From Candidatus Omnitrophota bacterium (GTDB lineage Bacteria; Omnitrophota; Gorgyraeia; Pluralincolimonadales; Pluralincolimonadaceae): DNA of 64,000 nucleotides. Shown in pieces: positions 1 through 64,000 of the stretch. Numbering within the stretch: the first letter of the stretch is position 1; each line of letters opens with the position of its first letter. The notes under the pieces were generated by a model that searched no databases, had not been told where the DNA came from, and was given only the letters and a program-made list of their open reading frames with translations. The stretch spans positions 194,989-258,988 of the forward strand of contig JAQUPL010000002.1 of assembly GCA_028716565.1 (NCBI GenBank). Direction: 5' to 3'. A program made the translations under genes and the position numbers.

Positions 1-390
1 ATGGCGGGGGCGTTCGGCATATTCCTGATGAGGCAGTTCATAATGAACATCCCCGACGACCTCATAGACGCGGCGAAGATAGACGGCTGCACCGAGTTCA
101 CGATATACCGCAGGGTGATACTCCCCCTGATACAGCCGGCGCTCGCCTCGCTGGCGATATTCACTTTCATGGCGCAATGGAATAATTTCGTCTGGCCCCT
201 CGTCATAATATATTCCTCGAAAATGAGGACGATACCCCTCGCTCTCTCCGTACTGAACGGGCAGTTCGGGACGAATTTCGCGATGGTCATGGCCGGCGCA
301 GTGGTCGCTACGGCCCCGGTATTGATAGTCTTTATAGCCTTCCAGAAGTATTTCATAAAAGGCATAGCCCTTACCGGCCTTAAAGCGTGA
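1..390 (+). CDS. Carbohydrate ABC transporter permease, C-terminal fragment (gene starts upstream of window)
   Basis: Translation has the EAA-loop-like motif AAKIDGCTEFTIYRRVILPLIQPALA and the C-terminal TM helices typical of MalG/AraQ-type sugar permeases. The ORF is open at the 5-prime edge. Confidence 0.7.
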   Translation: MAGAFGIFLMRQFIMNIPDDLIDAAKIDGCTEFTIYRRVILPLIQPALASLAIFTFMAQWNNFVWPLVIIYSSKMRTIPLALSVLNGQFGTNFAMVMAGAVVATAPVLIVFIAFQKYFIKGIALTGLKA

Positions 391-393
391 CAT

Positions 394-2520
394 ATGAAAA
401 AAAGCTGTCTTGTCTTTCTAGCGTGCGCATTTTTCCTCGTTTCCGCCGAAACGTTCGCCTATAAGCCGGCCACGATAAATTCAATCGCCCCTTCTTCGGA
501 AAAAGTCGGGAGATACGGCCTCTTCGAGCTCACGGTGGACCTAAGCGCCGAATATGAAAATCCTTTTGACCCTTTGCAGGTAGGCCTCTCCGGAATATTC
601 AAGTCGCCGTCATCCAAAGAGATAAAAGTCCCCGGGTTCCTTTATTCATCGTCCGGGAAAAGGCCTGTTTGGAAGATACGCTTCTCCCCGGATGAAGAGG
701 GGGACTGGACCTATTGTGCGACAGTTGCGGACAAACACTCCTCAGCCAGGTCTCCTGTTGCCGGATTCACATGCTTCCCCTCGACGGCTACGGGACCGGT
801 CAGGGTAAGCAAGATCGATCCCTGTTATTTTGAGACCTCCGACGGCAAATTCTTCTTCCCTGTCGGCATGAACGTCGCGTGGCTCGGGGGGGATACGCTG
901 TATAATTACGACGGCTATTATAAGAAGATAAGCGGCAACGGCGGGAACTGGTCGCGGCTGTGGCTGTGTTCCTGGGGCCTCGGGCTCGAATGGAAGAAGG
1001 ATAAGTCATACGGCGGCCTCGGGAAATACAATCTCAGGAACGCGGACAGGATAGATAAGATACTGGGGATGGCCGAAAAATACGGCATACGCGTCCAGCT
1101 TACGATAAATATCCACGGCCAGTTTAGCACTTCATCCGATTCTGAGTGGGGCGCAAACCCCTATAACGCCAAGAACGGCGGGCCATGCAAGTCCCCGCCG
1201 GATTTTTTCACGAACGAGGACGCAGCAAGGCTCTTCAAGAACCAGCTCCGTTATATAATCGCCAGGTGGGGATACAGCCCGGCGATATTCTCGTGGGAGC
1301 TTTGGAACGAGATCGACCTGACCGACGGTTTCGACGAGGCCCGCGCCGGCGAATGGCACAAGGAGATGGCGGATTATATAAAGGGCGCGGACCCGCTCGG
1401 CCACATGATAACCACGAGTCTCTCAAAGCCGCTGGATTGCTTGCTCTGGCGCGCGCCATACATCAGCTATACGCAGATCCACCAGTACAGCGATGTTATG
1501 ATAGACGAGATAGTCTTCCGCGCGAAAGAGTTCCGGGAGAGGTACGGAAAGCCGGTCCTTATCGCTGAAGTAGCCAGCACCGCGAAGGAAGGGACGGTAG
1601 AACGCAGGCAGGATCCCCAGGGGATAAGGTTCCATAACGCGCTCTGGTCTTCGGCCGCCTCGCCTGCAGCCGGAACCGCGATGTATTGGTGGTGGGACAG
1701 CTATATCAAGCCGCGAAATCTTTTCTACGAGCTTAGGGCGGTCTCCGGGTTTACCGCCGGCGATGACAGGCGCGGTAAAAAGTTCACGGATATCGATTAC
1801 AGGATAATTTACCCCAAGGATACCTATAATACGCTCACTTTCACGCCTTATCTCGACTGGCAGGCCTCGACCGCCTCGGAATTCATCGTGGGGAACGATG
1901 GGCGCATCTCGGATATCGACAAACTTTCTAGGTTTTTCCAGGGCTCGGCGCACACGGATATGAAGGTCACCCCGGTATTCGCCGTAGATTATCCCGGGGA
2001 CGGCTCGTTTACCCTTAATATCGACATGGTATCCGAGGGCGGGGCCAAAGCTGCCATCTGGCTTGACGACCGGATGGTCCTCGAACATATCTATAAGCCG
2101 CTCCCGAGCTACAAACATCTCGATGACAGCTTCGAGGTCGGCGTGAGCAAGGGAAGACACCGCATAAAGATAACCAATGACGGGGCCGATTGGTTCAGGG
2201 TCAGGAACATCTGCCTGAGCGGCTATTCCAACCCGCTCCAGGTGGTAGGTATCAGGTCCGGCGATTCAGCGTATCTTTGGTTCAAGAACAGGGATGACAC
2301 GGTCGATAACCGCAGGAAAGGCGTCAGGTATACTTGGATAGAGATACCCAGGGTCGTCATAACCGGCTTGAAAGACGGGGATTACGCAGTCGAATATTTC
2401 GATACCATCGCCGGCGGCGTGATCCGGAGCGAGAAAACCGGGTGCCGGAACGGCAGCCTCGAACTGGCCATACCTACCTTTACCACCGATCTGGGTTGCA
2501 AGGTCAAACTCTCCAGATAA
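394..2520 (+). CDS. Secreted glycoside hydrolase, GH5-like TIM barrel with DUF5060-type N-terminal domain
   Basis: N-terminal signal peptide (MKKSCLVFLACAFFLVSAETFA). A beta-sandwich-like N-domain is followed by a TIM-barrel region containing WELWNEID (GH5-style NE acid/base motif) and IAEVAST (candidate nucleophile Glu). It sits in a carbohydrate locus next to an ABC permease and a LacI regulator. Confidence 0.55.
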   Translation: MKKSCLVFLACAFFLVSAETFAYKPATINSIAPSSEKVGRYGLFELTVDLSAEYENPFDPLQVGLSGIFKSPSSKEIKVPGFLYSSSGKRPVWKIRFSPDEEGDWTYCATVADKHSSARSPVAGFTCFPSTATGPVRVSKIDPCYFETSDGKFFFPVGMNVAWLGGDTLYNYDGYYKKISGNGGNWSRLWLCSWGLGLEWKKDKSYGGLGKYNLRNADRIDKILGMAEKYGIRVQLTINIHGQFSTSSDSEWGANPYNAKNGGPCKSPPDFFTNEDAARLFKNQLRYIIARWGYSPAIFSWELWNEIDLTDGFDEARAGEWHKEMADYIKGADPLGHMITTSLSKPLDCLLWRAPYISYTQIHQYSDVMIDEIVFRAKEFRERYGKPVLIAEVASTAKEGTVERRQDPQGIRFHNALWSSAASPAAGTAMYWWWDSYIKPRNLFYELRAVSGFTAGDDRRGKKFTDIDYRIIYPKDTYNTLTFTPYLDWQASTASEFIVGNDGRISDIDKLSRFFQGSAHTDMKVTPVFAVDYPGDGSFTLNIDMVSEGGAKAAIWLDDRMVLEHIYKPLPSYKHLDDSFEVGVSKGRHRIKITNDGADWFRVRNICLSGYSNPLQVVGIRSGDSAYLWFKNRDDTVDNRRKGVRYTWIEIPRVVITGLKDGDYAVEYFDTIAGGVIRSEKTGCRNGSLELAIPTFTTDLGCKVKLSR

Positions 2521-2521
2521 G

Positions 2522-2537
2522 ATGTTATCGGTCACAT
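2522..2537. promoter_or_regulatory. LacI-family operator-like palindrome ATGTTATCGGTCACAT, next to a -35-like TTGACA at 2537..2542
   Basis: The sequence matches the generic LacI/GalR operator pattern TGTnAnCGnTnACA. A near-identical copy (ATGTTATCGGTAACAT) lies immediately upstream of the second lacI gene at 11139..11154. A TTGACA hexamer follows, with a TGn-extended weak -10 (TAACCT) 17 nt downstream. Confidence 0.45.
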
Positions 2538-2588
2538 TGACAAAAGGCCGTTCGTGTGGTAACCTTTCTTTTAGAGGTATGCTAATCA

Positions 2589-3614
2589 ATGAAACGTTTC
2601 GATAAATCCAGCATAACCATAAAAGACGTGGCAAAACGGGCGGGGGTCGCTCACTCAACCGTCTCTCTTGTTATGAACGACCGTGAACACGTGTCGCCGA
2701 AGCTGCGCGAACGTATCCTTAAGATCGCCAAAGAGATGGGCTATATGCCCAACCTGGTCGCGCGCAGCCTTATCAGCAAGAAATCGTCCACCGTAGGGGT
2801 GGTATTCCCCGAGAACCCGCATTTTTTCACCATAACGTACTTCCTTATGATAATAGAGGGCATACAGAACGCCTGTAAGAAATACGACAGGGCGCTTATG
2901 TTCTTCAGCCTCGACCAGACCAAGGGCGAGTCGTATTACCAGATATCCCGCAAATGGCTTATTGACCTCATGGTGATCCTGAACGTCGATTACACAAGGG
3001 ATATCTCAAAAGACATCCGCGACCTCAAAGACAACGGCATAGCCTTTTCTTTAGTGACAAAATATAACGGCAAAGAAAAGGTCAACTCGGTCTGCGTCGA
3101 TAATTTCGAGGGCGTGAGATTGGCCCTGGAATATCTGGCCTCGCAAGGCCACAAGCGCGTCGGGTTCATAAGCGGCAACCCGAACTCGGCAGACGGCCCA
3201 GAAAGGCTGCAGGCGTTCAAGACCCTATCCAAAAAGATGGGCTTTGACCAGGACGAGGAGCTTATCGTCTACGGCGATTTCACATTCGAGAGCGGCGAAA
3301 GGGAGGTCCCGAAGCTCCTGGGGCTCAAGAAACGCCCCACCGCGATATTCGCGGCTAGCGATTATATGGCCATCGGCGCGATGCGCGTCATGAAAGCGCA
3401 GGGCATCTCAATACCCAAAGACATGGCGCTGATGGGGTTCGATAATACGCTCGAGGTCGCCTACGTCGAACCCCCGCTGACGACGATAAGGCAGCCTCTC
3501 CAGGAGATGGGAGAGAAGGCGGTCGACCTCGCAGTCCGCTCCATGAACGACGAGAATTTTGAACCCCAGATGGCAGTGATAAAACCCGAACTCATTAAGA
3601 GGCAATCATGCTGA
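2589..3614 (+). CDS. LacI family transcriptional regulator
   Basis: N-terminal HTH (ITIKDVAKRAGVAHSTVSLVMN) followed by a periplasmic-binding-protein-like sugar-binding core. 341 aa, typical LacI/GalR length. Confidence 0.85.
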   Translation: MKRFDKSSITIKDVAKRAGVAHSTVSLVMNDREHVSPKLRERILKIAKEMGYMPNLVARSLISKKSSTVGVVFPENPHFFTITYFLMIIEGIQNACKKYDRALMFFSLDQTKGESYYQISRKWLIDLMVILNVDYTRDISKDIRDLKDNGIAFSLVTKYNGKEKVNSVCVDNFEGVRLALEYLASQGHKRVGFISGNPNSADGPERLQAFKTLSKKMGFDQDEELIVYGDFTFESGEREVPKLLGLKKRPTAIFAASDYMAIGAMRVMKAQGISIPKDMALMGFDNTLEVAYVEPPLTTIRQPLQEMGEKAVDLAVRSMNDENFEPQMAVIKPELIKRQSC

Positions 3615-6600
3615 AAAAAACCTTCCCATATTTTGCGATTATAGTCTTCCTGGCGTGCGCGCTCGCGCCGGCGCAGGTGTATCCCGCCCAGGCCGCGGGA
3701 CCCGGGGTCCAGCCTCCCACATTCGAGGTAAAAGAGATAGACGGCCTGTATCTCCCGTTCCAGAACGGGATACCTTTCCCGTCATGGGAGAGGCAGGACC
3801 GCCCTTACATAGAATTGGACGGCTCATGGAGGTCCGAACGGCAGGGCGTCGACCACAAGCTTACGCTTTATAAGAGGACGCCGGAGACCTTGAAACTCCT
3901 CGAAGAGGAGAGCACCGGCAGGTATAAAGCCGATTACGACGACAGCGCGTGGAAAGAGAAATCTGTCCCGGGCGTCGAAGACCCGGCCCCTGACAGGTAT
4001 ATGGACGGGGCATGGTACAGGAGGCATTTCACAGTCCCGGCCGACGCGTCCGGCAAGTACGTTAAACTCATGTTCGAGGCCGCGAATTATTTTACGGATG
4101 TGTGGATCAACGGCAAATGGATAGGCTGCCATGAAGGCGGCTATACGCCGTTCGCGTTCGATATAAGCCAATACCTTAACTTTGGGCAGGATAATGTCAT
4201 AGCCGTCCGCGTCGATAATATCCCGTGGCTCCCCAACGGAGACGCCTCGTCCGAGGCGCTCAGTACCAACGACCATAACATAGTCCCTTACGTTACCGGC
4301 GACTGGTGGAATTACGGCGGGATAACAAGGAGCGTATATATAGAGATATCGCCGCCGGTCTCGGTCGTCCGCGCCGACATAAAACCGAAACTGGTCAACG
4401 AGAAAGATTCCGAACTGACGATAGATGTGACCGTTTATAACCGGAGCGATGCCGAATTTGATTCATCCCTTGCCCTCAAGATCGTCCAGGCCAACGTGAA
4501 GGACGATAACCTAGAGGAAGCGTCTGTAAAGAAAATAGCTACGGGCAGGACCGTCTCCATGGAAGGAGAGACCTCCAAACAGGTAACGTTGAAGGCGGGC
4601 GAGGCGAAGGCGTTCAGGTTCTCGCTGAAATCGGGCGCGCTCAAACCCTGGTCGCCGGAGTCGCCTAACCTTTACGTGTTACGGGTAGCTCTCGCCGACA
4701 GGAAGGCAAGATCAGGCGAGCTCTACACCCAGTTCGGCGTCAGGGAGGCAAGCGTAGATAAGGCCAACGCGAAACTGCTCCTGAACGGCAAAGAGATATT
4801 CCTCCGCGGTATCGCGCGCCACGAAGTCTTCTACGGCGAACCCGGCCCGCTGGTTTACGGCCCGGCCGCGGTTACGGCGGATTTCAAGTACATAAAAGAC
4901 GCCAATGCGAATTTTGTAAGGACGGCCCATTATCCCAACCAGCAGCAGACCTACACTATCGCCGACAGGATGGGGCTTCTCGTATGGGAGGAGATACCCA
5001 TGTTCTGGTTCACCGGGCCGGAGTTCCTCGTCCAGAAAAATGTCCGGGGCATCGGAAGGCAAATGTGGTTCGAGATGATATACCGCGATTATAACAGGCC
5101 GTCGGTCATAATCTGGGGCGCGTGCAACGAATGCAGCTGGCAGGGGGAGAGGGCCGTTTTTATCAAAGACCTGAGGGAGAACGCTTATAAGGTCGACGGG
5201 ACCCGGCTTGTCGCGCAGTCGGCCTCGGGAAGCGATCCTACCGATGCCACCCAGAAGGAATGCGACATCATAGGGTTTACGACTTATTACGGTATATTCT
5301 ACGGCAGCTCGTATTTTGCCGATACGAAGGAAGCTCTCAAGAAGACCCACCAGGCCTTTCCGGACAAGCCGGTCATATCCACGGAATACGGCGTCTGGGC
5401 CCGTTACGGGGACCTTGCCCAGGAAGCGTCGCAGGTCGAAGTGGCGAAAGATACTTTCAAGGCTTTCAGGGACTTCCCGTTCGTCGCCGGCGCGACATGG
5501 TGGACGATCGCGGATTGGCACACGATGATCAACGAGCCGGAGGTTATGGGCACGATGACGATCGACAGGAAATTCCAGAAGCCGGTATATTTCCAGCTGC
5601 AGCGGCAATATGCCTCGCTTTTAGGAGACCTGGCGGTCGAACTTAAAGAACCGAAGGAAGAAGCGGTCTTGCAGGGAAAGGCCGGTATATCGGCCGAGAT
5701 AAAAGGGGAAGAAAAGCCCGAGGCAGTGGAACTGATAGTAGAAGGGAAACTCCTGGGCCGGCTATACCAGAAGAAAGACCTTTACCGGATGGAATTGGAC
5801 ACGTCAAAACTGCCGGAAGGCAAACATATGCTTATCGTCCGGGCGACCGGTGAAGTCCTTAGCGAAGCTAAGGGCAAGAAGGGTTATTATGTCTCCGATT
5901 TCGTCCGGGTCATCGTAGATAATATAGACGAACTTCCTGCGGTCACGGTAAATCTCAAAGATAACGACGCAGTTATAGGCAAAGTCTCGCTGAAGGCCGT
6001 CGCGGCCGACGACAGGGGCATCGCTTCGGTCACTTATTCCGTCGACGGGGAAGAGCCCAAGCAGATGGAAGGCATAGGCGAGGGAAATTACCAGGCGGTA
6101 TGGGACGCCTCGCAGCTTCCCGACGGCTCTACCCATGATATTAAATTCATAGTGACGGACACGGGCAGCCAGACCTCCGAGGCAACGGCCAAAGTAACTA
6201 TCGATAATAAGCCGGGCAAGTATGCGGAATTGCCGCTTGACCACGACTGGATCTCATGGAATACAAACCGCAACGACGGGACCGGCTATGACTTCCCGGC
6301 GGAGGAACTGCCCGACTCGAATTCCGAGTTCATATTCAACGGCGCGGAAAAGGTAAAGTTCAAATTCGGCGACAAGGCCGACGGCCAAAAGAACACCGTC
6401 GAATGCGGCAAGCAAAAGATAGCTTTCCCGCCCGGGTATTATACGAAAGTGCATATCCTCGCCGCCATGCATGACGGCGGCTCGAAACAGACGTTCGTCC
6501 TGAGCTATACCGATGGGACCTCGGCGAAGGTCGTGACCGGTTTTTCGGACTGGTGGGGAGGCAATCCCATCTACGGCGAAGAAGTAGCCGTAGTGACGAC

Positions 6601-8185
6601 ATACCATCATGAATCGGCCGGCGACAGGAAGCCCGGCGTGGCGCTTTATATGCAGACGCTCGAGCCGGACAAGAGCAAGATCCTCTCTTCGCTCACCCTG
6701 CCCGCGGACAAGAGATTGAATATATTTGCGATCACCCTTGAGGGGGAGGTCTCGAACATTCCCTTGCCCGAGCCCGCTATAATTGAGCCCGGGCCCAACT
6801 CATCGGTGGGCGGTGCCGTAAAGATTGCAGCGGAGGACAAGCAGGAAAATATAGCGAAGATCGATTATTCCGTGGACGGGGGAGAGTGGATGCCGATGTC
6901 GCCTTCGGCCGCAGGGACTTATACCGCCGAATGGGACACGTCAAAAGTGCCGGGAATAAATCATATGATAAGCGTAAAGGCGACTGATAAGATCGGGCAG
7001 ATAAATATAAAAAGCATAGACGTGAGGGTTGTAAATAAGGTCACCATAGTATTCCCGTTCGACGGCGCCAGCATATATAAAATGGCTACTCTTATGGTCG
7101 AGCCGAGGGCCAACACGGAAGTCGACAAGCTGGAGTATTCCATCGATAACGGCCGGTTTATCGAGATGTCGCCGAATATGGGGCTCTACACGGCCGAGTG
7201 GAGGATAGACGAGGGGTATAAGCCCGGCTCAATCCATACGCTGATGGTCAGGGAGAATGAGAAATCCGGCGCGGTCACGATAGACACGGTCAAGATAACG
7301 GCCGATACCGTAAAGATAATGATAGCGGAACCGGTCAAGGGCCATACTATAAAGGTCGACAAGAACATAAGGGACTGGGTAGGTACTACGCCGGCCCAGG
7401 AGAATACGGCGACTATCAGCGGAGGCGAATATATCTGGGAAGACGCCAAGGGCGACGGTACCGGAAACGGGCATTACACTTATCCGACTAATAAAGCGCT
7501 GACTAAAGGCGCTGACCTTAGGGAATTCAGGGTCACGTGGGACAAAGAGAACTTGTACCTGATGATAAAATGCGACCGGCCCGGGGATTTCTGGACGCCT
7601 TACAGGATAATAGGCATAGACCAGGACGGCGCCAAGGGCGGCAAGGGCGGCACGCAGGTCCTTGCCCAGGGCGATGGGGACCAGGATACCGGGTGCTACG
7701 GGAACCTTAAGGTCTCGCCGGACCTGGCGTGCGAATACGTGATAGGGATATTCAATTCCTACAAGGGGAGGATCTGGGACGCGAAGGGGAAAACTATAGC
7801 CCGCAAGGAAGGAGATAGTAACGATACTCCGGGATTCATGGTCGACGACGCCAACTGGAACTCGGTCGAAGTCGCTATCCCTTTGAAACTCATCGGCGGA
7901 AGCCCTGCGGGCCATACGTGGAGGTTCGTTGTGGGGACCGGCCAGCAGGACAGCGGAATTTTCAGGAAAGTGGATAAGGATGTATCCGAGTGGCACGGGG
8001 GCGGGGGCGAGGTGAACGGCTCGAACCCGTATATTTACGATATGGCCAGCCCGGACAGGAAAACGCAGGAATATGAGTTGAACAGCTACAAGAAGGACGG
8101 GGACTCTTCGGACCCGTTGACGTTCGCGGTAATAAACAGATCTTATCTGGCGGTCACTTTCAGCGACGAGGCAAAGTCCCCGTAA
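3608..8185 (+). CDS. Secreted multidomain GH2 glycoside hydrolase (beta-galactosidase/beta-mannosidase-like) with four Ig-like repeats and a C-terminal ~285-aa domain that is duplicated downstream
   Basis: Signal peptide present. GH2 sugar-binding and TIM-barrel motifs are recognisable (GGYTPFAFDISQYL, NANFVRTAHYPNQQ, WGACNECS acid/base, ISTEYG nucleophile). Four repeats of a W-D-T/A-S-K/Q-x-P-x-G-x-H-x-I motif typical of bacterial Ig-like domains lie between about 5700 and 7320. The C-terminal region 7331..8185 is paralogous to the three downstream ORFs. Confidence 0.8.
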   Translation: MLKKTFPYFAIIVFLACALAPAQVYPAQAAGPGVQPPTFEVKEIDGLYLPFQNGIPFPSWERQDRPYIELDGSWRSERQGVDHKLTLYKRTPETLKLLEEESTGRYKADYDDSAWKEKSVPGVEDPAPDRYMDGAWYRRHFTVPADASGKYVKLMFEAANYFTDVWINGKWIGCHEGGYTPFAFDISQYLNFGQDNVIAVRVDNIPWLPNGDASSEALSTNDHNIVPYVTGDWWNYGGITRSVYIEISPPVSVVRADIKPKLVNEKDSELTIDVTVYNRSDAEFDSSLALKIVQANVKDDNLEEASVKKIATGRTVSMEGETSKQVTLKAGEAKAFRFSLKSGALKPWSPESPNLYVLRVALADRKARSGELYTQFGVREASVDKANAKLLLNGKEIFLRGIARHEVFYGEPGPLVYGPAAVTADFKYIKDANANFVRTAHYPNQQQTYTIADRMGLLVWEEIPMFWFTGPEFLVQKNVRGIGRQMWFEMIYRDYNRPSVIIWGACNECSWQGERAVFIKDLRENAYKVDGTRLVAQSASGSDPTDATQKECDIIGFTTYYGIFYGSSYFADTKEALKKTHQAFPDKPVISTEYGVWARYGDLAQEASQVEVAKDTFKAFRDFPFVAGATWWTIADWHTMINEPEVMGTMTIDRKFQKPVYFQLQRQYASLLGDLAVELKEPKEEAVLQGKAGISAEIKGEEKPEAVELIVEGKLLGRLYQKKDLYRMELDTSKLPEGKHMLIVRATGEVLSEAKGKKGYYVSDFVRVIVDNIDELPAVTVNLKDNDAVIGKVSLKAVAADDRGIASVTYSVDGEEPKQMEGIGEGNYQAVWDASQLPDGSTHDIKFIVTDTGSQTSEATAKVTIDNKPGKYAELPLDHDWISWNTNRNDGTGYDFPAEELPDSNSEFIFNGAEKVKFKFGDKADGQKNTVECGKQKIAFPPGYYTKVHILAAMHDGGSKQTFVLSYTDGTSAKVVTGFSDWWGGNPIYGEEVAVVTTYHHESAGDRKPGVALYMQTLEPDKSKILSSLTLPADKRLNIFAITLEGEVSNIPLPEPAIIEPGPNSSVGGAVKIAAEDKQENIAKIDYSVDGGEWMPMSPSAAGTYTAEWDTSKVPGINHMISVKATDKIGQINIKSIDVRVVNKVTIVFPFDGASIYKMATLMVEPRANTEVDKLEYSIDNGRFIEMSPNMGLYTAEWRIDEGYKPGSIHTLMVRENEKSGAVTIDTVKITADTVKIMIAEPVKGHTIKVDKNIRDWVGTTPAQENTATISGGEYIWEDAKGDGTGNGHYTYPTNKALTKGADLREFRVTWDKENLYLMIKCDRPGDFWTPYRIIGIDQDGAKGGKGGTQVLAQGDGDQDTGCYGNLKVSPDLACEYVIGIFNSYKGRIWDAKGKTIARKEGDSNDTPGFMVDDANWNSVEVAIPLKLIGGSPAGHTWRFVVGTGQQDSGIFRKVDKDVSEWHGGGGEVNGSNPYIYDMASPDRKTQEYELNSYKKDGDSSDPLTFAVINRSYLAVTFSDEAKSP

Positions 8186-8234
8186 GGGGAGAGCGAAATA
8201 GTAATTAAACCGGTATAAAAAGGAGGGCGGTAAA

Positions 8235-9140
8235 ATGGGTAAAGTGGCGGTGTTGTTAGCGGTCGGATTGGTCTTTTCGTCTGTCTGTTTCGCCGAGGAT
8301 GCGGTCACAGGGCATACTATCGCGGTCGATAAGAATATAAAGGACTGGACCGGCGTTGCTCCGGAGCAGGAGAACTCGGCAGCGGTGAGCAACGGAGAGT
8401 ATATCTGGAAGGATGCCGCCGGCGACGATACGGGAAACGGGAAATACACTTATCCTTTGGATAAAGCGCTCAAGAAGGGCGCGGACCTGAAGGAGTTCAG
8501 GGTCACGTTCGACAAGGAGAACCTTTATATCCTGATCAAGACCGACAGGCCCGGAGACTGGTGGACCGGTTTCAAGGTGATAGGGATACACAAGGAAGGC
8601 GTAGCGGGCGGCACACAGGTCCTGGCCCAGGGTGATCCGGACGAATTAAATTTTGATTCGGGCACTTTCGCTAACCTGAAGGTCGCGCCGGAGTTAGCCT
8701 GCCAGTATGTGGTGGCGGTCTCATCGACTTACAAAGGCCGTATCTATGACGAGAAAGGCAAGATGATAGCGCGCAAAGAGGCGCAACCGGACGATACAGC
8801 CGGGTTCAAGGTTGACGATTTCAACTGGAATGCGGTAGAGATAGCAGTCCCGTTAAGCCTCATCGGCGGGAGCCCTGCGGGCCAGACATGGAAGTTCGTT
8901 GTGGCGGCCGGACAGCAGGATAACGATATTGCCCGTAAGGTATTGGTCGAACAGAGCCAGTATAACGGCGGCGGCGGAGCCGAAAACGGAGAAAACCCGA
9001 GCGCATATGACCTCGCAGGCGCCGATAAGGCTACACAGGAGAAAGATCTCGGCAGTTACGACTCTAATGCAGCGGAGGAGGACCCGAAAGGTTTCGCTAC
9101 GATAGAAAAATCGTTCCTGACCGTTAATTTTGCGAAGTAA
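8235..9140 (+). CDS. Secreted protein consisting only of the conserved ~285-aa domain shared with the GH2 C-terminus (paralog 1)
   Basis: RBS AAGGAGG 8 nt upstream; signal peptide. Alignable end to end with 7331..8185, 9174..10190 and 10126..11091. Shared motifs are GHTI-VDKNI-DW, GEYIWKDA-GDDTGNG-YTYP, EFRVT-DKENLY-LIK-DRPGD-W, LAQGD, NLKVAPELACQYV, YKGRI-D-KGK-IARKE, IPL-LIGGSPAGQ-W and GGGG-NG-NP-YDLAG. Confidence 0.7.
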   Translation: MGKVAVLLAVGLVFSSVCFAEDAVTGHTIAVDKNIKDWTGVAPEQENSAAVSNGEYIWKDAAGDDTGNGKYTYPLDKALKKGADLKEFRVTFDKENLYILIKTDRPGDWWTGFKVIGIHKEGVAGGTQVLAQGDPDELNFDSGTFANLKVAPELACQYVVAVSSTYKGRIYDEKGKMIARKEAQPDDTAGFKVDDFNWNAVEIAVPLSLIGGSPAGQTWKFVVAAGQQDNDIARKVLVEQSQYNGGGGAENGENPSAYDLAGADKATQEKDLGSYDSNAAEEDPKGFATIEKSFLTVNFAK

Positions 9141-9173
9141 GCCCGTTCGTATTAAATTAGGAAAGGCCGGCAT

Positions 9174-10190
9174 ATGAAAAGGAAAGCAAACGTTCTTTTT
9201 TATATGTTCGTGGCTTTGGGAGTCATCTTTACCACTCAGCGGATGGCCGGAGCTTTTTCCGGCCATCCGGTCCTTGTCGGCGGCGCGACCAACGACTGGA
9301 TCGGGACGACGCCGTCCGAACCCAACAGCTGGACGATAAGCGGAGGGGAATATATATGGAAGGACGGCGTGGGCGATGATACCGGTAACGGCAGTTATAC
9401 CTATCCTCTCCAGAAGGCCCTGAAAGGGGGATGCGACCTAAGGGAGTTCAGGCTTAGCTACGACGACAAGAACCTCTACTTGCTGATAAAATGCGACCGG
9501 CCCGGGGATTTCTGGCCCCCTTTAAGGATAATAGGGATACATAAAGAAGGAACCGCGGGCGGCATGACCCTCCTGGCGCAGGGTGATGCGAATGAACCGG
9601 ATTTTGATAAAGGAGTTTCCGCCAACCTGAAGGTCGCGCCGGAGCTGGCCTGCCAATATGTGATCGCTATATCATCCTCCGCATATAAGGGCCGGATATG
9701 GGATGCCGAAGGAAAACTTGTTGCCCGGAAAGAGGGCGAAAAGGACGATACTCCCGATTTTAAGGTGGAAGGAGTGAATTGGAATCATGTCGAAGCCGCG
9801 ATACCTCTGGAGCTGATAGGCGGCAGTCCGGCGGGACAGGTATGGAAGATCGTCATCGCCATAGGCCAGCAGGATTTTGATGTCGCGCGCAAGATAGACG
9901 TGGACGCGAGCGAATGGAACGGCGGAGGCGGCGCGCCGAACAACTCCAATCCGTATGTCTATGACCTGGCCGGCGCCGATAAAGAGACGCAGGAGAAAGA
10001 ATTGGGAAGCTATAACCCGAATGCGCCGTTCGGGGATCCCGACGGATTCGCCGTTATAACAAAATCATTCCTGAAAATTGATTTCAGGAATGAAGGTCCG
10101 GGTAAATTGTCAAGGAGGGGTGAAAATGGCACGGAAACCGGTTTTTTATCTGGTGTTTGCGTCTTTTTTCCTGCTCTGCTCTCCCGCTGA
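9174..10190 (+). CDS. Secreted conserved-domain protein (paralog 2), with a ~35-aa C-terminal extension
   Basis: Signal peptide present and the same motif set as paralog 1. The C-terminal tail overlaps the next gene by 65 nt in another frame. Confidence 0.7.
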   Translation: MKRKANVLFYMFVALGVIFTTQRMAGAFSGHPVLVGGATNDWIGTTPSEPNSWTISGGEYIWKDGVGDDTGNGSYTYPLQKALKGGCDLREFRLSYDDKNLYLLIKCDRPGDFWPPLRIIGIHKEGTAGGMTLLAQGDANEPDFDKGVSANLKVAPELACQYVIAISSSAYKGRIWDAEGKLVARKEGEKDDTPDFKVEGVNWNHVEAAIPLELIGGSPAGQVWKIVIAIGQQDFDVARKIDVDASEWNGGGGAPNNSNPYVYDLAGADKETQEKELGSYNPNAPFGDPDGFAVITKSFLKIDFRNEGPGKLSRRGENGTETGFLSGVCVFFPALLSR

Positions 10191-11091
10191 GGCGACAGAC
10201 AGGTACGGGCCTTTTTCCGGCCATTCGATAAAAGTGGACGGTTCGCTTGCCGACTGGGTAGGCATCGCCCCGTCCAGTCCTAATACCGGCGCGATAAGCG
10301 GCGGAGAGTTCATATGGAGGGACGCCTCCGGAGACGATACCGGGAACGGTAATTATACATATCCAATGAACGCCGCTTTCGCGAGGGCCGCTGACTTAGA
10401 AGAGTTCAGGGTCACGTGGGACAACAAAAACGTTTATTTTTTGATCAAGACGGCCATGCCGGGCGAATGGTGGGCTCCTTACCGCGTCATAGCCATAGAT
10501 ACGGATGGCGCTGGCGGAGGAGGGAAAGGAATGCGGGTTATACAGCAGGGCTATATTAATGCCGAGGCCGCGGATTCCGGCACGTTTGGGGAATTAAAGG
10601 TTTCCGATGCGCTTGCGGCGAATTACGTAATAGCCATAGCCGGCACATACAAGGGGCGCATCTGGGACGAGAAGGGTAACCTTGTCGCAAAGGCCGCCGG
10701 TGAAAGCACGGATACCCGCGGTTTCAAGATAAAGGATTCCAACGCTTGCGCTATTGAGATCCAGGTGCCGCAAAAGATAATCGGGAATCCTGCCGGGAAG
10801 ATATGGAGATTTATCGTGGCCTGCGGCCTCGAAGACAAAGAGCATGCCAGGGAGGTCTATAAGGTTGCTGAGGAATGGCATGGCGGCGGAGGGGAATCCA
10901 CGACAGCCGAAGACGGTGTAGACCCGGATTTTTATGACCTGGCCGGCCTCGGCCGGAACACGCAGGAGACGGAGCTTTCGAGTTACGGTTCCAACAAGCC
11001 GGCAGGGGACACCTCGGGTTTCGCGGAGATAAAAAGGTCTTATTTACAGGTAAAGTTCGCGCCGTATCCGAACGCGAAGAGCCTGAAATAA
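10126..11091 (+). CDS. Secreted conserved-domain protein (paralog 3)
   Basis: Start chosen at the ATG at 10126 (MARKPVFYLVF...), preceded by the RBS AGGAGGGG; the track ORF begins further upstream at 10078. Signal peptide present; same domain as the other paralogs but more divergent. Confidence 0.7.
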   Translation: MARKPVFYLVFASFFLLCSPAEATDRYGPFSGHSIKVDGSLADWVGIAPSSPNTGAISGGEFIWRDASGDDTGNGNYTYPMNAAFARAADLEEFRVTWDNKNVYFLIKTAMPGEWWAPYRVIAIDTDGAGGGGKGMRVIQQGYINAEAADSGTFGELKVSDALAANYVIAIAGTYKGRIWDEKGNLVAKAAGESTDTRGFKIKDSNACAIEIQVPQKIIGNPAGKIWRFIVACGLEDKEHAREVYKVAEEWHGGGGESTTAEDGVDPDFYDLAGLGRNTQETELSSYGSNKPAGDTSGFAEIKRSYLQVKFAPYPNAKSLK

Positions 11092-11103
11092 CCGCCGGTT
11101 TTT

Positions 11104-11130
11104 CCCCCCTTGAGGGGGAGAATTTTTTAC
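11104..11130 (+). terminator. Rho-independent terminator after the paralog array
   Basis: CCCCC-TTGA-GGGGG hairpin (11105..11118) followed by AGAATTTTTT. Confidence 0.5.
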
Positions 11131-11138
11131 GGTATTAT

Positions 11139-11154
11139 ATGTTATCGGTAACAT
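11139..11154. promoter_or_regulatory. Second copy of the LacI-type operator palindrome ATGTTATCGGTAACAT, 4 nt upstream of the lacI-2 start codon
   Basis: 15 of 16 positions are identical to the palindrome at 2522..2537. It overlaps the RBS/start region of the downstream LacI gene, which suggests autoregulation. A TATTAT -10-like hexamer lies at 11133..11138. Confidence 0.45.
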
Positions 11155-11157
11155 AAG

Positions 11158-12183
11158 ATGAAGAAAGTCACCTTTAAGGAGATCTCCAGGATAGTCGGCG
11201 TGTCCCCGATGCACGTGTCGAGGGCCCTCGCAGGGCACCCTTACGTAAAGGAGGAACTGCGCCGCGAGATATCCAAAGTAGCCAAGAAGCTCAACTACAG
11301 CATCAATCCCTTCGGCCGCGGCCTGTCCAAGAATATCCAGATGAAAGCCCGGATGATATGCGTCCTGACCAAATACGGGAACTTCTTCCGGACCGAGTAT
11401 TTCGTCAACCTGATAGACGCAATCAGCAGCAATTGCAGGGCGAAGGGATACGACGTGATAATAGCGAGCCTCACGGACGATGAAAGCGGCAACATAAAGA
11501 GGCTCAAGAACCTGGTCAGTTATTATAAGGCGGGCATAATAGAGGGGTTCGTCTTCATCGCGCCGGACCTCGACGCCGCGGAAGGTTTTTTCCTGCGCGC
11601 GGAAAAGGTCAATTTTGTCTGCGCCGGCAGCAGGATAGATGCAGCTACGAAATATGTCGACGTCGATAATTTCAGGGCGGGCTCCGAGGTCGGCGGCTAT
11701 CTTATCCGCCTGGGCCACAGGAGGATAGCTTTTGTGAAAGGCCTCGAGAAGAGGCGCGATAGCCGGGAGAGGCAGCAGGGTTTCTTGAATGCCCTGACGG
11801 CAAGCAGGATCGCGCCGGACGAGAGCCTATTCATTGCCGGCGATTACAGTATTCCCGGCGGGAAGAAGGCGACGGCGGAATTGTTTTCGCGCAAGAAGAA
11901 GCCGGACGCGATATTTTATGCTAACGACCTTATGGCCTACGGCGGCCTCGAATTTTTCAAGGAAAAAAAGATAAGGGTACCGCGCGAGATCTCTATCGTG
12001 GGTTTTGACGACCTCGCTGCGTCGTCCCGGACCGAGCCCCCGCTTACGACCGCGAGGCAACCTTATAAAGAGATGGGAGAGGCGGTCATGGAGGCTGTAT
12101 CCCGCCCGGAATTCGCTTCAAGGATGATAACAGCGAAATTAATAATAAGGAAGAGCTGCGACAACCCAAGGAGAAGAGGATGA
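11158..12183 (+). CDS. LacI family transcriptional regulator (second copy)
   Basis: HTH (VTFKEISRIVGVSPMHVSRAL) plus a PBP-like sugar-binding domain; 341 aa. Confidence 0.85.
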   Translation: MKKVTFKEISRIVGVSPMHVSRALAGHPYVKEELRREISKVAKKLNYSINPFGRGLSKNIQMKARMICVLTKYGNFFRTEYFVNLIDAISSNCRAKGYDVIIASLTDDESGNIKRLKNLVSYYKAGIIEGFVFIAPDLDAAEGFFLRAEKVNFVCAGSRIDAATKYVDVDNFRAGSEVGGYLIRLGHRRIAFVKGLEKRRDSRERQQGFLNALTASRIAPDESLFIAGDYSIPGGKKATAELFSRKKKPDAIFYANDLMAYGGLEFFKEKKIRVPREISIVGFDDLAASSRTEPPLTTARQPYKEMGEAVMEAVSRPEFASRMITAKLIIRKSCDNPRRRG

Positions 12184-15100
12184 GGACTACCGCGGAATAC
12201 AGGATCGGTAACGACAACGAATTCATAATTGAAAATTACAACTATTCCAAGGCCTTTTCGAGTTTCCTGCCCGGCATAGCCGGCGTCGACGGCATCCCGA
12301 TGTGGGTCTTTTACGTGAACAGGAACCAGGCGGTATGCAGCCTCGGCATAGAGAGCAAGGACCGCGCGATGATGGAGTTCCTGCCCGCGAATTTCGCCTA
12401 CCAGCTGGTCGGGACGCAGGGCTTCAGGACCTTTATCAAGATAACGGGCAAAAACGGTTTTACGCTGTATGAGCCGTTCAGGGTATACGAGAAAGAAGAG
12501 GGGTATATCCCGTCCCAGGTGATGACTATTACCCCTTATTCCGTGACGCTAAGGGAGGTCCACGAAAAGCTGGGCATGAGCGTCGAGGTCAGGTATTGCA
12601 ACGTCGTCCAGGAGCCGTTCCCCGGCCTTATAAGGCAGGTGGAGATAAAGAATATCTCCAAGAGGGCCGTGAAGATCGAGCTCCTCGACGGGATGCCGCA
12701 GGTGATACCCTTCGGGATGGACGATTCCAGCCTGAAGAAGATGAAATACCTCGTCAAATCCTTCAGTTACGCGGAAAACCTCGAAAAAAAGATACCTTAT
12801 TTCCACATCAGGACGACCCATGAGGACGGCCCTGAGGTGGCCATGGTAAAGAGAGGCCATTATTACGCGTGCGTCAGGGTGGATGGAGGCAATGCTGAGT
12901 TGAAACGGCCCCTTATAGATGCCTCGCAGATCTTCGGGATGAGGAAGGACCTGATCCTCCCCTCGTGCTTTAACGTGAGGTCGAAATTCATTTATGATAC
13001 TAAGGGCGAACTGACCAGCGGGGAGTTCTCTTCGGCCATGTGCCATGATGATGCGGCCCTCAAGCCTTCGGAGGCGCTCACTTTATACTGCGTCTGCGGC
13101 ACCTTGGATTCCGTCGGCGGCACGAAAGAGGTGGCGCGCGCCCTCACCGCGGATTTCGCGGAGACGCAGCTCAAGAAGAACCGGGCCGTCATTGAATCGA
13201 TAATGGGCTCTTCCCTGGTCATAAGCGAAGACGAGAAGTTTGACAGGTATTCCGCCCAAAATTTTCTCGACAACGTGCTGCGCGGAGGCTTTCCCCTGAC
13301 GGTAACGAAAGACAGAAGCAAAGTCTTCTATGTCTATTCCAGGAAGCACGGCGACCTGGAGAGGGATTATAACCAATTCTACACTTCCCCGACCCTCTAT
13401 TCCCAGGGCGATTCCAATTACAGGGACGTCAACCAGAACAGGCGAAACGACACGTTCTTCAATCCCGACGTCGGGATGTCCAACATTATCAACTTCATAA
13501 ACTTCATACAGATGGACGGGTTCAATCCGCAAGGCGTGGACGGAGTGACATTCATATATAAGGGAGACAAAAAACTTCTCATAAGCCTTTTCGGAGCCGG
13601 CGCCGAAAAGATGGAGGAGTTTTTCAGGAAGCCTTTCGCCCCGGGCGACATCTTCAAGTTCGCCGGATCCAATTCTATCAAGGCCGCCGTATCGAACGGG
13701 GAGATGCTCTCGAAGATACTCGAGCGCTCGGACGCCGGGCAGAATTCGCGGCATATCGACGGTTTCTGGAGCGACCACTGGTCCTATAATATGGACCTCA
13801 TCGACAGTTTCCTGGCCGTCTATCCGGACAGGAGGAAAGAATTATTCTCAGGGCGCAGGGATTTCACGTTCCACGACAGCCCTTACGTCGTCCTGCCGAG
13901 GCAGGATAAATACGTCTTGTGGGACGGAAAACCGGTCCAGCTGGGCGCGGTAAAGGTCGACGAGGAGAAGAGGAAGATGATCGCCGGCAGGAGATCGGAG
14001 AAGACGCTCGTCCGCAAAGTTAACGGCAAAGGAGACGTCTACAGGACCGACCTCATCACGAAACTCCTGATAATCGCGGTCAATAAGATAAATTCCATCG
14101 GGCCGGACGGCTGCGGAATCGAGATGGAGACGGATAAGCCGAACTGGTGCGATGCGCTTAACGGACTTCCGGGGCTCTTCGGGTCGTCCTCGAACGAGAC
14201 CTTTGAACTGAAGAGGCTGATAACCATGATCTCGAAGAACCTTGGCGGTAAGGCCCTCGAGCTTCCCGAGGAAGCCGTCGAGGCGATCAGGGATTCGAAA
14301 GACGCGCTAAACGGTTATATCGGCGGGAAACTGGACGATTTCGGCGTATGGGACAAACTGGCCGCGATAAAAGAAGATTTCAGGAGAAAGACGAGATGCG
14401 GGATAATCGGCAGGCTCATCCCGGTCCCGGCAGACGAAATATCCGGCTACCTTGCGCTCGCGGCAAAGAGGGTCCAGGCGGCCATAAACAAAAGTTTTGA
14501 CGAGAAGACCGGCCTTTATTTTGGGTATTTTATAAATATCCCGGCTGAATACGAACAGATCGCGGTCACCGACAGCACCGGCAGGGAGGTCCCGAAGGCC
14601 AACCATAAGGGCCTGCCGTGCATCAGGGTGATGAAATTCAACTCCAGGCCGCTGCCGTTATTCCTGGAGGCGCAGGTCCACGCGCTGAAGGTGGAAGAGG
14701 ACAGATCTGTCGCCGCGAGGCTGCACTATAACCTCATGAAGAGCGGTCTGGTCGACAAAAAATTGAAGATGTTCTCGGTCAATGCCTCGCTTGAAAAGGA
14801 GCCGTATGAGATAGGCAGGACCAAGACGTTCAATCCGGGCTGGCTCGAGAACCAGTCGATCTGGCTTCACATGGAATATAAATACTTACTCGAGTTATTG
14901 AAGGCCGGGCTTTACAAAGATTATTACGCGAATCTCAAGGACGTCCTCGTGCCGTTCCTGAGGCCCGAGGTCTACGGAAGGAGCATCTTCGAGAACTCGT
15001 CTTTCATCGCGGGCAGCGTCCATCCGGACAAGAAAGTCCACGGCCAGGGGTTTTACGCGAGGCTCTCCGGCTCGACCGCCGAATTCGTCCATATGTGGCT

Positions 15101-15470
15101 TATGATGATGACCGGAGGAAGGCCTTTCGCGCTTGACGCAAACGGCAAGCTGGTCTTCAGCTTATCCCCGGTCCTTAAGGGCGGCATGTTCCTGAAAAAA
15201 GACCGCAAAGCGGAGTATTATTCTCCCGAAGGAAAACTGCAGAAAGAGACCGTCAAGAAAGGCACATTGAAATTCATGCTGCTTGGCAGCATAGCCGTGA
15301 CTTATATCAATCCCCGGAGGAAGGATATTTTCGGGGGCGGCAAAGGGGCTAAGTACGCGCTGACGCTCGAGGACGGCGCGGTGAAGGAATTCATCGGCAG
15401 CGTCCCGGAACCGTATTCGGCCCTTGTGAGGGAAAGAAAAATAAAAGAGATAAAGATGTATCTTGATTAA
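12180..15470 (+). CDS. Large (1096 aa) putative glycoside hydrolase/phosphorylase of the (alpha/alpha)6-barrel type, GH94-like
   Basis: Cytoplasmic, with no signal peptide. The motif KPNWCDALNGL resembles the GH94 catalytic ADWNDCLN segment. The gene is embedded between a LacI regulator and a GH35 enzyme. The family assignment is tentative. Confidence 0.4.
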   Translation: MRTTAEYRIGNDNEFIIENYNYSKAFSSFLPGIAGVDGIPMWVFYVNRNQAVCSLGIESKDRAMMEFLPANFAYQLVGTQGFRTFIKITGKNGFTLYEPFRVYEKEEGYIPSQVMTITPYSVTLREVHEKLGMSVEVRYCNVVQEPFPGLIRQVEIKNISKRAVKIELLDGMPQVIPFGMDDSSLKKMKYLVKSFSYAENLEKKIPYFHIRTTHEDGPEVAMVKRGHYYACVRVDGGNAELKRPLIDASQIFGMRKDLILPSCFNVRSKFIYDTKGELTSGEFSSAMCHDDAALKPSEALTLYCVCGTLDSVGGTKEVARALTADFAETQLKKNRAVIESIMGSSLVISEDEKFDRYSAQNFLDNVLRGGFPLTVTKDRSKVFYVYSRKHGDLERDYNQFYTSPTLYSQGDSNYRDVNQNRRNDTFFNPDVGMSNIINFINFIQMDGFNPQGVDGVTFIYKGDKKLLISLFGAGAEKMEEFFRKPFAPGDIFKFAGSNSIKAAVSNGEMLSKILERSDAGQNSRHIDGFWSDHWSYNMDLIDSFLAVYPDRRKELFSGRRDFTFHDSPYVVLPRQDKYVLWDGKPVQLGAVKVDEEKRKMIAGRRSEKTLVRKVNGKGDVYRTDLITKLLIIAVNKINSIGPDGCGIEMETDKPNWCDALNGLPGLFGSSSNETFELKRLITMISKNLGGKALELPEEAVEAIRDSKDALNGYIGGKLDDFGVWDKLAAIKEDFRRKTRCGIIGRLIPVPADEISGYLALAAKRVQAAINKSFDEKTGLYFGYFINIPAEYEQIAVTDSTGREVPKANHKGLPCIRVMKFNSRPLPLFLEAQVHALKVEEDRSVAARLHYNLMKSGLVDKKLKMFSVNASLEKEPYEIGRTKTFNPGWLENQSIWLHMEYKYLLELLKAGLYKDYYANLKDVLVPFLRPEVYGRSIFENSSFIAGSVHPDKKVHGQGFYARLSGSTAEFVHMWLMMMTGGRPFALDANGKLVFSLSPVLKGGMFLKKDRKAEYYSPEGKLQKETVKKGTLKFMLLGSIAVTYINPRRKDIFGGGKGAKYALTLEDGAVKEFIGSVPEPYSALVRERKIKEIKMYLD

Positions 15471-15483
15471 ACAGGAGGTTTCG

Positions 15484-18258
15484 GTGGAGGAGAAGGTGAT
15501 CTCTTTCGACAAAAAGAGCATGATCATTAACGGGAAACGCGTCATGCTCTACGGGGGGGAATTCCATTACTTCCGCGTGCCGCACGAACTTTGGGAGGAC
15601 AGGCTCCGTAAGATGAAGGCGGCGGGGCTCAACCTGGTCGCTACGTATATACCCTGGAATTTCCATGAGATGAAGGAGGGTGAGTTCATCTGGGAAGGCG
15701 ACCGCGACCTCGATAAGTTCGTGACGCTGACGGAAAAATACGGGTTTTATCTTGCGATAAAGCCGGGGCCGTATATCTGCGCGGAATGGGATTTCGGCGG
15801 GTTCCCTGACTGGCTCCTCGGAAAGGACGTAAAACTGCGCGAGGACGACCCGGAGTACCTCAGGCTTATCGGCAGGTATTATAAGGAGATCGCCGGGATC
15901 CTGCGGCCGCACCTGGTCACAAAAGGCGGCAATATAATCCTATTCCAGATAGAGAACGAATATGACCACCTGATCGCGTTCACCGGCATAAAGAGATACA
16001 AGGACGGCGCCCTTCGATACCACCTCAAGCTTTTAAAGATGGCGCGCGAGGCGGGCATAGACGTGCCGGCGTTCACGGTGGAGGGGAGTTTCCTGAGGAA
16101 GAGCGAGATAATCGACGCGAGGACCTATTACCCGAACATCCCGTGGATATGGCTATGGGAGTTCGATGATTTCGATAAGGCGATCGAGGCGTCGGTCGCC
16201 CAGCAACCGAAGAAGCCGCTGATGATAATGGAACTCGAGACAGGCTGGTTCGCGCAGTTCGGGAAGCCGCTGTACCAGATAGAGCCGGAGGTCACGAGGG
16301 CCATATTAAGGACGGTCATCGCCGAGGGCGCATCCGTCATGAGCCATTTCCTGTTCGTCGGCGGCACGACGTTCCCTTACTGGAACTGCAAGGGCGACTA
16401 CGGCGGGATAGGCACCTGCACGACATATGATTTCGGCCATTCGCCGCTCAGGGAATGGGGAGAGGTCTCGCCGACGAAATACCACATGGCCCGCAACACC
16501 GCGCAGTTCCTCGATTCATTCGAGGACGTGCTCTTCGGTTCCGAAAAGATAGAGGGCGCGGCGAAGTTTATTGACAGCGGGAATACCGTGGCGCTCGTGG
16601 ACCGGAGAAAGGGCGCGGCCAAACCCGACTTCTCCGGGACTTTCGAGAACGTCAAGGTCACCGAGAGGGCGGGAAAGAAAGGCGGGTTCCTGATGGTCCG
16701 CAACCTCACTGACGATACGCTCAGGACACAGATCGAATATCTTTCTCCGGCCGGGAAGAAAAATAAAAAGCTGCCCTCTTCCGGAGACCTTAAGCTCGCT
16801 CCCAGGTCCTCGTTCCTTTTCCCCATTGATGTCCCTATCGGCGATAAAGGGGTGGTCATCAAACACTCCACCTGCGAACTCCTTTTGAAGAAAGAGATAG
16901 GGGAGAACGCGTTTGTCTTCCTCACCGGGAGACCCGAATTGAGGGGCGAGACCTATATCAAGTGCGGTCCCGTAAAGCCCGCCGTCATCGAAGGCGATTT
17001 CGATGTGAAAAGGGTAAAGGACGGCTATATCATCGGGAACGAGAACTCGGGGCTCCGGATAATAAAAATAGAAGGGATATTCCTCGTTTTTCTCGACGAC
17101 AAGACGGCCGCTAAAATATGGGACGGCGAAGAGACTGTCGCGATAAGCGATTACTACTACATCGAGGACCTTATCGCCGACGGGCGGTCGATCGAGATAA
17201 ACGCGCAGGTCAAGAACGGATGCAACCAACTTACAAGGATATTTACCGCGGTCAGGCCTAGATCCGTAACTATCAACAAGGAAAAGGCGCCTTTTAAATA
17301 TGACAAAAAGACCGGGTCGGTGATCTTCAAATACGATTGCGCGGTGGAGGAGCTTCCGAGGATAACATGGCTCGACTCCCCGCGGTTCATCTCCGACCTC
17401 GACGAGAAAGAGCCCGGTTTCGACGACTCGTCGTGGAAGACGATAACCATGCCTAAAGCGCTTGAGCAGGCCGGACTGCTCAAGCATGGTTTCATCTGGT
17501 ACAGGCAGGAATTCGGGCTTAAAGGGAGGCCGTCGGAATGCCTGGTAAAGATAATAACCAACGATATGGACAGGTTCTATGTCTATGTCAACGGAGAATT
17601 CATCTGGCGGGGGATAGGCAGTCCCTGCCTTGATATTACCGGGGCGGCCAGGAAAGGGAAGAACCTCCTCGCGGTCAGGTATGAGAACGCCTACCATACC
17701 AAGGCGCATCCCCACGAAGGGCCGATAAAAAAACTCAGCGGCATAATGCAGCCGGTAAGGATCCGAGGAAGGGCGCAGGGAAAGTCCTTCAACATTGTCA
17801 TTAATAAATTGCTGGTCCGCGAGAATGCGGGCGGCCTCTTGAAGGGCTATCATGAACCTGAGATCGATGAAAACGGCTGGAAGATCTCGCCTTCCGCCAA
17901 GAAGTATGTATTCGCGAAGGAGATGGGAGAGCTTGTCTGGTACAGGAGGAGGTTCAAGTTCCTGCCGCGCAAGGGCGGCACCTGCGCGCTCAAGCTCACG
18001 ATAGACCACGCCTTCGAGAGGTGCGTCATATACCTGAACGGAAGGGCGCTAGGCAAATACGAGTCGGTCGGGCCGCAGAATGATTTTTATATCCCCGAGC
18101 CGTTCCTGCGCGCGGAGAATACTCTCGCTATCCTAGTCGAGGGGCCGGGCTTCCATCCCGTCAAAGGATCGGGGTTCGTCCCGCCGGTCCTTAAAGATCC
18201 CAGGATAGGTTTCTACTATGCGGCCAAAAAGGTGAGCGCGAGGGTATCGGCCTATTGA
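15484..18258 (+). CDS. GH35 beta-galactosidase with C-terminal beta-sandwich domains
   Basis: Canonical GH35 N-terminus: GGEFHYFRVP, WEDRLRKMKAAGLN, YIPWNFHE, GPYICAEWDFGGFP and QIENEY (acid/base). I chose the GTG start at 15484, 5 nt after the AGGAGG RBS; the track ORF begins at the TTG at 15463. Confidence 0.8.
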   Translation: MEEKVISFDKKSMIINGKRVMLYGGEFHYFRVPHELWEDRLRKMKAAGLNLVATYIPWNFHEMKEGEFIWEGDRDLDKFVTLTEKYGFYLAIKPGPYICAEWDFGGFPDWLLGKDVKLREDDPEYLRLIGRYYKEIAGILRPHLVTKGGNIILFQIENEYDHLIAFTGIKRYKDGALRYHLKLLKMAREAGIDVPAFTVEGSFLRKSEIIDARTYYPNIPWIWLWEFDDFDKAIEASVAQQPKKPLMIMELETGWFAQFGKPLYQIEPEVTRAILRTVIAEGASVMSHFLFVGGTTFPYWNCKGDYGGIGTCTTYDFGHSPLREWGEVSPTKYHMARNTAQFLDSFEDVLFGSEKIEGAAKFIDSGNTVALVDRRKGAAKPDFSGTFENVKVTERAGKKGGFLMVRNLTDDTLRTQIEYLSPAGKKNKKLPSSGDLKLAPRSSFLFPIDVPIGDKGVVIKHSTCELLLKKEIGENAFVFLTGRPELRGETYIKCGPVKPAVIEGDFDVKRVKDGYIIGNENSGLRIIKIEGIFLVFLDDKTAAKIWDGEETVAISDYYYIEDLIADGRSIEINAQVKNGCNQLTRIFTAVRPRSVTINKEKAPFKYDKKTGSVIFKYDCAVEELPRITWLDSPRFISDLDEKEPGFDDSSWKTITMPKALEQAGLLKHGFIWYRQEFGLKGRPSECLVKIITNDMDRFYVYVNGEFIWRGIGSPCLDITGAARKGKNLLAVRYENAYHTKAHPHEGPIKKLSGIMQPVRIRGRAQGKSFNIVINKLLVRENAGGLLKGYHEPEIDENGWKISPSAKKYVFAKEMGELVWYRRRFKFLPRKGGTCALKLTIDHAFERCVIYLNGRALGKYESVGPQNDFYIPEPFLRAENTLAILVEGPGFHPVKGSGFVPPVLKDPRIGFYYAAKKVSARVSAY

Positions 18259-18282
18259 CAAGAGTCAGGATTGTGCTATAAT
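18255..18282 (+). promoter_or_regulatory. Consensus sigma70 promoter TTGACA-N16-(TGc)TATAAT for gltBD
   Basis: TTGACA lies at 18255..18260 and overlaps the GH35 stop codon. TATAAT at 18277..18282 is preceded by a TGn extended -10 (TGC at 18274..18276). Confidence 0.5.
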
Positions 18283-18310
18283 TAAATGGAACCTAAAATG
18301 AATTAGGAAG

Positions 18311-18357
18311 AGACGAAGGCGTCTTTCATATAAATGAAAGGCGCCTTTTTCGTCTTC
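18311..18357 (+). other. Extended imperfect stem-loop in the gltB 5-prime leader (possible attenuator or terminator)
   Basis: AGACGAA-GGCG ... CGCC-TTTTTCGTCT arms enclose an inner CTTTCAT-ATAA-ATGAAAG hairpin, and a T-run follows the GC-rich part. It lies between the predicted TSS (~18289) and the gltB start. Confidence 0.4.
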
Positions 18358-18379
18358 TGTAGTACAACTGATTACGCAA

Positions 18380-22955
<4,576 letters not shown>

Positions 22956-22963
<8 letters not shown>

Positions 22964-24395
22964 TACAAAGAGGTTCATGAAGATAAAACGGGAGGCCTCG
23001 TCCTACCGCGCGGTATGCGACCGCGTAAAGGATTACAGGGAGGTGGCTGTCCTGCGCCCGGAGGAGAAGTCGAAGGACCAGAGCTCGCGCTGCATGGACT
23101 GCGGAGTGCCGTTCTGCCATTGGGGCTGCCCGATCGGGAACTATATACCGGAATGGAACGACCTCATCTTCCGCGGCCAGTGGAAAAAGGCCATTGATGT
23201 CCTTCTGGTGACGAACAACCTGCCCGAGGTGACGGGCAGGATCTGCCCGGCCCTGTGCGAATACGCATGCGTCCTCGGGATAAATGATGACCCTGTCACG
23301 ATACGCGAAGACGAGCTGGATATTATAGAATATGCTTTCAAAGAGGGATGGATCAGGCCGAACCCTCCGAAAAAACGCACCGGTAAAAAAGTCGCGGTCA
23401 TCGGCTCCGGCCCGTCAGGCCTTGCCTGCGCCGACCAGTTGAATAAAGCCGGGCACAAGGTCACGGTATTCGAAAGGGACGACAAGATAGGCGGCATATT
23501 GCGTTACGGTATCCCTGATTTCAAATTAGATAAATCCGTCCTCGACAGACGCATAAAGATATGGAAGAAAGAGGGGATAGAGTTTAAGGCGTCCGTTGAT
23601 GTAGGCGCGGATTATAAGGCGGCCAAATTGAATAAGGATTTCGACGCGGTCGTGCTTGCCGGTGGAAGCCGTTTTCCCCGCGATCTCAAGATACCCGGCC
23701 GAGAGCTGGGCGGAATACATTTCGCGATGGATTTTCTCGTCCAGTCGAATAAAAGGGTCTCCGGAATCAAGATACCTTCCGGAAAGCTCATCGACGCGAA
23801 GGGTAAAAAGGTTGTCGTGATCGGCGGCGGCGACACAGGCGCTGACTGCGTAGGCACCGCGCACAGGCAGGGCGCGTCATGCATCGTCCAGATAGAATTA
23901 TTGCCCCAGCCTCCGGAATGCCGCACAAAAGATTTCCCGTGGCCGAAATATCCGATGTTGTTAAAGACGACCTCCAGCCACCAGGAAGGAGGCGATCGCT
24001 ATTGGTCGGTCTCGACCAAGAAGTTTGAGGGCGCCGGCGGCAAGGTCAAGAAACTTTCCTGCGTGAAGGTCGAGATAGGCCGCGACGATAAGGGCTGCAT
24101 GCTGATAAAAGACGTCCCGGGAAGCGGATTCGAGATAGAGGCGGACTTGGTCGTCCTGGCTCTCGGTTTCATGCACCCCGAGAAAGAGCTCATCTCACAG
24201 CTCGGCGTCGAGCTCGACCCGCGCGGCAACGTCAAGACCGACGAACATTACCTCACATCCGTAAAAGACGTATTCGCGGCAGGCGATATGAGGAGGGGCC
24301 AGTCGCTCATCGTCTGGGCCATCTCCGAGGGCCGCCGCGCCGCCCACTCCATCGACAAATACCTCATGGGATCCACCCGCCTGCCGGCTATATAA
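22956..24395 (+). CDS. gltD: Glutamate synthase small subunit (NADPH)
   Basis: Fe-S cysteine clusters (CMDCGVPFCHWGCP, CPALCEYAC) and two dinucleotide-binding motifs (VAVIGSGPSGLACA, VVVIGGGDTGADC). Translationally coupled to gltB. Confidence 0.9.
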
Positions 24396-24405
24396 AAACA
24401 CTTTT

Positions 24406-25035
24406 TTGTGTTATTATATACTTATGGACGAAGGGCCCAACGATACCCTAAAAGTTATCAATCGCCGGCACAGCGTCAGGCAATTCCTGGATAGGCCGGT
24501 CGACGATCCCCTTATCAAGGCGGTGCTCGACGCCGCGAATAAGGCGCCGTCGGCGCATAACCAGCAATCGTGGCGTTTCATCGTCGTGCGGGGCGAGAAG
24601 AAGCAGCAACTGGCCCAGCTCATTGTGGATAGGTCCCCGGGATTCCCTAAGCCGTCCTCTTCTATACTCCGCATGGCGGCGAGGAGCATAAGCAACGCTC
24701 CGGTCGTCATCGCTGTCATGAACACAGGCACGCTGATAAACCGCGGGACCGAACTGTTCAAGATAGAAAAAGACAAGGCGAAGGATTTTTTCCGGACAAT
24801 GGAGATACAGAGCTCTTCCGCGGCGGTCGAGAACCTGCTTATCGCCGCGACGTCCCTCGGCCTCGGCAGCGTATGGCTCGGGATATTGTTCTTGATAAAA
24901 GACGAGATCCTGTCGTTCTTCGGTGAAGCAAAAGGGGAATTTATGGCGGTCATCCCTGTCGGTTATCCGGCCAAAGAACAGGAAGGCCCCAAGAAAAAAT
25001 CGTTGGAATACGTCGTGAGGTATATTGAAAAATGA
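24406..25035 (+). CDS. Nitroreductase family protein
   Basis: RRHSVRQF, a QSWRFIVV-type motif and an FMN-binding fold pattern; about 200 aa. Confidence 0.7.
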   Translation: MCYYILMDEGPNDTLKVINRRHSVRQFLDRPVDDPLIKAVLDAANKAPSAHNQQSWRFIVVRGEKKQQLAQLIVDRSPGFPKPSSSILRMAARSISNAPVVIAVMNTGTLINRGTELFKIEKDKAKDFFRTMEIQSSSAAVENLLIAATSLGLGSVWLGILFLIKDEILSFFGEAKGEFMAVIPVGYPAKEQEGPKKKSLEYVVRYIEK

Positions 25036-25454
25036 CAAAAGAAGATATCATTAAGTTCATCAACGCGAATCTCGTCTGCCACCTGGCTACCTGCGAGAAT
25101 CACCAGCCCCACGTCAGGGGCATGATGGCGTACCGGGCGGACGAGAAAGGGATAATATTCCACACCGGTAATTTGAAAGACCTGTTCAAGCAGGTCTGCG
25201 ACAACCCCCTGGTCGAGGCCTGTTTCTTTGATCCCAATACCAACACGCAGGTCAGGGTGAAGGGCAAGGCCGTCATAATATACGACGATAACCTTAAGAG
25301 GGAGATCGTCGCGGCAAGGCCGTTTTTGAAACCCTGGGTCGAGGAGCTCGGCCTCGATCTGATAGTGACTTTCAGGATAACGGATTGTCGCGCCTGCGTC
25401 TGGACGTTCGGGACGAATTTTGCGCCCAAGGAATACGTCAAGATCTCCGACTGA
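25032..25454 (+). CDS. Pyridoxamine 5-prime-phosphate oxidase-like FMN-binding protein (general stress protein 26 family)
   Basis: 140 aa; split-barrel PNPOx-like pattern (LVCHLATCENHQPHVRGMM, VRVKGKAVII). Confidence 0.55.
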   Translation: MTKEDIIKFINANLVCHLATCENHQPHVRGMMAYRADEKGIIFHTGNLKDLFKQVCDNPLVEACFFDPNTNTQVRVKGKAVIIYDDNLKREIVAARPFLKPWVEELGLDLIVTFRITDCRACVWTFGTNFAPKEYVKISD

Positions 25455-25459
25455 TATTT

Positions 25460-26419
25460 ATGCTGACGATCGGAAAGCTCAACCTGAAGTCCAGCCTCAT
25501 TCTCGCCCCGATGGCGGGCATAACCGACCTGCCGTACCGCATGCTCAACCGCAAGTTCGGCGCCGAACTCGCCTTTACCGAGATGGTCAACGCGCGCTCG
25601 TTAAGCTACAGCAATGTCAAGGCGCTCGAGATGCTCGGATCGGCGAAAGGCGACAGGCCGCTCGGCATCCAGCTCGTCGGGAACGAACCCGAGTATCTTA
25701 ACCGCGCGATAGAAAAACTCCATAAATACAGGTTTGATATCCTCGATTTCAACGCAGCCTGCCCGGAGAGAAAGGTCACCGCAAAGGGGGAGGGCGCCGC
25801 CCTTCTTAAAGACCTGAAAAAATTAAAACGCCTCCTTAAGATACTCGTCAGGGAATCGAAATGGCCGGTCACGGTCAAAATACGCTCCGGTTGGGACAAG
25901 AATAGCGTAAACGCCGAGGATGCGGCTTTGCATGCCGAGGACGCGGGCGTTTCCGCGATATTCATCCACGGCAGGACGCGCAACCAGCTCTACGGCGGCC
26001 AGGCCGATTACGGCATAATAAAGAAGGTAAAAGGCGCCGTCAAGGTCCCGGTCATCGGAAGCGGCGACGTCTTGTCAGGGCCGCTCGCGAAGAAGATGTT
26101 CGATGAGACCGGCTGTGACGGGATATTGATAGCCCGCGGCGGCCTCGGCAACCCGTGGATATTCAAGGAGATCCGCGCATACCTGGAAGGCGGCGCCGTC
26201 CCGGAAAGGCCGTCCAAAGATGTCATAATAAAGACGATGATATGCCATCTCAATTCCTCGGTAAAATGCTTCGGCGCGAAGAGGAGCATCCCCTTCTTCC
26301 GGAAATTCTTCTGCTGGTATACCAAGGGGCTGGATAATGTTCGTCCATTACGTGTTGCGGCCTGCGCCGCCTCCACGAAGAAAGAAATGCTTGATATAAT
26401 AAACGAAATTAACATATAA
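25460..26419 (+). CDS. dus: tRNA-dihydrouridine synthase
   Basis: LAPMAGITDLPYR and FTEMV motifs and a TIM-barrel flavoprotein. I chose the ATG at 25460, immediately after the upstream stop; the track ORF starts at 25385. Confidence 0.8.
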   Translation: MLTIGKLNLKSSLILAPMAGITDLPYRMLNRKFGAELAFTEMVNARSLSYSNVKALEMLGSAKGDRPLGIQLVGNEPEYLNRAIEKLHKYRFDILDFNAACPERKVTAKGEGAALLKDLKKLKRLLKILVRESKWPVTVKIRSGWDKNSVNAEDAALHAEDAGVSAIFIHGRTRNQLYGGQADYGIIKKVKGAVKVPVIGSGDVLSGPLAKKMFDETGCDGILIARGGLGNPWIFKEIRAYLEGGAVPERPSKDVIIKTMICHLNSSVKCFGAKRSIPFFRKFFCWYTKGLDNVRPLRVAACAASTKKEMLDIINEINI

Positions 26420-26438
26420 TCTAACAAAGGAAACTAAT

Positions 26439-27530
26439 ATGAGACCAAAAAGGATAGCGATACTTACCGGCGGCGGGGACTGTCCGGGCCTGAACGCGGT
26501 CATACGCGCCGTGGCTAAAAAAGCCATGGGCGAAGGATGCGAGGTAGCGGGGTTTGAGGACGGATACGAAGGCCTCGTAAGGAATAAGGCCAAGAAACTC
26601 GAGAATCACGATGTCTCGGGTATCCTCACCCTGGGCGGCACGATACTCGGCACATCCAACGTCGCAAACCCCTATCATTACGCCATAGAAAGCAAGGACT
26701 GCAAGGTCACCTTCAAGGATTACCACAAGAGGGCCATAAATAATTTTAAGAAATTGAAAGCCGACGCGCTGGTCGCTATAGGCGGCGACGGGACGCTTAG
26801 CATAGCTCACAGGCTTTATGAGGACGGCGTCCCGGTCATCGGCGTCCCCAAGACGATAGATAACGACATCCTCGGCACGGACATTACGTTCGGTTTCGAC
26901 ACGGCCGTATGGGTGGCGACCGAGGGTATCGACAGGATACATACGACCGCGCAATCGCACCACCGCGCGATGATAATAGAGGTCATGGGGCGGACCGCGG
27001 GCTGGATAGCGCTCCACGCCGGGGTCGCCGGCGGCGGAGATATCATACTTATCCCCGAGATCCCTTACGATATCAACGTAGTTGTCAAAAAGATAAAAGA
27101 GAGGCACGGCAAGGGCAAGAGGTTCAGCATAATAGTGATATCCGAAGGCGCGAAGCCGAAGGGCGGGGATGTCGTAATAAAGAGGGTGGTAAAAGAGAGC
27201 TTTGAGTCTGCCAGGTTCGGCGGCATAAGCTTTGTCCTCGGCACCCAGATCGAGAAATTAGCGTGCGGCATCGAGACGCGCGCCGTAATAATGGGCCATC
27301 TACAGAGGGGCGGCTCGCCCACGCCTTTCGACCGGGTCCTCGCCACACAGCTCGGGACAGGGGCGGTGGATCTTATAAACGAGGGTGCGTTCGGCCATAT
27401 GGTCGCGGTCAGGAACAATGAGTTCGTGAAAGTCTCGCTCAGGGAAGTAGCCAGGGGCAAAAGGCTTGTCCCGAGGAACCATCCGCTCGTCGCGTCAGCG
27501 CGCGCGGTCGGGACCTGTTTTGGGGATTAA
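26439..27530 (+). CDS. pfkA: 6-phosphofructokinase (GGDG motif suggests ATP-dependent type)
   Basis: IAILTGGGDCPGLNAVIR, IGGDGTL and PKTIDNDI motifs. Confidence 0.85.
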   Translation: MRPKRIAILTGGGDCPGLNAVIRAVAKKAMGEGCEVAGFEDGYEGLVRNKAKKLENHDVSGILTLGGTILGTSNVANPYHYAIESKDCKVTFKDYHKRAINNFKKLKADALVAIGGDGTLSIAHRLYEDGVPVIGVPKTIDNDILGTDITFGFDTAVWVATEGIDRIHTTAQSHHRAMIIEVMGRTAGWIALHAGVAGGGDIILIPEIPYDINVVVKKIKERHGKGKRFSIIVISEGAKPKGGDVVIKRVVKESFESARFGGISFVLGTQIEKLACGIETRAVIMGHLQRGGSPTPFDRVLATQLGTGAVDLINEGAFGHMVAVRNNEFVKVSLREVARGKRLVPRNHPLVASARAVGTCFGD

Positions 27531-27547
27531 GGATTAAAGGAGGGAAG

Positions 27548-27805
27548 ATGAAGAGCATACTGATAGCGCTTTTGCGCACCCGCAGTAGATCGGCGGTAAA
27601 TTTCCAGAAGGTCCTCACCAAATACGGCTGCTTCGTCAAGACGCGCCTCGGTATCCACGACGGCGTCCTCAACCAGTGTTCGGACGTCGGCCTGATAATC
27701 CTCGAGCTCGTCGGCGATAGCAGGAAAAATAAGGAACTCGCCAAAAGGCTTAATGCCATTCCGGGCGTCACCGCGAAACTCGTCGAGATCACGCTTAAGA
27801 AATAA
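27548..27805 (+). CDS. Small (85 aa) ACT/NikR-C-like protein resembling the TM1266-type putative iron-only hydrogenase system regulator family
   Basis: RBS GGAGGG upstream. The beta-alpha-beta-beta-alpha-beta pattern ILIALLRTR...GLIILELVGD...IPGVTAKLVEI aligns in architecture with TM1266-like proteins. The family call is from memory. Confidence 0.35.
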   Translation: MKSILIALLRTRSRSAVNFQKVLTKYGCFVKTRLGIHDGVLNQCSDVGLIILELVGDSRKNKELAKRLNAIPGVTAKLVEITLKK

Positions 27806-27808
27806 TCC

Positions 27809-28471
27809 ATGTCGCGTTACACTGCCGAAGAGATATTAAAAAAGCTCAGATCCCTTTCGAATCCCAAAAATATCGCGGGGATGGCCCGCTTCGGCATCAA
27901 TTCCCGTAATACCCTCGGCGTGCCCATCCCCGCGCTAAGGAAGATAGCGAGGCAAGCAGGCAAAGACCATGCCCTCGCCCAAAAACTGTGGGCGGCAGGC
28001 ATCCACGAAGCGCGCATCCTCGCCGGTATGGTAGCCGATCCAGATAGAATCACTCCCGAAGAGATGGATAAGTGGGCCAGGGATTTTGATTCGTGGGACG
28101 TTTGCGACCAGGTATGTTCGAACCTTTTTTCTTATACGCCGGTCGCCCACAAGAAGACCCTCGAATGGAGCGGGAAGAAAGAAGAATATTATAAGCGGTC
28201 GGGTTTCGCTCTGATGGCTTGCCTTGCGGTCCATGACAAGAAGGCGAAAGACGCGGCATTCATGGTTTATTTCCCCGTGATAAAGAGGGAATCTACAGAC
28301 GAGCGCAATTACGTAAGGAAGGCCGTCAACTGGGCCCTGCGCCAGATCGGCAAGCGCAACCCGAAGCTCAGGAAAGCCGCGTTAAAAGCCGCAAAAGAAA
28401 TATATAATATAGACTCAAAGGCCGCCCGATGGATCGCCACGGACGCAATAAGGGAGTTAAAGGATAAGTGA
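27809..28471 (+). CDS. DNA alkylation repair enzyme (AlkD-like HEAT-repeat family)
   Basis: YTAEEILKKLRSLSNPKNIAGMARFGIN...LGVPIPALRKIARQAGKDHALAQKLWAAGIHEARILAGMVAD is characteristic of the pfam DNA_alkylation family. Confidence 0.7.
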   Translation: MSRYTAEEILKKLRSLSNPKNIAGMARFGINSRNTLGVPIPALRKIARQAGKDHALAQKLWAAGIHEARILAGMVADPDRITPEEMDKWARDFDSWDVCDQVCSNLFSYTPVAHKKTLEWSGKKEEYYKRSGFALMACLAVHDKKAKDAAFMVYFPVIKRESTDERNYVRKAVNWALRQIGKRNPKLRKAALKAAKEIYNIDSKAARWIATDAIRELKDK

Positions 28472-28935
28472 AAAAGAAATTCATGCTCCTGGCCATAAAA
28501 GAGGCCGAAAAGAACCTCAAGAGGATGGACGGCGGGCCGTTCGGCGCATGTATCGTAAAAGGCGACAGGGTGATCGCTGTAGCGAGAAACACTGTCCTGA
28601 AAAATGACGCGACATGCCACGCTGAGATTAACGCCATCCGCCTCGCCTCGCGCAAATTAAGGACTTTCGATCTTTCGGGATGCGTTATCTATTCGACGAC
28701 AGAACCGTGCCCGATGTGTTTTTCCGCGATACACTGGGCCCGCATAGATAAGATAATCTACGGCACGTCAACAAAAGACGCCAAGAAGATCGGCTTCAAC
28801 GAGCTCGAAATAACAGACAGCCGCCTCAGATCCCTCGGCAAAAGTAAAGTAAAGCTCGTCCCGGGCTTTATGAGAAAAGAATGCCTCGAACTCTTCAATA
28901 AATTCAATGGACTTCCAAATAAGAAATTATATTAA
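28468..28935 (+). CDS. Zinc-dependent nucleoside deaminase of the CDA fold (TadA/GuaD-like)
   Basis: GPFGACIV, CHAEINAI and TEPCPMC zinc-binding motifs; 155 aa. Confidence 0.75.
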   Translation: MKKKFMLLAIKEAEKNLKRMDGGPFGACIVKGDRVIAVARNTVLKNDATCHAEINAIRLASRKLRTFDLSGCVIYSTTEPCPMCFSAIHWARIDKIIYGTSTKDAKKIGFNELEITDSRLRSLGKSKVKLVPGFMRKECLELFNKFNGLPNKKLY

Positions 28936-29470
28936 GATCTACCTCTGGGCAGTCGCGATATCCCTGGTAGCCTTCTTCGCCTATAACATCATCCAGGGCG
29001 TCTTCGGCGGCGAGCAGGCCCGGATAAAAAAATTCATAATGACAGGGAAATCCCGTATCGAGAAGAAGAACATCCTCGGCATCTCGGATATGGTCTCTTT
29101 CAACTACAAGGACAAATACGGCAATGACCGCCCGGCCATTGTCTACGGCGCGAAGAGTTTCGTCTCGTATTATAAGGATGTCTTCATAAATATTGAGAGT
29201 GTGGATATAAAACTGAACGCGGCGAAGACAGAGGCGGACGTGGAAGTGGTCGCCCTTATAATAGGTCGCACCGGCGGGGGGGCATCGGAAACGATAATGC
29301 AGGGGCTGGAAGGGGAGAAGGATAAGTTCAGGCTGAAGCTCATCAAAGAAGAAGACGGCTGGAAGCTCCTTGAATTGGAATTCCTCCAGCCGGTAAGCGT
29401 GATGGGCGAGACTATCGGCTGCGTCCCAGCGCCTTGTCGAGATTATCCTGGAGATCCGCTTTCTTCCTAA
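28907..29470 (+). CDS. Hypothetical membrane-anchored protein (N-terminal TM helix plus a possible NTF2-like soluble domain)
   Basis: TM helix IYLWAVAISLVAFFAYNII. The 3-prime end overlaps the convergent PpiD-like gene by 58 nt. No confident homology. Confidence 0.35.
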   Translation: MDFQIRNYIKIYLWAVAISLVAFFAYNIIQGVFGGEQARIKKFIMTGKSRIEKKNILGISDMVSFNYKDKYGNDRPAIVYGAKSFVSYYKDVFINIESVDIKLNAAKTEADVEVVALIIGRTGGGASETIMQGLEGEKDKFRLKLIKEEDGWKLLELEFLQPVSVMGETIGCVPAPCRDYPGDPLSS

Positions 29471-30860
29471 GCTCGCTGAACCAGGTTATCGAGGCGAAAT
29501 ATCTCTTCTGCTCCGCCATCATCTTCTTTAATTTATCTTTTTCTTCCTCGTATTTCTTCTCGTCTATAGGGACTATGGAATCCTGTTTCACGATCGCATA
29601 TCCGTCATGGACCCTGACCGCGTCGCCGAATACCTCGCCCTGTTTTAAGGAGAACGCGGCTTCCGCGAACTCAGGCGCCACACCGAGCCCTTCTATATAT
29701 TGTCCGCGCGCGAACGCGTCGGTTTTTTTGACGGATAACGACAGCCCTTTCGCGGCCGACTCGAACGACTCTTTCTTTTCGATGGAGGCCTTTATTGCCT
29801 TCAGTGCTTCCTGCGCCTTGGTTTTTGCCGTCGCATCAGCTTTTTCCGCCTTTAAGCTTTTTTCGACGGCGTCTTTTACCTCGGCGAGGGCGGCCTGGCG
29901 CTCCGGATTCTTTTCCTTTATCTTTATTATGTATACGCCGGTCTTTGTTTCGATGGGGCTGCTGACCTGGCCCGCGGCAAGAGAAAGCGCGGCGTCCGCG
30001 AATTTGAGGTCGTATCCTATAGCCGGGATATTAGTCTCCCTGTTAAAAAGGCCCGTCTCTTTTACCGCGAGCGAGAACTTCTTTGCGGCCGCCGCGAGGT
30101 CCGTGTTCGCGGCTAATTCGTAGGAGACATCCTTCATCTCTTTCCTGATCTTTTGTTTAGTCTCTTCCTTGTCGTCCGGGAACGGCTTGGCGATGTATTC
30201 CGCGTTCACCTGCGCGGGTATCTTAAAGGCCTCTTTGTTCTTTTCGAAATAGGCCTTTATCTCGCCTTCGGTCGCCGCGGCCTTCGGAAGGTTATCGGCG
30301 GTCTTGAACAACGCGTAATCGGCTTTCGCCTTTTCGTTCAGGAATTTATATTCCTTGAGGACTTCGTCGTCGGTGATCTTCGCGTCGCCGCTGTGTTTTT
30401 CGATCAACTTGTCTATCGTCAGGTTCTCTTTGACCTGTCCCTCGAACTCGGCAGGGGTGAGGCCGAGGCTGTATTTCAGTATCTCCTCGTATTGCCTCTT
30501 GCTGAACCTGCCGCTCTTGTCGTTGAAGGCGGTTACCCCCTTGACGGAATCGACGATCTCCTTATCGCTGACTTTTATACGCTCTTTTTTTGCCTCGTAG
30601 AGCATTATGAGCCTGTTCCATGCCTCGTCCTCGACCACCTTTTGTACTTTCGAATCGTCGGGCAGGTTGCCGTACCTCATTTTCAACTGGGTCGCCGCGG
30701 CGTTATAGGCCTTCCGGAAATCGCTTATGGGGACCTTCCTGCCGAATATCTTTCCGGCCGGCGGGTTGGTCTCATGGCTGCTAATCGCGTACATCCCGAT
30801 GAAGGCGACTATTAAAAGATAAAGCGGTATTCTTGCGTTTTCCCTGATCTGTTTGAGCAT
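29412..30860 (-). CDS. PpiD-like periplasmic chaperone / peptidyl-prolyl isomerase (SurA-N plus PPIC-type domain)
   Basis: Start set at MLKQIRENARIPLYLLIVAFIG, with an AAGGAG RBS just upstream; the track ORF extends to 31058. N-terminal membrane anchor, a SurA-N-like chaperone region and a parvulin-like segment (GLFNRETNIPAIGYD...GQVSSPIETKTGVYIIK). Confidence 0.7.
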   Translation of the reverse strand: MLKQIRENARIPLYLLIVAFIGMYAISSHETNPPAGKIFGRKVPISDFRKAYNAAATQLKMRYGNLPDDSKVQKVVEDEAWNRLIMLYEAKKERIKVSDKEIVDSVKGVTAFNDKSGRFSKRQYEEILKYSLGLTPAEFEGQVKENLTIDKLIEKHSGDAKITDDEVLKEYKFLNEKAKADYALFKTADNLPKAAATEGEIKAYFEKNKEAFKIPAQVNAEYIAKPFPDDKEETKQKIRKEMKDVSYELAANTDLAAAAKKFSLAVKETGLFNRETNIPAIGYDLKFADAALSLAAGQVSSPIETKTGVYIIKIKEKNPERQAALAEVKDAVEKSLKAEKADATAKTKAQEALKAIKASIEKKESFESAAKGLSLSVKKTDAFARGQYIEGLGVAPEFAEAAFSLKQGEVFGDAVRVHDGYAIVKQDSIVPIDEKKYEEEKDKLKKMMAEQKRYFASITWFSELRKKADLQDNLDKALGRSR

Positions 30861-30961
30861 TTTAGGTTCTCCTTGGAACCCCCATCGCGAGGGGGTATAT
30901 AAAGTCAAAACATTATAACAGGAAAACCGGGGACAGGCAACCCCATTTATGGTAAAATAAA

Positions 30962-30991
30962 GTAAACTTTTTACGCTCATTATACGTCTAA
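30962..30991 (+). promoter_or_regulatory. Candidate ECF-sigma-type promoter (GTAAACTT-N16-CGTCTAA) upstream of the small-protein/ECF sigma/anti-sigma operon
   Basis: The AAC-N16-CGTCT architecture resembles autoregulated ECF promoters. It lies 20 nt upstream of the RBS of ORF 31012. Confidence 0.3.
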
Positions 30992-31011
30992 TAAAGTAAA
31001 AGGAGGATAAG

Positions 31012-31335
31012 ATGAAGGTATCCCAGACAATTTTGGCGGCAGCGCTTGTCCTGATCATCGCGTCAAGCTCGGCCTTTACCGGTTATTATATCGGCAAGGG
31101 CCAAGCGAGAGAGCGGGGCTTCGAGAGGTTCCATAAGCTGAGGGAATACGGGGAAAGGCATCCCGAGCAGTTCAAAAAGATGTTGGACCATAGGCGCGGG
31201 CAGATACGCGAGAGGCTGGCGGAGCTGAAGAAGAAGGACCCGGAGAAGTACAAGGCGATGGTCCAGGGCCAGATAGAGAGGATGGAGTCTACCATCTCAG
31301 AGCTTAAGAAGGACCTGGCGGATACGGGCAAGTAG
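31012..31335 (+). CDS. Small secreted coiled-coil protein, first gene of the ECF sigma operon
   Basis: Strong RBS AAAGGAGG; signal peptide followed by a charged helical region. Confidence 0.5.
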   Translation: MKVSQTILAAALVLIIASSSAFTGYYIGKGQARERGFERFHKLREYGERHPEQFKKMLDHRRGQIRERLAELKKKDPEKYKAMVQGQIERMESTISELKKDLADTGK

Positions 31336-31350
31336 GGGTCGAACCGATAA

Positions 31351-31953
31351 TTGGATCCTGAACTTCTGCTTATTGAACGGGCAAGAAATGGCGAGCGGGC
31401 TGCGTTCGACTCACTTGTAAATATCTACAAGGGGAAGGCGTTCGCCCTCGCTTACAATTTTACCGGGAACGCCGAGGATGCCAAGGACGTGCTGCAGGAG
31501 GCGTTCGTAAAGGCGTATTTGAATATCAGGAGATTCCGCGGCGGCTCGGCTTTCTATACCTGGTTTTACAGGATACTGGTGAACCAGTGCAGGGACGTCT
31601 TAAGGAAGAAGCAGTCTAGGATGAAGGTGCTTGTCGACATGCCTGAGCCTGCGGATGAGGACGATGCGGCGCCGGTAGAGGCGATCGAGGGCGGTCCGGA
31701 CCCGGGAAAGGCGCTCCTCAACAAGGAGATACGGGAAAAAGTCGACGAGGCGATAAATAGGCTGCCGGAGAAGCAGAAGATAACATTTATATTAAGACAT
31801 GTACACGGGATGAAATTGGGCGAGATCGCCGGCGTGATAAAATGCAGCGAGTCGACCGCGAAGGTCCATCTTTTTCGCGCGACAAAGAACCTGCAAAAGG
31901 CGTTATCGCCGTACATAAATACGGATGGGGGTGGCCAATATGGCGTCGTTTAA
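31351..31953 (+). CDS. RNA polymerase sigma-70 factor, ECF subfamily
   Basis: Region 2 (AFALAYNFTGNAEDAKDVLQEAFVKAY, YTWFYRILVNQCRD) and region 4 HTH (GMKLGEIAGVIKCSESTAKVHLFRA). Confidence 0.85.
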   Translation: MDPELLLIERARNGERAAFDSLVNIYKGKAFALAYNFTGNAEDAKDVLQEAFVKAYLNIRRFRGGSAFYTWFYRILVNQCRDVLRKKQSRMKVLVDMPEPADEDDAAPVEAIEGGPDPGKALLNKEIREKVDEAINRLPEKQKITFILRHVHGMKLGEIAGVIKCSESTAKVHLFRATKNLQKALSPYINTDGGGQYGVV

Positions 31954-32302
31954 GGATATTATGGAGACGATGGCGAAGAAGAAAGTTCCCGAGCCTCAAA
32001 AAGAGTTTTGGCTGAAGTTCGACAGGGAATTGCGGGAAAGGCTGGATGCCATAGACAGCCGTAACTCCAGCCGCGGCTATGGGTTCGCCGAAAACCTGGG
32101 CGGGGCCTTCTCCGCGATATTCCAGCCCAAGCCGGTCCTTGTCGCGGCGACATTAGTCGTTGCGATCAACCTGATGGTCTTTTCCCTGTCATCCGGCGGA
32201 TCGGGCCTTGTCTCGGTCGCGCTCCTCTCAAAGGATGACCTCGCCGGAGAGTTCGTGCTGACGGAAGAACTGGCTTCCGGCGAAAATATCGTTGACTTTT
32301 AG
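31925..32302 (+). CDS. Putative membrane-spanning anti-sigma factor
   Basis: Overlaps the sigma gene end; the ATG at 31940 is an alternative start. It has a short cytoplasmic N-terminus, one TM helix (PVLVAATLVVAINLMVFSL) and a C-terminal extracytoplasmic tail. Confidence 0.5.
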   Translation: MGVANMASFKDIMETMAKKKVPEPQKEFWLKFDRELRERLDAIDSRNSSRGYGFAENLGGAFSAIFQPKPVLVAATLVVAINLMVFSLSSGGSGLVSVALLSKDDLAGEFVLTEELASGENIVDF

Positions 32303-32327
32303 GCCCGTTAAATATAGAATATGAGGC

Positions 32328-33203
32328 ATGTCAAAGCTAAAAATAGGTTTGCCTAAAGGTAGCCTGCAAGAGGCTACCTTTAAACTGTTTAAGAAGGCCG
32401 GGTTTTCCGTATCCGCCTCGGATAGATCGTATTTTCCTTCGACCGACGACCCGGAGCTTGCCCCTGTCCTGTTGAGGGCGCAGGAGATGTCGCGGTATGT
32501 CGAAGGGGGCATCCTCGATTGCGGCATTACCGGCAACGACTGGATACTCGAGAACAAGTCCGACGTCATCCGCGTCGAAGAGCTTACCTACGCCAAACAG
32601 AGCCTCAATCCCGTAAGGTGGGTCCTGGCCGTCCCGGAGAATTCCAATATACGCGGCGTAAAGGACCTCAGCGGCAAAAGGATAGCCACCGAACTCGTAA
32701 ATTTCACAAAAGAATATCTTAAGAAGAAGAAAGTCGCCGCCGACGTCGAATTCTCCTGGGGCGCGACAGAGGCCAAGGTATATTCCGGCCTTGTCGACGC
32801 CATCGTCGAGCTTACCGAAACCGGCTCGTCGCTGCGCGCGCACAACCTCAAGATCGTCGAGACGCTATGCACATCGACGACCCAATTAATAGCGAACAAA
32901 AAATCCTGGAAGGACCCCTGGAAGAGGGCGAAAATAGAGAAGATCGCCATACTCCTCAAGGGCGCCATAGCCGCCGAGGAGAAGGTCGGTCTGAAGATGA
33001 ACATCGCGAACAAGAACCTGAAGAAGATCCTCGGCATACTTCCGGCCATGCGCAGGCCCACGATCTCCCAACTGAGCGTTCCCGGATGGTGCGCAATCGA
33101 GACGATCATAGACGAGAAACAGGTGCGCGAGCTCATACCCAAATTGAAACAGGCCGGGGCGGAAGGCATAATCGAATACCCGCTCAATAAAGTCATATAT
33201 TAA
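32328..33203 (+). CDS. hisG: ATP phosphoribosyltransferase, long form with C-terminal regulatory domain
   Basis: [10 protein letters not shown] and CGITGNDW motifs; 291 aa. Confidence 0.9.
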
Positions 33204-33219
33204 AAGGAGGCAGCACAAG

Positions 33220-33309
33220 ATGCCGTGCGGTAAAAAGCGCAAAAGAAGGAAGATCAGGACGCACAAGAGGAAAAAGAGGCTCCGCAGGGACAGGCACAAG
33301 AAGAAGTAG
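33220..33309 (+). CDS. 29-aa hyper-basic micro-ORF (MPCGKKRKRRKIRTHKRKKRLRRDRHKKK), possible bS22-like ribosomal protein
   Basis: Perfect RBS AAAGGAGG at 33203..33210, 9 nt before the ATG. 21 of 29 residues are Lys/Arg/His. The composition and length resemble mycobacterial bS22 ([33 protein letters not shown]). It is absent from the ORF track only because it is shorter than 60 aa. Confidence 0.4.
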   Translation: MPCGKKRKRRKIRTHKRKKRLRRDRHKKK

Positions 33310-33315
33310 TCTTTC

Positions 33316-34869
33316 TTGGGACCCGGCTTTCCACAGGTGAAAAAGTATATTCTCGTTGCCATAACAGGGGTGGCCCTTTTTGCCATAATAAAAGGGTCGC
33401 CTCTCTATTGCAGGTCTTCCGAGCGCCTCTCCGATTACGATACCCTTTTTTCCGAAGGCCAAAAATCGAAGAGCGCCGATACGAGGTCTTATGCCCGTTT
33501 TCTCATGGGCAACATGCTCGACAACGAATCAAAGTTCGAGCGGGCCATCGAGGAATACAAGAAGGCCCTGAAGCAGGACCCCAAGTCCTCGACCATAAAT
33601 ACGTGCATAGCGCTTGATTATATCCGGCTCAACAAGTCCGAGGATGCGGAGAAATACCTCAATATTGCGATCGAGAGCGACCCTTCGGACGTCAATGCCC
33701 GTTTTACCCTCGCCCTCCTCTACACGATAACGAAGAAATTCGACAAGGCCGCCCAGCAATATGAAGAGATAGTAAAAAAGGACCCGCACGACATCAAAGC
33801 CCTCGCCTCGCTCGCCGATCTTTACGTGGTCCAGAAAAAGATAGAGGAAGCCGCCAAGGTTTACGAGGACATCCTCAAGGAAGGCAAGGAGTCGGGGCTG
33901 ATACATTTTACGCTGGGGATCTTTTACACGAAGTTAGGGAAATATGACGATGCGCTCAAACATTTCGACGCGGCCGTAAAGCTCAATCCCGATTATGCCG
34001 AAGCGCGCCTGAGCAGGGCGATAATCTGGGAACTTAAGGGCGATTACCCCAAGGCGATAGAGGACTACAAGAAGACCCTCGAGGCCGAGCCGCTGAACAC
34101 GAAGATATATGCCTTGCTTGCGCACGCGTATTACCGCGCCGGAAAAATTGAGGACTCGATCGCGACCTATAAACTTATCATCGGCCTCGCGCCGGATAAG
34201 ATAGACGGTTATCTTGAGCTCGCGTATGTCTATCTAGATGAAAAGAAGCCCGACGAGGCACTTAGCTTCCTTGATAAGGCGGCCGTTATAAAAAATGAGC
34301 CGCGCGTCAACCTGGCCTTTATAGTGAAAGGGATGGCCTATTCGCAGAAGAAGATGCCGGCGGAGGCCATAGCCGCCTATAAGCGGGCTATAGAACTCGC
34401 GCCGAAGGATGCCGAAGGATATTTTTATTTGGCCTCAGTCTACGAAAGCAGCGGGGATAAAGCGCTCGCCATAGAAGAATTAAAAAAGGCGATCGCGCTC
34501 AACCCCAGGCATGCCGACGCGCTTAACTTTTTGGGCTATATGTACGCCGAAGAGGGGACGAACCTCGATGAGGCGATAAGCCTCATCAAGCGCGCTATCG
34601 ATATAAGCCCGAATAACGGCGCCTATATAGATAGCCTCGGTTGGGCATATTTCAAGAAGGGGATGACCGACGAGGCGATAGTCCAGCTCGAGAAGGCGAT
34701 ATCCATTTACGGGAAAGATTCGATACTCTATGACCACCTTGGGGACGCATATTACAAGAAAGGCCTGACGGCGAAGGCGGAGGACGCCTGGAAGAAGTCG
34801 TTGGAATTGAAAGTCGACCAGCCGTCGATCAAAGAGAAGCTCGAAAGATCGCAGAAAGCCCGGAGATAA
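33316..34869 (+). CDS. Tetratricopeptide (TPR) repeat protein with N-terminal membrane anchor
   Basis: Many 34-aa TPR units (for example AEARLSRAIIWELKGDYPKAIEDYKKTLE). The track start is a TTG; the GTG at 33337 is an alternative start. Confidence 0.8.
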   Translation: MGPGFPQVKKYILVAITGVALFAIIKGSPLYCRSSERLSDYDTLFSEGQKSKSADTRSYARFLMGNMLDNESKFERAIEEYKKALKQDPKSSTINTCIALDYIRLNKSEDAEKYLNIAIESDPSDVNARFTLALLYTITKKFDKAAQQYEEIVKKDPHDIKALASLADLYVVQKKIEEAAKVYEDILKEGKESGLIHFTLGIFYTKLGKYDDALKHFDAAVKLNPDYAEARLSRAIIWELKGDYPKAIEDYKKTLEAEPLNTKIYALLAHAYYRAGKIEDSIATYKLIIGLAPDKIDGYLELAYVYLDEKKPDEALSFLDKAAVIKNEPRVNLAFIVKGMAYSQKKMPAEAIAAYKRAIELAPKDAEGYFYLASVYESSGDKALAIEELKKAIALNPRHADALNFLGYMYAEEGTNLDEAISLIKRAIDISPNNGAYIDSLGWAYFKKGMTDEAIVQLEKAISIYGKDSILYDHLGDAYYKKGLTAKAEDAWKKSLELKVDQPSIKEKLERSQKARR

Positions 34870-35699
34870 TGGCAAGACCAAGCCTCGACCAGTTAAAAGA
34901 TACGGCTAAAGGGATAAGGAAGGACGTCCTGACGATGCTTTCGGAGGCGGGGTCCGGACATACGTCCGGCTCGCTCTCATGCATCGAGATCGTCGTAGCC
35001 CTTTATTATTATAAATTGCGTTATGACCCCAAGAATATCAAATGGCCGGAGAGAGACAGGTTCGTCCTTTCGAAGGGCCACACTTGCCCGACGCTCTACG
35101 CGGTGCTCGCGCGCAGGGGATTCTTCCCGTGCGAGGCCCTTATGACCCTGCGAAAGCGCGGTTCGATACTCCAGGGGCACGCGAGCCTCAGCACGCCGGG
35201 CTGCGAGGCCTCGACCGGCTCGCTCGGACAGGGGCTCTCCATCTCAGACGGGATGGCGCTATCCGCGCGCATGGACTTCAAGGATTACAGGGTATATTGC
35301 CTGTTGGGAGACGGCGAGCTTGACGAAGGTCAGGTATGGGAAGCCGCCATGACGGCCGCGCATTATAAGATCGACAACCTCTGCGCTATCATAGACCTCA
35401 ACAAGCAGCAGATAGACGGTTGGACGAGCGACATCAAGAACCTCGAGCCGGTAAAGGACAAATGGCTCGCTTTCGGCTGGCACGTCATAGAGATAGACGG
35501 CCATGATTTCAAGCAGATAATGGACGCGCTCGATAAGGCCGAGATGATAAAAGGGAAACCCACGGTGATAATAGCGCATACGGTAAAGGGCAAGGGCGTC
35601 TCGTTCATCGAGAAGAACGCGCCCGGATACCACGGTACGGCGGTCAAGAAGGCCGACCTTGAAAAGGCGCTGAAAGAAATAGAAGATGGACTTAAATAA
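34869..35699 (+). CDS. Transketolase, N-terminal (TPP-binding) subunit of a split enzyme
   Basis: GSGHTSGSLS and GSLGQGLS motifs; 276 aa. Confidence 0.9.
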   Translation: MARPSLDQLKDTAKGIRKDVLTMLSEAGSGHTSGSLSCIEIVVALYYYKLRYDPKNIKWPERDRFVLSKGHTCPTLYAVLARRGFFPCEALMTLRKRGSILQGHASLSTPGCEASTGSLGQGLSISDGMALSARMDFKDYRVYCLLGDGELDEGQVWEAAMTAAHYKIDNLCAIIDLNKQQIDGWTSDIKNLEPVKDKWLAFGWHVIEIDGHDFKQIMDALDKAEMIKGKPTVIIAHTVKGKGVSFIEKNAPGYHGTAVKKADLEKALKEIEDGLK

Positions 35700-36641
35700 A
35701 TGGCTGTAATTAAACCCACGCGCGACGGATTCGGCGAGGCGCTGGTCGAGCTCGGAAAGTCCAACAAGGACGTCGTAGTATTGTCCGCGGATCTTACCGC
35801 CTCGGTGCGCGCCAATTGGTTCAGGGATAAATATCCGGAGAGGTTCTTCGATTTCGGGGTAGCCGAGCAGGATATGATATCGACTGCCGCTGGTTTCGCG
35901 TTGAGCGGCAAGGTCCCGTTCGCGTGCACGTTCGGCGTCTTCGCTTCGGGCCGCGCCTGGGACCAGATACGGCTTTCGGTCTGCTACATGAACTTAAACG
36001 TCAAGATCGCGGGCAGCCACGGCGGGATATCTGTCGGCCCGGACGGCGCCTCGCACCAGGCCCTGGAAGAGATCACATTGATGCGCGTACTGCCGAATAT
36101 GACGGTTATCGTACCGTGCGATTCGGAAGAGGCGCGCCTCGCGACACTCGCGGCCGCTTCGCATCCCGGGCCGGTATACTTAAGGCTGGGGCGCGAACCT
36201 TCCCCGGTAATAACCGATTATAAGGATACTTACAAGATAGGCAAGGCTTTGCGCATGGCCGACGGTTCCGATCTCACTATAATAGGGACCGGTATTATGG
36301 TGCATGAAGCGCTGAAGGCGAGGGACGACCTCAAGAAACAGGGAGTGTCGGCCCGAGTAGTAAATCTCCATACGGTAAAGCCGATAGATAAGGAAGAGAT
36401 AATAAAGGCCGCGAAGGAGACAAGGGCTATCGTCACCGCCGAGGAGCACACGGTCGCAGGCGGGATGGGCAGCGCGGTCGCCGAAGTGCTCGCCGAAAAT
36501 TACCCGGTCCCGATGCGCATAGTAGGGATGAAGGACCGTTTCGGCGAATCCGGAGAGGCCCTTGAGCTCATGAAGTATTTCGGCCTTACCGCCGAGGGCA
36601 TCGTGAAAGCGGCGCTTGAACTCCTTAAAACCAAAAAGTAA
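35700..36641 (+). CDS. Transketolase, C-terminal (pyrimidine-binding) subunit
   Basis: FGVAEQDMISTAAG motif; 313 aa. Adjacent to the N-terminal subunit gene with a 1-nt gap. Confidence 0.9.
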   Translation: MAVIKPTRDGFGEALVELGKSNKDVVVLSADLTASVRANWFRDKYPERFFDFGVAEQDMISTAAGFALSGKVPFACTFGVFASGRAWDQIRLSVCYMNLNVKIAGSHGGISVGPDGASHQALEEITLMRVLPNMTVIVPCDSEEARLATLAAASHPGPVYLRLGREPSPVITDYKDTYKIGKALRMADGSDLTIIGTGIMVHEALKARDDLKKQGVSARVVNLHTVKPIDKEEIIKAAKETRAIVTAEEHTVAGGMGSAVAEVLAENYPVPMRIVGMKDRFGESGEALELMKYFGLTAEGIVKAALELLKTKK

Positions 36642-37510
36642 TGCCTGTAATCAACTTAAGACCTCCCGCAAAGATAAACCTGTGCCTTAAGGTCCTGCGC
36701 AAGCGGCCCGACGGATATCACGATATAGAGACCGTCTTCGAGCGCATAGACCTCTGCGATGAGCTTACCCTGAAGCCGATACCCGAAGATATTGTGGTAA
36801 AATGCGATGACCCACAAGTGCCTTGTGATAAGCGCAACCTGATCTACAAGGCCGCGCAGATGCTCAGGGAAAAATGCGGAGTGTTGGCCGGGGTGGAGAT
36901 GACCTTAAAGAAGAATATCCCGGTCGCCGCCGGGTTAGGCGGCGCCAGCTCGGATTGCGCCTACGCTTTGCGCGGCCTGAACGAGCTTTGGAACTTAAAA
37001 CTTAATAAAAGTCAATTATTTGAGATAAGCGGCGCCATAGGGGCTGATGTCGCCTTCTTTTTGCTCGATTCAGGGAGGGCGATAGGCCGCGGGAGAGGCG
37101 AAATCCTCGAACCGTGCGGGGCCGGGCAGGAAAAAGACGGTTTTTGGTATCTCCTTGTGAATCCCGGGTTTCCGGTGCTGGCAAAAGAAGCCTATGAGGC
37201 CCTAAATTTGGGCTTGACTTCGGCCCCTTCTGATAGTAGAATTAACCCTGTTCGCCTCAAAGAGATAAGATTTGAGGGCCTTAAGGATCTTTTATTTAAT
37301 AGCTTGGAAGTCCCGGTTGAACGTAAGTTCAGCGCCATCTCCGAGATGAAATCTGCGATAAAAGAAGCGGGGCTCAGGTTTTCGATAATGAGCGGCAGCG
37401 GACCTACTGTGTATGGGGTGGCTTCCGGTAAAGAGGAAGCTCTGGAAGCTAAGAGTAGGCTCATACTTAGGAAGGGGTGGCAGGCTTTTGTCGCGCAGAC
37501 TTTGTGGTAA
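36641..37510 (+). CDS. ispE: 4-diphosphocytidyl-2-C-methyl-D-erythritol kinase
   Basis: GHMP kinase motif PVAAGLGGASSDCA and N-terminal PAKINLCLKV. Confidence 0.85.
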   Translation: MPVINLRPPAKINLCLKVLRKRPDGYHDIETVFERIDLCDELTLKPIPEDIVVKCDDPQVPCDKRNLIYKAAQMLREKCGVLAGVEMTLKKNIPVAAGLGGASSDCAYALRGLNELWNLKLNKSQLFEISGAIGADVAFFLLDSGRAIGRGRGEILEPCGAGQEKDGFWYLLVNPGFPVLAKEAYEALNLGLTSAPSDSRINPVRLKEIRFEGLKDLLFNSLEVPVERKFSAISEMKSAIKEAGLRFSIMSGSGPTVYGVASGKEEALEAKSRLILRKGWQAFVAQTLW

Positions 37511-37569
37511 GCCAGTCATTCCTCGATCCCGCCGGGCGGGACTTCATCTGAGGGGGAAAGGAGCGGCAG

Positions 37570-38004
37570 ATGCAGATCACCGAGGTCAGGGTCTTCATGA
37601 AAGAGGGTCAGGACAGGAAGCTTAAGGCTTACGCCACGGTCACTTTCGACAATGCGTTTGTCGTCAGGAATATAAAGGTCATCGAGGGGCAGAAGGGCCT
37701 CTTCGTCGCGATGCCGTCGAGGAAGATGAAGGAACCCTGCCCTAAATGCAATTTTAAGAACGTAGTGCGCTCCAAATATTGCAACAACTGCGGTTCCGGC
37801 CTGGATTGCATCACCCGTCAGGCGGCGAAGAGCCCGGAGGACGAGGCGAAGGAACGCCAGGCGGAACACAAAGACATAGCCCATCCTATCACGCTCGAAT
37901 TCAGGGAGCTTATCCAGAAGAAGGTCCTGGATGCCTTTGATGCCGAGAAGAAGAAGGGTCCTGTCCCAGCCAAAGGGGCGGAGTACGCAGAAGAAGAAGA
38001 CTAA
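37570..38004 (+). CDS. spoVG: SpoVG family protein with an inserted zinc-ribbon (CPKC...CNNC) and an acidic C-terminal tail
   Basis: MQITEVRVFMKEG...FVVRNIKVIEGQKGLFVAMPSRK...DIAHPIT matches SpoVG. About 40 aa with CxxC-N13-CxxC are inserted between the conserved FVAMPS and DIAHPI segments. RBS GGGGGAAAGGAG. Confidence 0.75.
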   Translation: MQITEVRVFMKEGQDRKLKAYATVTFDNAFVVRNIKVIEGQKGLFVAMPSRKMKEPCPKCNFKNVVRSKYCNNCGSGLDCITRQAAKSPEDEAKERQAEHKDIAHPITLEFRELIQKKVLDAFDAEKKKGPVPAKGAEYAEEED

Positions 38005-38024
38005 CCGCTAGTTTTATTTTCTTC

Positions 38025-38098
38025 TGCCCGGTAGTGTAAGGGTAGCACACGAGAATTTGGATCTCGGCGTTGAGGTTCGAATCCTCACCGGGCAACCA
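38025..38098 (+). tRNA. tRNA-Gln (anticodon TTG), CCA encoded
   Basis: Manual cloverleaf: acceptor TGCCCGG/CCGGGCA, D-arm GTGT-AAGGGTA-GCAC, anticodon stem CGAGA/TCTCG with loop ATTTGGA, 4-nt variable loop, T-arm TGAGG-TTCGAAT-CCTCA, discriminator A, then CCA. Confidence 0.8.
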
Positions 38099-38115
38099 AT
38101 GCGAGGCGAATCGGA

Positions 38116-39372
<1,257 letters not shown>

Positions 39373-39388
39373 GGGATAAGAGCACAAA

Positions 39389-40660
39389 TTGAGCGGCTTC
39401 GGTTGTGTGGTCCTTGCCGCCGGCAAGGGAACGCGTTTCTATTCCGATATACCGAAAGTCCTGCATGACCTGCACGGGAAACCCGTCCTTCAGCATGTCC
39501 TGGACGCGGCGTCGGCATGCGGGTTCGAAAAACCGGCCGTCGTGATAGGCCGCGGGGCCGGAGAGATCGGGCGTTTCCTTAAAGGTAAGGCCAGGCCCGT
39601 CGTCCAGGAGAGGCAGCTCGGCACGGCGGACGCGGTAAAGTCCGCGAAGAAAGAATTATCGCGGTTTGATGATGTCGCGGTCCTTTACGGCGATGTTCCT
39701 CTCGTAAAAAAAGAGACCTTACGGTCTTTGGTAAAGCAGCATAAGGCTTTCGCGTCTTCCTGTACGGTCCTGACCGTCGAGATGGAAGACCCGTCCGGAT
39801 ACGGCAGGATCATCCGCGGGATATCAGGCGGCGTGGAGGCTATAGTTGAGGATAAGGAGGCGACGGCGGAAGAGAAGCGGGTCCGCGAGATAAACGTCGG
39901 GCTCTATTGTTTCGACCGCAAAGACCTTTTTGAAGCCATTGACAAGGTGCAGAGATCGAAGGTCAAGAAGGAATTCTACCTGACCGACGTGATCGCTATC
40001 CTTTTGGAAGACGGCAAGAAAGTCGGCGCATTCAAGACCGGCGATCCCGATGAGTCCATCGGGATCAACTCGAGGGCTGATTTGGCTAAGGCATATTCGA
40101 TATTGAACCAAAGGAAGATAAAGGAACTTACCGGCGGGTCGGTCACCGTATTGGACCCGACGACGACATTCATATCGCCGGAGGCGAAGATCGGCAGGGA
40201 CACGGTAATATATCCCTTTACCTTTATCGAGAAGAATGTGGTCATAGGCAAGCGCTGCTCGATAGGGCCGTTCTGCAGGTTAAGGCCCGGCACGGCCATC
40301 GGTGACGGCGCCGAGATCGGGAATTTTGTCGAGATCGTCCGTTCGAAGATCGGCTCCAAGTCGAAGGCCAAGCACCTGACCTACCTCGGCGATACCGTCG
40401 TCGGCAAAGGCGCTAACGTGGGATGCGGCACGATAACGGCCAACTACGACGGGAAGAGGAAGAGCGGGACCGTGATAGGGGATAAGGCTTTTATCGGGAG
40501 CGGCACGATACTGGTCGCCCCGGTCAAGATCGGGAACGGCGCCGCAACAGGCGCGGGAAGCGTTGTCTTAAAAAATAAAAACATCCCGGCCGGAGCTGTC
40601 GTCGTGGGAGTGCCGGCGAGGATATTGGATAAATCCAAAAAGGCAAAGGGCAAAAGATGA
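39389..40660 (+). CDS. glmU: Bifunctional UDP-N-acetylglucosamine pyrophosphorylase / glucosamine-1-phosphate N-acetyltransferase
   Basis: LAAGKGTR nucleotidyltransferase motif and C-terminal left-handed beta-helix hexapeptide repeats. The start is a non-ATG codon at 39389. Confidence 0.9.
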   Translation: MSGFGCVVLAAGKGTRFYSDIPKVLHDLHGKPVLQHVLDAASACGFEKPAVVIGRGAGEIGRFLKGKARPVVQERQLGTADAVKSAKKELSRFDDVAVLYGDVPLVKKETLRSLVKQHKAFASSCTVLTVEMEDPSGYGRIIRGISGGVEAIVEDKEATAEEKRVREINVGLYCFDRKDLFEAIDKVQRSKVKKEFYLTDVIAILLEDGKKVGAFKTGDPDESIGINSRADLAKAYSILNQRKIKELTGGSVTVLDPTTTFISPEAKIGRDTVIYPFTFIEKNVVIGKRCSIGPFCRLRPGTAIGDGAEIGNFVEIVRSKIGSKSKAKHLTYLGDTVVGKGANVGCGTITANYDGKRKSGTVIGDKAFIGSGTILVAPVKIGNGAATGAGSVVLKNKNIPAGAVVVGVPARILDKSKKAKGKR

Positions 40661-41613
40661 AGAACAATAAGGAGATACTGGTATTTTCCGGCAACGCGAA
40701 TCGCGACCTGGCGAAGAAGATCTGTAATTACCTTAAAGTCCAGTTAGGCAATGCCCAGGTCGACAGGTTCAACGACGGCGAGGTAAGGATAAGGATCGCC
40801 GAGGACGTGAGGGGCCGGGACGTCTTTATCGTTCAGCCGACCTGCAATCCGGTAAACGATAATCTAATGGAATTGTTGATAATGACAGATGCCATAAGGC
40901 GCTCATCGGCGCGGCGCATCACCGCGGTCATGCCTTATTACGGGTACAGCAGGCAGGACAGGAAAGACCGGCCGCGCGTCCCGATCACGGCGAAGCTGGT
41001 CGCCAACCTCATAACCGTCGCCGGCGCGAACCGTGTCCTTACGATGGACCTGCACGCGGGCCAGATACAGGGATTTTTCGACATACCGCTCGATAACCTC
41101 TTCGCGGTAAACACTTTCATGAAATATTTCGAGAAGATGCACCTTCCCAACCTCGTCGTCGTCTCGCCGGACGTCGGCGGGATGAAGATGGCGCGCGCTT
41201 ACGCTAAAAAATTCAAGGCAGGACTGGCCGTCGTGGATAAAAGGCGGATAAACGACAAGGAAGCCGAGGTAATGAACATAATGGGCGAGGTCAAGGGCAA
41301 GAACGTTTGCCTTATCGATGACCTTGTCGCTACGGCAGGGACCCTCGTCGAGGCGGTCGCTGCGCTCAAGAACGCGGGGGCAAGGAAGGTCTTTGCCGCG
41401 GCCACGCACGCCGTTTTATCAGGGCCGGCCATAGAGAGGATAGAAAATTCCGAACTGGAGGAATTGATAGTGACCGACACGATACCCATACCCAGGGAGA
41501 AGATGATCCCGCGAATAAAAGTGTTATCGGTCGGGCCGCTTTTGGGACAGGCGATAGAGAGGATACACTACGAGAAATCGATAAGCACGCTATTCGATAA
41601 AGTGTACCAATAA
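40657..41613 (+). CDS. prs: Ribose-phosphate pyrophosphokinase
   Basis: LVFSGNANRDLAKKI, RQDRKDRPR and DLHAGQIQGFF motifs. Confidence 0.95.
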   Translation: MKNNKEILVFSGNANRDLAKKICNYLKVQLGNAQVDRFNDGEVRIRIAEDVRGRDVFIVQPTCNPVNDNLMELLIMTDAIRRSSARRITAVMPYYGYSRQDRKDRPRVPITAKLVANLITVAGANRVLTMDLHAGQIQGFFDIPLDNLFAVNTFMKYFEKMHLPNLVVVSPDVGGMKMARAYAKKFKAGLAVVDKRRINDKEAEVMNIMGEVKGKNVCLIDDLVATAGTLVEAVAALKNAGARKVFAAATHAVLSGPAIERIENSELEELIVTDTIPIPREKMIPRIKVLSVGPLLGQAIERIHYEKSISTLFDKVYQ

Positions 41614-41630
41614 AAGGAGAAAGAAGTTAA

Positions 41631-42332
41631 ATGGAACAGGTAAAACTGGAAGCTAAAGCAAGGAAGGAACTCGGTAAAGAAGTAGTAAAGCGCGAACGCG
41701 TAAAGGGGATAATCCCCGCCGTCGTCTACAGGAAGGGCGAGAAATCCATGCCGCTTTTCCTCGACAGGAAAGCGATGGATAAGGCGCTCCATACCTCGGC
41801 TGGAGAGAACGCCCTCATCAACCTCAAGATCGAGGGCGATGAGAAGGCGAAAGCCAAGACCTGCATCATAAAAGAGATCCAGCATGACCCGCTGAGCGGC
41901 CACATATTGCACGTCGATTTCAACGAGATCTCGCTTACCGAGGAGATCAAGGTGAACGTGCCTCTCGCCTCGAAGGGCGAGGCCGCCGGCGTCAAGCAGG
42001 ACGGAGGCGTGCTCGAGCATCTCCTCTGGGAGATCCAGGTCGAGTGTTTGCCTACCGATATCCCGCAGAAACTTGAGGTCGATGTCAGCAACATGAAGAT
42101 AGGCGATGCGCTTTTTATCAAGGATATAGTCGCGCCTAAGGGCGTCAAGATACTCAATGACCCCGAGGTCAGGATCTTCGCGGTTGAGAAACCGGTAGAG
42201 ATCGTGCCTGAGGAAGTCGCTGCCGCTGCAGAAACCGCCCCGGCCGAACCCGAAGTCCTGAAGCAGAAGAAACCCGAAGAGATAGCTGCGGAAGAAGCAG
42301 CGAAGGCTAAGGAGAAAGAGAAGAAGGAATAA
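41631..42332 (+). CDS. rplY: 50S ribosomal protein L25 / general stress protein Ctc (long form)
   Basis: L25 N-domain followed by a C-terminal Lys/Glu/Ala-rich extension. Confidence 0.85.
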   Translation: MEQVKLEAKARKELGKEVVKRERVKGIIPAVVYRKGEKSMPLFLDRKAMDKALHTSAGENALINLKIEGDEKAKAKTCIIKEIQHDPLSGHILHVDFNEISLTEEIKVNVPLASKGEAAGVKQDGGVLEHLLWEIQVECLPTDIPQKLEVDVSNMKIGDALFIKDIVAPKGVKILNDPEVRIFAVEKPVEIVPEEVAAAAETAPAEPEVLKQKKPEEIAAEEAAKAKEKEKKE

Positions 42333-42343
42333 CGGTCAACGAG

Positions 42344-42952
42344 ATGAAAGTGATCATCGGCCTAGGGAATCCCGGGAAGAGATACGAAAAGACCCGGCAC
42401 AACGTGGGTTTCATGGTCGCGTCCACGCTGGCCGGCAGCCACGGCATAAGGTTAAATACGAAGGCGTTCAATTCGCTCATTGGAAGAGGCAGGATGTTAG
42501 GGGAGGAAGTGACCATAGCGCTTCCCCAGACCTATATGAACAGGTCCGGAGAGGCTGTCAGGGCGATACTCTCGCGCAGGAAGACCGAACTTTGCGACCT
42601 GCTCGTTATCTGCGATGACGTCAACCTCTCTCTCGGGATCACGCGCATAAGGGCCGACGGCTCTGCCGGAGGCCACAACGGCCTCGCTTCAATAATAGAG
42701 CACCTCGGAAGCGGCGATTTCGCGAGGCTTAAGGTCGGCATAGGCAAGCCCCGCTCTTGCATGCAAGAGCGGAACACGGATACAGAAAGCTCCGGCCTGA
42801 GCGGATATGTCCTCTCGACTTTCAAGAAGTCCGAAGAAGCGATCCTAGGCGAAGCAATGGAAACTTCCGTCGATTGTTGCGAAACATGGCTCAAGGGCGG
42901 CGTAGAACGCGCCGCGACTCGGTTCAATCTGAAGAATAGAAAGGAAGGGTAG
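42344..42952 (+). CDS. pth: Peptidyl-tRNA hydrolase
   Basis: IIGLGNPG and HNGL motifs. Confidence 0.9.
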   Translation: MKVIIGLGNPGKRYEKTRHNVGFMVASTLAGSHGIRLNTKAFNSLIGRGRMLGEEVTIALPQTYMNRSGEAVRAILSRRKTELCDLLVICDDVNLSLGITRIRADGSAGGHNGLASIIEHLGSGDFARLKVGIGKPRSCMQERNTDTESSGLSGYVLSTFKKSEEAILGEAMETSVDCCETWLKGGVERAATRFNLKNRKEG

Positions 42953-43243
42953 ATGAAGAAATACGAAGGGCTTTTCATACTCAAACCTAACTTAAGCGAC
43001 GAAGAATACGGGAAGCTGACCGCCGCAGTCGTAGAGGTCATCACCAAGAACGGCGGGAAGGTCGATGCTAAAGAGGAATTAGGGATCAGAGACCTCGCCT
43101 ATCCCATAAAGAAAGAGAAGAAGGGCCGCTACCTTTTGGCGTATTTTACCGCCGAGCCGCAGTCGATTGTGGCGATGGAGAGGGTCTATAAGATAAACGA
43201 ATCTGTCCTCAGGGCCGTCATCTTCATCCACGAGGCCCAATAA
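42953..43243 (+). CDS. rpsF: 30S ribosomal protein S6
   Basis: YEGLFILKPNLSDEE; 96 aa. Confidence 0.9.
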   Translation: MKKYEGLFILKPNLSDEEYGKLTAAVVEVITKNGGKVDAKEELGIRDLAYPIKKEKKGRYLLAYFTAEPQSIVAMERVYKINESVLRAVIFIHEAQ

Positions 43244-43254
43244 GAGAGGTATCT

Positions 43255-43668
43255 ATGGCCAACCTTAACAAGGTATTTCTGATCGGTAATCTGACGCGGG
43301 ATCCCGAACTGAGGTATATCCCGAGCGGGAGCGCGGTCACGACATTCACCGTCGCGGTCAACCGCGTCTATACGCAGCAGGGAGAGAAGAAGGAAGAGGT
43401 CTCTTTTATTAAAGTGGTCGTCTGGGCCAAGATGGCGGAGACGTGCGGCGAGTATCTTTCTAAAGGCAGCCCGGTCTTCGTCGAGGGAAGGATCCAGAGC
43501 CGCAGCTGGGAAACGCCCCAGGGCGAAAAACGCTCCGCGGTTGAGGTCATCGCCGAACGGGTGCAATTCCTGGGACGGGCCAAAGGAACCAAACAGGAGG
43601 GCGGCCCGGAGGCCGAGCCTGCCGATACGCAAACCAACGCGCCATCCGGAGAAGATGCGCCGTTTTAA
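43255..43668 (+). CDS. ssb: Single-stranded DNA-binding protein
   Basis: OB fold (NKVFLIGNLTRDPELRY) and an acidic C-terminal tip EDAPF. Confidence 0.9.
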   Translation: MANLNKVFLIGNLTRDPELRYIPSGSAVTTFTVAVNRVYTQQGEKKEEVSFIKVVVWAKMAETCGEYLSKGSPVFVEGRIQSRSWETPQGEKRSAVEVIAERVQFLGRAKGTKQEGGPEAEPADTQTNAPSGEDAPF

Positions 43669-43696
43669 CCGACAGTAAGGAGAGAACAGGCAGAAG

Positions 43697-43927
43697 ATGG
43701 AAAGAAGAGAGAAGAGGGTATACAGGAAGAAGGTCTGCAAATTCTGCGGGGAGAAGGTAAAAGCGATAGATTACAAAGACACGATGAGGATCGCGAAATT
43801 TGTGACGGAAAGGGGCAAGATCATACCGTCGCGGATATCCGGAAATTGCGCGAAACACCAGCGCATGCTCGCGAAGGCCATAAAGAAGGCCCGCCTCGCC
43901 GCGTTCATACCTTATACCTCGGTCTAA
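43697..43927 (+). CDS. rpsR: 30S ribosomal protein S18
   Basis: CKFC...IDYKD...[13 protein letters not shown]. Confidence 0.9.
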
Positions 43928-43955
43928 GTTTTCCAAAATATAGAGAGGGCGTTCA

Positions 43956-44405
43956 ATGGCGACAAAATTGATATTGTTGAAGGATGTCGATAACCTCGGG
44001 AAATCCGGCGATATAATATCCGCGAGCGAAGGCTACGCCAGGAACTTCCTTTTACCGCGCGGCCTGGCCCTGGCGGCTACCGAGCAGAATATAAAGACTG
44101 CCGAAGCCAACAAGAAACAGAAGGCCGAGGCGATGGAGAAGGAGAGGCAGGAAGCGGCCAGGCTCGCCGATGCCATCTCAAAAGTCTCCTGCACCATAGC
44201 CGTAGAGGCGGGAAAGGACGACAAGTTGTTCGGTTCGGTCACGAACATCGACATACAGAAAGCGCTGGAGGCCGAGGGCATAACTGTCGACAAGAAGAGG
44301 ATAGAGATCAAAGACCATATAACCCAGATAGGGATATTCCAGATCCCGATAAAACTGCACCAGGATATCACCGCTAACCTGAAACTATGGGTGGTCAAGA
44401 AATAA
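43956..44405 (+). CDS. rplI: 50S ribosomal protein L9
   Basis: MKLILLKDVDNLGKSGDI. Confidence 0.9.
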   Translation: MATKLILLKDVDNLGKSGDIISASEGYARNFLLPRGLALAATEQNIKTAEANKKQKAEAMEKERQEAARLADAISKVSCTIAVEAGKDDKLFGSVTNIDIQKALEAEGITVDKKRIEIKDHITQIGIFQIPIKLHQDITANLKLWVVKK

Positions 44406-44406
44406 C

Positions 44407-45768
44407 ATGGCCCAGGTCAAAGAAGGCAAGGATATATCCCTAGAGAAACTCCCGCCGCAGGACCTCGATGCCGAGATGGCTGTCCTATGCTCTATGATGA
44501 TAGAGGAAGAGGCGATATCGCATGCCGTCGAGCTGCTGAAAGAAGACGTTTTTTACAAACTGGCTCACAGGATAATATTCAACGCCATCGTAGGGCTTTA
44601 CAGCAACAATAAGGCCGTCGACCTCATAACGCTAGTCGACGAACTGAAGAAGAAGGGCGAGCTCGAAGAGGCCGGCGGCATAAGCTACCTCACTTCCCTT
44701 ACTACTTTCGTTCCGACCGCCGCCAACATCAGCCATTACGCGAAGATAGTAAAAGACAAGAGCATGCTCCGCAGCCTGATCACGAGCGCCACCACCATAC
44801 TTTCGGCAGCATACGACGCCCAGGACGAGGCGAAAGAGATACTCGACAAGGCCGAGCGGATGATATTCGAGATAACCTCCAGGAAGGTCGAAGGGGGGTT
44901 CGTCTCGCTCAAAGAGATAATAAAAGATTCCATAGAGACCATAGATTCGCTCTACCAGAGGAAGACGAACGTGACCGGCCTGGCGACCGGGTTCGACGAT
45001 TTCGACAAGATGACCTCCGGCTTGCATGAAGGCGAACTTGTAGTGGTCGCAGGAAGGCCGTCGATGGGCAAGAGCGCCCTGGCCTGCTGCATCGCCGAAC
45101 ACGTAGGCATAGTGCTAAAACAGGGAGTGGCTGTCTTCAGCCTGGAAATGTCAAAGGAACAGCTCGCACAGAGGATGCTTTGCTCTCACGCGAGGGTCGA
45201 CGCCAGCAAGGTGAGGACCGGCTTCCTTTCCCAGACCGACTGGCCGCGCCTCGTAAACGCGGCAGGAAAATTCTCGGAAGCGCCCATATTTATAGACGAT
45301 TCCTCGGCGCTTTCGGTCCTGGAGCTGAGAGGGAAGGCCAGAAGGCTTAAATCTATGCATGACATCAAGCTTATAATAGTAGACTACCTGCAGCTGCTCG
45401 AGAGCCCGTCGTTCCGGTCCGAGGGCAGGCAGCAGGAGATATCCGACATATCTCGTTCGCTGAAAGCTTTGTCCAAGGAGTTGGGTGTCCCGCTTATCGC
45501 GGTAAGCCAGCTTTCGAGGAAGCCGGAAGGAAGGGATGATAAGCGCCCGCAGCTGGCGGACTTGCGCGAATCCGGCGCTATCGAGCAGGACGCGGACCTG
45601 GTGCTTTTGTTGTTCCGCGAGGAATTTTATAACCCCACCGAAGAGAACAGGGGCATCGCGGAAGTGATGATAGCCAAGCAGCGCAACGGCCCGACCGGCC
45701 CGACGAAACTCGCGTTCCTGAAAGAATTTACGAGATTTGAGAACCTGTCAGTAAGGCAGGATATCTAA
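44407..45768 (+). CDS. dnaB: Replicative DNA helicase
   Basis: Walker A GRPSMGKSA, SLEMS and the QLSR arginine-finger region; 453 aa with no intein. Confidence 0.95.
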   Translation: MAQVKEGKDISLEKLPPQDLDAEMAVLCSMMIEEEAISHAVELLKEDVFYKLAHRIIFNAIVGLYSNNKAVDLITLVDELKKKGELEEAGGISYLTSLTTFVPTAANISHYAKIVKDKSMLRSLITSATTILSAAYDAQDEAKEILDKAERMIFEITSRKVEGGFVSLKEIIKDSIETIDSLYQRKTNVTGLATGFDDFDKMTSGLHEGELVVVAGRPSMGKSALACCIAEHVGIVLKQGVAVFSLEMSKEQLAQRMLCSHARVDASKVRTGFLSQTDWPRLVNAAGKFSEAPIFIDDSSALSVLELRGKARRLKSMHDIKLIIVDYLQLLESPSFRSEGRQQEISDISRSLKALSKELGVPLIAVSQLSRKPEGRDDKRPQLADLRESGAIEQDADLVLLLFREEFYNPTEENRGIAEVMIAKQRNGPTGPTKLAFLKEFTRFENLSVRQDI

Positions 45769-45857
45769 TCCTAAAAGACGGACCTTCCTTTGTCATTATG
45801 GGAGGGGTCCACAATTAGCTTTACATTGTTTTTAGTGTATGTTAAATTAAACATTTA

Positions 45858-48287
45858 ATGAGGATTCCTTATATACCTATGAAGATCTTTCCCGGGGTTA
45901 TTTTCCTATCGGCCCTTTTGATCCTAAGCCTTAAACCGGTTTTTTCCGAGGAGATGGTTGCGCCCGAGCAACAGGCGCCAGCCGCAGCCGCAGAGGCGCT
46001 GGTGGGATCCGTCCCGGAATCGCCTGAAAATCCCTCCCTTGAGAATCCCGTCCCGGTCCTGGCCGCGCAGGAAAAGACGGTCGGGGGCGTATATATCACG
46101 GGAAATAAGGCGGTCTCTTCGTCCTTGATACTTTCTAAGGTAAAGAGCAAACAGGGCGAGGCGTATAAGAAGGCCACGGTCGATGAAGATATAAAGCGCA
46201 TCTACGGCCTCGGATATTTCTCCGATGTGAAGGCCGAGGTGAAGGAATTTGAAAACAGCCTTGATATCACCTTTACGGTGACCGAGAAACCGCCGATAGG
46301 CCAGATAATTTTCGCCGGCAACAAGACATTCAGGGATGAAAGGCTCAAGAAAGAGCTCAAGATAAAACAGGACGAGATCCTTGACGAGCGTCAGCTCAAA
46401 GAGAGCACGAAGGTCATCAGGGAGATGTATTATAAGAAGGGGTTTACCCACGCCAAGGTGGATTACGCGATAAGGCTTGATCCTGTGACCAATAAGGCGG
46501 TCGTCACGATCCTGATAGACGAGGAGAAAAGGGTAAAGATAAACAGGATAACATTCGAGGGTAATAAGGCGTTCAAGTCAGACCAGCTCACCAGGCTTAT
46601 GTCCACGAAGACGGCGTGGTGGTTCTTCAGGTCCGGCACTTTTAACGAGGATGCTTTCGAGAGCGATCTCGAAAAGATAAAAGCGTTTTATGAAAACAAC
46701 GGTTACCTTGACATCAAGCTGGAACCCGACCTCAAGTACAGCGAACAGGGCGGATCCCTCTGGATCAACATAAAGGTCGATGAGGGCAAGAAATATCTCG
46801 TCAATACGCTGACGATAACCGGCCAAGCCGTCATCGCGGAGAAAGACCTGAGGAAGCCCCTTAAGATGACGGCGGGAAAGGCCTTCAGCCAGGAGGCGAT
46901 GCGCAACGACGCCGACGCGATGCAGGGCCTTTACTTTGAGAAAGGGTATATATACGCTACCATAAAGCCGGAGAGTTCGCTTAATCCCGAGACTAACAAT
47001 ATTGACGTCAAGTACGTCATCATAGAGAACGAGCTTACATTTGTCGGCAGGATAGAGATCAAAGGTAATGTCCGTACGAAGGACAAGGTCATCAGGAGGG
47101 AGCTAAGGCTGCGTCCCGGACAGGCTTTTGACGGGAAGAAGCTCCAGCGTTCCAAGGAGAGGCTTTACAATCTCGGTTATTTTGAGGATATAACTTTCGA
47201 TACAGAGAAGAGCGCTGAGCCGAACAAGGCGAACCTCATCGTGGATGTCAAGGAGACTAAGACAGGAGAGTTCTCGTTCGGCGGCGGTTTCTCGACCGTA
47301 GATAAATTGGTCGGCTTCATCCAGGTTACGCAGCGTAATTTCGACCTGTTTAATTTCCCGACCTTTACCGGCGGCGGGCAGCAACTCGCCGTTAGGGCGG
47401 AGATAGGTACCGTAAGAAGGGATTACCAGTTGAGTTTTACCGAACCCTGGGTATTCGATTATCCGTATCTTTTCGGGTTCGACCTATACCAAAACACCCA
47501 CTTAAAGGCGGCGGACATAGGTTATGGTTATAGCGAGCAGAGGCAAGGAGGGGACTTAAGGCTGGGCAAAGAATTCGACGATAACGACAGGGCCGATATG
47601 ATGTACAGGCTGGAGAGCGTAAAGATCTCGGATGTCGACTCAACCGCGTTGGCCGACCTCCAGAAGGAACAGGGTACCAACGTCATCTCGAGCCTGACCC
47701 TGGGATTGACGAGAGACCTGAGGGATTCGACGTTATCTCCGACCAAAGGATATGTTTTGTTCGGTTCGGTCCAGGGCGCCGGCGGACCTATCGGCGGCGA
47801 CAAGAATTTTGTGAAATACTACGGTTCGTCGAGTTTTTATTTTTCGTTCATCGAAAGACAGGTTTTGCAATTGACCGCGAGAGCGGGCGCAGTAGGCGCG
47901 TTCGGGAACACCGACAGTGTCCCCATCTATGAAAGGTTTTTCATCGGAGGCGCCGATACTGTCCGCGGCTACAAAGAAAGAAGCATAGGTCCAAAAGACC
48001 CGGTCACGAACAGCCCGTTAGGAGGCAACGCCATGCTTGTCGGGAACGCCGAATATGTCTTTCCCATAGTGGAGTTTCTCAAGGGCGCGGTCTTCATGGA
48101 TGCAGGCAACGTCTGGCAGAGGGAAGGCGATTTCGGCAAGGGCGGCGTTATGTATTCTGCCGGCACCGGTATCAGGGTAAAAACGCCGGTCGGGCCTGTA
48201 AAGCTGGATTATGGTTATCCGCTTAAAACCGACCCGGGCGAGAAGAAGGTTGGAAGGTTCCACTTTAGCCTGAGCAGGGCTTTTTAA
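45858..48287 (+). CDS. bamA: Outer membrane protein assembly factor BamA
   Basis: Signal peptide, five POTRA-like repeats, and a C-terminal Omp85 beta-barrel ending ...RFHFSLSRAF. Confidence 0.9.
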   Translation: MRIPYIPMKIFPGVIFLSALLILSLKPVFSEEMVAPEQQAPAAAAEALVGSVPESPENPSLENPVPVLAAQEKTVGGVYITGNKAVSSSLILSKVKSKQGEAYKKATVDEDIKRIYGLGYFSDVKAEVKEFENSLDITFTVTEKPPIGQIIFAGNKTFRDERLKKELKIKQDEILDERQLKESTKVIREMYYKKGFTHAKVDYAIRLDPVTNKAVVTILIDEEKRVKINRITFEGNKAFKSDQLTRLMSTKTAWWFFRSGTFNEDAFESDLEKIKAFYENNGYLDIKLEPDLKYSEQGGSLWINIKVDEGKKYLVNTLTITGQAVIAEKDLRKPLKMTAGKAFSQEAMRNDADAMQGLYFEKGYIYATIKPESSLNPETNNIDVKYVIIENELTFVGRIEIKGNVRTKDKVIRRELRLRPGQAFDGKKLQRSKERLYNLGYFEDITFDTEKSAEPNKANLIVDVKETKTGEFSFGGGFSTVDKLVGFIQVTQRNFDLFNFPTFTGGGQQLAVRAEIGTVRRDYQLSFTEPWVFDYPYLFGFDLYQNTHLKAADIGYGYSEQRQGGDLRLGKEFDDNDRADMMYRLESVKISDVDSTALADLQKEQGTNVISSLTLGLTRDLRDSTLSPTKGYVLFGSVQGAGGPIGGDKNFVKYYGSSSFYFSFIERQVLQLTARAGAVGAFGNTDSVPIYERFFIGGADTVRGYKERSIGPKDPVTNSPLGGNAMLVGNAEYVFPIVEFLKGAVFMDAGNVWQREGDFGKGGVMYSAGTGIRVKTPVGPVKLDYGYPLKTDPGEKKVGRFHFSLSRAF

Positions 48288-48305
48288 CACGGAAGGAGAA
48301 GAAAG

Positions 48306-48833
48306 ATGAAGGCAATGTCCAAGTTGGTCATTTTGGCGTTTTTATTTTCGTTATCCATGGCGTCCGTAAATATGGCGCTCGCAGCCGGAGATAAGATAGG
48401 CTATATGGATCTCGGCAAGGTCTTCGATGAATACAATAAGACAAAAGACCTTGACAAGCAACTCGAGTCAAAAAGCAGCGGCAAACAGGGTGAAAGGGAC
48501 AAGTTGGTTGCCGAAATAAAGAAGATGAAGGACGATCTCGACCTCGCCAAGGAATCGGATAAGGCGAAGAAGACCTCGGCGGTACAGGAGAAGTTGAATA
48601 AACTCCAGGATTTCGATAAAGAATCAAGGGACACCCTCAGGAAAGACCGCGATGACATGGCAAGGGTGATACTTAAGGAGATAAAGGATACCATAGACAA
48701 TATCGGCAAGAAGGAAGGTTATAAGTATATATTCGACAGCCGGGCCGTCTTGTTCGGAAGCGACACGGACAACCTGACTAGCAGGATCCTTAAGATATTG
48801 AACGATCAATACGCCGCAAAGGGAAAGAGATAG
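48306..48833 (+). CDS. skp: Periplasmic chaperone Skp/OmpH
   Basis: Signal peptide followed by a long coiled-coil region; located between bamA and lpxD as in many diderms. Confidence 0.75.
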   Translation: MKAMSKLVILAFLFSLSMASVNMALAAGDKIGYMDLGKVFDEYNKTKDLDKQLESKSSGKQGERDKLVAEIKKMKDDLDLAKESDKAKKTSAVQEKLNKLQDFDKESRDTLRKDRDDMARVILKEIKDTIDNIGKKEGYKYIFDSRAVLFGSDTDNLTSRILKILNDQYAAKGKR

Positions 48834-48836
48834 TAA

Positions 48837-49922
48837 GTGCCTGAAGCGGGTTCTTCAATACATAAGACCCTCAAAGAGATCGCGCAATTAATAGACGGCG
48901 AGGTTATAGGCGACGGGAATGTCGTCATAACCGGGATAAGCGGGATAAGGGAAGCGGAAGAAGGGGACCTGACATTCCTCGCTAACCCGCGCTATGCTCC
49001 TCTGATGGATACGACTAGGGCGTCGGCGATCATAACCTCCCGGGAGACGAAGACCGCTCCCAGGCCGATGATCCGCGCGGATAACCCCTCTATGGCGTTT
49101 GCCAAGGTGATCTCCATCCTTATGCCGAACGACCAGAAGTATCCCGTCGGTATACATCCTGCCGCGGTGGTCGGGAAGAACGTAAAACTCGGGCAGGATG
49201 TCGCGCTCCAGCCGTACGTCGTGATCGACGACGACGCCGCTATAGGGGACAGGACTATAATTTACGCCGGCAGTTATATCGGCAATCGCGCGAAGATAGG
49301 AAGCGACTGCCTGATCTATCCGAACGTCGCGATACGCGATAAGGTCGAGATAGGGAACAGGGTGATAATCCATTCCGGCACGGTCATAGGCAGCGACGGG
49401 TTCGGGTTCGCGACGGTCGGCGGAGAGCATCACAAAATACCCCAGATCGGAACGGTCCTTATCGAGGACGACGTAGAGATAGGCGCCAATGTCACTATCG
49501 ACAGGGCGCGGTTCGGGAAGACTGTGATAGGGAAGGGCACCAAGGTAGACAACCTTGTCCAGATAGCCCATAACGTCATAGTCGGAGAGAATTCCATAAT
49601 AATAGCGCAGGCCGGAATATCCGGTTCGACGGTCATAGGCAAGAACGTCACGATCGCCGGCCAGGCGGGCCTGGTCGGACATATAACGATCGGGGATAAT
49701 GCCGTGCTGGCTGCGCAGGCCGGTGTCACGAAGTCGGTCCCGGCGAATACATGTGTCTCGGGATACCCCGCAAGGCGGCACGATGAGGCGAAGAGGCTGA
49801 ATGCCTTTGTCACGCGCCTGCCGCAGATCGTCGATGAACTGAAAAAACTCGAAGAAAAATTTCAACAGTTGGAGAAGAAGATAGCAGATGGAACAACAGC
49901 TGACAATAAAAAACGCGGTTGA
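48837..49922 (+). CDS. lpxD: UDP-3-O-acylglucosamine N-acyltransferase
   Basis: LpxD N-terminal domain plus hexapeptide repeats. Confidence 0.9.
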
Positions 49923-51219
49923 AACCGAAGGGACCGGCCTGCATACAGGGACGAAGGTGAAAATGCGCCTTTTGCCCGCCGAACCTAATTCCGGCATAAG
50001 CTTTATCCGCGTAGACCTTCCGGATTCGCCGGTGATAAAAGCGAATACCGCCAATGTCATGGAATCCAGCCGCAAACTGAGGAGGACATCGCTTTCATGC
50101 AACGGCGTAGAAGTCCATACGGTGGAGCACCTGCTGTCGGCGCTCAGCGGGATGATGATAGACAATATCAAGGTCGAGATAAACGGCCCCGAGCTTCCCG
50201 GTTTCGACGGTTCCGCGATGCCGTTTGTCGAGCTGATAAAGAAAGCAGGCGCGCAGTCGCAGCCGGAACAGAAAAGGACCTTTACGGTAAAAGACCCGAT
50301 CTGGCTCGAGGAGAACGATACGGTCCTGGCCATACTTCCCGATTCCGAATTAAAGATATCTTATATGTTGAGCTACGACCACCCGTTGCTCAGGTCCCAG
50401 TACGTCTCGGTCGTGATAACGCCTGAGACTTATGAGAAAGAGATAGCCCCGACGAGGACATTCTGCCTGGAGGCCGAGGCCGAGGAGCTGAGACGGCAGG
50501 GGCTGGGCAAAGGCGCGAACTTCGAAAACACCCTCGTTGTCGGCAAGGACGGCGTCATAAAGAATAAATTAAGGTTTAGCGATGAGTTCGCGCGCCACAA
50601 AGTCTCGGACCTTATGGGAGACCTTTACCTTTTGGGCATGCCCTTAAAAGGCCATGTGATAGCCGTAAAATCCGGGCATCCGCTCAACGTCAGGCTTTTA
50701 CAGAAGATAAGGCAGCAGCAGGAGCGCATGCGCGCCGGCGCCATGGAAAGCAAAGGCCCCGGCATCGTTGGCACTCCCCTCGATATCAACGATATAAAGA
50801 AGATACTGCCTCACCGTTACCCGTTCCTGTTGGTTGACAGGGTCATAGAACTCGAGGACGACAAGAGAGCGGTGGGCATAAAGAACGTCACGATGAACGA
50901 ATTTTATTTCCCGGGTCATTTTCCGAACATGCCGATAATGCCCGGAGTGCTCATAATGGAAGCGCTGGCGCAGGTCGCCGGCGTGATGATGCTCAACAAA
51001 AGGGAAAATCTCGGGAAATACGCTTTCTTCATGTCGATGGACAAGGTAAAATTCCGTAAAGCGGTCGTGCCCGGGGACCAGCTTGTCCTTGAGACCGAGG
51101 TGCTGAAACTGCGCTCCAAGACCGTCCAGGTGAAGGCTGTCGCGAGCGTCGACGGGAAAATTGTGGCCGAAGGCGAATTCATGTTCGCCCTGGTCGGCGG
51201 TGAAGAGGCTTCGGAATAA
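49888..51219 (+). CDS. lpxC-fabZ: Bifunctional UDP-3-O-acyl-N-acetylglucosamine deacetylase / 3-hydroxyacyl-ACP dehydratase (LpxC-FabZ fusion)
   Basis: LpxC N-terminal part (TGLHTG...ISF, HTVEHLL...). The C-terminal ~150 aa are a hotdog FabZ domain ([13 protein letters not shown]...FPGHFP...PGVL). Confidence 0.9.
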
Positions 51220-51274
51220 GGGGATGAACCCCGCATATACGTGTGGGGTATCAATAGAAAAGTGAAGGTGCAGG

Positions 51275-52045
51275 GTGCAAATCCACTCTACAGCGATCGT
51301 AGATAAAAAGGCAGAGTTGGCCGACGGAGTTGAAGTCGGCCCTTATTGTATAATCGGTCCGGACGTCAAGATCGGCAGCGGAACCGTAATAGGCGCGCAC
51401 GCCGTGATCGACGGGCACACGACTATCGGCCGCGATAACAGGATATTCACCGGGGCCGTGATAGGCTCCATCACGCAGGACCTGAAATTCAAGGGCGAAA
51501 AAAGTTACGTCAAGATAGGCGACAACAATATCATTCGCGAATACGTTACCGTAAATATGGGAACGAACAAAGAGTCCTCCACCGTGATAGGCAATAAGGT
51601 CCTTTTGATGGCATATTGCCATGTGGCGCACGACTGCGTCATAAAAGACGGGGCAATCATCGCCAATTGCGGCACGTTCGCCGGTTATGTCACCGTCGAG
51701 GAGAAGGCCGATATCGGGGGCCTTACCGGCGTCCACCAGTTCGTTCGCATAGGAAAGCTCGCTATCATAGGCGGCTGTTCGAAAGTCACGCAGGACGTGG
51801 TGCCTTATTCGATGAGCGACGGCCATCCGCTGAAAGTATACGGCCTCAATACCGTCGGGCTCGAAAGGGCCGACGTCCCCCAGGCATCGCGGAATTCCCT
51901 TAAAAAAGCTTTCAAGATACTCTTTAATTCGGGGCTTACCGTCCCTCATGCGCTGGACGAGATAAAGTCGGAAGTCCCGGAATGCCCCGAAGTAGACTAC
52001 CTTATAGATTTCACGGCTGCCTCTGAACGGGGCATCTCAAGATAA
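51275..52045 (+). CDS. lpxA: Acyl-ACP--UDP-N-acetylglucosamine O-acyltransferase
   Basis: Hexapeptide-repeat protein with an LpxA-type C-terminal helical domain; GTG start. Confidence 0.9.
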   Translation: MQIHSTAIVDKKAELADGVEVGPYCIIGPDVKIGSGTVIGAHAVIDGHTTIGRDNRIFTGAVIGSITQDLKFKGEKSYVKIGDNNIIREYVTVNMGTNKESSTVIGNKVLLMAYCHVAHDCVIKDGAIIANCGTFAGYVTVEEKADIGGLTGVHQFVRIGKLAIIGGCSKVTQDVVPYSMSDGHPLKVYGLNTVGLERADVPQASRNSLKKAFKILFNSGLTVPHALDEIKSEVPECPEVDYLIDFTAASERGISR

Positions 52046-52051
52046 AATAAT

Positions 52052-52861
52052 ATGGACACCATAGGACTTATCGCGGGTAAAAGCGATTTTCCGCTGCTTT
52101 TCGCCAAAGCAGCGAGATCGAAAGGCGTGAAGGTTATCGCCGTGGGCATCGAGGGCGAGACCAGGCCCGAGGTGGAAAAGCTCGTCGACAAATTTTACTG
52201 GGTAAAACTCGGCGAACTCTCCAAGGTGCTCGAGGTCTTCAAGGCCGAAGGCGTCAAAAAAGCCGTGATGGCCGGCGGGGTCACTAAATCCAGGATATTC
52301 AACGAAGCGCTGAAGATCGACGGGTTGATGAAATCGATCCTTGTCAGGGCTCTGGACAAAAAAGACGATACCCTGTTATCGATGATCACCGCAACGCTGA
52401 AATCGGCCGGCATAGACCTGCTGGATTCGACGCTTTTCCTCGAGGACCTGCTGCCGGCAGAAGGCGTGCCGACGAAGGCGAAACCGGCACTTTCGCAAGA
52501 GGAGGATATCAGGTTCGGCGCGAGGGTCGCGAGGGAAGTGGCCGGCCTGGATATAGGGCTTTCGATATTCGTAAAAGATAAGGCCGTAATAGCGGTCGAG
52601 GATATTGAGGGGACCGACGCTATGATAAGACGCGGCGGACGGCTTGCCGGCGCGGGCGGAGTCATAATAAAAGTCGCGCGACCGAAGCAGAATATGAAAT
52701 TCGACATCCCGGTCATAGGGCCTCAGACTATACGTTCGATGGTTGAGGTGAAGGCGGCCTGCCTCGCGATAGAGGCAAAGAAGACGCTTATAATAGATAA
52801 AGAAGAAACGATCGCTCTCGCGGACAATAATGGTATTTCCATAATAGCGGTAAAAATGTGA
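52052..52861 (+). CDS. lpxI: UDP-2,3-diacylglucosamine hydrolase LpxI (DUF1009 family)
   Basis: N-terminus MDTIGLIAGKSDFP is typical of LpxI and the gene sits in the lpx cluster. Confidence 0.7.
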   Translation: MDTIGLIAGKSDFPLLFAKAARSKGVKVIAVGIEGETRPEVEKLVDKFYWVKLGELSKVLEVFKAEGVKKAVMAGGVTKSRIFNEALKIDGLMKSILVRALDKKDDTLLSMITATLKSAGIDLLDSTLFLEDLLPAEGVPTKAKPALSQEEDIRFGARVAREVAGLDIGLSIFVKDKAVIAVEDIEGTDAMIRRGGRLAGAGGVIIKVARPKQNMKFDIPVIGPQTIRSMVEVKAACLAIEAKKTLIIDKEETIALADNNGISIIAVKM

Positions 52862-53538
52862 GCGGTATCCTTATATTAGGCATAGAGGACGAAGGCCTTA
52901 AGCGCGCCAAAAAAGCGCTGAAAGACGCTGATCACCAGGTCTATTCCTGCGATGAGGCCGATATAAAACCGGTCTACGAAGAGACGCTGAAGAGGCGGCC
53001 GGATGTCATAGTCCTCGATTTCGCCTCCCCCAAGAATTTCGATGCGCAGGCTGTCCTGCGCGCCTTCAAGAAAGACAGGTTCCTGAAAGATACTCCTGTC
53101 TTTGCCGTCCTGCCTGAAGACGGGATGCGGCTTCTCGATAACCTTTCAGGCATCGGCGATTTCATAATTGCCCCGTTTAACGGCGCAGAGCTTGTAGCGC
53201 GCGTCAAGGCGCTCCTCAAAAAAGTCATACCGACCGATTCCGATGACATGATAAAGATAAGCGACCTAATCATAGATGTATCAAGATACGAAGTGTCATT
53301 GAACGGCAGCAAGGTGGAGCTCACGTTCAAAGAATACGAACTCCTTAAATTCCTCGCCTCAAACAAAGGCCGCGTCTATTCCCGGGACCAGCTGCTCGAC
53401 AAGATCTGGGGATACGATTACTACGGCGGTACCCGCACGGTGGATGTCCATATCCGCCGCCTCCGCAGCAAGATAGAGGACCGGAAGCATACCTTTATCG
53501 AGACCATCCGCAACATCGGCTACAAATTCATCGCTTAA
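52858..53538 (+). CDS. Orphan OmpR-family response regulator with a degenerate receiver domain; candidate GlnR-like nitrogen regulator
   Basis: C-terminal winged-helix trans_reg_C domain (LTFKEYELLKFLASNKGRVYSRDQLLDKIWGYDYYGGTRTVDVHIRRLR). In the receiver domain the conserved KPF lysine is APF, the conserved Thr is Leu, and the N-terminal acidic pair is E-D; the phospho-acceptor Asp is retained (VIVLDF). No histidine kinase is adjacent. GTG start overlaps the lpxI stop. Confidence 0.8.
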   Translation: MSGILILGIEDEGLKRAKKALKDADHQVYSCDEADIKPVYEETLKRRPDVIVLDFASPKNFDAQAVLRAFKKDRFLKDTPVFAVLPEDGMRLLDNLSGIGDFIIAPFNGAELVARVKALLKKVIPTDSDDMIKISDLIIDVSRYEVSLNGSKVELTFKEYELLKFLASNKGRVYSRDQLLDKIWGYDYYGGTRTVDVHIRRLRSKIEDRKHTFIETIRNIGYKFIA

Positions 53539-53557
53539 TCCCGTAACCTGCTTTTTA

Positions 53558-53658
53558 CCTTGAAATTTAAGCCTCGCTCGGCCTTTCTTTATTACTCGCC
53601 TCTGCCAAATATCTACTGCGTCATAAACCGGCTCTTTGCGAGGCGTTAAATTTCAAGG
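53558..53658 (+). repeat. ~100-nt palindromic intergenic repeat element, copy A, with 11-bp perfect terminal inverted repeats CCTTGAAATTT / AAATTTCAAGG
   Basis: About 80% identical to the reverse complement of 61090..61188. Conserved internal blocks are CGGCCTTTCTTTATTACTCG and ACTGCGTCATAAACCGGCTCTT. The inner stem is GCCTCGC/GCGAGGC. Confidence 0.5.
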
Positions 53659-53678
53659 CATGACACCCGCATGCAAGA

Positions 53679-53731
53679 TTAACCAAGATTTAACGCGCAT
53701 GTAATACGGATTTAACATTCGCCCGTATACT
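53679..53731 (+). promoter_or_regulatory. Four half-sites (TTAAC, TTAAC, GTAAT, TTAAC) phased at exactly 11 bp (53679, 53690, 53701, 53712), then a TATACT -10 element at 53726..53731, just upstream of the rubredoxin-like/porin/amt operon
   Basis: Direct-repeat architecture ending 9 bp upstream of the -10 with no -35, typical of OmpR/PhoB/GlnR-class activator sites. The 13-mer GGATTTAACATTC recurs identically at the glnA promoter. Confidence 0.45.
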
Positions 53732-53738
53732 TACGGGT

Positions 53739-53921
53739 ATGAAGATCAAAGAAGATGATCTTGAGCGGAAGTACAGGTGCGCAAAGTGCGGCTACTTAAC
53801 GCAGCGGCAGGCGCCCCCCAGGAGCTGTCCGATATGCAGGGCCGGCTCCGAAGCTTTTGACGACATCGGTGTCGACAGGTCAACGGAGAAAAGGGCGGTC
53901 TTTAATCCAAGATTAATATAG
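53739..53921 (+). CDS. Small rubredoxin-like zinc-ribbon protein
   Basis: CAKCGY...CPICRAG, i.e. CxxC-N17-CxxC. The start codon lies 7 nt after the -10 element, so the transcript may be leaderless. Small ORF, moderate support. Confidence 0.4.
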   Translation: MKIKEDDLERKYRCAKCGYLTQRQAPPRSCPICRAGSEAFDDIGVDRSTEKRAVFNPRLI

Positions 53922-53992
53922 GGTTAATCTGTTTGTAACATTGATAGTTATACTTGTTTGGTGAGAACATTGGGAGAAAGAGAGAAGATCAG

Positions 53993-54784
53993 ATGTTCCG
54001 TCAAAACGTTTGGCTGGTCATATGTATCATAGGCGCGCTTTCCTTAATTACCCCCGCGGCCTGTTTCGCGACCGCAACCACCCACATCTGGGCGCCATCC
54101 ACTGACGTCCAGGCGTACGGAGTCGTCCACATAACCCCGGGAGACGTGTATATTCCCGTAAACAAGGACAAATTCGGGAACAGGGTCAACGTAATAACTA
54201 ACGAAGGGCTCACAGTCGGTGTTTTGCCTTTCGAGAAATTCAACATTGAGGTAGGTTTCGACAACAAGACAGGGTACGGGGAGCTGGACAATTACCCGAT
54301 ATATTTTAACGCAAAAGGTGGGATACCTGAAGGTGCGTTCGGTGAATGGTTCCCCGCCCTGGCTGTTGGCGCTTATGATATAGGGACGAAGGCTGACAAG
54401 ACCAATAGCAACGTGCTCTACTTCAAAGGCGCAAAGACATTCAAAATTAATGATTTCAACCTCGGCCGTCTCTCAGTCGGATATTTTAACGGCAACGGCA
54501 AATTGTTACGGGGTCCGAACGGCGGAAAAGACAACGCCGACGTCTTCGGCGCCTGGGAGCGCACGATGTCAGAGATATCGGACAAGCTCTGGCTTTGCGT
54601 TGAATACCAGGGGACGAAGAGCTCCTACGGTTGCTGGAATTTCGGCGGGTCATGGAAATTCTCGGATAATGTCTCGCTGCTCGTAGGGTTCGATCATTAC
54701 AACAACAGAAACTTTGCTGATACGGTTACAGTACAAGTCGATATAGATTTCGACGCGTTCAGCAATCTGTTCAAGAAGAAATAG
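53993..54784 (+). CDS. Outer-membrane beta-barrel protein, probable porin, encoded upstream of amt
   Basis: Signal peptide (MFRQNVWLVICIIGALSLITPAACFA), alternating amphipathic beta-strand pattern and C-terminal Phe-containing strands. The track start at 53954 is a TTG. Confidence 0.55.
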   Translation: MFRQNVWLVICIIGALSLITPAACFATATTHIWAPSTDVQAYGVVHITPGDVYIPVNKDKFGNRVNVITNEGLTVGVLPFEKFNIEVGFDNKTGYGELDNYPIYFNAKGGIPEGAFGEWFPALAVGAYDIGTKADKTNSNVLYFKGAKTFKINDFNLGRLSVGYFNGNGKLLRGPNGGKDNADVFGAWERTMSEISDKLWLCVEYQGTKSSYGCWNFGGSWKFSDNVSLLVGFDHYNNRNFADTVTVQVDIDFDAFSNLFKKK

Positions 54785-54793
54785 AGGTGACCC

Positions 54794-56161
54794 ATGTTTA
54801 AGAAAATAACGGCTTTTCTCGCGATATTCACGATAACGATAGGAGTGTCCTGCCTGGCGTTTGCCCAGGATCCCAGCGGCGCGGAGACGCTGGCGCAGAA
54901 CCCGAACTCTCCGGTCGATTACGTATGGGTGCTCGTCTGCGGCTTCCTGGTATTCTTCATGCAGGCCGGGTTTGCGATGGTGGAGGCCGGTTTCTGCAGG
55001 GCCAAGAACGCCACAAACCTCATGGCAAAGAACACTATAGACTTTGTCACTGCGTCGCTTATTTTCATGGCTTTTGGCTTCGCCTTCATGATGGGAAATG
55101 ACTACAACGGCATCATAGGTACTTCCGGATGGTTTCTTCACGGCCCGAACTATGATGTCGGAAGATACCTCCTGTTCTTCTGGCAGTTGGTATTTGCCGG
55201 GACCGCAGCTACGATAGTCTCCGGAGCTATCGCGGAAAGGCTGAAATTTAAAGCCTATTTCCTTTACAGTATCATGGTCACGGCCGTTATATATCCAATA
55301 TATGGGCATTGGGTATGGGGTGGAGGATGGCTTTCCAAACTGCCTTTTGGGATCGGTCATGTTGATTTTGCCGGCTCCGGAGTTGTCCATGCGATAGGCG
55401 GTTTTGTAGGTCTTGCGGGTGCCATGGTCCTCGGGCCGCGTTTCGGAAAATTCAACAAGGAAAGAAAGCCAAGGGCTATACCGGGCCACAGCATAACCCT
55501 CGCCGCGCTAGGCACTTTTATCCTCTGGTTCGGATGGTTTGGGTTCAATCCCGGATCGACTTTTTCCGCTCACCAGCTCAGGATAGCGGTGATAGCCGTC
55601 AACACCAATCTCGCCGCAGCGGCCGGCGCGGCAGTTGCAATATTGCTTGTTTTCATGAAGACGAAGAAATGGGATGTCGGCATGATGCTTAACGGTTGCC
55701 TTGCAGGCCTTGTCGCTGTTACCGCACCCTGCGCTTGGATCGAGGCGTGGGCCGCGGTTGTCATAGGTGCCATCGCCGGAACGATTGTAGTCGTCGGCGT
55801 CTATTTCTGGGAGAACCGCGGTGTGGATGATCCGGTAGGCGCTGTCAGCGTCCACGGGTTAAACGGTGTCTGGGGCTTGATAAGCGTCGGGCTGTTTGCC
55901 GACGGAACATACGGTCTGGGTTCTACTTCAGCGCCTTTCGTAAAGGGCCTGTTCTATGGTGGCGGGTACGGCCAGCTGATAGCCCAGCTGATAGGCGCTG
56001 CCGTATGCGTTTCATGGGCGTTCATATTGGGCTTTATCGGGTTCAAATTGATGGATAGGTTATTCGGCATAAGAGTTTCGCCGCAGGAGGAACTCAAGGG
56101 CTTGGATATTCCTGAGCACGGGACGCCCGCTTATCCCAATTTCTATACGTATAGTAATTAG
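54794..56161 (+). CDS. amt: Ammonium transporter (Amt family) with cleavable signal peptide
   Basis: Amt signature regions (DFAGSGVVH, GFNPGS); 455 aa. Confidence 0.9.
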   Translation: MFKKITAFLAIFTITIGVSCLAFAQDPSGAETLAQNPNSPVDYVWVLVCGFLVFFMQAGFAMVEAGFCRAKNATNLMAKNTIDFVTASLIFMAFGFAFMMGNDYNGIIGTSGWFLHGPNYDVGRYLLFFWQLVFAGTAATIVSGAIAERLKFKAYFLYSIMVTAVIYPIYGHWVWGGGWLSKLPFGIGHVDFAGSGVVHAIGGFVGLAGAMVLGPRFGKFNKERKPRAIPGHSITLAALGTFILWFGWFGFNPGSTFSAHQLRIAVIAVNTNLAAAAGAAVAILLVFMKTKKWDVGMMLNGCLAGLVAVTAPCAWIEAWAAVVIGAIAGTIVVVGVYFWENRGVDDPVGAVSVHGLNGVWGLISVGLFADGTYGLGSTSAPFVKGLFYGGGYGQLIAQLIGAAVCVSWAFILGFIGFKLMDRLFGIRVSPQEELKGLDIPEHGTPAYPNFYTYSN

Positions 56162-56175
56162 AGAGGGACAAAAAG

Positions 56176-56514
56176 ATGAAGAAGATAGAAGCGGTTGTCC
56201 GCATAGAAAAACTGGAAGAGATCACTGAGGCCCTGGATAAGTTCGGTTATCCCGGAATGATGGTCACTCATATAGAGGGGCATGGCCGCCAGAAAGGGCT
56301 CGCGGAGCAGTTCAGGGGAAGGGAGTATAAGGTAAATTTCCTTCCTAAGATAAAGATCGAGATCGTGGTCAAGGATTCCGATGTCGAGAAGCTGGTCAAG
56401 GCGATAACCGGTATCGCGAGGACCGGCGAGATCGGAGACGGAAAGATATTCATATATGCCGTCGAAGATACAGTCAGGATACGCACCGGTGAAAAAGGCG
56501 AAAGCGCTATATAG
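56176..56514 (+). CDS. glnK: Nitrogen regulatory protein P-II
   Basis: MKKIEAVVR...GRQKG...T-loop RGREYKV; no conserved Tyr51 equivalent is obvious, though the T-loop is present. 112 aa, adjacent to amt. Confidence 0.9.
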   Translation: MKKIEAVVRIEKLEEITEALDKFGYPGMMVTHIEGHGRQKGLAEQFRGREYKVNFLPKIKIEIVVKDSDVEKLVKAITGIARTGEIGDGKIFIYAVEDTVRIRTGEKGESAI

Positions 56515-56517
56515 GCC

Positions 56518-56697
56518 ATGGTTGATAAAGAATTGATAGAGAAGATCCGCAGGCTGAAGGAGGACAGGGGCTATACTCTCTATGATCTGGCGAAAAGGGT
56601 CGACATTCAGCCGTCGACCCTTGAGCGCTGGTTCAAGACAAACCGCATAAACAGGATTTATGCCGAGACGGTAAGGGTGAGGCTGGGGATCAAGTAA
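56518..56697 (+). CDS. 59-aa helix-turn-helix protein between glnK-1 and amt-2
   Basis: MVDKELIEKIRRLKEDRGYTLYDLAKRVDIQPSTLERWFKTNR...; YTLYDLAKRVDIQPSTLERW is a classic HTH. It starts 4 nt after the glnK stop and is not in the ORF track (under 60 aa). Confidence 0.45.
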   Translation: MVDKELIEKIRRLKEDRGYTLYDLAKRVDIQPSTLERWFKTNRINRIYAETVRVRLGIK

Positions 56698-56759
56698 TTT
56701 TTTGTCGCTATTATCCCAATTGGTTACTCAGTTTGCTAAGCAAAAGAGAGGAGACGAAA

Positions 56760-58097
56760 ATGGTAAAAATTATGAAGAGCCTGCCGTTCTGGTTCTTCGC
56801 CGCTTTCCTGTTTTTTACAGTGATCGCGACAGTTGTCGCGGCCGAGGAAGTAGCGCCTGCGGTGAAAGTCGACTCGGGCGATACGGCGTGGCTCCTTATG
56901 TCAGCTGCGCTGGTATTATTGATGACACCTGCCCTGGCATTTTTCTACGGCGGCCTCGTGCGAAGGAAGAATGTGCTTTCGATCCTGATGCAGTGTTTTA
57001 TGGTGATGTGCCTGATAACAATCCAGTGGGTACTTTTTGGCTATAGCCTCGCATTCGGTCCGGATGTCAAAGGCGTCATCGGGAGCCTGGCGTGGTTCGG
57101 GTTAAAAGGCGTGGGCCTCGACCCCAATCCGGCGTATGCCGCCACGGTCCCCCACCAGGCGTTCATGATATTCCAGGGTATGTTCGCTATCATCACACCT
57201 GCCTTGATATTGGGCGCGTTCGCCGAGAGGATGAAGTTCTCGACGTTCTGCGTATTTGCGCTTGTATGGGCGACTCTTGTATATGATCCGGTCTGCCATT
57301 GGATCTGGGGTGTCGGCGGTTTCCTGAGGGCCGACGGGGCGCTTGATTTCGCGGGAGGCACGGTCGTCCACATCAATGCCGGCGTCGCAGCCCTGGCGAG
57401 CGCCCTGGTATTGGGAAAACGCAAAGGATACCCGGACAAGATATCGCCTCCGCATAACCTTCCGTTCGCGGTATTGGGCGCGGGGTTATTGTGGTTCGGG
57501 TGGTTCGGGTTCAACTCAGGCAGTGCCTTAGGCTCGGGCAGCCTGGCGACTAGCGCTTTCGTGGTTACCCACATAGGAGCCGCCTCGGCCGGACTTACGT
57601 GGGCGCTTCTGGATTGGATATTCAGTTCCCGTTCGACGGTATTGGGTATTATTACCGGCGCCGTCGCCGGACTTGTCGCGATAACCCCGGCTTCGGGTTT
57701 TGTGAACCCGGTCGGAGCGATATGGATAGGCATCGGCGTATCGGTCTTTTGCTATATGGCCGTCGCATTACTCAAGGTGAAATTCGGTTACGACGATTCC
57801 CTTGACGCTTTCGGTGTCCACGGGATCGGCGGCATGTGGGGAGCCCTGGCGACAGGCCTCTGGGCAACGAAGGCCGTAAACGCGTCCGGGAATAACGGGT
57901 TCTTCTACGGGAACCCGGCGCAATTCTTGATACAGTTCAAGGCTGTTATTATTACCGCGGTCTATTCGTTCGTCATGACCTTTGTGATACTTAAGGCGCT
58001 TAACGCGGTGATGGGCGTGCGCGCCTCCGAGCAGGATGAGCGCATCGGCCTGGACCTCACACAACATCGCGAAGCCGGATATACGGTATTGGACTAA
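56760..58097 (+). CDS. amt: Ammonium transporter (second copy)
   Basis: Start set at the ATG at 56760, which follows the RBS AGAGAGGAG; the track ORF begins at a TTG at 56733. Signal peptide plus Amt core. Confidence 0.9.
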   Translation: MVKIMKSLPFWFFAAFLFFTVIATVVAAEEVAPAVKVDSGDTAWLLMSAALVLLMTPALAFFYGGLVRRKNVLSILMQCFMVMCLITIQWVLFGYSLAFGPDVKGVIGSLAWFGLKGVGLDPNPAYAATVPHQAFMIFQGMFAIITPALILGAFAERMKFSTFCVFALVWATLVYDPVCHWIWGVGGFLRADGALDFAGGTVVHINAGVAALASALVLGKRKGYPDKISPPHNLPFAVLGAGLLWFGWFGFNSGSALGSGSLATSAFVVTHIGAASAGLTWALLDWIFSSRSTVLGIITGAVAGLVAITPASGFVNPVGAIWIGIGVSVFCYMAVALLKVKFGYDDSLDAFGVHGIGGMWGALATGLWATKAVNASGNNGFFYGNPAQFLIQFKAVIITAVYSFVMTFVILKALNAVMGVRASEQDERIGLDLTQHREAGYTVLD

Positions 58098-58105
58098 CAG
58101 GGAGA

Positions 58106-58453
58106 ATGAAAATGAAATATATTATCGCGATAATCCAGCCTGACAGGCTCGATGAGGTACTGGCAAAGTTGGAAGAAAAAGAGATACACCTGGTCACCGT
58201 GACCGGAGTTATGGGCCGCGGCCGCCAAAAAGGCATCTCCGAGGTCTACAGGAGCCATAAGGAGGCGGGAAGCCTGCTTAAAAAGGTCAAGCTCGAGATA
58301 GCCGTAAACGACGATTTCGTCAAGCCCGCGGTGGAAGCGATAAAGTCCGGCGCCCACACCGGCCACATCGGGGACGGGAAGATATTTATTCTCGATTTGC
58401 CGGAATGTATTCGGATACGTACAGGCGAGAAAGGAAATCCCGCAATCGGATAG
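58106..58453 (+). CDS. glnK: Nitrogen regulatory protein P-II (second copy)
   Basis: P-II fold with T-loop RGRQKGISEVYRSHK; 115 aa. Confidence 0.9.
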   Translation: MKMKYIIAIIQPDRLDEVLAKLEEKEIHLVTVTGVMGRGRQKGISEVYRSHKEAGSLLKKVKLEIAVNDDFVKPAVEAIKSGAHTGHIGDGKIFILDLPECIRIRTGEKGNPAIG

Positions 58454-58486
58454 GTTTAAGCGGGTGACTGCCGACGGAGCCCTTGG

Positions 58487-58509
58487 CCCTGTTGCCCGAA
58501 GCAACAGGG
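58487..58509 (+). other. Perfect 9-bp stem-loop CCCTGTTGC-CCGAA-GCAACAGGG between glnK-2 and glnA
   Basis: GC-rich hairpin without a following T tract; possibly an RNA processing or pause element. Confidence 0.35.
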
Positions 58510-58570
58510 ACGAGGTGCTCGGCAGGCAGGACCCGCCCTAGCGAACCGATTGTTCGGGAGAGATTAAGAT

Positions 58571-58613
58571 TTAACATTTGCGTAATATGGATTTAACATT
58601 CATTTTGTATACT
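58571..58613 (+). promoter_or_regulatory. Second copy of the phased-repeat activator site (TTAAC 58571, GTAAT 58582, TTAAC 58593) plus a TATACT -10 at 58608..58613, upstream of glnA
   Basis: Same spacing and the same 13-mer GGATTTAACATTC as at 53708..53720; the -10 lies 10 bp after the last half-site. The glnA RBS AAGGGAGG is at 58628..58635. Confidence 0.45.
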
Positions 58614-58644
58614 TTTGGCATAAAAATAAGGGAGGTAAGCCAGC

Positions 58645-60156
58645 ATGAAAGGGAAAGCAGTAAAGAAGGAGATAGTGGAAGTGAAGACGAAGAATCCGCT
58701 CGCGAACGGCTCGTTTGACGACAAGGCCGCGCGAGATGTGATGAAACTCATCAAAGACAAGAAGATCGATATTATCGACCTGAAGTTCAACGACCTGCCG
58801 GGGCTGTGGCAGCATTTCTCGATACCGGCATCCGAACTGCTCGAGATGGACGATATTACCCGTTCCATCTGGGTCGACGGCATCGGGTTTGACGGTTCTT
58901 CGATCCGCGGTTTCCAGAAGATACAGGAATCGGACATGATCATGATACCGGACCCGGCTACGGCGGTCATAGACCCGGTATGCGAAGTCCCGACCTTAAG
59001 CATCATCTGCGACATCTATGACCCGTTGACGCGCAAACCGTACAGCCGCGATCCACGTTATATCGCGAAGAAGGCGGAGAAATATTTGAAGGAGACCGGC
59101 ATTGCCGATTCCGTATATTTCGGGCCCGAAGCCGAATTCTTCATCTTTAACGATATCCGCTTCGACCAGAACGAGAATTCGGGCTACTATTTCATCGACT
59201 CGGTCGAGGGCGACTGGAACACCGGCAAGAAAGAAGACCCGAACCTTGGGTACAAGATACGCTACAAGGAAGGGTATTTCCCTGTCCCGCCGCACGATTC
59301 GCTCCAGGACTTAAGGAGCCGCATAATCCTCAAGATGAAGGAAGCGGGAGTGAACATTGAAGTCCATCATCATGAAGTCGCCACAGCCGGCCAGTGTGAG
59401 ATCGACATAAAGTTCGACAAGCTGACCAAAATGGCCGACAGCCTATTGATGTACAAATACATCATAAAGAACATGGCAAAAAAAGCCGGTATGGTCGCGA
59501 CGTTCATGCCGAAACCGCTCTTCGCGGATAACGGCTCAGGCATGCATTGCCACCAGAGCCTTTGGAAGAACGGCACGAACCTTTTCTTTGACAAGAACGG
59601 CTACGCGCTCTTAAGCCAGACCGCCAAATATTATATCGGCGGACTTTTAAAGCACGCGAACAGCCTCATGGCCTTCTGCGCACCGACGACAAACTCGTAC
59701 AAGAGGCTCGTCCCGGGCTACGAAGCGCCTGTCAACCTCGTCTATTCTGCGCGCAACCGTTCGGCAGCTGTCCGCATCCCGATGTACAGCGACAGCCCGA
59801 AATCCAAGAGGATCGAGTTCAGGCCTCCTGACCCGTCATGCAACGGCTACATCGCCTTCAGCGCAATGCTCATGGCCGGGTTGGACGGTATCATCAACAA
59901 GATAGACCCGGGCAAGCCGAACGACAAGGACCTCTTCGAATTAAGCGAAGAGGAAATGGCTAAAATACCCACGGTCCCGTCGTCTTTGCGCAGGGCTATC
60001 GACGCTTTGGAAGCGGACCACGAGTACCTGCTTAGAGGCGGGGTATTCACCAAGGATGTCATAGACATTTGGCTTGAATACAAGAGGAAGAAAGAGATAG
60101 ATGCCGTGAGAATGCGTCCGCATCCTTACGAGTTCTACCTGTATTTCGATATTTAA
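58645..60156 (+). CDS. glnA: Glutamine synthetase type I-beta
   Basis: Collinear with E. coli GlnA (DIRFD..., [23 protein letters not shown]). It carries a ~30-aa N-terminal extension. The adenylylation-loop Tyr is replaced by Phe ([12 protein letters not shown]). Confidence 0.9.
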
Positions 60157-60163
60157 GTTTATA

Positions 60164-60181
60164 GTAGAGGGGATCCTCTAC
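60164..60181. terminator. Hairpin GTAGAGG-GGAT-CCTCTAC between convergent glnA and a minus-strand membrane protein gene
   Basis: 7-bp stem with AT-rich flanks on both sides; candidate bidirectional terminator. Confidence 0.4.
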
Positions 60182-60184
60182 CAG

Positions 60185-61021
60185 TTATTCGAGAGGCGGT
60201 TTATAAGTAGGGGCGGTTCCTAAAGGATTGGCTGGCTGCCCACCCCCAATGTTGGGCGCAGGAGCTGCCCCTTCTTCTTTTTTTGAAAATGCCAGATAAC
60301 CCATCGTGAAGAGCCCTACGACGGGAATGACCGTAATAATCCCGATCCATCCTTCCTTGCCGCGCGCCAAGGCGATCTTGTACCAGAGGAGACCGAAGAG
60401 GAATAGGTAGCATAACGGCCCTAACGGCGGTATTAATCCGGAAAGGAGCAGCAACAGCCAGGTATACCGCACATTCCCGATATTGCATGCCAGGAATAAG
60501 TTTGCGATGGGTATCCAGGCCATCCATCCATTTTGGGTATCCGTTTTCCCTGCGATAACCTGAAGGCATACGGCCAAGTAGATGTAATAGATCAGGGAAC
60601 CGGTTATTATGACGCCGAGAAATGCCATTAGAAACGCTATTATGACGGCTAACAAAGCCTTGCTTTCTTTATCTGATAGTTTGTTTTCAGGGTTTTTTCC
60701 TGAAGGGCCCGATATCTTTTCTTCCTGCGGCCCGCTTGGCGGCGTCGCCATCGATCCGGTCACAGGATTTGCCGCCGCCGGGACGATTTCAGCCGGAGGC
60801 ACGGCAGGCTTAAATTCCACTGCCTGCCCGTTTATCTCCTGTATCTCGGAGAGGTCGTATGTCATTTCGGTAACGCCGTAAATATCGACGGTTATGGTAT
60901 CGTTGGTTATCGCCTTAATATTCCCCTCGATCTTCTTTCCGGACCTGAAAGTTACCGTATCCGCCCAAGCGCTCACCGCGAACAATACGACCGCCGCGCA
61001 TATGATCAACGCCTTTTTCAT
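60185..61021 (-). CDS. Hypothetical membrane protein (signal peptide, small beta-rich domain, Pro/Ala/Gly linker, C-terminal multi-TM region)
   Basis: Start set at MKKALIICAAVVLFAVSAWA with an AGGAGG RBS; the track ORF extends to 61096. No confident family assignment. Confidence 0.55.
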   Translation of the reverse strand: MKKALIICAAVVLFAVSAWADTVTFRSGKKIEGNIKAITNDTITVDIYGVTEMTYDLSEIQEINGQAVEFKPAVPPAEIVPAAANPVTGSMATPPSGPQEEKISGPSGKNPENKLSDKESKALLAVIIAFLMAFLGVIITGSLIYYIYLAVCLQVIAGKTDTQNGWMAWIPIANLFLACNIGNVRYTWLLLLLSGLIPPLGPLCYLFLFGLLWYKIALARGKEGWIGIITVIPVVGLFTMGYLAFSKKEEGAAPAPNIGGGQPANPLGTAPTYKPPLE

Positions 61022-61089
61022 TACTGCCTCCTGTATGGTTAAATTGTATCCAAACTTCCCCTTGAAGGCAAGCACTTTTACTGGTATAC

Positions 61090-61188
61090 CCTGCAATTTA
61101 ACGTCTCGCGAAGAGCCGGTTTATGACGCAGTATGCTATAACTCGCTGCGAGTAATAAAGAAAGGCCGAGAGAGACTTAAATTGCAGG
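61090..61188 (-). repeat. Copy B of the ~100-nt palindromic repeat element (inverted relative to copy A), terminal inverted repeats CCTGCAATTT / AAATTGCAGG
   Basis: The reverse complement aligns to 53558..53658. The terminal inverted repeats differ from copy A (TTGAA versus TGCAA) yet stay perfectly self-complementary, and the inner stem shows a C:G to T:A exchange. It sits in the divergent region between the membrane protein gene and nadE. Confidence 0.5.
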
Positions 61189-61257
61189 AAAAAGGGGCAA
61201 AATTCTTTTCTTGCATTTTTGGAAAAATTTGATATAATAAGGGGCTAAATTAGCGAG

Positions 61258-62976
61258 GTGAAAATGGATCCGATCCGCTTTGGCATAGCCCAAATGAACT
61301 CCACCGTGGGTGACCTTCAGGGCAACAAAGAGAAGATAATAAAATTCATAAGTGACGCAAGATCATTGGGTTGCGACATAGTAATCCTCCCGGAGCTCGC
61401 CATAACCGGTTATCCGCCCGAAGACCTCCTCCTTAAGCCCCAGTTTGCGGATGACGCCGTGAAAGCGCTTAACGAAATAGTCCACAAGACCGATAATATA
61501 ATAGTTATAGTGGGTTGCCTCGACAAAGCCAAGGATGGGCTGTACAATTCAGCCGCTCTTATTCGCGACAAGGAACTTATCCACATATACCATAAGATAC
61601 TCCTCCCGAATTATGGCGTATTTGACGAAAAACGCTATTTCAAGCCCGGAAACGAGTCTTTTGCCTTCAAGTTCGAAGGCCTCAAGATCGGGCTGAATAT
61701 CTGCGAGGACATATGGGAATGTTGCGGCCCCGCGAGCTTTGAGGCGGTCGACATGGGCGCGCAGGTCATGATCAATATTTCGGCATCGCCTTACCACGCC
61801 GGCAAGATACAGGCGCGCGAGAAGATGCTTGTGGAGAGGGCCCAGCAGACCGCCGCTATCGTGATCTACGATAACATGGTGGGCGGCCAGGATGAGCTCG
61901 TCTTCGATGGCGGGAGCATGGTTATAGGATGGAAAGGCAGCGTTTTAACGCGCGGAAAGCAGTTCGAAGAGGATATCGCGCTCTTCGACCTCAATCCCGA
62001 AGAATATCTTAAATACAGGAAGGTCCCAAAGAGGAAGCCGGCGGTAAATAATTACAGGGTAAAGGAGTTATCGCTGAAGAGGTGCGAGGTAAAGATAAGG
62101 CCGCCTTTCCCGCCGCGCCGCCTCGAAAAATTAGGCAGCATAGAGGAGATATACAAGGCGCTTGTCCTGGGCACCAGGGATTATATGACGAAGAATGGCT
62201 TCAAGAAAGCGGTCGTCGGCGTAAGCGGGGGGATAGATTCGGCCTTGACCGCGTGCATAGCCGTCGACGCGCTCGGAAAGGATAACGTCGCCGCGGTCAC
62301 GATGCCGTCCATGCATACAAAGGAAGAGACGCGCGTGGACGCCATAGCCGTCGCGAAGAATTTAGGCCTAAAGACGGCGGCCATACCCATAAATACCATC
62401 TACCAGGCATATATGCGTATGCTTAAGAAGGAATTCAAGGACGCCAAGACAGATATAACCGAAGAGAACCTGCAGGCGAGGATCCGCGGCAACATCCTCA
62501 TGGCGCTTTCGAATAAATTCAACTGGCTCGTCCTGACGACCGGGAACAAGAGCGAGATGTCGACGGGTTATTGCACCCTCTACGGCGATATGGCCGGGGG
62601 ATTTGCGGTCATAAAAGATGTATTAAAGACCGTCGTTTACCAGTTGGCAGAATACAGGAACGCGGTAGCCGGCAAGGAGGTCATACCGGTCACGACGATA
62701 AAGAGGGCGCCGACCGCCGAATTGAAACCCAACCAGAAAGACCAGGATACGCTTCCTCCTTACCACGTGCTGGACGATATCCTGAAGTTATATGTCGAAG
62801 AAGACAGGTCGGCGAGCGAGATCATCGCCCAGCGTTTCGACGCGAAGACGGTCAAGAAGGTCATCTCGAGGGTCGACAAGAACGAATATAAGAGGCGCCA
62901 GAGCCCGCCAGGGGTCAAGATAACCCCGAAGGCATTCGGCAAGGACCGCAGGGTCCCAATAACGAACAGATATTAA
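61258..62976 (+). CDS. nadE: Glutamine-dependent NAD+ synthetase (nitrilase domain plus NAD synthetase domain)
   Basis: N-terminal CN-hydrolase domain (IAQMNSTVGD..., ELAITGYPPEDL) and a C-terminal PP-loop (VVGVSGGIDSAL). Confidence 0.9.
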   Translation: MKMDPIRFGIAQMNSTVGDLQGNKEKIIKFISDARSLGCDIVILPELAITGYPPEDLLLKPQFADDAVKALNEIVHKTDNIIVIVGCLDKAKDGLYNSAALIRDKELIHIYHKILLPNYGVFDEKRYFKPGNESFAFKFEGLKIGLNICEDIWECCGPASFEAVDMGAQVMINISASPYHAGKIQAREKMLVERAQQTAAIVIYDNMVGGQDELVFDGGSMVIGWKGSVLTRGKQFEEDIALFDLNPEEYLKYRKVPKRKPAVNNYRVKELSLKRCEVKIRPPFPPRRLEKLGSIEEIYKALVLGTRDYMTKNGFKKAVVGVSGGIDSALTACIAVDALGKDNVAAVTMPSMHTKEETRVDAIAVAKNLGLKTAAIPINTIYQAYMRMLKKEFKDAKTDITEENLQARIRGNILMALSNKFNWLVLTTGNKSEMSTGYCTLYGDMAGGFAVIKDVLKTVVYQLAEYRNAVAGKEVIPVTTIKRAPTAELKPNQKDQDTLPPYHVLDDILKLYVEEDRSASEIIAQRFDAKTVKKVISRVDKNEYKRRQSPPGVKITPKAFGKDRRVPITNRY

Positions 62977-62991
62977 CGAAAGGAGATGCAG

Positions 62992-64000
62992 ATGGCAGCC
63001 AGATCGGTCAAAGATAAAGAATATGTATTGAAGATGGCCAAAGAGGCCAACGTCAAGTTCATCAGGTTGTGGTTTGCCGACATCCTCGGTTTCGTAAAAT
63101 CCTTCGCGATAACCGTCGAGGAGCTCGAAGGAGCTCTCGAAGAGGGGATGGGATTTGACGGTTCCTCTATAGAGGGTTTCGCTCGCATAGACGAGTCGGA
63201 CATGATGGCGCGGCCGGACCCGAACACATTCTGCCTACTCCCGTGGAGGCCTAAGGACGAATTCGCGGTCGCGAGGATGTTCTGCGATATCGTCCGGCCG
63301 GACGGAAGCCCGTTCGAAGGCGACCCCAGGTATATATTGAAGCAAAACCTGAAGCGCGCGGCCAAACTCGGCTTCACTTTTTATGTCGGTCCCGAGCTCG
63401 AGTTCTTCTATTTCAAGGACAATAAAGGGACCGAGCCGCTCGATGCCGGAGGGTATTTCGACCTTATACCGCCTGACCCGGCATCTGACCTCAGGAGGGA
63501 TACGGTGCTTATGTTGGAGGCGATGGGAATAGGCGTCGAATACAGCCACCACGAGGTCGCGCCGAGCCAGCACGAGATAGACCTGAGATATACGGACGCG
63601 CTCACGATGGCCGACGCGGCGATGACATACCGCGTCGTAGTAAAAGAGGTCGCGCAGCGCTACGGGTTCTATGCGACATTCATGCCGAAGCCGGTCTACG
63701 GGGTAAACGGCTCGGGTATGCACGTCCACCAGTCGCTCTTCAAGGGTGACAAGAACGCCTTCTTCGAGGCGAAGGACAAGTACCATCTCTCGAAGATCGC
63801 GAAGAACTATATCGCCGGACTGCTTAAACATTCCCGCGAGATAACCTCGGTCACAAGCCAGTGGGTCAACTCATATAAGAGGCTCGTCCCGGGCTACGAG
63901 GCACCGGTCTACATCGCCTGGGCGAAGAGGAACCGGTCCACGCTTGTAAGGATACCCGAATACAAGCCCGGAAAAGAGAAGGCGACGCGCATCGAGTACC
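62992..64000 (+). CDS. glnA: Glutamine synthetase type I-alpha, 5-prime partial (continues beyond the window)
   Basis: Collinear with Bacillus-type GlnA ([47 protein letters not shown]). RBS GAAAGGAG lies 7 nt before the ATG at 62992. Confidence 0.9.
   Translation, partial: MAARSVKDKEYVLKMAKEANVKFIRLWFADILGFVKSFAITVEELEGALEEGMGFDGSSIEGFARIDESDMMARPDPNTFCLLPWRPKDEFAVARMFCDIVRPDGSPFEGDPRYILKQNLKRAAKLGFTFYVGPELEFFYFKDNKGTEPLDAGGYFDLIPPDPASDLRRDTVLMLEAMGIGVEYSHHEVAPSQHEIDLRYTDALTMADAAMTYRVVVKEVAQRYGFYATFMPKPVYGVNGSGMHVHQSLFKGDKNAFFEAKDKYHLSKIAKNYIAGLLKHSREITSVTSQWVNSYKRLVPGYEAPVYIAWAKRNRSTLVRIPEYKPGKEKATRIEY

Follow-up and report, generated by a model that had tools for sequence, protein, structure and literature searches.

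Why would a bacterium produce one protein module four times over from a single locus, once as the C-terminal tail of a GH2 glycosidase and three times as a separate protein? This question is raised by a genome of Candidatus Omnitrophota, a phylum that is described in PMC10066038 as having no cultured representatives. The window, i.e. the whole 64,000-nt stretch of DNA that was analyzed, contains a GH2 gene directly followed by three smaller ORFs, hereafter free copies A, B, and C (Table 1).

The last ∼290 aa of the GH2 enzyme and the three ORFs align end to end, as claimed in an earlier note on this DNA, with 45-62% identity. Over the whole module, the ORFs are 48-57% identical to the GH2 tail, 96 columns are invariant across the four copies, and the most divergent pairs are matched by BLASTP with E-values of 5e-89 (B versus C) and 7e-98 (GH2 tail versus C). 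The motif blocks quoted in that note were all found in the four-copy alignment, with copy C, the most divergent of the copies, departing from several of them (e.g. IQQGY replacing LAQGD). DNA identity among the copies is 62-75%, with a period of 951-973 nt, and DNA comparison revealed no long exact repeats among them. When the 64-kb window was scanned with an HMM made from the family, exactly four copies were found, with no fifth. All four match Pfam family PF09985 (Glucodextran_C) with E-values of 1e-20 to 1e-22 over profile positions 5 to ∼220 of 228, and their scores (73.9 bits for the GH2 tail, 79.5 for A, 80.2 for B, and 81.1 for C) are above the curated gathering score of 22 bits that defines membership. 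For the free copies, PF09985 is the sole Pfam family at E ≤ 0.01, which leaves CBM9 without a match, and NCBIfam has no model matching them. The four segments are thus paralogous copies of one module, which is Glucodextran_C. This identity is already in the public annotation, because NCBI labels these exact proteins, from a Candidatus Omnitrophota MAG, as "glucodextranase DOMON-like domain-containing protein."

Table 1. Features of the GH2 locus, with positions counted from the first nucleotide of the window.
Feature	Position	Strand	Evidence
Upstream part of the locus: last part of an ABC-transporter permease gene; exported DUF5060/clan GH-A-like protein of 708 aa	1..2520	+	Pfam BPD_transp_1, DUF5060; PDB 9gmj, E 4e-79
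LacI-family regulator	2589..3614	+	Pfam LacI and Peripla_BP_1/3; 7-nt overlap with the GH2 start
GH2 enzyme, exported, 1525 aa	3608..8185	+	Pfam Glyco_hydro_2_N/2/2_C, Big_7, Glucodextran_C; N terminus signal-peptide-like (by eye)
Fused Glucodextran_C/DOMON-like module	7307..8167	+	GH2 residues ∼1234-1520; family HMM envelope 1234-1520, E 6e-143; PF09985 at residues 1278-1497, E 1.8e-20
Free copy A, 301 aa, signal peptide and single DOMON-like module	8235..9140	+	PF09985 E 3.5e-22; AF2 pLDDT 93.1; AGGAGG 9 nt upstream; dN/dS 0.089
Free copy B, 338 aa, signal peptide, module, and ∼35-aa tail	9174..10190	+	PF09985 E 2.2e-22; dN/dS 0.16
Free copy C, 321 aa from ATG, signal peptide and module	10126..11091	+	PF09985 E 1.1e-22; AGGAGG upstream; tree; dN/dS 0.12
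Intrinsic-terminator-like hairpin (CCCCCCTTGAGGGGG) and T-run, directly after copy C	11100..11130	+	Consensus scan
Downstream part of the locus: second LacI regulator, 1096-aa GH161-type glycoside phosphorylase, GH35 β-galactosidase	11158..18258	+	Pfam; PDB 9qqk GH161 phosphorylase, E 2.9e-191

Upstream of each free copy lies a Shine-Dalgarno-like sequence, which reads AGGAGG in the case of A and C and GGAAAGG in the case of B. The fourth ORF starts at TTG 10078 in the ORF list, but the likelier start of copy C is ATG 10126, which has the AGGAGG in front of it. The tail of copy B is read through this start region in a different frame. As judged by eye, the N termini of the free copies resemble Sec signals, with basic residues, a hydrophobic core, and an A-x-A-like site, and the putative cleavage sites are CFA/ED, MAG/AF, and AEA/TD. 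It was therefore right to propose that each stand-alone copy has its own ribosome-binding site and, as far as visual inspection goes, its own signal peptide. No lipobox conserved across orthologues was seen by eye: the signal region is free of Cys in B and many orthologues, and any Cys that does occur there lies outside a canonical lipobox context. Inspection and Pfam revealed no transmembrane segment, SLH, or sorting-tail match in the copies, and Pfam reported no SLH family for the four proteins. Anchoring as a lipoprotein or through SLH was rejected on these grounds, and the "cell-surface" location put forward earlier is left unsupported. After Sec export, the free copies could be found in the periplasm, on the cell surface, or in the medium.

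The GH2 enzyme consists, in order, of a signal peptide, a catalytic core of GH2 N/Ig/TIM-barrel type, Ig-like Big_7 domains, an unassigned ∼190-aa domain, two further Ig-like domains, and the fused module. Its nearest solved enzymes are GUS-type β-glucuronidase/β-galacturonidase/β-galactosidases, e.g. 6d89 and 7vqm. The genes from LacI to copy C are organized as an operon, with short intergenic gaps, a Shine-Dalgarno sequence for each free copy, and a single terminator-like hairpin after C. The LacI regulator, which also precedes GH2 in six related loci, probably opens the transcription unit, and the hairpin probably closes it. Two of these loci have an SBP and two permeases upstream. Inspection of the N termini of the GH161-type phosphorylase and GH35 enzyme revealed no signal peptide. 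In relatives, the neighborhood is conserved, including LacI, the ABC transporter, GH35, and the GH161-like phosphorylase.

In ∼30 species-level MAGs, the free copies of this subfamily invariably come straight after a GH2 gene in loci with enough contig, and their number varies from one to three per genome. In one clade, a transporter binding-protein gene lies between two free copies. The partner GH2 occurs in two forms, a long one that carries a fused copy and a short one (∼1050 aa) that does not. In five genomes, a short GH2 is followed by one free copy with its own signal peptide. The module therefore works with this enzyme in cis or in trans. This strict cis/trans linkage across ∼30 species-level MAGs is what is new here, and no paper was found, either on Glucodextran_C and glucodextranase DOMON-like domains in general or on Omnitrophota in connection with DOMON or glucodextranase, that describes the free proteins or the GH2 link. 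A carbohydrate-related accessory role, in line with the suggestion of the earlier note, fits the linkage.

What kind of protein is the module? The AF2 model of copy A (pTM 0.89) is a nearly all-β sandwich. Its top match in a Foldseek search against the PDB is glucodextranase 1ug9 (E 7e-8, probability 1.00, 281 aligned columns, rmsd 4.3), and the next solved matches are the starch-binding CBM74 of Sas6 (E 1e-4) and CBM9 (E 3e-3), which, together with the Pfam matches, bears out the earlier note's tentative guess of a glucodextranase-C/CBM9-like β-sandwich. Fold likeness to true CBMs is modest, with TM-scores normalized to the query of 0.24-0.43. Searching the PDB with a single sequence returned only a chance match to a PHB depolymerase (E 0.033), a 48-sequence profile returned only a marginal match to glucodextranase (E 0.2), and neither gave a significant match to a CBM9 or CBM74 chain. 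Direct sequence searches of the PDB being unconvincing, it is Pfam and the fold search that connect the module to solved structures. At ∼280 aa, the module exceeds the 228-position Pfam model and has a conserved C-terminal extension made of a helix plus strands. Among 80 copies, 52 of 290 core positions are at least 95% conserved. Asp/Glu, Trp/Tyr, and Gly are abundant at these positions, which also comprise a DDxGxGxYxYP motif shared with Arthrobacter glucodextranase. Going by sequence and predicted structure, the module is a DOMON-fold β-sandwich of the CBM9/CBM74 fold group and most likely non-catalytic, the core of CBM74 being itself CBM9-like (bioRxiv 10.1101/2022.11.20.514607).

The explanation that we favor, and which we consider probable by a modest measure, is that the modules are Sec-exported non-catalytic glycan-binding accessories of the LacI-controlled GH2/GH35/GH161/ABC-transporter locus. 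One copy is tethered to the exported GH2 glycosidase via Ig-like spacers, and three are produced from the same operon as separate Sec-exported proteins. The modules would bind a polymeric glycan substrate, or different epitopes on it. The fused copy may hold the enzyme on the polymer and lower its apparent Km, and the free copies, as glycan-binding proteins that are soluble or only loosely associated, may capture the substrate or keep it near the enzyme and the binding protein of the ABC transporter. After import of the released oligosaccharides, the GH35 β-galactosidase and the GH161-type phosphorylase would complete their breakdown in the cytoplasm. The only functional data in the family come from the GH65 enzyme MdDDE, in which deletion of the Glucodextran_C "D-domain" raised Km ∼3-fold and halved kcat for polymeric glucans only, not for oligosaccharides (PMC10074034). 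According to the literature, direct proof of sugar binding is lacking for every Glucodextran_C domain, and the family does not count as a recognized CBM and is absent as such from CAZy (PMC10074034).

A less likely alternative, which we nevertheless take seriously, is anchoring or assembly. Here, the module would bind a cell-envelope component or other copies of itself instead of the substrate, with the free copies serving as partner or scaffold subunits, either to keep GH2 at the surface or to build a multi-subunit enzyme complex. Switching between fusion and a separate neighboring gene is a classic signature of physically interacting partners, and the Pfam title of the domain is "SLH-like binding module," although this title is the only place where SLH appears and no SLH or other anchoring family was matched by Pfam. 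The family is of modest size, with 598 clusters at the 50% identity level among 1.8 billion representative proteins. Its distribution speaks for this alternative too: relatives are found on T9SS-sorted surface proteins and on a metallophosphoesterase with a T9SS tail, a non-carbohydrate enzyme, and in actinobacterial and archaeal enzymes the domain lies beside a C-terminal membrane anchor (PMC10074034). Given the relatives on these T9SS proteins, the module may be a general extracellular one, a point against the favored explanation. However, with one to three free copies and a fused copy that may be missing, the stoichiometry is not fixed, and in one related locus (L012) copy B has decayed while the rest of the locus is retained. 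Moreover, the family's one experiment indicates an effect on polymer affinity (PMC10074034).

The decayed copy B, a 97-aa remnant in L012, also bears on a third, very improbable explanation, i.e. that the tandem copies are recent and functionally equivalent duplicates or pseudogenes, without individual roles. Copy number does vary between genomes, and in the tree copy B has a long branch and is confined to the clade of the window. On the other hand, every copy is an intact ORF with start signals, and dN/dS values of 0.09-0.16 against the orthologues in one related locus (L001) are in the same range as those of the GH2 core and neighboring genes. All four copies are under purifying selection. 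In the tree, the A, C, and fused groups are each kept across genomes whose orthologues are only ∼50-70% identical, and C groups with the sole free copy of genomes in which GH2 has no fused module. The paralogues are thus old orthologous groups, although copies have been gained and lost, and for A, C, and the fused copy redundancy is largely refuted. Recent duplication or gene conversion was ruled out by these old groups together with the low DNA identity and the lack of long exact repeats or conversion tracts. The "diversifying duplication" of the earlier note is likewise not supported, there being no sign of positive or diversifying selection at the whole-gene level.

The DOMON-like superfamily also includes haem-binding members, but that the free copies are small periplasmic cytochromes, shuttling electrons via haem b as in cellobiose dehydrogenase or ethylbenzene dehydrogenase, is the least probable reading of all and is rejected because there are no conserved axial ligands: the 52 conserved positions include no His, Met, or Cys, and one free-copy clade lacks the N-terminal "GH" histidine. 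In addition, the operon contains no redox partner, cytochrome-maturation, or oxidoreductase genes, and the nearest structures are glycosidase modules and CBMs. It owes its plausibility to the placement of PF09985 in that superfamily (PMC10074034).

Glycan-binding accessories of GH2 thus being the preferred explanation, what would they mean? The current understanding is not overturned, and the locus is a neat further case of a known kind, not a new system. It adds a concrete polysaccharide-use locus for Omnitrophota, and it adds GH2 to the enzymes decorated with Glucodextran_C, i.e. GH15, GH49, GH53, and GH65 in the literature and GH57 in a relative found here. The free single-domain secreted copies (∼30 kDa) are convenient proteins for testing sugar binding by the family and its status as a CBM, and the strict pairing with one GH2 lineage provides a defined enzyme partner and locus (GH2, GH35, GH161-type phosphorylase, and ABC transporter) for a ligand hunt. 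More speculatively, and in our view rather unlikely, the GH2-linked subfamily might comprise the first Glucodextran_C modules with true carbohydrate binding, and the fused copy and the one to three free paralogues might each recognize a different epitope or build, together with GH2, a small hetero-oligomeric extracellular complex for glycan capture. If so, it would be a new CBM family with specificity for a β-linked or uronate-containing glycan. An ultra-small uncultured bacterium would then have a solution of its own, unlike both Sus-type lipoproteins and cohesin-dockerin cellulosomes.

Among known systems, glucodextranase (1ug9) is related by its Pfam family, by being the top structural match, by the DDxGxGxYxYP motif, and by having the module at the C terminus of an exported glycoside hydrolase. 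However, sequence similarity is marginal even by profile, the partner there is an α-glucan enzyme whereas GH2 is β-acting, and the Omnitrophota module is longer and also occurs as free secreted tandem proteins. CBM9 (Thermotoga Xyn10A, 1i82) and CBM74 (Ruminococcus bromii Sas6, 7uwv) share the β-sandwich fold group. CBM74 is, like the Omnitrophota module, an unusually large (∼300 aa) elaboration of a CBM9 core, and Sas6 is a non-catalytic binding protein that works beside enzymes. These CBMs have demonstrated ligands, whereas the Omnitrophota module is grouped with them by fold, with low TM-scores and no membership at the sequence level. Finally, SusE/SusF-type proteins of Bacteroidota polysaccharide utilization loci belong to a different fold family, and they are outer-membrane lipoproteins that work with TonB-dependent transporters, whereas the Omnitrophota proteins have no conserved lipobox and are encoded with an ABC system. 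What the two have in common is that they are CBM-like proteins which are secreted and non-catalytic, that their genes lie next to those for the enzyme and transporter within a single regulated sugar locus, and that their copy numbers differ between genomes.

Aligned over their whole length, the last ~290 residues of the GH2 enzyme (the fused module, F) and free copies A, B, and C share 96 columns that are invariant in all four sequences, and every motif block listed in an earlier note made from the sequence alone is present. The free copies are 48-57% identical to the GH2 tail, and the most divergent module pairs give BLASTP E values of 5e-89 and 7e-98, which bears out the end-to-end similarity that the note had described. 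At the DNA level, identity among the copies is 62-75%, their spacing is 951-973 nt, and there are no long exact repeats among the four. A family HMM run on the 64-kb window identified exactly these four copies. The note had also given each free copy its own ribosome-binding site and signal peptide. Indeed, a Shine-Dalgarno-like sequence lies 5' of each, and visual inspection suggests that each N terminus resembles a Sec signal peptide ending with an A-x-A-type site; the N terminus of the GH2 is likewise signal peptide-like by eye. Because of these Shine-Dalgarno sequences, a terminator-like hairpin with a T-run directly 3' of C (11100-11130), and an overlap of 7 nt between the LacI gene and the GH2 start, LacI-GH2-A-B-C is probably one operon.

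Features of the sugar-use locus that occupies the first 18 kb of the window, the remainder of which is housekeeping
Feature	Position	Strand	Remark
ABC permease gene, 3' end only	start of window		sugar-use locus
Exported 708-aa protein, N-terminal DUF5060 domain, clan GH-A-like	394-2520		PDB 9gmj/9gpc, E 4e-79
First LacI-family regulator	2589-3614		5' of GH2
GH2 enzyme, 1525 aa	3608..8185	+	ORF
Free copy A, 301 aa	8235..9140	+	ORF
Free copy B, 338 aa	9174..10190	+	ORF
Free copy C, 321 aa from ATG	10078/10126..11091	+	ORF
Second LacI-family regulator	11158-12183		5' of phosphorylase
GH161-type glycoside phosphorylase, 1096 aa, no signal peptide	12180-15470		PDB 9qqk, E 2.9e-191
GH35 beta-galactosidase, no signal peptide	after phosphorylase, in first 18 kb

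The two LacI genes flank the GH2/module operon, and the 3' end of each runs a few bases into the gene that follows (GH2 or phosphorylase), which suggests two adjacent transcription units that are separately regulated. The DUF5060 protein, which shows distant kinship to GH5 beta-mannanases, is found in the window's close relatives and is absent from two more distant loci, L004 and L008. The 1096-aa ORF has no Pfam match and only weak GH149 similarity in NCBIfam; it is close to the recently solved PDB 9qqk and 9h8v (E ~1e-191), is clearly of the GH161 glycoside phosphorylase type, and adjoins the locus, conserved, in most related genomes. The GH2 core is nearest to GUS-type beta-glucuronidases, beta-galacturonidases, and beta-galactosidases. 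Residues ~855-1050 of the GH2 (window ~6170-6760) form a ~190-aa segment (…DHDWISWNTNRNDG…NIFAITLEG) with no Pfam assignment, and short GH2 forms elsewhere end exactly at this domain (…HIFAVTLE-stop). This domain is a conserved feature of the GH2 lineage and could be another binding module.

All four copies match PF09985 (Glucodextran_C) with 74-81 bits versus a gathering score of 22 bits, so the glucodextranase-C/CBM9-like family tentatively guessed in the earlier note was right; no other Pfam family is matched by the free copies. This domain identity is already public annotation: the NCBI entries for these exact proteins, MDD5546336-9 of a Candidatus Omnitrophota MAG, carry the names "glycoside hydrolase family 2..." and "glucodextranase DOMON-like domain-containing protein." With few exceptions, the best homologues are ~300-340 aa long and come from Omnitrophota metagenome bins. 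Structure prediction followed by Foldseek, the route that the note had suggested, was applied to copy A. The AlphaFold2 model (48-sequence alignment) is confident, with pLDDT 93.1 and pTM 0.89, and almost all beta; its top matches in the PDB are Arthrobacter glucodextranase 1ug9 (E 7e-8), then CBM74, a starch-binding module from Ruminococcus bromii Sas6 (E 1e-4), and CBM9 (E 3e-3 to 5e-3). The remaining, lower-ranked matches all have E values of at least 9e-3, mostly with low probability. When the PDB was searched by sequence only, the glucodextranase was barely detected (E 0.2 with a profile), with the common DDxGxGxYxYP motif aligned. Sequence, fold, and context all place the module in Glucodextran_C; by sequence it does not belong to CBM9, and it cannot yet be counted among the CAZy CBM families.

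In the literature, the "D-domain" belongs to the DOMON-like superfamily and has a CBM9-like fold (PMC10074034), and the Glucodextran_C domain is found on GH15, GH65, GH49, and GH57 enzymes and on a GH53 galactanase. When the D-domain was deleted from MdDDE, a GH65 enzyme, Km rose threefold and kcat fell by half on polymeric glucans, with no change on oligosaccharides; this is the sole functional datum for the family (PMC10074034). A search of 1.84 billion representative proteins shows a family of limited size, with 598 clusters (50% identity) at E<=1e-3, 40 of them with E<=1e-30. A comparison of 80 copies shows >=95% conservation at 52 of the 290 core positions; these 52 are rich in Asp/Glu, Trp/Tyr/Phe, and Gly. 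There is also a paralogue-specific consensus, with F and A sharing one conserved residue and C having another at eleven positions.

The locus recurs in other MAGs, near-identical in L002 and L003, with ~95% identity in L001, and progressively more distant in others. One genome per species was scanned, and the fetched loci were searched with the family HMM and with GH2, GH35, and phosphorylase sequences. In ~30 species-level genomes, wherever the contig permits, a GH2 gene is immediately followed by the free copies of this subfamily. These genomes are mostly labelled Omnitrophota (including Ca. Kappaea), with one Auribacterota and a second clade labelled Elusimicrobia, "bacterium," or Clostridia, in which an ABC transporter binding-protein gene sits between two free copies. 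Copy number varies, a point that the earlier note had proposed to check, with one, two, or three free copies per genome. Two sizes of GH2 occur: a long form (~1490-1530 aa) that carries the fused module, and a short form (~1040-1070 aa) whose end coincides exactly with that of the domain before the last two Ig-like spacers in the long one. Five genomes have a short GH2 and, after it, one free copy bearing a signal peptide of its own. The module thus accompanies this GH2 lineage in cis or in trans, which is strong evidence that the two share a function.

In some related loci (L005, 2401-2946; L004, 1-380), the GH2 operon is adjoined by a prepilin-type N-terminal methylation-domain gene or by a gene faintly similar to T2SS-K and Laminin_G_3, which hints at a link to type II secretion or pseudopilin components; the operon in the window has no such neighbour. 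Distant Glucodextran_C relatives occur at four other loci (L039, 9974-11056; L040, 2-2626; L038, 1049-4987; L041, 1129-4689). Among them are a free protein that ends in a T9SS sorting domain, a metallophosphoesterase that carries a T9SS tail, and a module at the N terminus of a Bathyarchaeota GH57 enzyme. In L041, from a DHVE2 archaeon, a large module-bearing protein is followed by a small module-only protein. Because this is the same layout, a fused copy with an adjacent free copy may have arisen more than once.

Two neighbour-joining trees, the first of 21 module copies and the second of 80, resolve orthologous groups spanning genomes whose orthologues are just ~50-70% identical. Besides the fused group, there is an A group with one further duplication in one subclade, and a long-branched B group confined to the window's immediate clade. 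The single free copies of short-GH2 genomes form the sister group of C, which is therefore probably the ancestral free form. Copy loss is plain in L012 (3556-3849), a related Omnitrophota MAG, where B is a 97-aa remnant with the signal peptide in frame with the last ~45 residues of the module, between intact A-type and C-type flanks. Compared with L001 orthologues (~95% aa identity), the fused copy and A both have a dN/dS of 0.09, C has 0.12, and B has 0.16; for the GH2 core, LacI, and phosphorylase it is 0.13-0.16. The ortholog groups, the L012 remnant, and these ratios show that the copies are old, held by purifying selection, and now and then gained or lost. The "diversifying duplication" of the earlier note is not supported at the gene level, where dN/dS is 0.09-0.16 and the orthologous groups are old.

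At the B/C junction, copy B reads past the module end for ~35 aa (…GPGKLSRRGENGTETGFLSGVCVFFPALLSR), crossing C's Shine-Dalgarno and signal-peptide codons in another frame, with a gene overlap of 65 nt (10126-10190). This tail, including a hydrophobic stretch, is kept in related genomes (also L001, L011, and L012), probably as a mere constraint from C's start region. In L004 and L008, the copy upstream of C is not B-type and does not overlap C. A 12-bp inverted repeat, TCATTCCTGAAA-ATTGA-TTTCAGGAATGA, lies at 10065-10093, at the end of B's module-coding region and just 5' of C's ribosome-binding site; L001 and L011 retain it in part, and in the transcript it might fold into a hairpin between the B and C cistrons.

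Beyond the observed family membership, fold, operon layout, cis/trans linkage, and selection, we infer sugar binding, ligand identity, and final location, and lean slightly toward the modules being non-catalytic glycan-binding accessories that serve the exported GH2. The tethered copy would bring the enzyme to its polymeric substrate, and the free copies, as Sec-exported binding proteins, would capture or hold the same polymer, or other epitopes of it, close to the enzyme and to the transporter binding protein. Products would then enter via the ABC system and be degraded by the cytoplasmic GH35 and GH161-type phosphorylase. The main rival, an anchoring or assembly role, seems less likely. In its favour, fusion/fission patterns often indicate physical partners, the Pfam title of PF09985 has "SLH-like," and distant relatives occur on T9SS-sorted surface proteins and a metallophosphoesterase. 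Against it, the modules match no anchoring family, they have no fixed stoichiometry, and L012 can dispense with B. Haem binding of the DOMON kind is disfavoured by the lack of conserved ligands (no His, Met, or Cys among the 52 positions conserved at >=95% over 80 copies) and of redox genes. For A, C, and F, the selection data exclude redundant duplicates in decay.

The single-domain free copies are convenient proteins for testing Glucodextran_C function. The analysis also adds the evolutionary history of a conserved tandem arrangement that is strictly linked to GH2 in cis or in trans, and the arrangement itself. By analogy, this arrangement might function like non-catalytic binding proteins found beside glycosidases, such as SusE/F or Sas6; however, those proteins have lipoprotein or dockerin attachment, whereas the GH2-linked modules have neither and belong to a different fold family.

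Follow-up and report, generated by a model that had tools for sequence, protein, structure and literature searches.

The OmpR-type protein GlnR has been described as the master nitrogen regulator of Actinobacteria (PMC10235972, PMC10704036, PMC5826061). Its published binding box joins two 5-nt sites, a and b, as gTnAc-n6-GaAAc, the form (t/g)TAAC being given for M. smegmatis (PMC10704036, PMC5826061). A promoter usually carries two such boxes, hence four 5-nt sites with n6 spacers, the proximal one lying between the -35 and -10 positions (PMC10235972, PMC5826061). According to Lin et al. 2014, as summarised in PMC10704036, a charge network of Asp50, Arg52, and Thr9 steadies the GlnR homodimer. 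Here, we analysed a 64-kb stretch of Omnitrophota DNA (the window) that encodes a regulator sharing many of these features. Like GlnR of S. coelicolor, M. smegmatis, M. tuberculosis, and S. erythraea (8HIG, 8HIH, 8HML), it has a two-domain architecture and an atypical receiver that keeps the Asp and lacks the Thr and Lys, with no kinase gene adjacent. Its predicted targets are the same (amt-PII and glnA), as is the cis-element: gTnAc/GaAAc-type 5-nt sites with n6 spacers, usually four of them, with the proximal one placed between -35 and -10. The differences are that the system occurs in Chloroflexota and in Omnitrophota, diderm bacteria that carry LPS genes, rather than in Actinobacteria; that identity to GlnR is about 41-45% over the C-terminal 150 residues, whereas the receiver half is not recognisably GlnR-like; that the preferred pentamer in Omnitrophota is TTAAC and not GAAAC; and that the gene sits in an lpx or gltS operon rather than standing free as glnR does.

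Other described systems resemble parts of this one. PhoB and PhoP bind the pho box head to tail in tandem, on direct repeats phased by 11 bp that take the place of the -35 element, as is predicted here. They have a near-identical recognition helix and the same conserved residues on the alpha4-beta5-alpha5 face (D101, E111, and R115 in PhoB numbering), but PhoB needs phosphorylation by PhoR, carries the full D-D-D-T-K set, recognises CTGTCAT, and governs the phosphate regulon. In HP1043 of H. pylori (2HQR), streptococcal RitR (5U8K), and cyanobacterial NblR, degenerate receivers serve as constitutive dimerisation modules. These phosphorylation-independent OmpR-type regulators appeared among our sequence, fold, and family matches, but they are far more distant in sequence and have unrelated regulons and other target sites. 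Finally, NtrC, NtcA, TnrA/GlnR of the MerR type, AmtR, and NrpR control the same genes (amt, glnK/glnB, and glnA) but belong to unrelated protein families with unrelated operators, and none is encoded beside the nitrogen island in the window.

The regulator gene and its neighbourhood

A sequence-only reading of this DNA had proposed an orphan OmpR-type regulator with a degenerate receiver at the head of a nitrogen island. The open reading frame is real (Table 1), and its product matched the Pfam family Trans_reg_C with an E value of 3.8e-29. Response_reg gave no match at E<=0.01; the only other matches were subthreshold and N-terminal, to PDE8A_N and GlnR_1st (the latter weak, at 1.9e-3), and neither a MerR-type HTH domain nor a sigma-54 AAA+ activator domain was found by Pfam. 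The AlphaFold2 model comprises a (beta-alpha)5 domain followed by a winged helix (mean pLDDT, 86.8), with beta1 at residues 3-7 and alpha1 at residues 12-23. A Foldseek search of the PDB with this model returned generic OmpR/PhoB regulators and did not separate the subfamilies.

Table 1. Features of the window, in window coordinates.
Feature	Position	Strand	Details
lpxI	52052..52861	+	stop codon overlaps regulator GTG start (GTGA)
GlnR-type OmpR/PhoB-family regulator gene	52858..53538	+	226 aa, GTG start
Regulator pseudo-receiver	52858-53226	+	residues 1-123
Regulator key codons	53017-53019; 53110-53112; 53170-53172	+	D54; L85; A105
Regulator winged-helix DNA-binding domain	53248-53535	+	residues 131-226
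Promoter P1 (predicted)	53679..53731	+	TTAAC 53679, TTAAC 53690, GTAAT 53701, TTAAC 53712; 9-nt gap; -10 TATACT 53726-53731
Rubredoxin-like ORF (RUBY_RBDX)	53739..53921	+	60 aa; first gene downstream of P1; ATG 7 nt past -10 box
Promoter P3 (predicted)	53902..53954	+	TTAAT 53902, TTAAT 53913, TTAAT 53924, GTAAC 53935; 9-nt gap; TATACT 53949-53954
Target operon (predicted)	53993..58453	+	porin-like, amt, PII, HTH, amt, PII
Porin-like gene	53993 (likely start) to 54784	+	no Pfam match
amt, first copy	54794-56161	+	
PII, first copy	56176-56514	+	
HTH gene (HTH_26)	56518-56697	+	59 aa
amt, second copy	56733-58097	+	
PII, second copy	58106-58453	+	
Promoter P2 (predicted)	58571..58613	+	TTAAC 58571, GTAAT 58582, TTAAC 58593; 10-nt gap; TATACT 58608-58613
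glnA (glutamine synthetase)	58645..60156	+	target of P2 (predicted)

Because the stop codon of lpxI overlaps its start, the regulator gene was placed last in the bamA-ompH-lpxD-lpxC/fabZ-lpxA-lpxI operon. It is flanked by lpxI upstream and the rubredoxin-like ORF downstream, and HisKA and HATPase_c domains were detected in no ORF of at least 150 aa across the window; the earlier statement that no kinase gene is adjacent was thus borne out. Similarly, no kinase lay within 9 kb of the regulator in loci L001 and L003.

Is this arrangement peculiar to one genome? We assembled a regulator family of 81 members and their loci. Homologues from Omnitrophota (eight further species) and Chloroflexota (about 70 species) stand almost without exception immediately upstream of amt, PII, and glnA, and nadE often comes next. 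In most loci the regulator follows lpxI or gltS and precedes amt or glnA, and 71 of the 81 carry nitrogen genes of the amt/PII/glnA type on its strand. The gene is the last cistron of the lpx operon in Omnitrophota and of a gltS operon in Dehalococcoidia. It adjoins lpxI in every Omnitrophota locus, including those of all eight other species, with the complete operon upstream of lpxI seen in L001/L002. Omnitrophota loci that are long enough run on after the regulator as rbx-porin-amt-PII-amt-PII-glnA-nadE, and in most Chloroflexota loci the order is gltS-REG-amt-PII-glnA, in many cases with nadE next. These clusters also encode other small DNA-binding proteins: the 59-aa HTH protein in the window, and NrpR-like proteins in Dehalococcoidia, where their genes close many of the regulator clusters; the window has no NrpR-like gene.

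Degenerate receiver and kinship with GlnR

The sequence-only reading had described a receiver in which the acceptor Asp is retained, Lys is replaced by Ala and Thr by Leu, and the acidic pair is weakened. We read these positions from two alignments that agreed, one made with HMMER against the PhoB receiver and the other with MAFFT against CheY, PhoB, and OmpR sequences entered by hand, and all of these positions came out as described. D54 corresponds to D57 of CheY and D53 of PhoB; L85 stands in place of the conserved Thr (T83 of PhoB), and A105, within "IIAPF," in place of the conserved Lys (K105 of PhoB). The acidic-pair positions after beta1 are occupied by G8 and I9, with E10-D11-E12 two residues beyond. 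Across the family, Ile or Leu fills the Thr position, with Pro next to it, and none of the 17 displayed members of the 81 has Lys at the Lys position (A, T, E, S, H, I, or a shifted K). In many members from Chloroflexota, the acceptor Asp itself gives way to Glu or some other residue. Both Pfam receiver models matched the family weakly, GlnR_1st in 28 of the 81 members and Response_reg in 22. The D101, E111, and R115 positions of the alpha4-beta5-alpha5 face are invariant. From these sequences, we infer a pseudo-receiver that lacks the residues needed for phospho-transfer and would work independently of phosphorylation. Since D54 and the nearby E10/D11 are kept in Omnitrophota, weak phosphorylation of the regulator may nevertheless take place.

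These residues bear on whether the protein could instead be a conventional, phosphorylation-dependent response regulator of the PhoB/PhoP type whose kinase is encoded elsewhere. Automatic annotation names it "alkaline phosphatase synthesis response regulator PhoP," JGI labels its homologues PhoP, its top NCBIfam match is PhoB, D54 is retained with E10/D11 near the pocket, and its recognition helix is almost identical to that of PhoB. However, it scored 144.7 bits against the PhoB equivalog model TIGR02154, below the cut-off of 296.2; Lys, Thr, and the acidic pair are missing, the Asp varies across the family, and Response_reg was not matched. Moreover, neither the window nor the Pfam-annotated loci contain kinase, pst, or pho genes, and both the context and the target sites are those of nitrogen genes. 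We therefore regard a PhoB/PhoP-type regulator as highly unlikely.

The kinship with GlnR emerged from several comparisons. The best match of the regulator among solved structures was actinobacterial GlnR (8HIG, 8HIH), at 136.7 bits compared to 111.5 for RegX3, and a search of the PDB with the family profile again placed GlnR first (183 and 176 bits versus 155.5). Over residues 76-224, the regulator was 45% and 41% identical to two GlnR fragments versus 28-42% for seven reference regulators, with WalR and PhoP (42%) lying above M. tuberculosis GlnR. In a neighbour-joining tree built on the C-terminal 150 residues only, GlnR nested inside the regulator family, and the joint clade was recovered in 500 of 500 bootstraps against a small outgroup of nine other OmpR-type sequences (PhoB, OmpR, KdpE, MtrA, RegX3, PhoP, WalR, and two paralogues), seven of which were entered by hand. 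All 14 of the DNA-contacting residues listed for M. tuberculosis GlnR in PMC10235972 are identical in the regulator; 12 of these are invariant in the 81-member alignment, and the other two (R200 and N219) are nearly so. The likeness of the recognition helix to that of PhoB means that residue identity alone does not predict the target site.

The kinship does not extend evenly over the protein. When the receiver alone was searched against the PDB, PleD and PhoB receivers were the best matches and GlnR was absent among the 60 matches listed of 98 at E<=1, so that the relationship rests on the part from alpha4 to the C terminus; the receiver half is no nearer to the GlnR receiver than to generic receivers. 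The Asp-focused charge network of GlnR is likewise not shared, as A56 lies two positions past D54 and the Arg52 and Thr9 partners are missing. No family member within the displayed alignment blocks has Arg two positions past the acceptor. In an exhaustive search of representatives, the best 150 matches all scored at least 148 bits, above the 137 bits of GlnR, which was not among the matches listed. The earlier suggestion of a GlnR-like regulator nevertheless gained support from the best solved match, the shared clade, the linkage to amt-PII-glnA in two phyla, and the GlnR-box-like arrays described below. These sequence comparisons support the view that the regulator is a relative of GlnR and that the same kind of system is also present in Omnitrophota and Chloroflexota.

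Phased repeat arrays at the nitrogen promoters

The presence of phased direct repeats, also noted from the sequence alone, was confirmed. Two exact copies of the composite TTAAC-n6-GTAAY-n6-TTAAC lie in the window (at 53690 and 58571), against about 0 expected; a search that tolerates as many as two mismatches would still be expected to give only ~0.13 matches by chance. The regulator gene had been placed ~140 nt upstream of two such promoters, which holds for the first (P1), whereas the glnA promoter (P2) lies 5 kb away. A scan of both strands of the window for phased sites returned P1, P3, and P2 only; the array of P3 (53902-53939), upstream of the porin-like gene, was absent from the earlier reading. 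In P2, the position of the fourth, distal site is degenerate. As to the global role suggested from the sequence alone, gltBD, also in the window, is preceded by a consensus sigma-70 promoter that lacks GlnR-type boxes. An Rfam scan of positions 52000-61500 at E<=1 gave nothing relevant, with the long hairpins beside the promoters matching no known RNA.

The arrays recur with the family. Wherever an Omnitrophota locus extends over these promoters, the arrays at 53679 and 58571 are kept there; that at 53902 is conserved only in locus L006. The family layout consists of three or four 5-bp sites (TTAAC, GTAAC, GTAAT, or GAAAC) at 11-bp spacing that end 9-10 bp before the -10 box, and the Chloroflexota consensus is GTAAC-n6-TTAAC-n6-GTAAT-n6-G(T/A)AAC-n9/10-TAnAnT. 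Related loci totalling 1.2 Mb yielded 70 arrays, of which 64 lay immediately upstream of amt, PII, glnA, rbx, or porin genes, in stretches that make up 8% of the sequence (P about 5e-63). A metagenome-wide scan with the exact pattern returned mostly chance matches in AT-rich DNA and unrelated tandem repeats of 11/22 bp, together with at least a few extra loci combining the regulator, an array, and amt/glnA among the matches listed. At the level of sequence, the arrays match the published GlnR-box layout.

Could the repeats be bound by another factor, such as the 59-aa HTH protein or, in Dehalococcoidia, the NrpR-like proteins, with the regulator controlling envelope/LPS genes? The HTH_26 gene lies within the predicted target operon, many Dehalococcoidia clusters end with NrpR-like genes, and in all Omnitrophota loci the regulator is coupled to lpxI at the level of translation. 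However, direct repeats phased by 11 bp are the signature of tandem OmpR-family binding, whereas dimeric HTH and NrpR operators are palindromes, and no palindrome is common to P1, P2, and P3. The arrays co-occur with the regulator in two phyla, while the small HTH gene, the lpx linkage, and NrpR do not: NrpR is missing from the window, and lpx genes do not flank the regulator in Chloroflexota loci. On this evidence, binding by another factor seems scarcely credible, and the regulator itself is the preferred candidate.

A scan for the sigma-70 consensus predicted no promoter at P1 or P3. The -35 region of P1 scored 2/6 at a 17-nt spacer, which leaves no usable -35 element, and the sole consensus match at P2 (58571) takes two of the repeats as its -35 and -10. 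This combination fits activator dependence. The sigma-70 promoter at 58571 was rejected, as conservation across phyla attaches to the TATACT box farther downstream and to the frame of four sites.

The same geometry bears on whether the regulator activates or represses. As a repressor, it would occupy -59 to -22 and block RNA polymerase when nitrogen is plentiful, to be released under limitation. In all three promoters the spacer between -35 and -10 contains the proximal site, sites reaching -22 could equally block RNA polymerase, and actinobacterial GlnR is known to repress some targets, such as ald (PMC4140684). On the other hand, P1, P2, and P3 have no -35 element and so should be weak without an activator, and the activating GlnR complex (PMC10235972) has exactly this geometry, with four sites of which one lies downstream of -35. 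Repression is therefore an unlikely, if still conceivable, mode of action, and we favour activation.

Proposed mode of action and taxonomic reach

Taken together, these sequence data make it quite probable that the gene encodes a GlnR-type nitrogen regulator in which a winged-helix DNA-binding domain is fused to a pseudo-receiver with no partner kinase nearby. We infer that the protein binds the arrays, activates rather than represses, responds to nitrogen, and is not phosphorylated. By analogy with the transcription activation complex of M. tuberculosis GlnR, protomers would bind head to tail on three or four 5-bp sites (nTAAC or GTAAT) 11 bp apart. The arrays would span roughly -59 to -22 of the three promoters, each with a good -10 (TATACT) and no -35, and the most proximal protomer would sit between -35 and -10. 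The pseudo-receivers would join the protomers through their alpha4-beta5-alpha5 face (D101, E111, and R115), and the bound array would recruit RNA polymerase so that the rubredoxin-like gene, the porin-amt-PII-amt-PII operon, and glnA are switched on when nitrogen is scarce. Because the regulator would be made from the housekeeping lpx operon, its control is probably post-translational.

This is a known kind of regulator with a notable taxonomic extension beyond Actinobacteria; the literature that we searched, an incomplete coverage of the field, held no description of an OmpR-type GlnR in Chloroflexota or Omnitrophota. On balance, we lean toward the view that OmpR-type GlnR and its GlnR-box regulon form an old multi-phylum module, present in Actinomycetota, many Chloroflexota, Omnitrophota, and further lineages of 28-64% GC, and not an actinobacterial invention. 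Its promoter architecture would have been kept and the phospho-chemistry of its receiver lost to differing degrees.

The conserved regulator, neighbourhood, and site architecture change the picture of which groups use which nitrogen regulator. They offer a ready regulon model for uncultivated Dehalococcoidia and Omnitrophota, where the proteins are now annotated "PhoP," and a natural series of receiver variants, whose acceptor position holds Asp, Glu, or neither, in which to study how pseudo-receivers are controlled. If the proposal is true, the hard-wiring of the regulator beside PII, Amt, GS, and GOGAT genes in compact genomes could allow comparison across lineages to reveal what signal turns GlnR on.

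Relationship of the regulator to actinobacterial GlnR

The sequence-only reading had proposed that this OmpR-type protein is GlnR-like, and the database and tree comparisons support that identity. Among all PDB sequences, the top matches to the regulator were actinobacterial GlnR (S. erythraea 8HIG and 8HML, M. tuberculosis 8HIH; 136.7, 120.7, and 116.5 bits), with RegX3 behind at 111.5 bits. A profile of the 81-member family of homologues around the regulator gave the same order with a wider lead over RegX3 (GlnR, 183.2 and 175.6 bits; RegX3, 155.5 bits; MtrA, 142.3 bits). We then placed the region equivalent to residues 76-224 in a neighbor-joining tree that covered the family, GlnR fragments, and nine other sequences (seven manually entered reference regulators and two paralogues encoded in retrieved loci). 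Both GlnR sequences nested inside the regulator family. The family plus GlnR was split from the nine others in 500/500 bootstraps, and GlnR fell outside the family in just 46/500. These sequence comparisons place the regulator in the GlnR lineage among OmpR-type proteins; the fold search resolved it to "OmpR/PhoB family" and no finer.

In M. tuberculosis GlnR, 14 residues are reported to contact DNA (T151, K153, R171, W179, R188, T189, H193, R195, R196, R198, T211, R213, N214, and Y217; PMC10235972). All 14 are identical in the regulator at an offset of +5, and 12 do not vary across the family, while the other two (R200 and N219) hardly do. This identity agrees with GlnR-like specificity but is no proof of it, because most of the contacts are common to PhoB too.

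Receiver residues and protein architecture

The regulator matched Trans_reg_C, the OmpR-type winged-helix domain, strongly (3.8e-29) and the GlnR N-terminal domain model PF21695 weakly (1.9e-3), and Response_reg was absent at E ≤ 0.01 (all Pfam). The receiver half alone was not recognizably GlnR-like in a receiver-only search or in the family domain matches. An AlphaFold2 model (56 homologues as input; mean pLDDT 86.8) gave the receiver a normal (beta-alpha)5 fold (beta1 3-7, beta3 50-54, beta4 81-85, beta5 99-104, and alpha5 109-123), connected to the winged helix by a flexible linker.

The receiver had been described as degenerate, with the acceptor Asp kept, Lys and Thr replaced by Ala and Leu, and a weakened N-terminal acidic pair. 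Two concordant alignments (HMMER against the PhoB receiver, and MAFFT with manually entered CheY, PhoB, and OmpR sequences) upheld each of these points: D54 corresponds to PhoB D53, L85 lies at the position of PhoB T83, A105 ("IIAPF") lies at that of PhoB K105, and G8 and I9 occupy the acidic-pair positions that follow beta1, E10-D11-E12 being shifted by two residues. In the 81-homologue alignment, the members displayed never have Lys at the Lys position (A, T, E, S, H, or I instead), Ile or Leu with a following Pro stands in for Thr, and the acceptor Asp is replaced by Glu or another residue in many Chloroflexota homologues. This residue pattern identifies the family as a pseudo-receiver family. 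The (near-)invariant residues of its N-terminal half (P48, D49, P80, A83, D101, F102, P106, E111, and R115) mark what we take to be the beta5/alpha5 face used for dimerization by PhoB-family regulators. The conserved Asp of GlnR has Arg52 and Thr9 as partners (PMC10704036), whereas the window regulator is without these and has A56 at the +2 position.

No adjacent kinase gene had been noticed, in agreement with our searches: HisKA and HATPase_c were missing from every ORF of ≥150 aa in the 64-kb window, and in L001 and the Dehalococcoidia locus L003 the 9 kb around the homologue contained no kinase gene either.

Gene neighborhood and phased repeat arrays

The TGA of lpxI and the GTG of the regulator overlap as GTGA, which makes the regulator the last cistron of the bamA-ompH-lpxD-lpxC/fabZ-lpxA-lpxI operon. 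In 8/8 other Omnitrophota species lpxI is directly upstream, and in Omnitrophota loci that are long enough the order after the regulator is rbx (the rubredoxin-like gene), porin-like gene, amt, PII, amt, PII, glnA, nadE. In Dehalococcoidia, the regulator lies 10 to 70 nt past three-subunit glutamate synthase genes and directly ahead of amt-PII-glnA, often with nadE next and, in numerous loci, with an NrpR-like gene as well; another Chloroflexota group has it directly ahead of glnA. Nitrogen genes were on the regulator's strand in 71 of 81 non-redundant loci.

Features of the window (P1, P3, and P2 are the promoters ahead of the rubredoxin-like gene, the porin-like gene, and glnA)
Feature	Position	Strand	Description
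Glycosidase region	3608-11091		Large GH2 glycosidase with C-terminal Glucodextran_C (SLH-like) module, then three paralogous ~300-340-aa proteins with Glucodextran_C as sole Pfam match, flanked by two LacI-type regulators; GH35 beta-galactosidase further on
gltBD promoter	18254-18282		Textbook/near-consensus sigma-70, TTGACA-17-TATAAT
gltBD	18380..24395		Glutamate synthase genes gltB (large subunit) and gltD (small subunit); nitroreductase gene next
lpxC-fabZ	49888-51219		Fusion gene, 443 aa; fusion kept in Omnitrophota loci
Regulator gene	52858..53538	+	226 aa, GTG start
107-nt element	53556-53662		Folds as a long, imperfect hairpin (about -36 kcal/mol); directly past regulator stop
P1	TTAAC 53679, TTAAC 53690, GTAAT 53701, TTAAC 53712; TATACT 53726		9 nt before TATACT
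Rubredoxin-like start	53726-53741		ATG 7 nt past P1 -10 box; no ribosome-binding site
P3	TTAAT 53902, TTAAT 53913, TTAAT 53924, GTAAC 53935; TATACT 53949		9 nt before TATACT
Porin-like gene	53993-54784		Secreted product; first gene of amt operon
Cro/C1-type HTH gene	56518-56697		59 aa (HTH_26, 5.7e-6); between first PII and second amt
86-nt hairpin	58455-58540		GC-rich, perfect-looking, about -56 kcal/mol; between second PII and glnA promoter
P2	TTAAC 58571, GTAAT 58582, TTAAC 58593; TATACT 58608		10 nt before TATACT
107-nt element, two inverted partial copies	61095-61183		94-95% identical; between minus-strand ORF 60185-61096 and nadE

Several neighbors deserve mention in their own right. The porin-like protein had zero Pfam or NCBIfam matches; its gene is kept in all Omnitrophota loci, and because of this conservation in amt operons it may form a channel in the outer membrane that passes ammonium or some other nitrogen compound. 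The small HTH gene, under the 60-aa ORF listing threshold and called in L001 as well, may encode a second regulator inside the amt operon. Given the position of its ATG, the rubredoxin-like mRNA would be leaderless in the window genome and in the related Omnitrophota locus L006; a leader of ~30 nt with GGAG precedes the gene in more distant orthologues. The inverted copies of the 107-nt element bracket the whole nitrogen island, and L007, L008, and L010 have related copies at the equivalent place; the element could be REP- or MITE-like, an insulator, or a terminator. A 96%-identical copy of the 86-nt hairpin stands elsewhere in L006 (10910-10989, between regulator and P1), which suggests a mobile hairpin element. 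Neither hairpin had an Rfam match. The gltS-regulator-amt-PII-glnA-nadE supercluster ends, in L003 (12982-13977) and many other Dehalococcoidia loci, with an NrpR-like gene of the type known as an archaeal nitrogen repressor (WHD_RNase_R plus NRD1_2), and some loci have a second copy immediately upstream of the regulator; such clusters therefore hold two different candidate nitrogen regulators.

Phased direct repeats had been reported at P1 and P2. They are real, with 5-bp repeats spaced by exactly 11 bp and TATACT after each array, and a third array was found at P3. The exact pattern TTAAC-n6-GTAAY-n6-TTAAC occurs twice in the window, at P1 and P2 (~0.13 expected by chance even with ≤2 mismatches), and recurs at both of these promoters in all Omnitrophota loci that cover them. 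A three-phased-site scoring scan of both strands of the 64 kb returned P1, P2, and P3 only. With the same scan, Chloroflexota arrays lay almost solely on the coding strand, 40 to 175 nt ahead of amt, PII, or glnA: 64 of 70 arrays in 1.2 Mb of loci were located in the stretches immediately before these genes, which make up 8% of the sequence (binomial p about 5e-63), and 54 of the 71 loci that have nitrogen genes carried at least one. Their consensus is GTAAC-n6-TTAAC-n6-GTAAT-n6-G(T/A)AAC, 9-10 nt, TAnAnT.

These arrays match the published GlnR cis-element, in which a sites (gTnAc, or (t/g)TAAC for M. smegmatis) and b sites (GaAAc), each 5 nt long, are separated by six nucleotides, usually as two boxes, or four sites, per promoter (PMC5826061, PMC10704036). 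If TATACT is the -10 box, four sites span about -59 to -22, the same layout as in the GlnR-RNA polymerase complex, where four protomers bind head to tail and the proximal one lies downstream of the -35 element (PMC10235972).

Could the small HTH protein or the NrpR-like proteins bind the repeats instead? This assignment fails, because neither accompanies the arrays across phyla and phased direct repeats suit tandem binding by an OmpR-type protein; moreover, no palindrome common to P1, P2, and P3 was found. The automatic annotation as a conventional PhoB/PhoP regulator fails as well: PhoB ranked top in NCBIfam but at 144.7 bits, far short of the cut-off of 296.2, and the receiver residues, gene context, and targets contradict it.

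Proposed working and phylogenetic range

The regulator most likely works as GlnR does, by analogy with the actinobacterial system. Its protomers would bind in tandem to the phased pentamers, held together by a phosphorylation-independent pseudo-receiver, and would recruit RNA polymerase to promoters lacking a -35 element, with ammonium-uptake, PII, and glutamine synthetase genes as the putative targets. No usable -35 element was present at P1, P2, or P3, and a sigma-70 consensus scan made no pick at P1 or P3 and at P2 a sole match that reuses two repeats, as expected for activator-dependent promoters. The regulator may instead be a repressor at these promoters, since the proximal site sits within the -35/-10 spacer. 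Since its gene shows translational coupling to the housekeeping lpx operon, control of the regulator is probably exerted on its activity, after translation. The suggestion that it acts globally is unsupported by the window: arrays are limited to three promoters of one island, and the phased-site scan found none at the gltBD promoter.

The nearest database proteins (74-92% identical) came from Candidatus Omnitrophota MAGs. A second, very large group (41-59% identity) came mainly from Dehalococcoidia and other Chloroflexota, Thermoflexus included. When 1.84 billion cluster representatives were searched exhaustively, 444 matched at E ≤ 1e-30, the best 150 each with ≥148 bits. Omnitrophota proteins formed a single clade (496/500 bootstraps, neighbor-joining tree) inside Chloroflexota-type diversity, a placement compatible with horizontal acquisition. 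Although its output was mostly noise, a pattern scan of metagenome contigs also turned up regulator-array-amt/glnA loci at 28-64% GC (at least L088, L105, L134, L153, L183, and L121/L127/L158), which suggests that additional lineages carry the system. Other contigs of ~30% GC (L086, L095, L112, L117, L132, L160, L184, L192, L202, and L204) matched by chance, through long iteron-like tandem arrays of 11/22-bp units (TTTAACAATCGTGTAACAATCG...) unlinked to nitrogen genes.

GlnR has been described as actinobacterial (PMC10235972, PMC10704036, PMC5826061), and our full-text literature searches turned up no account of the OmpR-type protein from Chloroflexota, Dehalococcoides, or Omnitrophota. On the evidence of its sequence, the regulator extends the known range of GlnR at the phylum level.

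Follow-up and report, generated by a model that had tools for sequence, protein, structure and literature searches.

Copies A and B, two hairpin-forming sequences in a 64-kb window of a Candidatus Omnitrophota genome, belong to a previously undescribed hairpin repeat, for which no match was found in the literature. Probably, they are members of a lineage-specific interspersed repeat family of Omnitrophota, comparable in kind to REPINs, ERICs, and MITEs, that is or was mobile and is usually co-transcribed. Their occurrence on both sides of the amt/glnK/glnA nitrogen island is incidental. Here, the window means the whole stretch of 64,000 nucleotides that was analyzed.

Two Inverted Copies in the Window

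A first-pass annotation, made from the window's letters, had pointed to two inverted palindromes of ~100 nt. A global alignment of copy A with the reverse complement of copy B bears this out: 85 of 102 columns are identical (83.3%), vs. 49.7 ± 2.4% (maximum 56.9%) in 500 shuffles. A repeat search likewise matches the halves of A and B in inverted orientation, over arms 48 nt (90%) and 46 nt (87%) long. The shared blocks named in that annotation, CGGCCTTTCTTTATTACTCG and ACTGCGTCATAAACCGGCTCTT, occur exactly twice each in the window, still twice when up to three mismatches are allowed, where 0.01 and 0.00 occurrences are expected by chance. The parts of both copies are as follows.

53558..53658, plus strand: copy A, 101 nt (covariance model R1, RNA fold), between an OmpR-family gene (52858-53538, stop codon 19 nt before A) and a rubredoxin-like gene (ATG 53739)
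53558..53577, plus strand: A, basal stem 5′ arm (P1 + P1b), CCTTGAAATTTAAGCCTCGC, pairing with 53638-53658; columns covary in 28 copies
53580..53599, plus strand: A, 5′ half of the invariant core, GGCCTTTCTTTATTACTCGC (exact repeat; invariant columns in alignment A2)
53600..53617, plus strand: A, variable tip of "type I", CTCTGCCAAATATCTACT, different between A and B and among subfamilies
53618..53633, plus strand: A, 3′ half of the invariant core, GCGTCATAAACCGGCT (exact repeat; invariant columns in alignment A2)
53638..53658, plus strand: A, basal stem 3′ arm with one bulged G, GCGAGGCGTTAAATTTCAAGG (fold, covariation)
61090..61188, minus strand: copy B, 99 nt, inverted relative to A (covariance model R1, RNA fold), between the divergent genes 60185-61024 (minus) and nadE, 61258-62976 (plus)
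61170..61188, minus strand: B, 5′ arm, CCTGCAATTTAAGTCTCTC (sequence, fold)
61148..61167, minus strand: B, 5′ half of the invariant core, GGCCTTTCTTTATTACTCGC (exact repeat)
61130..61147, minus strand: B, variable tip of "type II", AGCGAGTTATAGCATACT, inner helix extended by CGCAG/CUGCG
61114..61129, minus strand: B, 3′ half of the invariant core, GCGTCATAAACCGGCT (exact repeat)
61090..61109, minus strand: B, 3′ arm, GCGAGACGTTAAATTGCAGG (sequence, fold)

Both copies are predicted to fold into long interrupted hairpins as RNA (A, −35.0 kcal/mol, z −5.9; B, −33.6 kcal/mol, z −4.6), and DNA folds give −20.1 and −19.1 kcal/mol, respectively. Sequences and folds confirm that each copy has self-complementary terminal arms, with compensated changes from one copy to the other (A, CCTTGAAATTT/AAATTTCAAGG vs. 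B, CCTGCAATTT/AAATTGCAGG). In the inner stem (GCCTCGC/GCGAGGC vs. GTCTCTC/GCGAGAC), the annotated C:G to T:A swap is present, but the second change, taken for a T-G wobble, is a T × C mismatch (pair 28:112). Covariance model R1 assigns 121 bits to A over 53552-53663; for B, it gives 112.5 bits on the minus strand (61084-61195) but just 17.4 bits on the plus strand. The copies had been placed 70–80 nt upstream of gene starts in the same orientation relative to the gene; the orientation holds, and the distance is 80 nt for A (ATG 53739) and close to that range, ~65 nt, for B (ATG 61024, minus strand).

Invariant Core and Covarying Stems

The repeat is not confined to this pair: scans of public genomes and metagenomes by sequence pattern yielded 28 distinct copies. 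The repeat is ~100–130 nt long and consists of a basal stem of ~20 bp, whose sequence may change completely with pairing kept, a near-invariant asymmetric core common to all copies (GGCCUUUCUUUAUUACUCGC ... GCGUCAUAAACCGGCU), and a tip variable in sequence and length. In the core, 5′ GGCC-UUUC-UUUAU-UACU-CGC is paired with 3′ GCG-UC-AUAAA-CC-GGCU, with pyrimidine-only internal loops. Twenty-nine columns are invariant across the 28 copies, and the core stays the same in genomes of 41–57% GC. Predicted hairpin stability ranges from −24 to −55 kcal/mol.

Covariation in the stems is very strong: 94.4% of stem cells are paired in the 28 copies, vs. 26–45% when the partners are slid, and 17 pairs with double changes and 64 compensated cells are reached by none of 500 shuffles. 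In five copies (L009, L014b, L011, L024, and L031), the arms are wholly different yet complementary around an intact core. The annotation had read such compensatory changes as a sign of RNA-level structure. This is too strong, because compensated hairpins are also documented in REPINs, which are mobile DNA (PMC3116915); furthermore, the non-Watson-Crick pairs in the variable stems comprise 10 G-U and 18 A-C, that is, no excess of G-U.

Distribution, Empty Sites, and Termini

Nine loci with the repeat were found in GTDB genomes and 20 in metagenomes, and all named hosts are Omnitrophota MAGs or MAGs labeled "uncultured Planctomycetia"; taken together, the sources are MAGs of Omnitrophota or similar to Omnitrophota. 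The copies occupy at least 20 unrelated intergenic contexts, for example, between murG and murC, dnaK and dnaJ, RNase E/G and rplU, aroC and aroK, ksgA and gatC, argS and mfd, class-III aminotransferase and PLP-dependent enzyme genes, MiaB/RimO-like and membrane protein genes, heptosyltransferase and DUF3108 genes, and pilT-like and mraZ genes. tRNA genes lie downstream of two copies. One or two copies per GTDB genome are counted with a strict exact pattern and at least four in the IMG genome Ga0111183 (one on each of four contigs), apparently much lower numbers than is typical of REP or MITE families. Exact-match patterns undercount, however, as they pass over divergent copies; the first one, for instance, missed L014b.

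The repeat is also polymorphic among relatives. The A site is empty in the close relatives L002, whose porin-like protein is 86% identical, and L004; L006 and L007 lack a copy at the B site. The A-site copies of L006, L011, and L014 differ from the window copy in tip type and overlap the stop codon, vs. an offset of 19 nt past it in the window; a second copy (L014b) is inserted head-to-head in L014. Near-identical copies are found at unrelated loci. In L018, L026, and L036, the repeat sits at synteny breakpoints and is flipped relative to rpmB between related genomes. With its multiple copies, varied contexts, and presence/absence polymorphism, the repeat broadly agrees with the MITE-like and REP-type candidates in the annotation. 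It has probably spread, in the past or still now, by entering short spacers between genes as non-autonomous DNA, and its invariant core would most plausibly be the part recognized by a putative trans-acting protein. Neither a transposase or RAYT nor an autonomous relative turned up in the examined loci or the annotated parts of the window; 353 kb of locus sequence contained no solo half-sites or transposase genes, and no R1 matches beyond the family copies.

The first-pass annotation had also described terminal inverted repeats. The arms do pair within each copy, but they are not conserved terminal inverted repeats (TIRs): the outermost 2–6 bp of the stem vary from copy to copy, and no target-site duplication is detectable in 27 copies. 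Identical flanking dinucleotides occur in only six of them, all self-complementary (CG, TA, AT) and thus equally explained as extension of the stem. These termini bear on the idea that the repeat is a classical MITE derived from an insertion sequence (IS) with a DDE transposase (e.g., IS630-like with TA target) and mobilized via its TIRs. The size, non-coding nature, and intergenic location fit such an origin, an arm motif (TGAAATTTAAG / CTTAAATTTCA) is common to 23 of the 28 copies, and TA is the commonest flanking dinucleotide (left, 6/27; right, 8/27). TA flanks both sides, however, only in two of 27 copies (L019 and L038), the outermost bases vary and covary, conservation peaks internally and not at the termini, the five copies with unrelated arms keep the core, and no parent IS was seen in the examined loci, so that we regard this origin as quite improbable. 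As the arms need only pair, recognition of an extruded hairpin would fit better than that of fixed TIRs.

Placement Relative to Genes and Possible Roles

Most copies begin 0–20 nt past the upstream stop codon; in 13 of 14 sense copies, the offset of the 5′ end from this codon is between −13 and +33 nt. Among copies with co-directional neighbors, sense and antisense orientations are found in a ratio of ~13:4; L008, L009, L028, and L014b are antisense. Because they follow stop codons closely in the direction of transcription, such copies would be co-transcribed. A stable hairpin would then form in the 3′ or intercistronic RNA, with a likely effect on RNA 3′-end stability or processing, as has been proposed for REP, ERIC, and Correia elements. 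Copy A itself belongs to the 3′ region of the OmpR-family gene and precedes the promoter of the nitrogen operon. Co-transcription is unexpected for copy B and the L036 copy, which occupy spacers of divergent genes; B is located between two divergent promoter-like sites, outside any predicted leader.

The invariance of the core across genomes of 41–57% GC counts against the favored reading, and the orientation bias would fit a selected RNA function without mobility equally well. The repeat might then be a structured RNA module in which the core is a protein-binding site or a catalytic or ligand-binding fold, and the stem and tip are scaffolding; a conserved Omnitrophota protein, such as an RNase or a 3′-end factor, would bind it, and the placement behind stop codons would define the 3′ ends of mRNAs or the polarity of operons. 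Internal loops that do not vary, stems that covary, and a tip of variable length form a classic pattern of structured RNAs, in line with the ~13:4 sense bias and the tight post-stop placement. Two core G-U pairs, 32:104 (invariant) and 50:88 (in 26 of 28 copies), become A-C mismatches on the other strand, and R1 separates the strands cleanly (81–121 bits for family copies vs. ≤33 bits on the opposite strand). Against this, G-U shows no excess over A-C in the variable stems, sites are polymorphic among close relatives, and well-preserved copies exist on strands not expected to be transcribed (B and the four antisense copies). Moreover, the 3′ arm of L011/L014a differs from that of L006 by a block change of TTAAA to CAGGA, which resembles templated correction of DNA and not stepwise selection on RNA. 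No curated Rfam 15 covariance model matches the repeat either, by which a known structured RNA family was rejected: at the gathering score, the window yields a tRNA and nothing else; with E relaxed to 10, the one match overlapping a copy within 53400-61400 is PhotoRC-I (61103-61137, 16 bits vs. a gathering score of 45), at chance level; and ten other repeat-bearing loci gave only tRNAs and RNase P. On balance, an RNA module without mobility seems unlikely.

Alternatively, a host protein, such as a nucleoid, topoisomerase, recombination, or replication factor, might bind the extruded hairpin or cruciform as a DNA site without any mobility; a role of this kind has likewise been proposed for some REP/BIME functions. 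That both strands fold, that the non-Watson-Crick pairs have no strand preference, and that copies are kept between divergent promoters agree with it, and the multi-nucleotide arm correction is compatible with hairpin-templated repair. Nevertheless, the orientation bias would require an added assumption, coupling to replication direction; presence/absence in close relatives speaks against an essential chromosomal site, and no candidate protein was identified. We consider an immobile DNA site improbable and favor a repeat that has been mobile.

Comparison with Known Repeats

attC sites of integrons are imperfect palindromes of 57–141 nt located right behind the stop codon of the upstream ORF in a specific orientation; their structure is conserved and their sequence is not, RYYYAAC ... 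GTTRRRY boxes mark the outer ends, and the cassette arrays stand beside the intI integrase gene. The Omnitrophota repeat shares with them the paired structure, bases unpaired on one strand, the variable terminal structure, and the placement just past stop codons, and GTTAAAT in the 3′ arm of most copies fits GTTRRRY. However, the 5′ arm has ATTTAAG instead of RYYYAAC, both boxes are absent from the five copies with unrelated arms, the interior does not vary in sequence, and the copies stand alone among core housekeeping genes. Identity with attC was rejected on the missing box pair and the lack of a cassette array beside intI at sites such as murG|murC and dnaK|dnaJ.

A REP unit is a short palindrome of 20–40 nt, and two inverted REPs make up a REPIN. 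REPINs form hairpins as REP doublets and are mobilized by RAYT transposases (Bertels and Rainey, 2011, PMC3116915). Similarly, the Omnitrophota repeat is a non-coding extragenic hairpin of ~100 nt with two inverted halves, compensatory changes across the hairpin, and a spacer or tip that varies; clusters or nested insertions occur occasionally, and a trans-acting protein is presumed for both. In REPINs, however, the singly palindromic REPs are outer and most conserved, whereas here conservation resides in the asymmetric core inside, whose halves, GGCCTTTCTTTATTACTCGC and GCGTCATAAACCGGCT, are non-palindromic singly and pair only with each other; on this ground, the halves do not qualify as REP units. 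Furthermore, REPINs number tens to hundreds per genome near a RAYT gene, whereas one to four copies (by exact patterns) and, in the annotated neighborhoods, no RAYT (a Y1 HUH transposase) were seen here, and there is no sequence similarity. The REP stem is adjoined by a conserved GTAG or CGTC head, as outlined in PMC3733652. CGTC is found here inside the invariant 3′ core (GCGTCAT), without a short palindrome standing on it, and one 4-mer in common is weak evidence.

ERICs are intergenic, often transcribed, present in either orientation, and widely variable in copy number by species, and their RNA hairpins have been proposed to affect mRNA stability. They appear in PMC2759123 under ERIC/IRU (RU-1) as 127-bp enterobacterial intergenic repeats. 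Both repeats are imperfect palindromes of ~100–130 bp with a conserved central part in intergenic regions; they differ in the unrelated host lineage, in the lack of sequence similarity, and in the orientation bias and tight post-stop placement seen here, which are not defining for ERIC. Bacterial MITEs, such as Correia/NEMIS, RUP, and RPE (reviews, PMC3184786, PMC10969869), are likewise small, non-coding, intergenic, hairpin-forming, and strain-polymorphic, and both can provide stop codons or change the transcripts of neighboring genes. As in MITEs, the copies are dispersed and polymorphic in insertion (at least 20 contexts; several genomes with two to four copies), but MITEs are defined by conserved TIRs and target-site duplications, whereas the termini here covary and no duplication is detectable.

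The Nitrogen Island

Since copies A and B flank the amt/glnK/glnA island, 65–80 nt before start codons in the same relative orientation, they had been suspected of being a nitrogen-responsive cis-regulatory RNA or operator bracketing it. The repeat would resemble the glnA RNA and other nitrogen riboswitches or leaders in Rfam, being conserved, structured, and upstream of nitrogen-related genes in the window, and some copies have glutamine-using genes nearby (gatCAB in L016). The suspicion found no support: most of the at least 20 contexts have no nitrogen link, and in orthologous islands of close relatives, one site or both are without the repeat (L002, L004, and L006, the last at its B site). 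Unlike Rfam nitrogen leaders, the repeat matches no Rfam model, and it is often located 3′ of genes or between divergent promoters, as B is. The repeat is scattered among unrelated housekeeping genes and is therefore not a nitrogen-specific control element; we rejected the island RNA and judge any such role extremely improbable. Indeed, the island promoters carry a different conserved box, TTAAC-N6-GTAAY-N6-TTAAC, whether the repeat is present or absent, and this box, distinct from the hairpin repeat, is the real nitrogen signal nearby.

Inverted Repeats Around the Nitrogen Island

The amt/glnK/glnA nitrogen island is flanked by two inverted copies of a hairpin repeat, and its genes are also found on contig JAQTMX010000008.1 of GCA_028714115.1. 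The arrangement in the window, which derives from a Candidatus Omnitrophica MAG, is as follows.

52858-53538: OmpR-family protein, 226 aa, in which Pfam detects the C-terminal DNA-binding domain only
53558-53658 (+): copy A, after the OmpR-family gene
53739 (start): rubredoxin-like gene, 60 aa, downstream of copy A
Downstream of the rubredoxin-like gene: porin-like protein, amt, glnK, amt, glnK and glnA (58645-60156), in that order
60185-61024 (-): membrane protein, whose counterpart in the related locus L006 carries DUF5684
61090-61188 (-): copy B, between the membrane protein gene and nadE
61258-62976: nadE, followed by a second glnA

In the alignment of copy A with the reverse complement of copy B, 85 of 102 columns are identical (83.3%), against 49.7 +/- 2.4% for shuffled versions of copy B, so that the inverted pair of about 100 nt described in the first-pass annotation stands well above background. 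A repeat finder returned the two halves as inverted arms, one of 48 nt (90%) and one of 46 nt (87%), and the two long blocks common to both copies occur exactly twice each in the 64-kb window with up to three mismatches permitted, where about 0.01 and 0 occurrences are expected by chance. Copies A and B both fold into a long interrupted hairpin. As RNA, the folding energy is -35.0 kcal/mol for A (z -5.9) and -33.6 kcal/mol for B (z -4.6); as DNA, it is -20.1 and -19.1 kcal/mol, respectively. Because the element is a near-palindrome, the opposite strands fold about equally well. The compensated difference of the terminal arms between A and B, noticed in the same annotation, was borne out; of the two changes that it described in an inner stem, the C:G to T:A swap is present, while the supposed wobble is a T x C mismatch. 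Between copy A and its counterpart in a GenBank assembly of the same organism (L001, 9820-9920) two positions differ, one of them a C to T change in the 5' arm by which a C-G pair becomes a U-G pair; the window thus represents a slightly different assembly or strain.

Distribution of the Element

The family is not restricted to these two copies: the search of genomes and metagenomes gave 28 distinct copies that can be aligned. A two-block pattern run against GTDB, with one genome per species, matched 10 loci, nine of them genuine and all nine in MAGs whose titles give Omnitrophota or "uncultured Planctomycetia." A second pattern run against metagenome contigs matched 21 loci, of which 20 are genuine. 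The two chance matches are an Oscillospiraceae locus (L013), where the covariance model of the element finds nothing, and a site antisense inside a soil glycosyltransferase ORF, without arms (L029). No match was found in viral contigs. With the covariance model (R1), one strand of the copies scores 81-121 bits and the opposite strand no more than 33 bits; the element is clearly oriented.

Orthologous nitrogen islands were obtained via homologues of the porin-like protein. In L006, whose porin-like protein is 71% identical, an element with another tip type is present at the site of copy A and overlaps the OmpR-family stop codon. The same site is without an element in L002 (porin-like protein 86% identical) and in L004, and the site of copy B is a 119-nt spacer without the element in L006 and L007. 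The covariance model confirmed these empty sites. Alignment of the window and L017 with the empty site of L002 gave no definable insertion boundaries, the flanks being too diverged.

Structure and Covariation

The 28 copies align well, and 29 invariant columns form a core, GGCC-(3-4 nt)-TTTATTACTC(G/A)C ... (C/T)GTCATAAA(C/T)CGGCT. The consensus fold consists of the following parts.

Part 1: basal stem of 17 + 3 pairs
Part 2: internal loop
Part 3: GGCC/GGCU, with one invariant G-U pair
Part 4: UUUAU/AUAAA and CGC/GCG, with asymmetric pyrimidine-only loops between (UUUC vs CC; UACU vs UC), then the tip

Pairing in the tip, which comprises 16-37 nt, varies from weak to that of a strong GC hairpin. 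Independent folding of diverse copies gives the same architecture at -24 to -55 kcal/mol. Covariation over the 28 copies, a check called for in the first-pass annotation, is very strong in the basal stem: 94.4% of its cells are paired, compared with 26-45% after a shift of the partners by 1-3 columns, 17 pairs show double changes and compensation is seen in 64 cells, values reached by none of 500 shuffles. The core helices are uninformative for or against pairing because they never vary. Furthermore, five copies (those below, L024 and L031) have arms that are unrelated and still complementary.

L009: GGCTTAACTTTTTG / CGAAAAACTTAAGCC
L014b, the second copy in L014: CCGGGCAAGCGGATTCAC / GTGAATCCGCTTGCCCGG
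L011: CCTGAAATCCTG / CAGGATTTCAGG

The element is unusual in this combination: its asymmetric interior is invariant, and its ends drift with compensating changes.

Genomic Contexts and Orientation

Copies are found in at least 20 different contexts, including the following neighbors confirmed by Pfam (upstream / downstream).

murG / murC: element sense
dnaK / dnaJ: element sense
RNase E/G / rplU: element sense
ksgA / gatC: element sense
argS / mfd: element sense
MiaB/RimO-like / membrane protein: element sense
heptosyltransferase / DUF3108: element sense
aroC / aroK: element antisense
class-III aminotransferase / PLP-dependent enzyme: element antisense
pilT-like / mraZ: element antisense

In addition, tRNA genes lie downstream of two copies. 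These contexts, such as murG/murC and dnaK/dnaJ, and the empty sites in relatives do not support the tempting reading of a structured RNA that brackets the nitrogen island, which is removed here as wrong.

Where the neighboring genes are co-directional, about 13 copies are sense and 4 antisense (two-sided binomial p ~0.05). Measured from the stop codon upstream, 13 of the 14 sense copies have their 5' end at -13 to +33 nt (median about 9 nt), and a TGA within the arm is the actual stop codon in L006/L011/L014a, L020 and L038. The distance to the downstream gene is longer (17-340 nt). Since most copies start 20 nt or less downstream of a stop codon, there is no room for a promoter of their own, and an independent sRNA gene appears unlikely. 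An intrinsic terminator was rejected, as the T-run 3' of the hairpin is absent in every copy. So was a small peptide, the antisense ATG ACG CAG frame stopping after 3 codons in A and 10 in B without being conserved. A sigma-54 promoter in or beside the copies was dismissed as well: as read by eye, A has GG-N10-GC spacing just downstream and B does not. Copy B is flanked by two divergent promoter-like sites, TTGCCT-17-TACAAT on the minus strand (61071..61043) and, by direct reading of the sequence, TTGCAT then TATAAT on the plus strand ahead of nadE, kept in L006; it therefore lies outside both predicted leaders. In L008, where both neighboring genes run opposite to the element, an extended -10-like TGcTATAAT is seen by eye about 70 nt upstream on the element's strand (about 3029-3043, +) and might allow this copy to be transcribed independently.

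Signs of Mobility and Turnover

Both sites in the window are unoccupied in relatives, and at the site of copy A the insertion point and the tip type vary between lineages. In L014 this site holds two head-to-head copies 48 nt apart, at 5999-6097 (+) and 6146-6259 (-), the second of which is diverged: its 18-bp arms are entirely different, and its tip is longer and branched. Four contigs of the IMG genome Ga0111183 carry one copy each, and near-identical copies, tip included, recur between samples and at loci that are unrelated. Furthermore, the element lies at synteny breakpoints of related genomes whose flanks share 78-83% DNA identity (L018 2654-2753, L026 2315-2414 and L036 641-740). The breakpoint contexts, with E for the element, are heptosyltransferase/E/DUF3108, rpmB(reversed)/E/other gene and DUF3108(reversed)/E/rpmB; because the orientation of the element flips relative to rpmB, rearrangement at or between copies is suggested.

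Other short intergenic repeats adjoin some copies, in a mosaic reminiscent of BIMEs. For example, a 30-nt block (...GCGACGAAGCAATCTA) directly 5' of the element is 100% identical between L010 (4391-4420) and L027 (135-164) and is found in L022 too. L008 (3260-3301) and L003 (3-46) have a GC-rich block (cgagcgggca...gagcgag) in common at 91%, and L008 (3039-3103) and L015 (7360-7423) the block gaccttgtgttcttgcaggga at 82%.

RNA or DNA Structure

The evidence on whether the selected structure is RNA or DNA is mixed. An RNA module selected without mobility, to which we give a low probability, would agree with the orientation bias, with the position just past stop codons, and with the core G-U pairs 32:104 (invariant) and 50:88 (26 of 28 copies), which are A-C mismatches on the opposite strand. 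Against a purely RNA reading, the variable stems contain 18 A-C mismatches and 10 G-U pairs, so that A-C is not rarer, and copy B, L036 and the four antisense copies are well preserved on a strand unlikely to be transcribed. Moreover, where L006 has TTAAA in the 3' arm, L011/L014a have CAGGA, a block change by which this arm matches an unusual 5' arm; judged from these sequences, it resembles a DNA correction templated by the hairpin more than compensation in single steps. Compensated hairpins are also documented in REPINs, which are mobile DNA (PMC3116915). For RNA-motif discovery this is a caution against taking strong covariation by itself as proof of RNA function.

Comparison With Known Elements

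Rfam was searched at gathering and permissive (E up to 10) thresholds with the window and ten other loci, and only tRNAs and RNase P reached the threshold. The sole match overlapping a copy, PhotoRC-I, is at chance level (16 bits against a gathering score of 45). The core sequence was absent from the literature searched, and among the papers listed there for repeats and palindromes none names Omnitrophota. The loops on the purine-rich antisense strand do not seem to fit the K-turn and loop-E consensus.

The suggestion of a REP- or MITE-like structured repeat is broadly right, while neither strict definition applies. For a TIR-type MITE, the ends are not conserved and no target-site duplication is detectable around 27 copies; flanking dinucleotides are equal in only 6 of the 27, and all six of these are self-complementary. 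No transposase is present in the annotated neighborhoods of the window. As for REP/REPIN, the halves are not palindromic by themselves and no RAYT gene was seen in annotated neighborhoods. The element is similar to attC in placement and shape; an attC-like site was rejected on account of the boxes, the arrays and the integrase. The nearest resemblance is to the co-transcribed intergenic hairpin repeats ERIC, REPIN and Correia, and we file the element as a new, lineage-specific addition to this broad type.

We consider it fairly probable that the element is an interspersed repeat of this kind. Its mobilisation would depend on the core being recognised within an extruded hairpin, and the copies would act as an intercistronic or 3' RNA hairpin. 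It is unlikely, though worth stating, that the core and the freely covarying helices are a new Omnitrophota-specific functional module, either a protein-binding or self-processing RNA or a ssDNA hairpin. As RNA, such a module, right after stop codons, may set mRNA 3' ends or uncouple operon genes; as ssDNA, it may be recognised by a HUH- or recombinase-type enzyme without fixed ends or target duplication. Rivals other than the selected RNA module carry smaller weights.

As an interspersed repeat, the element is a defined and apparently undescribed family of an uncultured phylum, with an alignment, a consensus structure and a covariance model behind it, and can be used as a marker for genome rearrangement and strain variation in Omnitrophota. 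It also offers a test case of a hairpin element with an invariant interior and compensated drift of its ends. If the core is a recognition site for a protein or enzyme, this would hint at an undescribed mobilisation or RNA-processing system.

A Separate Candidate Nitrogen Box and Neighboring Genes

The arm motif ATTTAAG/GTTAAAT was also considered as an operator akin to the TTAAC nitrogen box and rejected, because copies with unrelated arms retain the core. The box itself, TTAAC-N6-GTAAY-N6-TTAAC, consists of direct-repeat pentamers with 11-bp spacing and is found at the following places.

53690-53716 (region 53679-53716): exact, ahead of the rubredoxin-like gene
58571-58597: exact, ahead of glnA
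53901-53939: degenerate copies, ahead of the porin-like gene

Six matches were counted where 1.27 are expected, and no shuffle out of 100 gave as many as six. The box is exact at equal promoter positions in nine related loci (L001-L004, L006, L007, L011, L014 and L017), with the hairpin element present or not. On this sequence evidence the TTAAC box, not the hairpin element, is the real candidate for a nitrogen operator, and the adjacent OmpR-family protein would be the obvious candidate regulator. The architecture of the box is reminiscent of the GlnR-type boxes of OmpR-family regulators.

A -10-like TATACT at 53726-53739, kept in relatives, is only about 7 nt ahead of the rubredoxin-like ATG, and the mRNA may therefore be leaderless or nearly so. 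The two glnA paralogues (58645-60156 and about 63000-64000) appear as direct repeats D6 and D10 at 72-76%. With the second glnA and the large and small subunits of glutamate synthase (18380-24395), the window is rich in nitrogen-assimilation genes outside the flagged island. In relatives, the gene next after the second glnA encodes a GAF-ANTAR protein (20035-20763 in L006; in the source genome, immediately past the window on its 3' side), which might act on the nitrogen cluster as an RNA-binding antiterminator.

Upstream of the island, an lpx cluster includes a fused LpxC-FabZ protein (49888-51219, 443 aa, PF03331 + PF07977), conserved in all relatives compared. Four tandem units of about 960 bp at 7323-10969 (spacing 951-973), which form the repeat families D1-D3 with 62-80% identity, are situated in or beside a 1525-aa ORF (3608-8185) and the next ORFs of about 300 aa, and are either a repeated-domain gene or an array of tandem paralogues. 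One adjoining ORF has an exact counterpart, with Glucodextran_C, on a Logan contig (L039).

Follow-up and report, generated by a model that had tools for sequence, protein, structure and literature searches.

Phased direct repeats at nitrogen-assimilation promoters of an uncultured Omnitrophota bacterium as probable GlnR-type activator boxes

Within the 64-kb stretch of Omnitrophota DNA analysed here (hereafter the window), amt, glnK and glnA genes lie downstream of short direct repeats in 11-bp phase that end shortly before a TATACT hexamer, and the locus raises the question of what these repeats are and which protein reads them. Cultures are lacking for Omnitrophota and for most Dehalococcoidia, and to our knowledge no work has described how these bacteria regulate transcription. 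The answer favoured here, with a probability of roughly 0.8, is that the repeats are GlnR-type activator boxes that would replace the -35 element and be read by a putatively orphan regulator encoded at 52858-53538. All features described below lie on the forward strand.

The first promoter precedes a rubredoxin-like gene. Its Box 1 (53679-53716) carries four half-sites in 11-bp phase, a1 TTAAC (53679-53683), b1 TTAAC (53690-53694), a2 GTAAT (53701-53705) and b2 TTAAC (53712-53716), and is followed 9 nt past b2 by the -10 hexamer TATACT (53726-53731). The rubredoxin-like gene (53739-53921) encodes a zinc-ribbon protein of 60 aa (PF21349, E = 5e-10), and its ATG at 53739 lies 7 nt past TATACT. 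Direct reading of the sequence bore out the positions that the first-pass annotation had assigned to these half-sites, to the hexamer and to the ATG. Box 1 is kept in the relatives L002-L008. The leaderless transcript that had been proposed is plausible: no start codon other than ATG 53739 is usable, and this one stands 7 nt past the -10. The layout would be confined to the window and L002, where the ortholog has a GTG start at the same position, since in L003-L008 the gene is preceded by a leader of some 25-40 nt that includes a GGAG Shine-Dalgarno sequence.

A second promoter lies inside what had been described as a single rubredoxin-like/porin/amt-glnK operon; this internal third promoter of the locus (53902-53954) had been missed. 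Box 2 (53902-53939) consists of TTAAT at 53902, 53913 and 53924 and GTAAC at 53935, with its first two half-sites within the final codons of the rubredoxin-like gene, and TATACT (53949-53954) follows 9 nt past the last half-site. It was found only in the window and L002. The genes predicted to be regulated from it (53993-58453; PF00909 and PF00543 in Pfam) encode a secreted porin-like protein with a signal peptide (53993-54784) and two successive pairs of amt (54794-56161 and 56733-58097) and glnK (56176-56514 and 58106-58453). The porin-like protein has no match in Pfam, NCBIfam or the PDB, so that the earlier porin label stays putative. The order of this gene stretch is common to L003-L007, and L008 has one amt-glnK pair.

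The third promoter precedes glnA (58645-60156), a type I glutamine synthetase gene (TIGR00653, 677.6 bits against a cutoff of 429; also recognised by Pfam) with a GGGAGG Shine-Dalgarno sequence. Box 3 (58571-58597) is formed by b1 TTAAC (58571-58575), a2 GTAAT (58582-58586) and b2 TTAAC (58593-58597), and TATACT (58608-58613) lies 10 nt past b2. The half-sites and hexamer are where they had been placed, but the arrangement is not quite the same as at the first promoter: the gap is 10 nt rather than 9, and the half-sites number three rather than four, position 58560 reading GAGAT and thus offering no fourth in-phase half-site. Box 3 is kept 5' of glnA in L003, L004, L005 and L007.

The phased repeat pattern is confirmed as real and far above chance. 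The 13-mer GGATTTAACATTC, noted earlier as identical at two promoters, indeed occurs at both and nowhere else in the window (53708 and 58589; 0.10 expected at one mismatch or fewer). The pattern TTAAC-N6-KTAAY-N6-TTAAC, allowing two mismatches, gave six matches in the window against 0.16 expected, all inside the three promoter clusters. Furthermore, a position weight matrix trained solely on genomes other than the window found exactly three sites in the 64 kb, Box 3, Box 1 and Box 2, scoring 53.0, 48.7 and 25.8, respectively; the next-best match, scoring 11.6, was a shifted copy, and none of 20 shuffles exceeded 10.3. The earlier claim that no properly spaced -35 is present also holds. At the -35 positions of the three promoters only 0-2 of six bases agree with TTGACA (1-2 at promoter 1), an extended -10 is absent from all three, and a generic sigma-70 scan yielded no -35/-10 pair ending at any of the three TATACT hexamers. 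An Rfam search of 53400-58800 (E <= 1) returned no match, and hence no known riboswitch or leader. In addition, motifs for sigma-54 (TGGCAC-N5-TTGCW), TnrA (TGTNA-N7-TNACA) and NtcA (GTA-N8-TAC) were absent from 53500-54000 and 58450-58650, and promoters of the NtcA, TnrA/GlnR(MerR) and sigma-54-NtrC types were rejected on this ground.

The boxes recur in the seven related Omnitrophota genomes L002-L008 with half-sites and -10 kept and spacers varying, and their geometry was compared over 1.26 Mb of related loci. Three phased half-sites occurred 112 times in these loci (0.83 in shuffles), and such triplets with TAnnnT 9-10 nt downstream occurred 61 times (0.03 in shuffles), whereas altered spacers of 4, 5, 7 and 8 nt gave 3, 1, 4 and 0 occurrences. 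A motif lying mostly outside promoters would have refuted the earlier promoter assignment, but 63 of 64 sites point toward rubredoxin-like/porin-like, amt or glnA genes that lie downstream of them. Between b2 and TAnnnT, 45 of 48 Chloroflexota sites have 10 nt; Omnitrophota sites have 9 nt at rubredoxin-like/porin-like promoters and 10 nt at glnA. The Chloroflexota half-sites read mostly TTAACC at b1 and G[T/A]AAC at b2. In about 50 Chloroflexota genomes a homolog of the regulator lies directly upstream of amt-glnK-glnA, and among 72 loci, mostly from Chloroflexota, 61 have the homolog immediately 5' of amt or glnA. A metagenome scan with GTAAY-N4-GATTTAACA, a pattern whose spacer is 7 nt rather than 6 and which serves only as an out-of-phase control, gave 114 matches, on contigs whose GC content ranged from 13 to 52% and was mostly under 45%; none of the 114 lay beside amt, glnK or glnA, and TAnnnT stood at the right distance in two.

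The boxes have a limited distribution. No box is present at five loci that have an orthologous glnA but no regulator gene beside it (L201-L203 from Omnitrophota or Omnitrophota-like bacteria, L204 from Elusimicrobiota, L205 from Syntrophales), their glnA being 75-87% identical to that of the window. In the deeper Omnitrophota L195-L198, regulator orthologs 62-69% identical occupy the same place after lpxI with no box downstream. Conservation of the box throughout the phylum was therefore rejected. Because the deeper orthologs are boxless, the link between regulator and box depends on homology and on the two being neighbours in one Omnitrophota clade and in Chloroflexota. As a separate observation, L201, L202 and L204 encode GAF-ANTAR proteins, and L201-L203 have leaders with a hairpin and T-tract.

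The candidate regulator of 226 aa (52858-53538), whose gene adjoins promoter 1 upstream, belongs to the OmpR/PhoB family. Its gene is the last of an lpxC/fabZ-lpxA-lpxI cluster, overlaps lpxI by 4 nt, and has no further OmpR paralog within the window. In an alignment with E. coli PhoB, the conserved Thr was replaced by Leu and the conserved Lys by Ala. Across the regulator family, the acidic pair, Asp, Thr and Lys positions of the receiver are all variable, and a Pfam search returned only the winged-helix domain PF00486 (E = 3.8e-29), with no Response_reg match at E <= 0.001. The receiver domain is degenerate and probably phosphorylation-independent. No histidine kinase gene adjoins the regulator gene, as judged from the directly adjacent genes in the window and in L195-L200.

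The best PDB matches of the regulator are the GlnR entries 8hig, 8hih and 8hml (136.7 bits, against 111.5 for RegX3), and the PhoB DNA-binding domain (DBD) structures 1GXP and 3T72 are also among its matches. A profile search gave 145 bits for the GlnR DBD alone, compared with 109 for VicR and 91 for PhoB. DBD identity is 54% to GlnR and 47% to RegX3, a moderate margin over other actinobacterial-type OmpR regulators. All 12 phosphate-contact residues of S. erythraea GlnR are identical in the regulator (9 of 12 in RegX3), and so are its four base contacts R186, V190, R193 and R194; RegX3 departs from the GlnR DNA contacts at T149P, R193K, N212G and R186K. Best-match margins and contact residues together point to actinobacterial GlnR proteins as the closest solved relatives. 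The JGI annotation of the protein is PhoP, and its best NCBIfam match is the PhoB equivalog TIGR02154, though at 144.7 bits against a cutoff of 296.2. Identity with PhoB was rejected on this score and on the targets, which are amt, glnK and glnA instead of pst/pho genes.

GlnR, an orphan protein of the OmpR/PhoB family, is the master regulator of nitrogen genes in Actinobacteria. Its known box is gTnAc-n6-GaAAC twice, with t/gTAAC-n6-Gc/aAAC as the M. smegmatis consensus and GTAAC-N6-GTAAC-A as the crystallised DNA; GlnR binds as four head-to-tail protomers, of which one occupies b2, past a weak -35, and three repeats can be enough (PDB 8HIH, 8HML; PMC10235972, PMC10704036, PMC3561978). The GlnR type is favoured for the window because a GlnR-like regulator is adjacent, and because half-site, 6-nt spacer, direct repetition and position of the last site match published boxes of GlnR and the structure of its complex with RNA polymerase. 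The class-II activator layout of PhoB/OmpR/GlnR type suggested by the first-pass annotation is thus supported and narrowed to GlnR; the motif it called previously undescribed is new for the lineage but a known GlnR box in kind, and the regulator gene beside it had been overlooked.

From this resemblance we infer that the regulator most likely binds [G/T]TAA[C/T] half-sites 11 bp apart as three or four head-to-tail protomers. If transcription starts about 7 nt past the -10, the sites would fall near -60, -49, -38 and -27, which would put the proximal protomer between -35 and -10 and the next one over the missing -35. The protomers would jointly recruit RNA polymerase to the TATACT of three promoters, serving the rubredoxin-like gene, the porin-like-amt-glnK-amt-glnK genes and glnA. 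Activation rather than repression is predicted, presumably under nitrogen scarcity, a signal that the regulator would sense.

The same protein might instead repress, binding the boxes and blocking RNA polymerase where the promoters work without it, a reading we consider improbable. The proximal half-sites do overlie the -35 and spacer region, which repressors also use, and some targets are repressed by actinobacterial GlnR. The poor -35 agreement and the lack of an extended -10, however, make the promoters look activator-dependent, and the distance from last half-site to -10 is constant within 1 nt in two phyla. A distance fixed in this way is expected if an activator docks on the beta flap and on sigma region 4, the arrangement of the GlnR complex; a repressor does not require it. 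Moreover, the targets are scavenging genes, which GlnR activates in Actinobacteria.

It is quite improbable that the boxes are OmpR-family direct repeats bound by another response regulator encoded elsewhere in the genome, for example a canonical phosphorylated PhoB/PhoP or MtrA-like protein, with the adjacent gene a bystander of the lpx cluster. This reading can draw on the PhoP and PhoB labels, on the terminal place of the regulator gene in the lpx cluster in all Omnitrophota examined, boxless lineages included, and on Streptomyces, where PhoP binds GlnR-regulated promoters and MtrA is reported as a repressor of the same nitrogen genes (PMC9151340). Against it stand the sub-cutoff PhoB score and the lack of pst/pho targets, the second phylum in which the homolog lies directly 5' of amt/glnA with the same boxes, the retention of all base and phosphate contacts of GlnR, itself crystallised on GTAAC-N6-GTAAC, and the absence of boxes where the regulator is not adjacent. 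A second regulator could nonetheless share the boxes, much as MtrA is reported to act on the same nitrogen genes in Streptomyces. That the repeats are overlapping sigma-70 elements of tandem promoters (TTAACA resembling the -35 TTGACA, and TAACAT fitting TAnnnT) is scarcely conceivable: although a generic scan gives TTAACA-17-TAACAT at 58571-58599, this fits the glnA site only, places a2 (GTAAY), among the best-conserved positions, in the spacer, leaves the a1 sites and the strict 6-nt spacer preference unexplained, and fails for the Chloroflexota half-sites.

GlnR-type activator boxes read by the adjacent regulator would have several implications. Such boxes are apparently unreported outside Actinobacteria, given that literature on GlnR with Chloroflexi, Dehalococcoides and Omnitrophota yielded no such report, most subscription journals lying outside the search. 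The GlnR system, actinobacterial in reviews, would be extended to two more phyla, one of them diderm, and automated 'PhoP/PhoB' labels on GlnR-like regulators could be corrected. That the DBD hardly varies and that the 10-nt distance to the -10 holds from phylum to phylum suggests a general architecture in the four-protomer activation complex whose structure is known from M. tuberculosis. A more tentative proposal, which we regard as rather doubtful, is that GlnR-type control is an old system shared by Actinobacteria, Chloroflexota and one Omnitrophota clade, its receiver decayed to a phosphorylation-independent nitrogen-reading module, with recent rewiring in Omnitrophota. If so, this rewiring would have made a new internal promoter partly from the last rubredoxin-like codons, removed the leader of the rubredoxin-like gene, and brought in two first-line regulon members, the small zinc-ribbon protein and the secreted porin-like protein. 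With so degenerate a receiver, the question of how regulators of the GlnR type perceive nitrogen becomes more pointed. A testable regulator-operator pair is thereby predicted for Omnitrophota nitrogen-assimilation genes, and the protein and boxes are open to heterologous study without culturing the host.

Among known regulatory systems, cyanobacterial NtcA, Firmicute TnrA/GlnR and proteobacterial NtrC with sigma-54 act on genes of these kinds (amt, glnK/glnB, glnA), and NtcA also takes the place of the -35, at a set distance from a -10 of the form TAnnnT. They differ from the present system in using palindromes (GTA-N8-TAC; TGTNA-N7-TNACA) or -24/-12 elements rather than direct repeats, and CRP-, MerR- or AAA+-type regulators rather than one of the OmpR family. 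In E. coli PhoB promoters, direct repeats in 11-bp phase stand in for the -35 and stop about 10 bp short of the -10, and winged-helix domains bind in tandem, head to tail, with a class-II-like contact to sigma region 4; the half-sites are CTGTCAT, the receiver is phosphorylated, the kinase is PhoR and the targets are phosphate genes. The window shares with PhoB the phased repeats at the -35 position and the near-10-bp distance to the -10, but has [G/T]TAAC half-sites and nitrogen genes in place of CTGTCAT and phosphate genes.

Actinobacterial GlnR differs in its host, which is here a diderm, uncultured member of the Omnitrophota, with homologs in Chloroflexota, and in its b-sites, GaAAC as against TTAAC in the window and G[T/A]AAC in Chloroflexota. 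Overall identity is modest (about 54% in the DBD), and the receiver of the window's family is even more degenerate, its phospho-acceptor Asp not being invariant. The regulator gene here lies beside its targets, whereas S. coelicolor glnR is described as a separate PhoP/GlnR target, next to glnA and amtB in the list of targets. The likeness to actinobacterial GlnR nevertheless extends to a winged-helix DBD with identical DNA-contact residues, an atypical receiver without the conserved Thr and Lys and with no adjoining kinase, 5-nt [G/T]TAAC half-sites with 6-nt gaps, arranged as three or four coding-strand direct repeats per promoter, and, as predicted here, a last repeat downstream of a weak -35 and amt-glnK and glnA as targets.

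Four 5-nt half-sites lie upstream of the rubredoxin-like gene, TTAAC at 53679, TTAAC at 53690, GTAAT at 53701 and TTAAC at 53712 (here a1, b1, a2 and b2 from upstream to downstream), followed after a 9-nt gap by the -10 element TATACT from 53726 and by ATG 53739, exactly as described in the first-pass annotation. The same arrangement had been claimed for glnA, and TTAAC (58571), GTAAT (58582), TTAAC (58593) and TATACT (from 58608) are indeed found there, but the gap is 10 nt instead of 9 and three half-sites instead of four are in phase. The 13-mer GGATTTAACATTC shared by the two promoters is found at 53708, at 58589 and nowhere else in the window. In addition, the porin-like gene (likely ATG 53993) is preceded by a third promoter built to the same plan, absent from the first-pass annotation, with TTAAT at 53902, 53913 and 53924, GTAAC at 53935, and TATACT at 53949 after 9 nt. 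Its first two half-sites fall within the codons for NPRLI-stop at the end of the rubredoxin-like gene. At 53902-53921 the window reads TTTAATCCAAGATTAATATAG and the related Omnitrophota locus L003 reads TATAACCCAAGACTGATCTGA; NPRLI-stop is encoded by both, and the regulator box looks to have evolved inside coding sequence.

These clusters stand well above chance. Allowing up to two mismatches, TTAAC-N6-KTAAY-N6-TTAAC has 6 matches in the window against 0.16 expected, all inside the three clusters. A position weight matrix trained only on sites of other genomes, with the window excluded, scored the three promoters at 53.0, 48.7 and 25.8 in a scan of the 64 kb; the next best score in the remainder was 11.6, a self-overlap, and 20 shuffles reached at most 10.3. 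The lack of a -35 hexamer is also upheld, as the expected positions share only 0-2 of the 6 bases of TTGACA, and in a generic sigma-70 scan none of the TATACT elements was part of a -35/-10 pair. Sigma-54, TnrA and NtcA elements were considered as explanations and are not present at the promoters.

In seven related Omnitrophota genomes whose regulator is 74-88% identical (L002-L008), the box directly follows the regulator gene, and it recurs upstream of glnA on those contigs that extend so far. Half-sites and -10 elements are conserved among the Omnitrophota promoters, and the spacers vary. Of 72 further loci, mostly from Dehalococcoidia, 61 have a regulator homolog immediately ahead of amt-glnK-glnA-nadE or of glnA, and there the intergenic region carries GTAAC-N6-TTAAC-N6-GTAAT-N6-G[T/A]AAC, 10 nt and TAnnnT. 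Across all 1.26 Mb of pooled related loci, three phased half-sites occur 112 times (0.83 in shuffles), and 61 times with TAnnnT 9-10 nt downstream (0.03 in shuffles); control spacers of 4, 5, 7 and 8 nt gave 3, 1, 4 and 0 occurrences. Once collapsed, 63 of 64 sites are oriented toward downstream genes, and 45 of the 48 Chloroflexota sites have a gap of exactly 10 nt between b2 and the -10 element. Two more, independently fetched Chloroflexota loci likewise contain boxes with a 10-nt gap, in a GOGAT-regulator-amt-PII-glnA arrangement. In two Dehalococcoidia loci, an NrpR-like protein (PF08461 + PF01995; L199 10982-11977, L200 5977-6990) adjoins the GlnR-like regulator and glnA. The NrpR type is an archaeal 2-oxoglutarate-sensing nitrogen repressor, so a single cluster may be under the control of two unrelated nitrogen regulators.

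A leaderless rubredoxin-like transcript, as proposed earlier, agrees with the layout at this promoter but is confined to the window and L002, which has GTG in place of ATG 53739. Since ATG 53739 is the sole available start of the 60-aa ORF and lies 7 nt past the -10 element, a leaderless mRNA is plausible in these two cases. In L003-L008, the rubredoxin-like leader spans about 25-40 nt with a GGAG Shine-Dalgarno sequence, and no internal promoter was found ahead of the porin-like gene.

The closest homologs of the regulator (62-92% identity) belong to Candidatus Omnitrophota, and the next tier (about 45-55%) to Chloroflexota, mainly Dehalococcoidia. Pfam recognizes its winged-helix domain only, with no Response_reg match at E<=0.001. 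Receiver residues were assigned by alignment to E. coli PhoB; on this alignment, an acidic pair and an Asp (D54) are retained, and the conserved Thr and Lys are replaced by Leu and Ala. Across the family, the acidic pair, Asp, Thr and Lys positions are all variable and the DNA-binding domain (DBD) is almost invariant. No histidine kinase gene adjoins the regulator in the window, nor in any locus for which genes were called. The top solved relatives are 8hig, 8hih and 8hml (136.7 bits, versus 111.5 for RegX3); the 8HIH entry shows M. tuberculosis GlnR in its transcription activation complex, and in 8HML the DBD of S. erythraea GlnR is bound to DNA. GlnR still ranked first in a family-profile search, its DBD alone reaching 145 bits, with VicR at 109 and PhoB at 91. 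Furthermore, the window protein and Chloroflexota homologs share all 12 residues with which S. erythraea GlnR is reported to contact DNA phosphates (RegX3 differs at three), and the base-specific residues R186, V190, R193 and R194 are conserved, 4/4 (GGTRTVDVHIRRLR in the window, GGTRTVDVHVRRLR in GlnR). The automated names PhoP/PhoB are unsupported, because the PhoB equivalog model scores 144.7 bits, below its cutoff of 296.2.

From the observed motif, its statistics and geometry, and the observed conservation, co-occurrence and homology, we infer, with a probability of roughly 0.8, that the adjacent GlnR-like, apparently orphan regulator activates the three promoters. It would bind the repeats as a head-to-tail array, and the bound array would substitute for the missing -35. 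Binding, the sign of regulation, start sites and signal are predictions made from sequence. It is unlikely that the adjacent regulator represses instead of activating, and slightly less likely still that a different OmpR-family regulator binds the boxes. That the repeats themselves are promoter hexamers is highly improbable, as this reading suits glnA only and accounts for neither a1 and a2 nor the Chloroflexota sites.

The box is absent from all five loci whose glnA is 75-87% identical to that of the window and which lack an adjacent OmpR-type regulator (L201-L203, Omnitrophota or Omnitrophota-like; L204, Elusimicrobiota; L205, Syntrophales), and it is thus clade-specific, not phylum-wide. 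Other features occur in the box-less Omnitrophota (L201 1832-2560 and 5060-5290; L202 4395-5105 and 5105-5415; L203 1655-2062): leaders with repeated hairpin/T-tract terminators upstream of porin-like, amt and glnA genes, and a small HTH_8 protein ahead of gltB. GAF-ANTAR proteins are encoded in L201, L202 and L204, and together with the leaders of L201-L203 they suggest nitrogen control by antitermination. A caveat is that deeper Omnitrophota orthologs of the regulator (62-69% identity), still placed after lpxI, have no box downstream. In one such lineage (L196 1787-9642, L197 1109-4902), the ortholog (69% identity, receiver domain detectable) is followed by an Rrf2 regulator gene and, farther downstream, by an operon for a Nar/Nxr-like molybdopterin oxidoreductase that includes a NarJ-like chaperone, cytochromes and a Rieske protein; the operon has a canonical TTGACA-type promoter and no GlnR-type box.

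The gene order in the window is lpxC-fabZ, lpxA, lpxI, the OmpR-type regulator (52858-53538, 226 aa), the rubredoxin-like gene, the gene for the secreted porin-like protein, amt, glnK, amt, glnK, glnA and nadE. In all Omnitrophota examined (window 49888-53538, L195, L198), the regulator closes the envelope cluster bamA-ompH-lpxD-lpxC/fabZ-lpxA-lpxI and overlaps lpxI by 4 nt; LpxC and FabZ form a single fused protein of 443 aa. The apparent co-transcription of a nitrogen regulator with lipid A genes is an odd pairing. The 263-aa porin-like protein (53993-54784) has a signal peptide and a beta-rich sequence, matches nothing in Pfam, NCBIfam or PDB, and is kept ahead of amt in related Omnitrophota at 47-52% identity; it may represent an undescribed family of ammonium-related outer-membrane proteins. 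Unannotated 242-272 aa proteins with no Pfam hit, likened to it by size only, precede amt in L201, L202 and L204. The glutamine-dependent NAD synthetase gene nadE (61258-62976) comes after glnA in Omnitrophota and Chloroflexota (L003-L007, L010, L015 and others), with no box found upstream of it in the window; nadE is followed in L003-L005 and L007 by a second GlnA-like gene, which is divergent (35-40% identity). A GC-rich imperfect hairpin (58451-58540; RNA MFE -58.1 kcal/mol, z = -6.6), present in a single copy in the window, separates the glnK2 stop from the glnA box and has neither an Rfam match nor a T-tract on its 3' side. By eye, L002 has a very similar hairpin elsewhere, between the regulator and the box of the rubredoxin-like gene, whose apical stem shows a compensatory change; L003-L008 have no such hairpin. 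The element resembles a REP/MITE-like mobile palindrome or an insulator placed ahead of the boxes.

The motif had been called a nitrogen box undescribed for this lineage. In kind, it belongs to the known GlnR system; the novelty lies in the occurrence of regulator and boxes together in Omnitrophota and Chloroflexota, for which no report was found in the available literature, and a 2023 review presents GlnR as an Actinomycete regulator. Published GlnR boxes comprise 5-nt a and b sites (gTnAc, GaAAC) 6 nt apart, typically as two boxes with four sites. The M. smegmatis consensus is t/gTAAC-n6-Gc/aAAC, and the DBD crystal DNA ACGTAACATCGCGGTAACA contains GTAAC-N6-GTAAC and then A. The repeats are direct repeats on the coding strand, of which b is the more strongly conserved, and binding can extend over three in a row. 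In the activation complex (scaffold -64 to +13), four protomers are arranged head-to-tail, with protomer I on b2, downstream of a non-optimal -35, touching sigma region 4 and the beta flap. If transcription starts about 7 nt past each TATACT, the window sites would fall at about -60, -49, -38 and -27, which is the layout of the GlnR complex.
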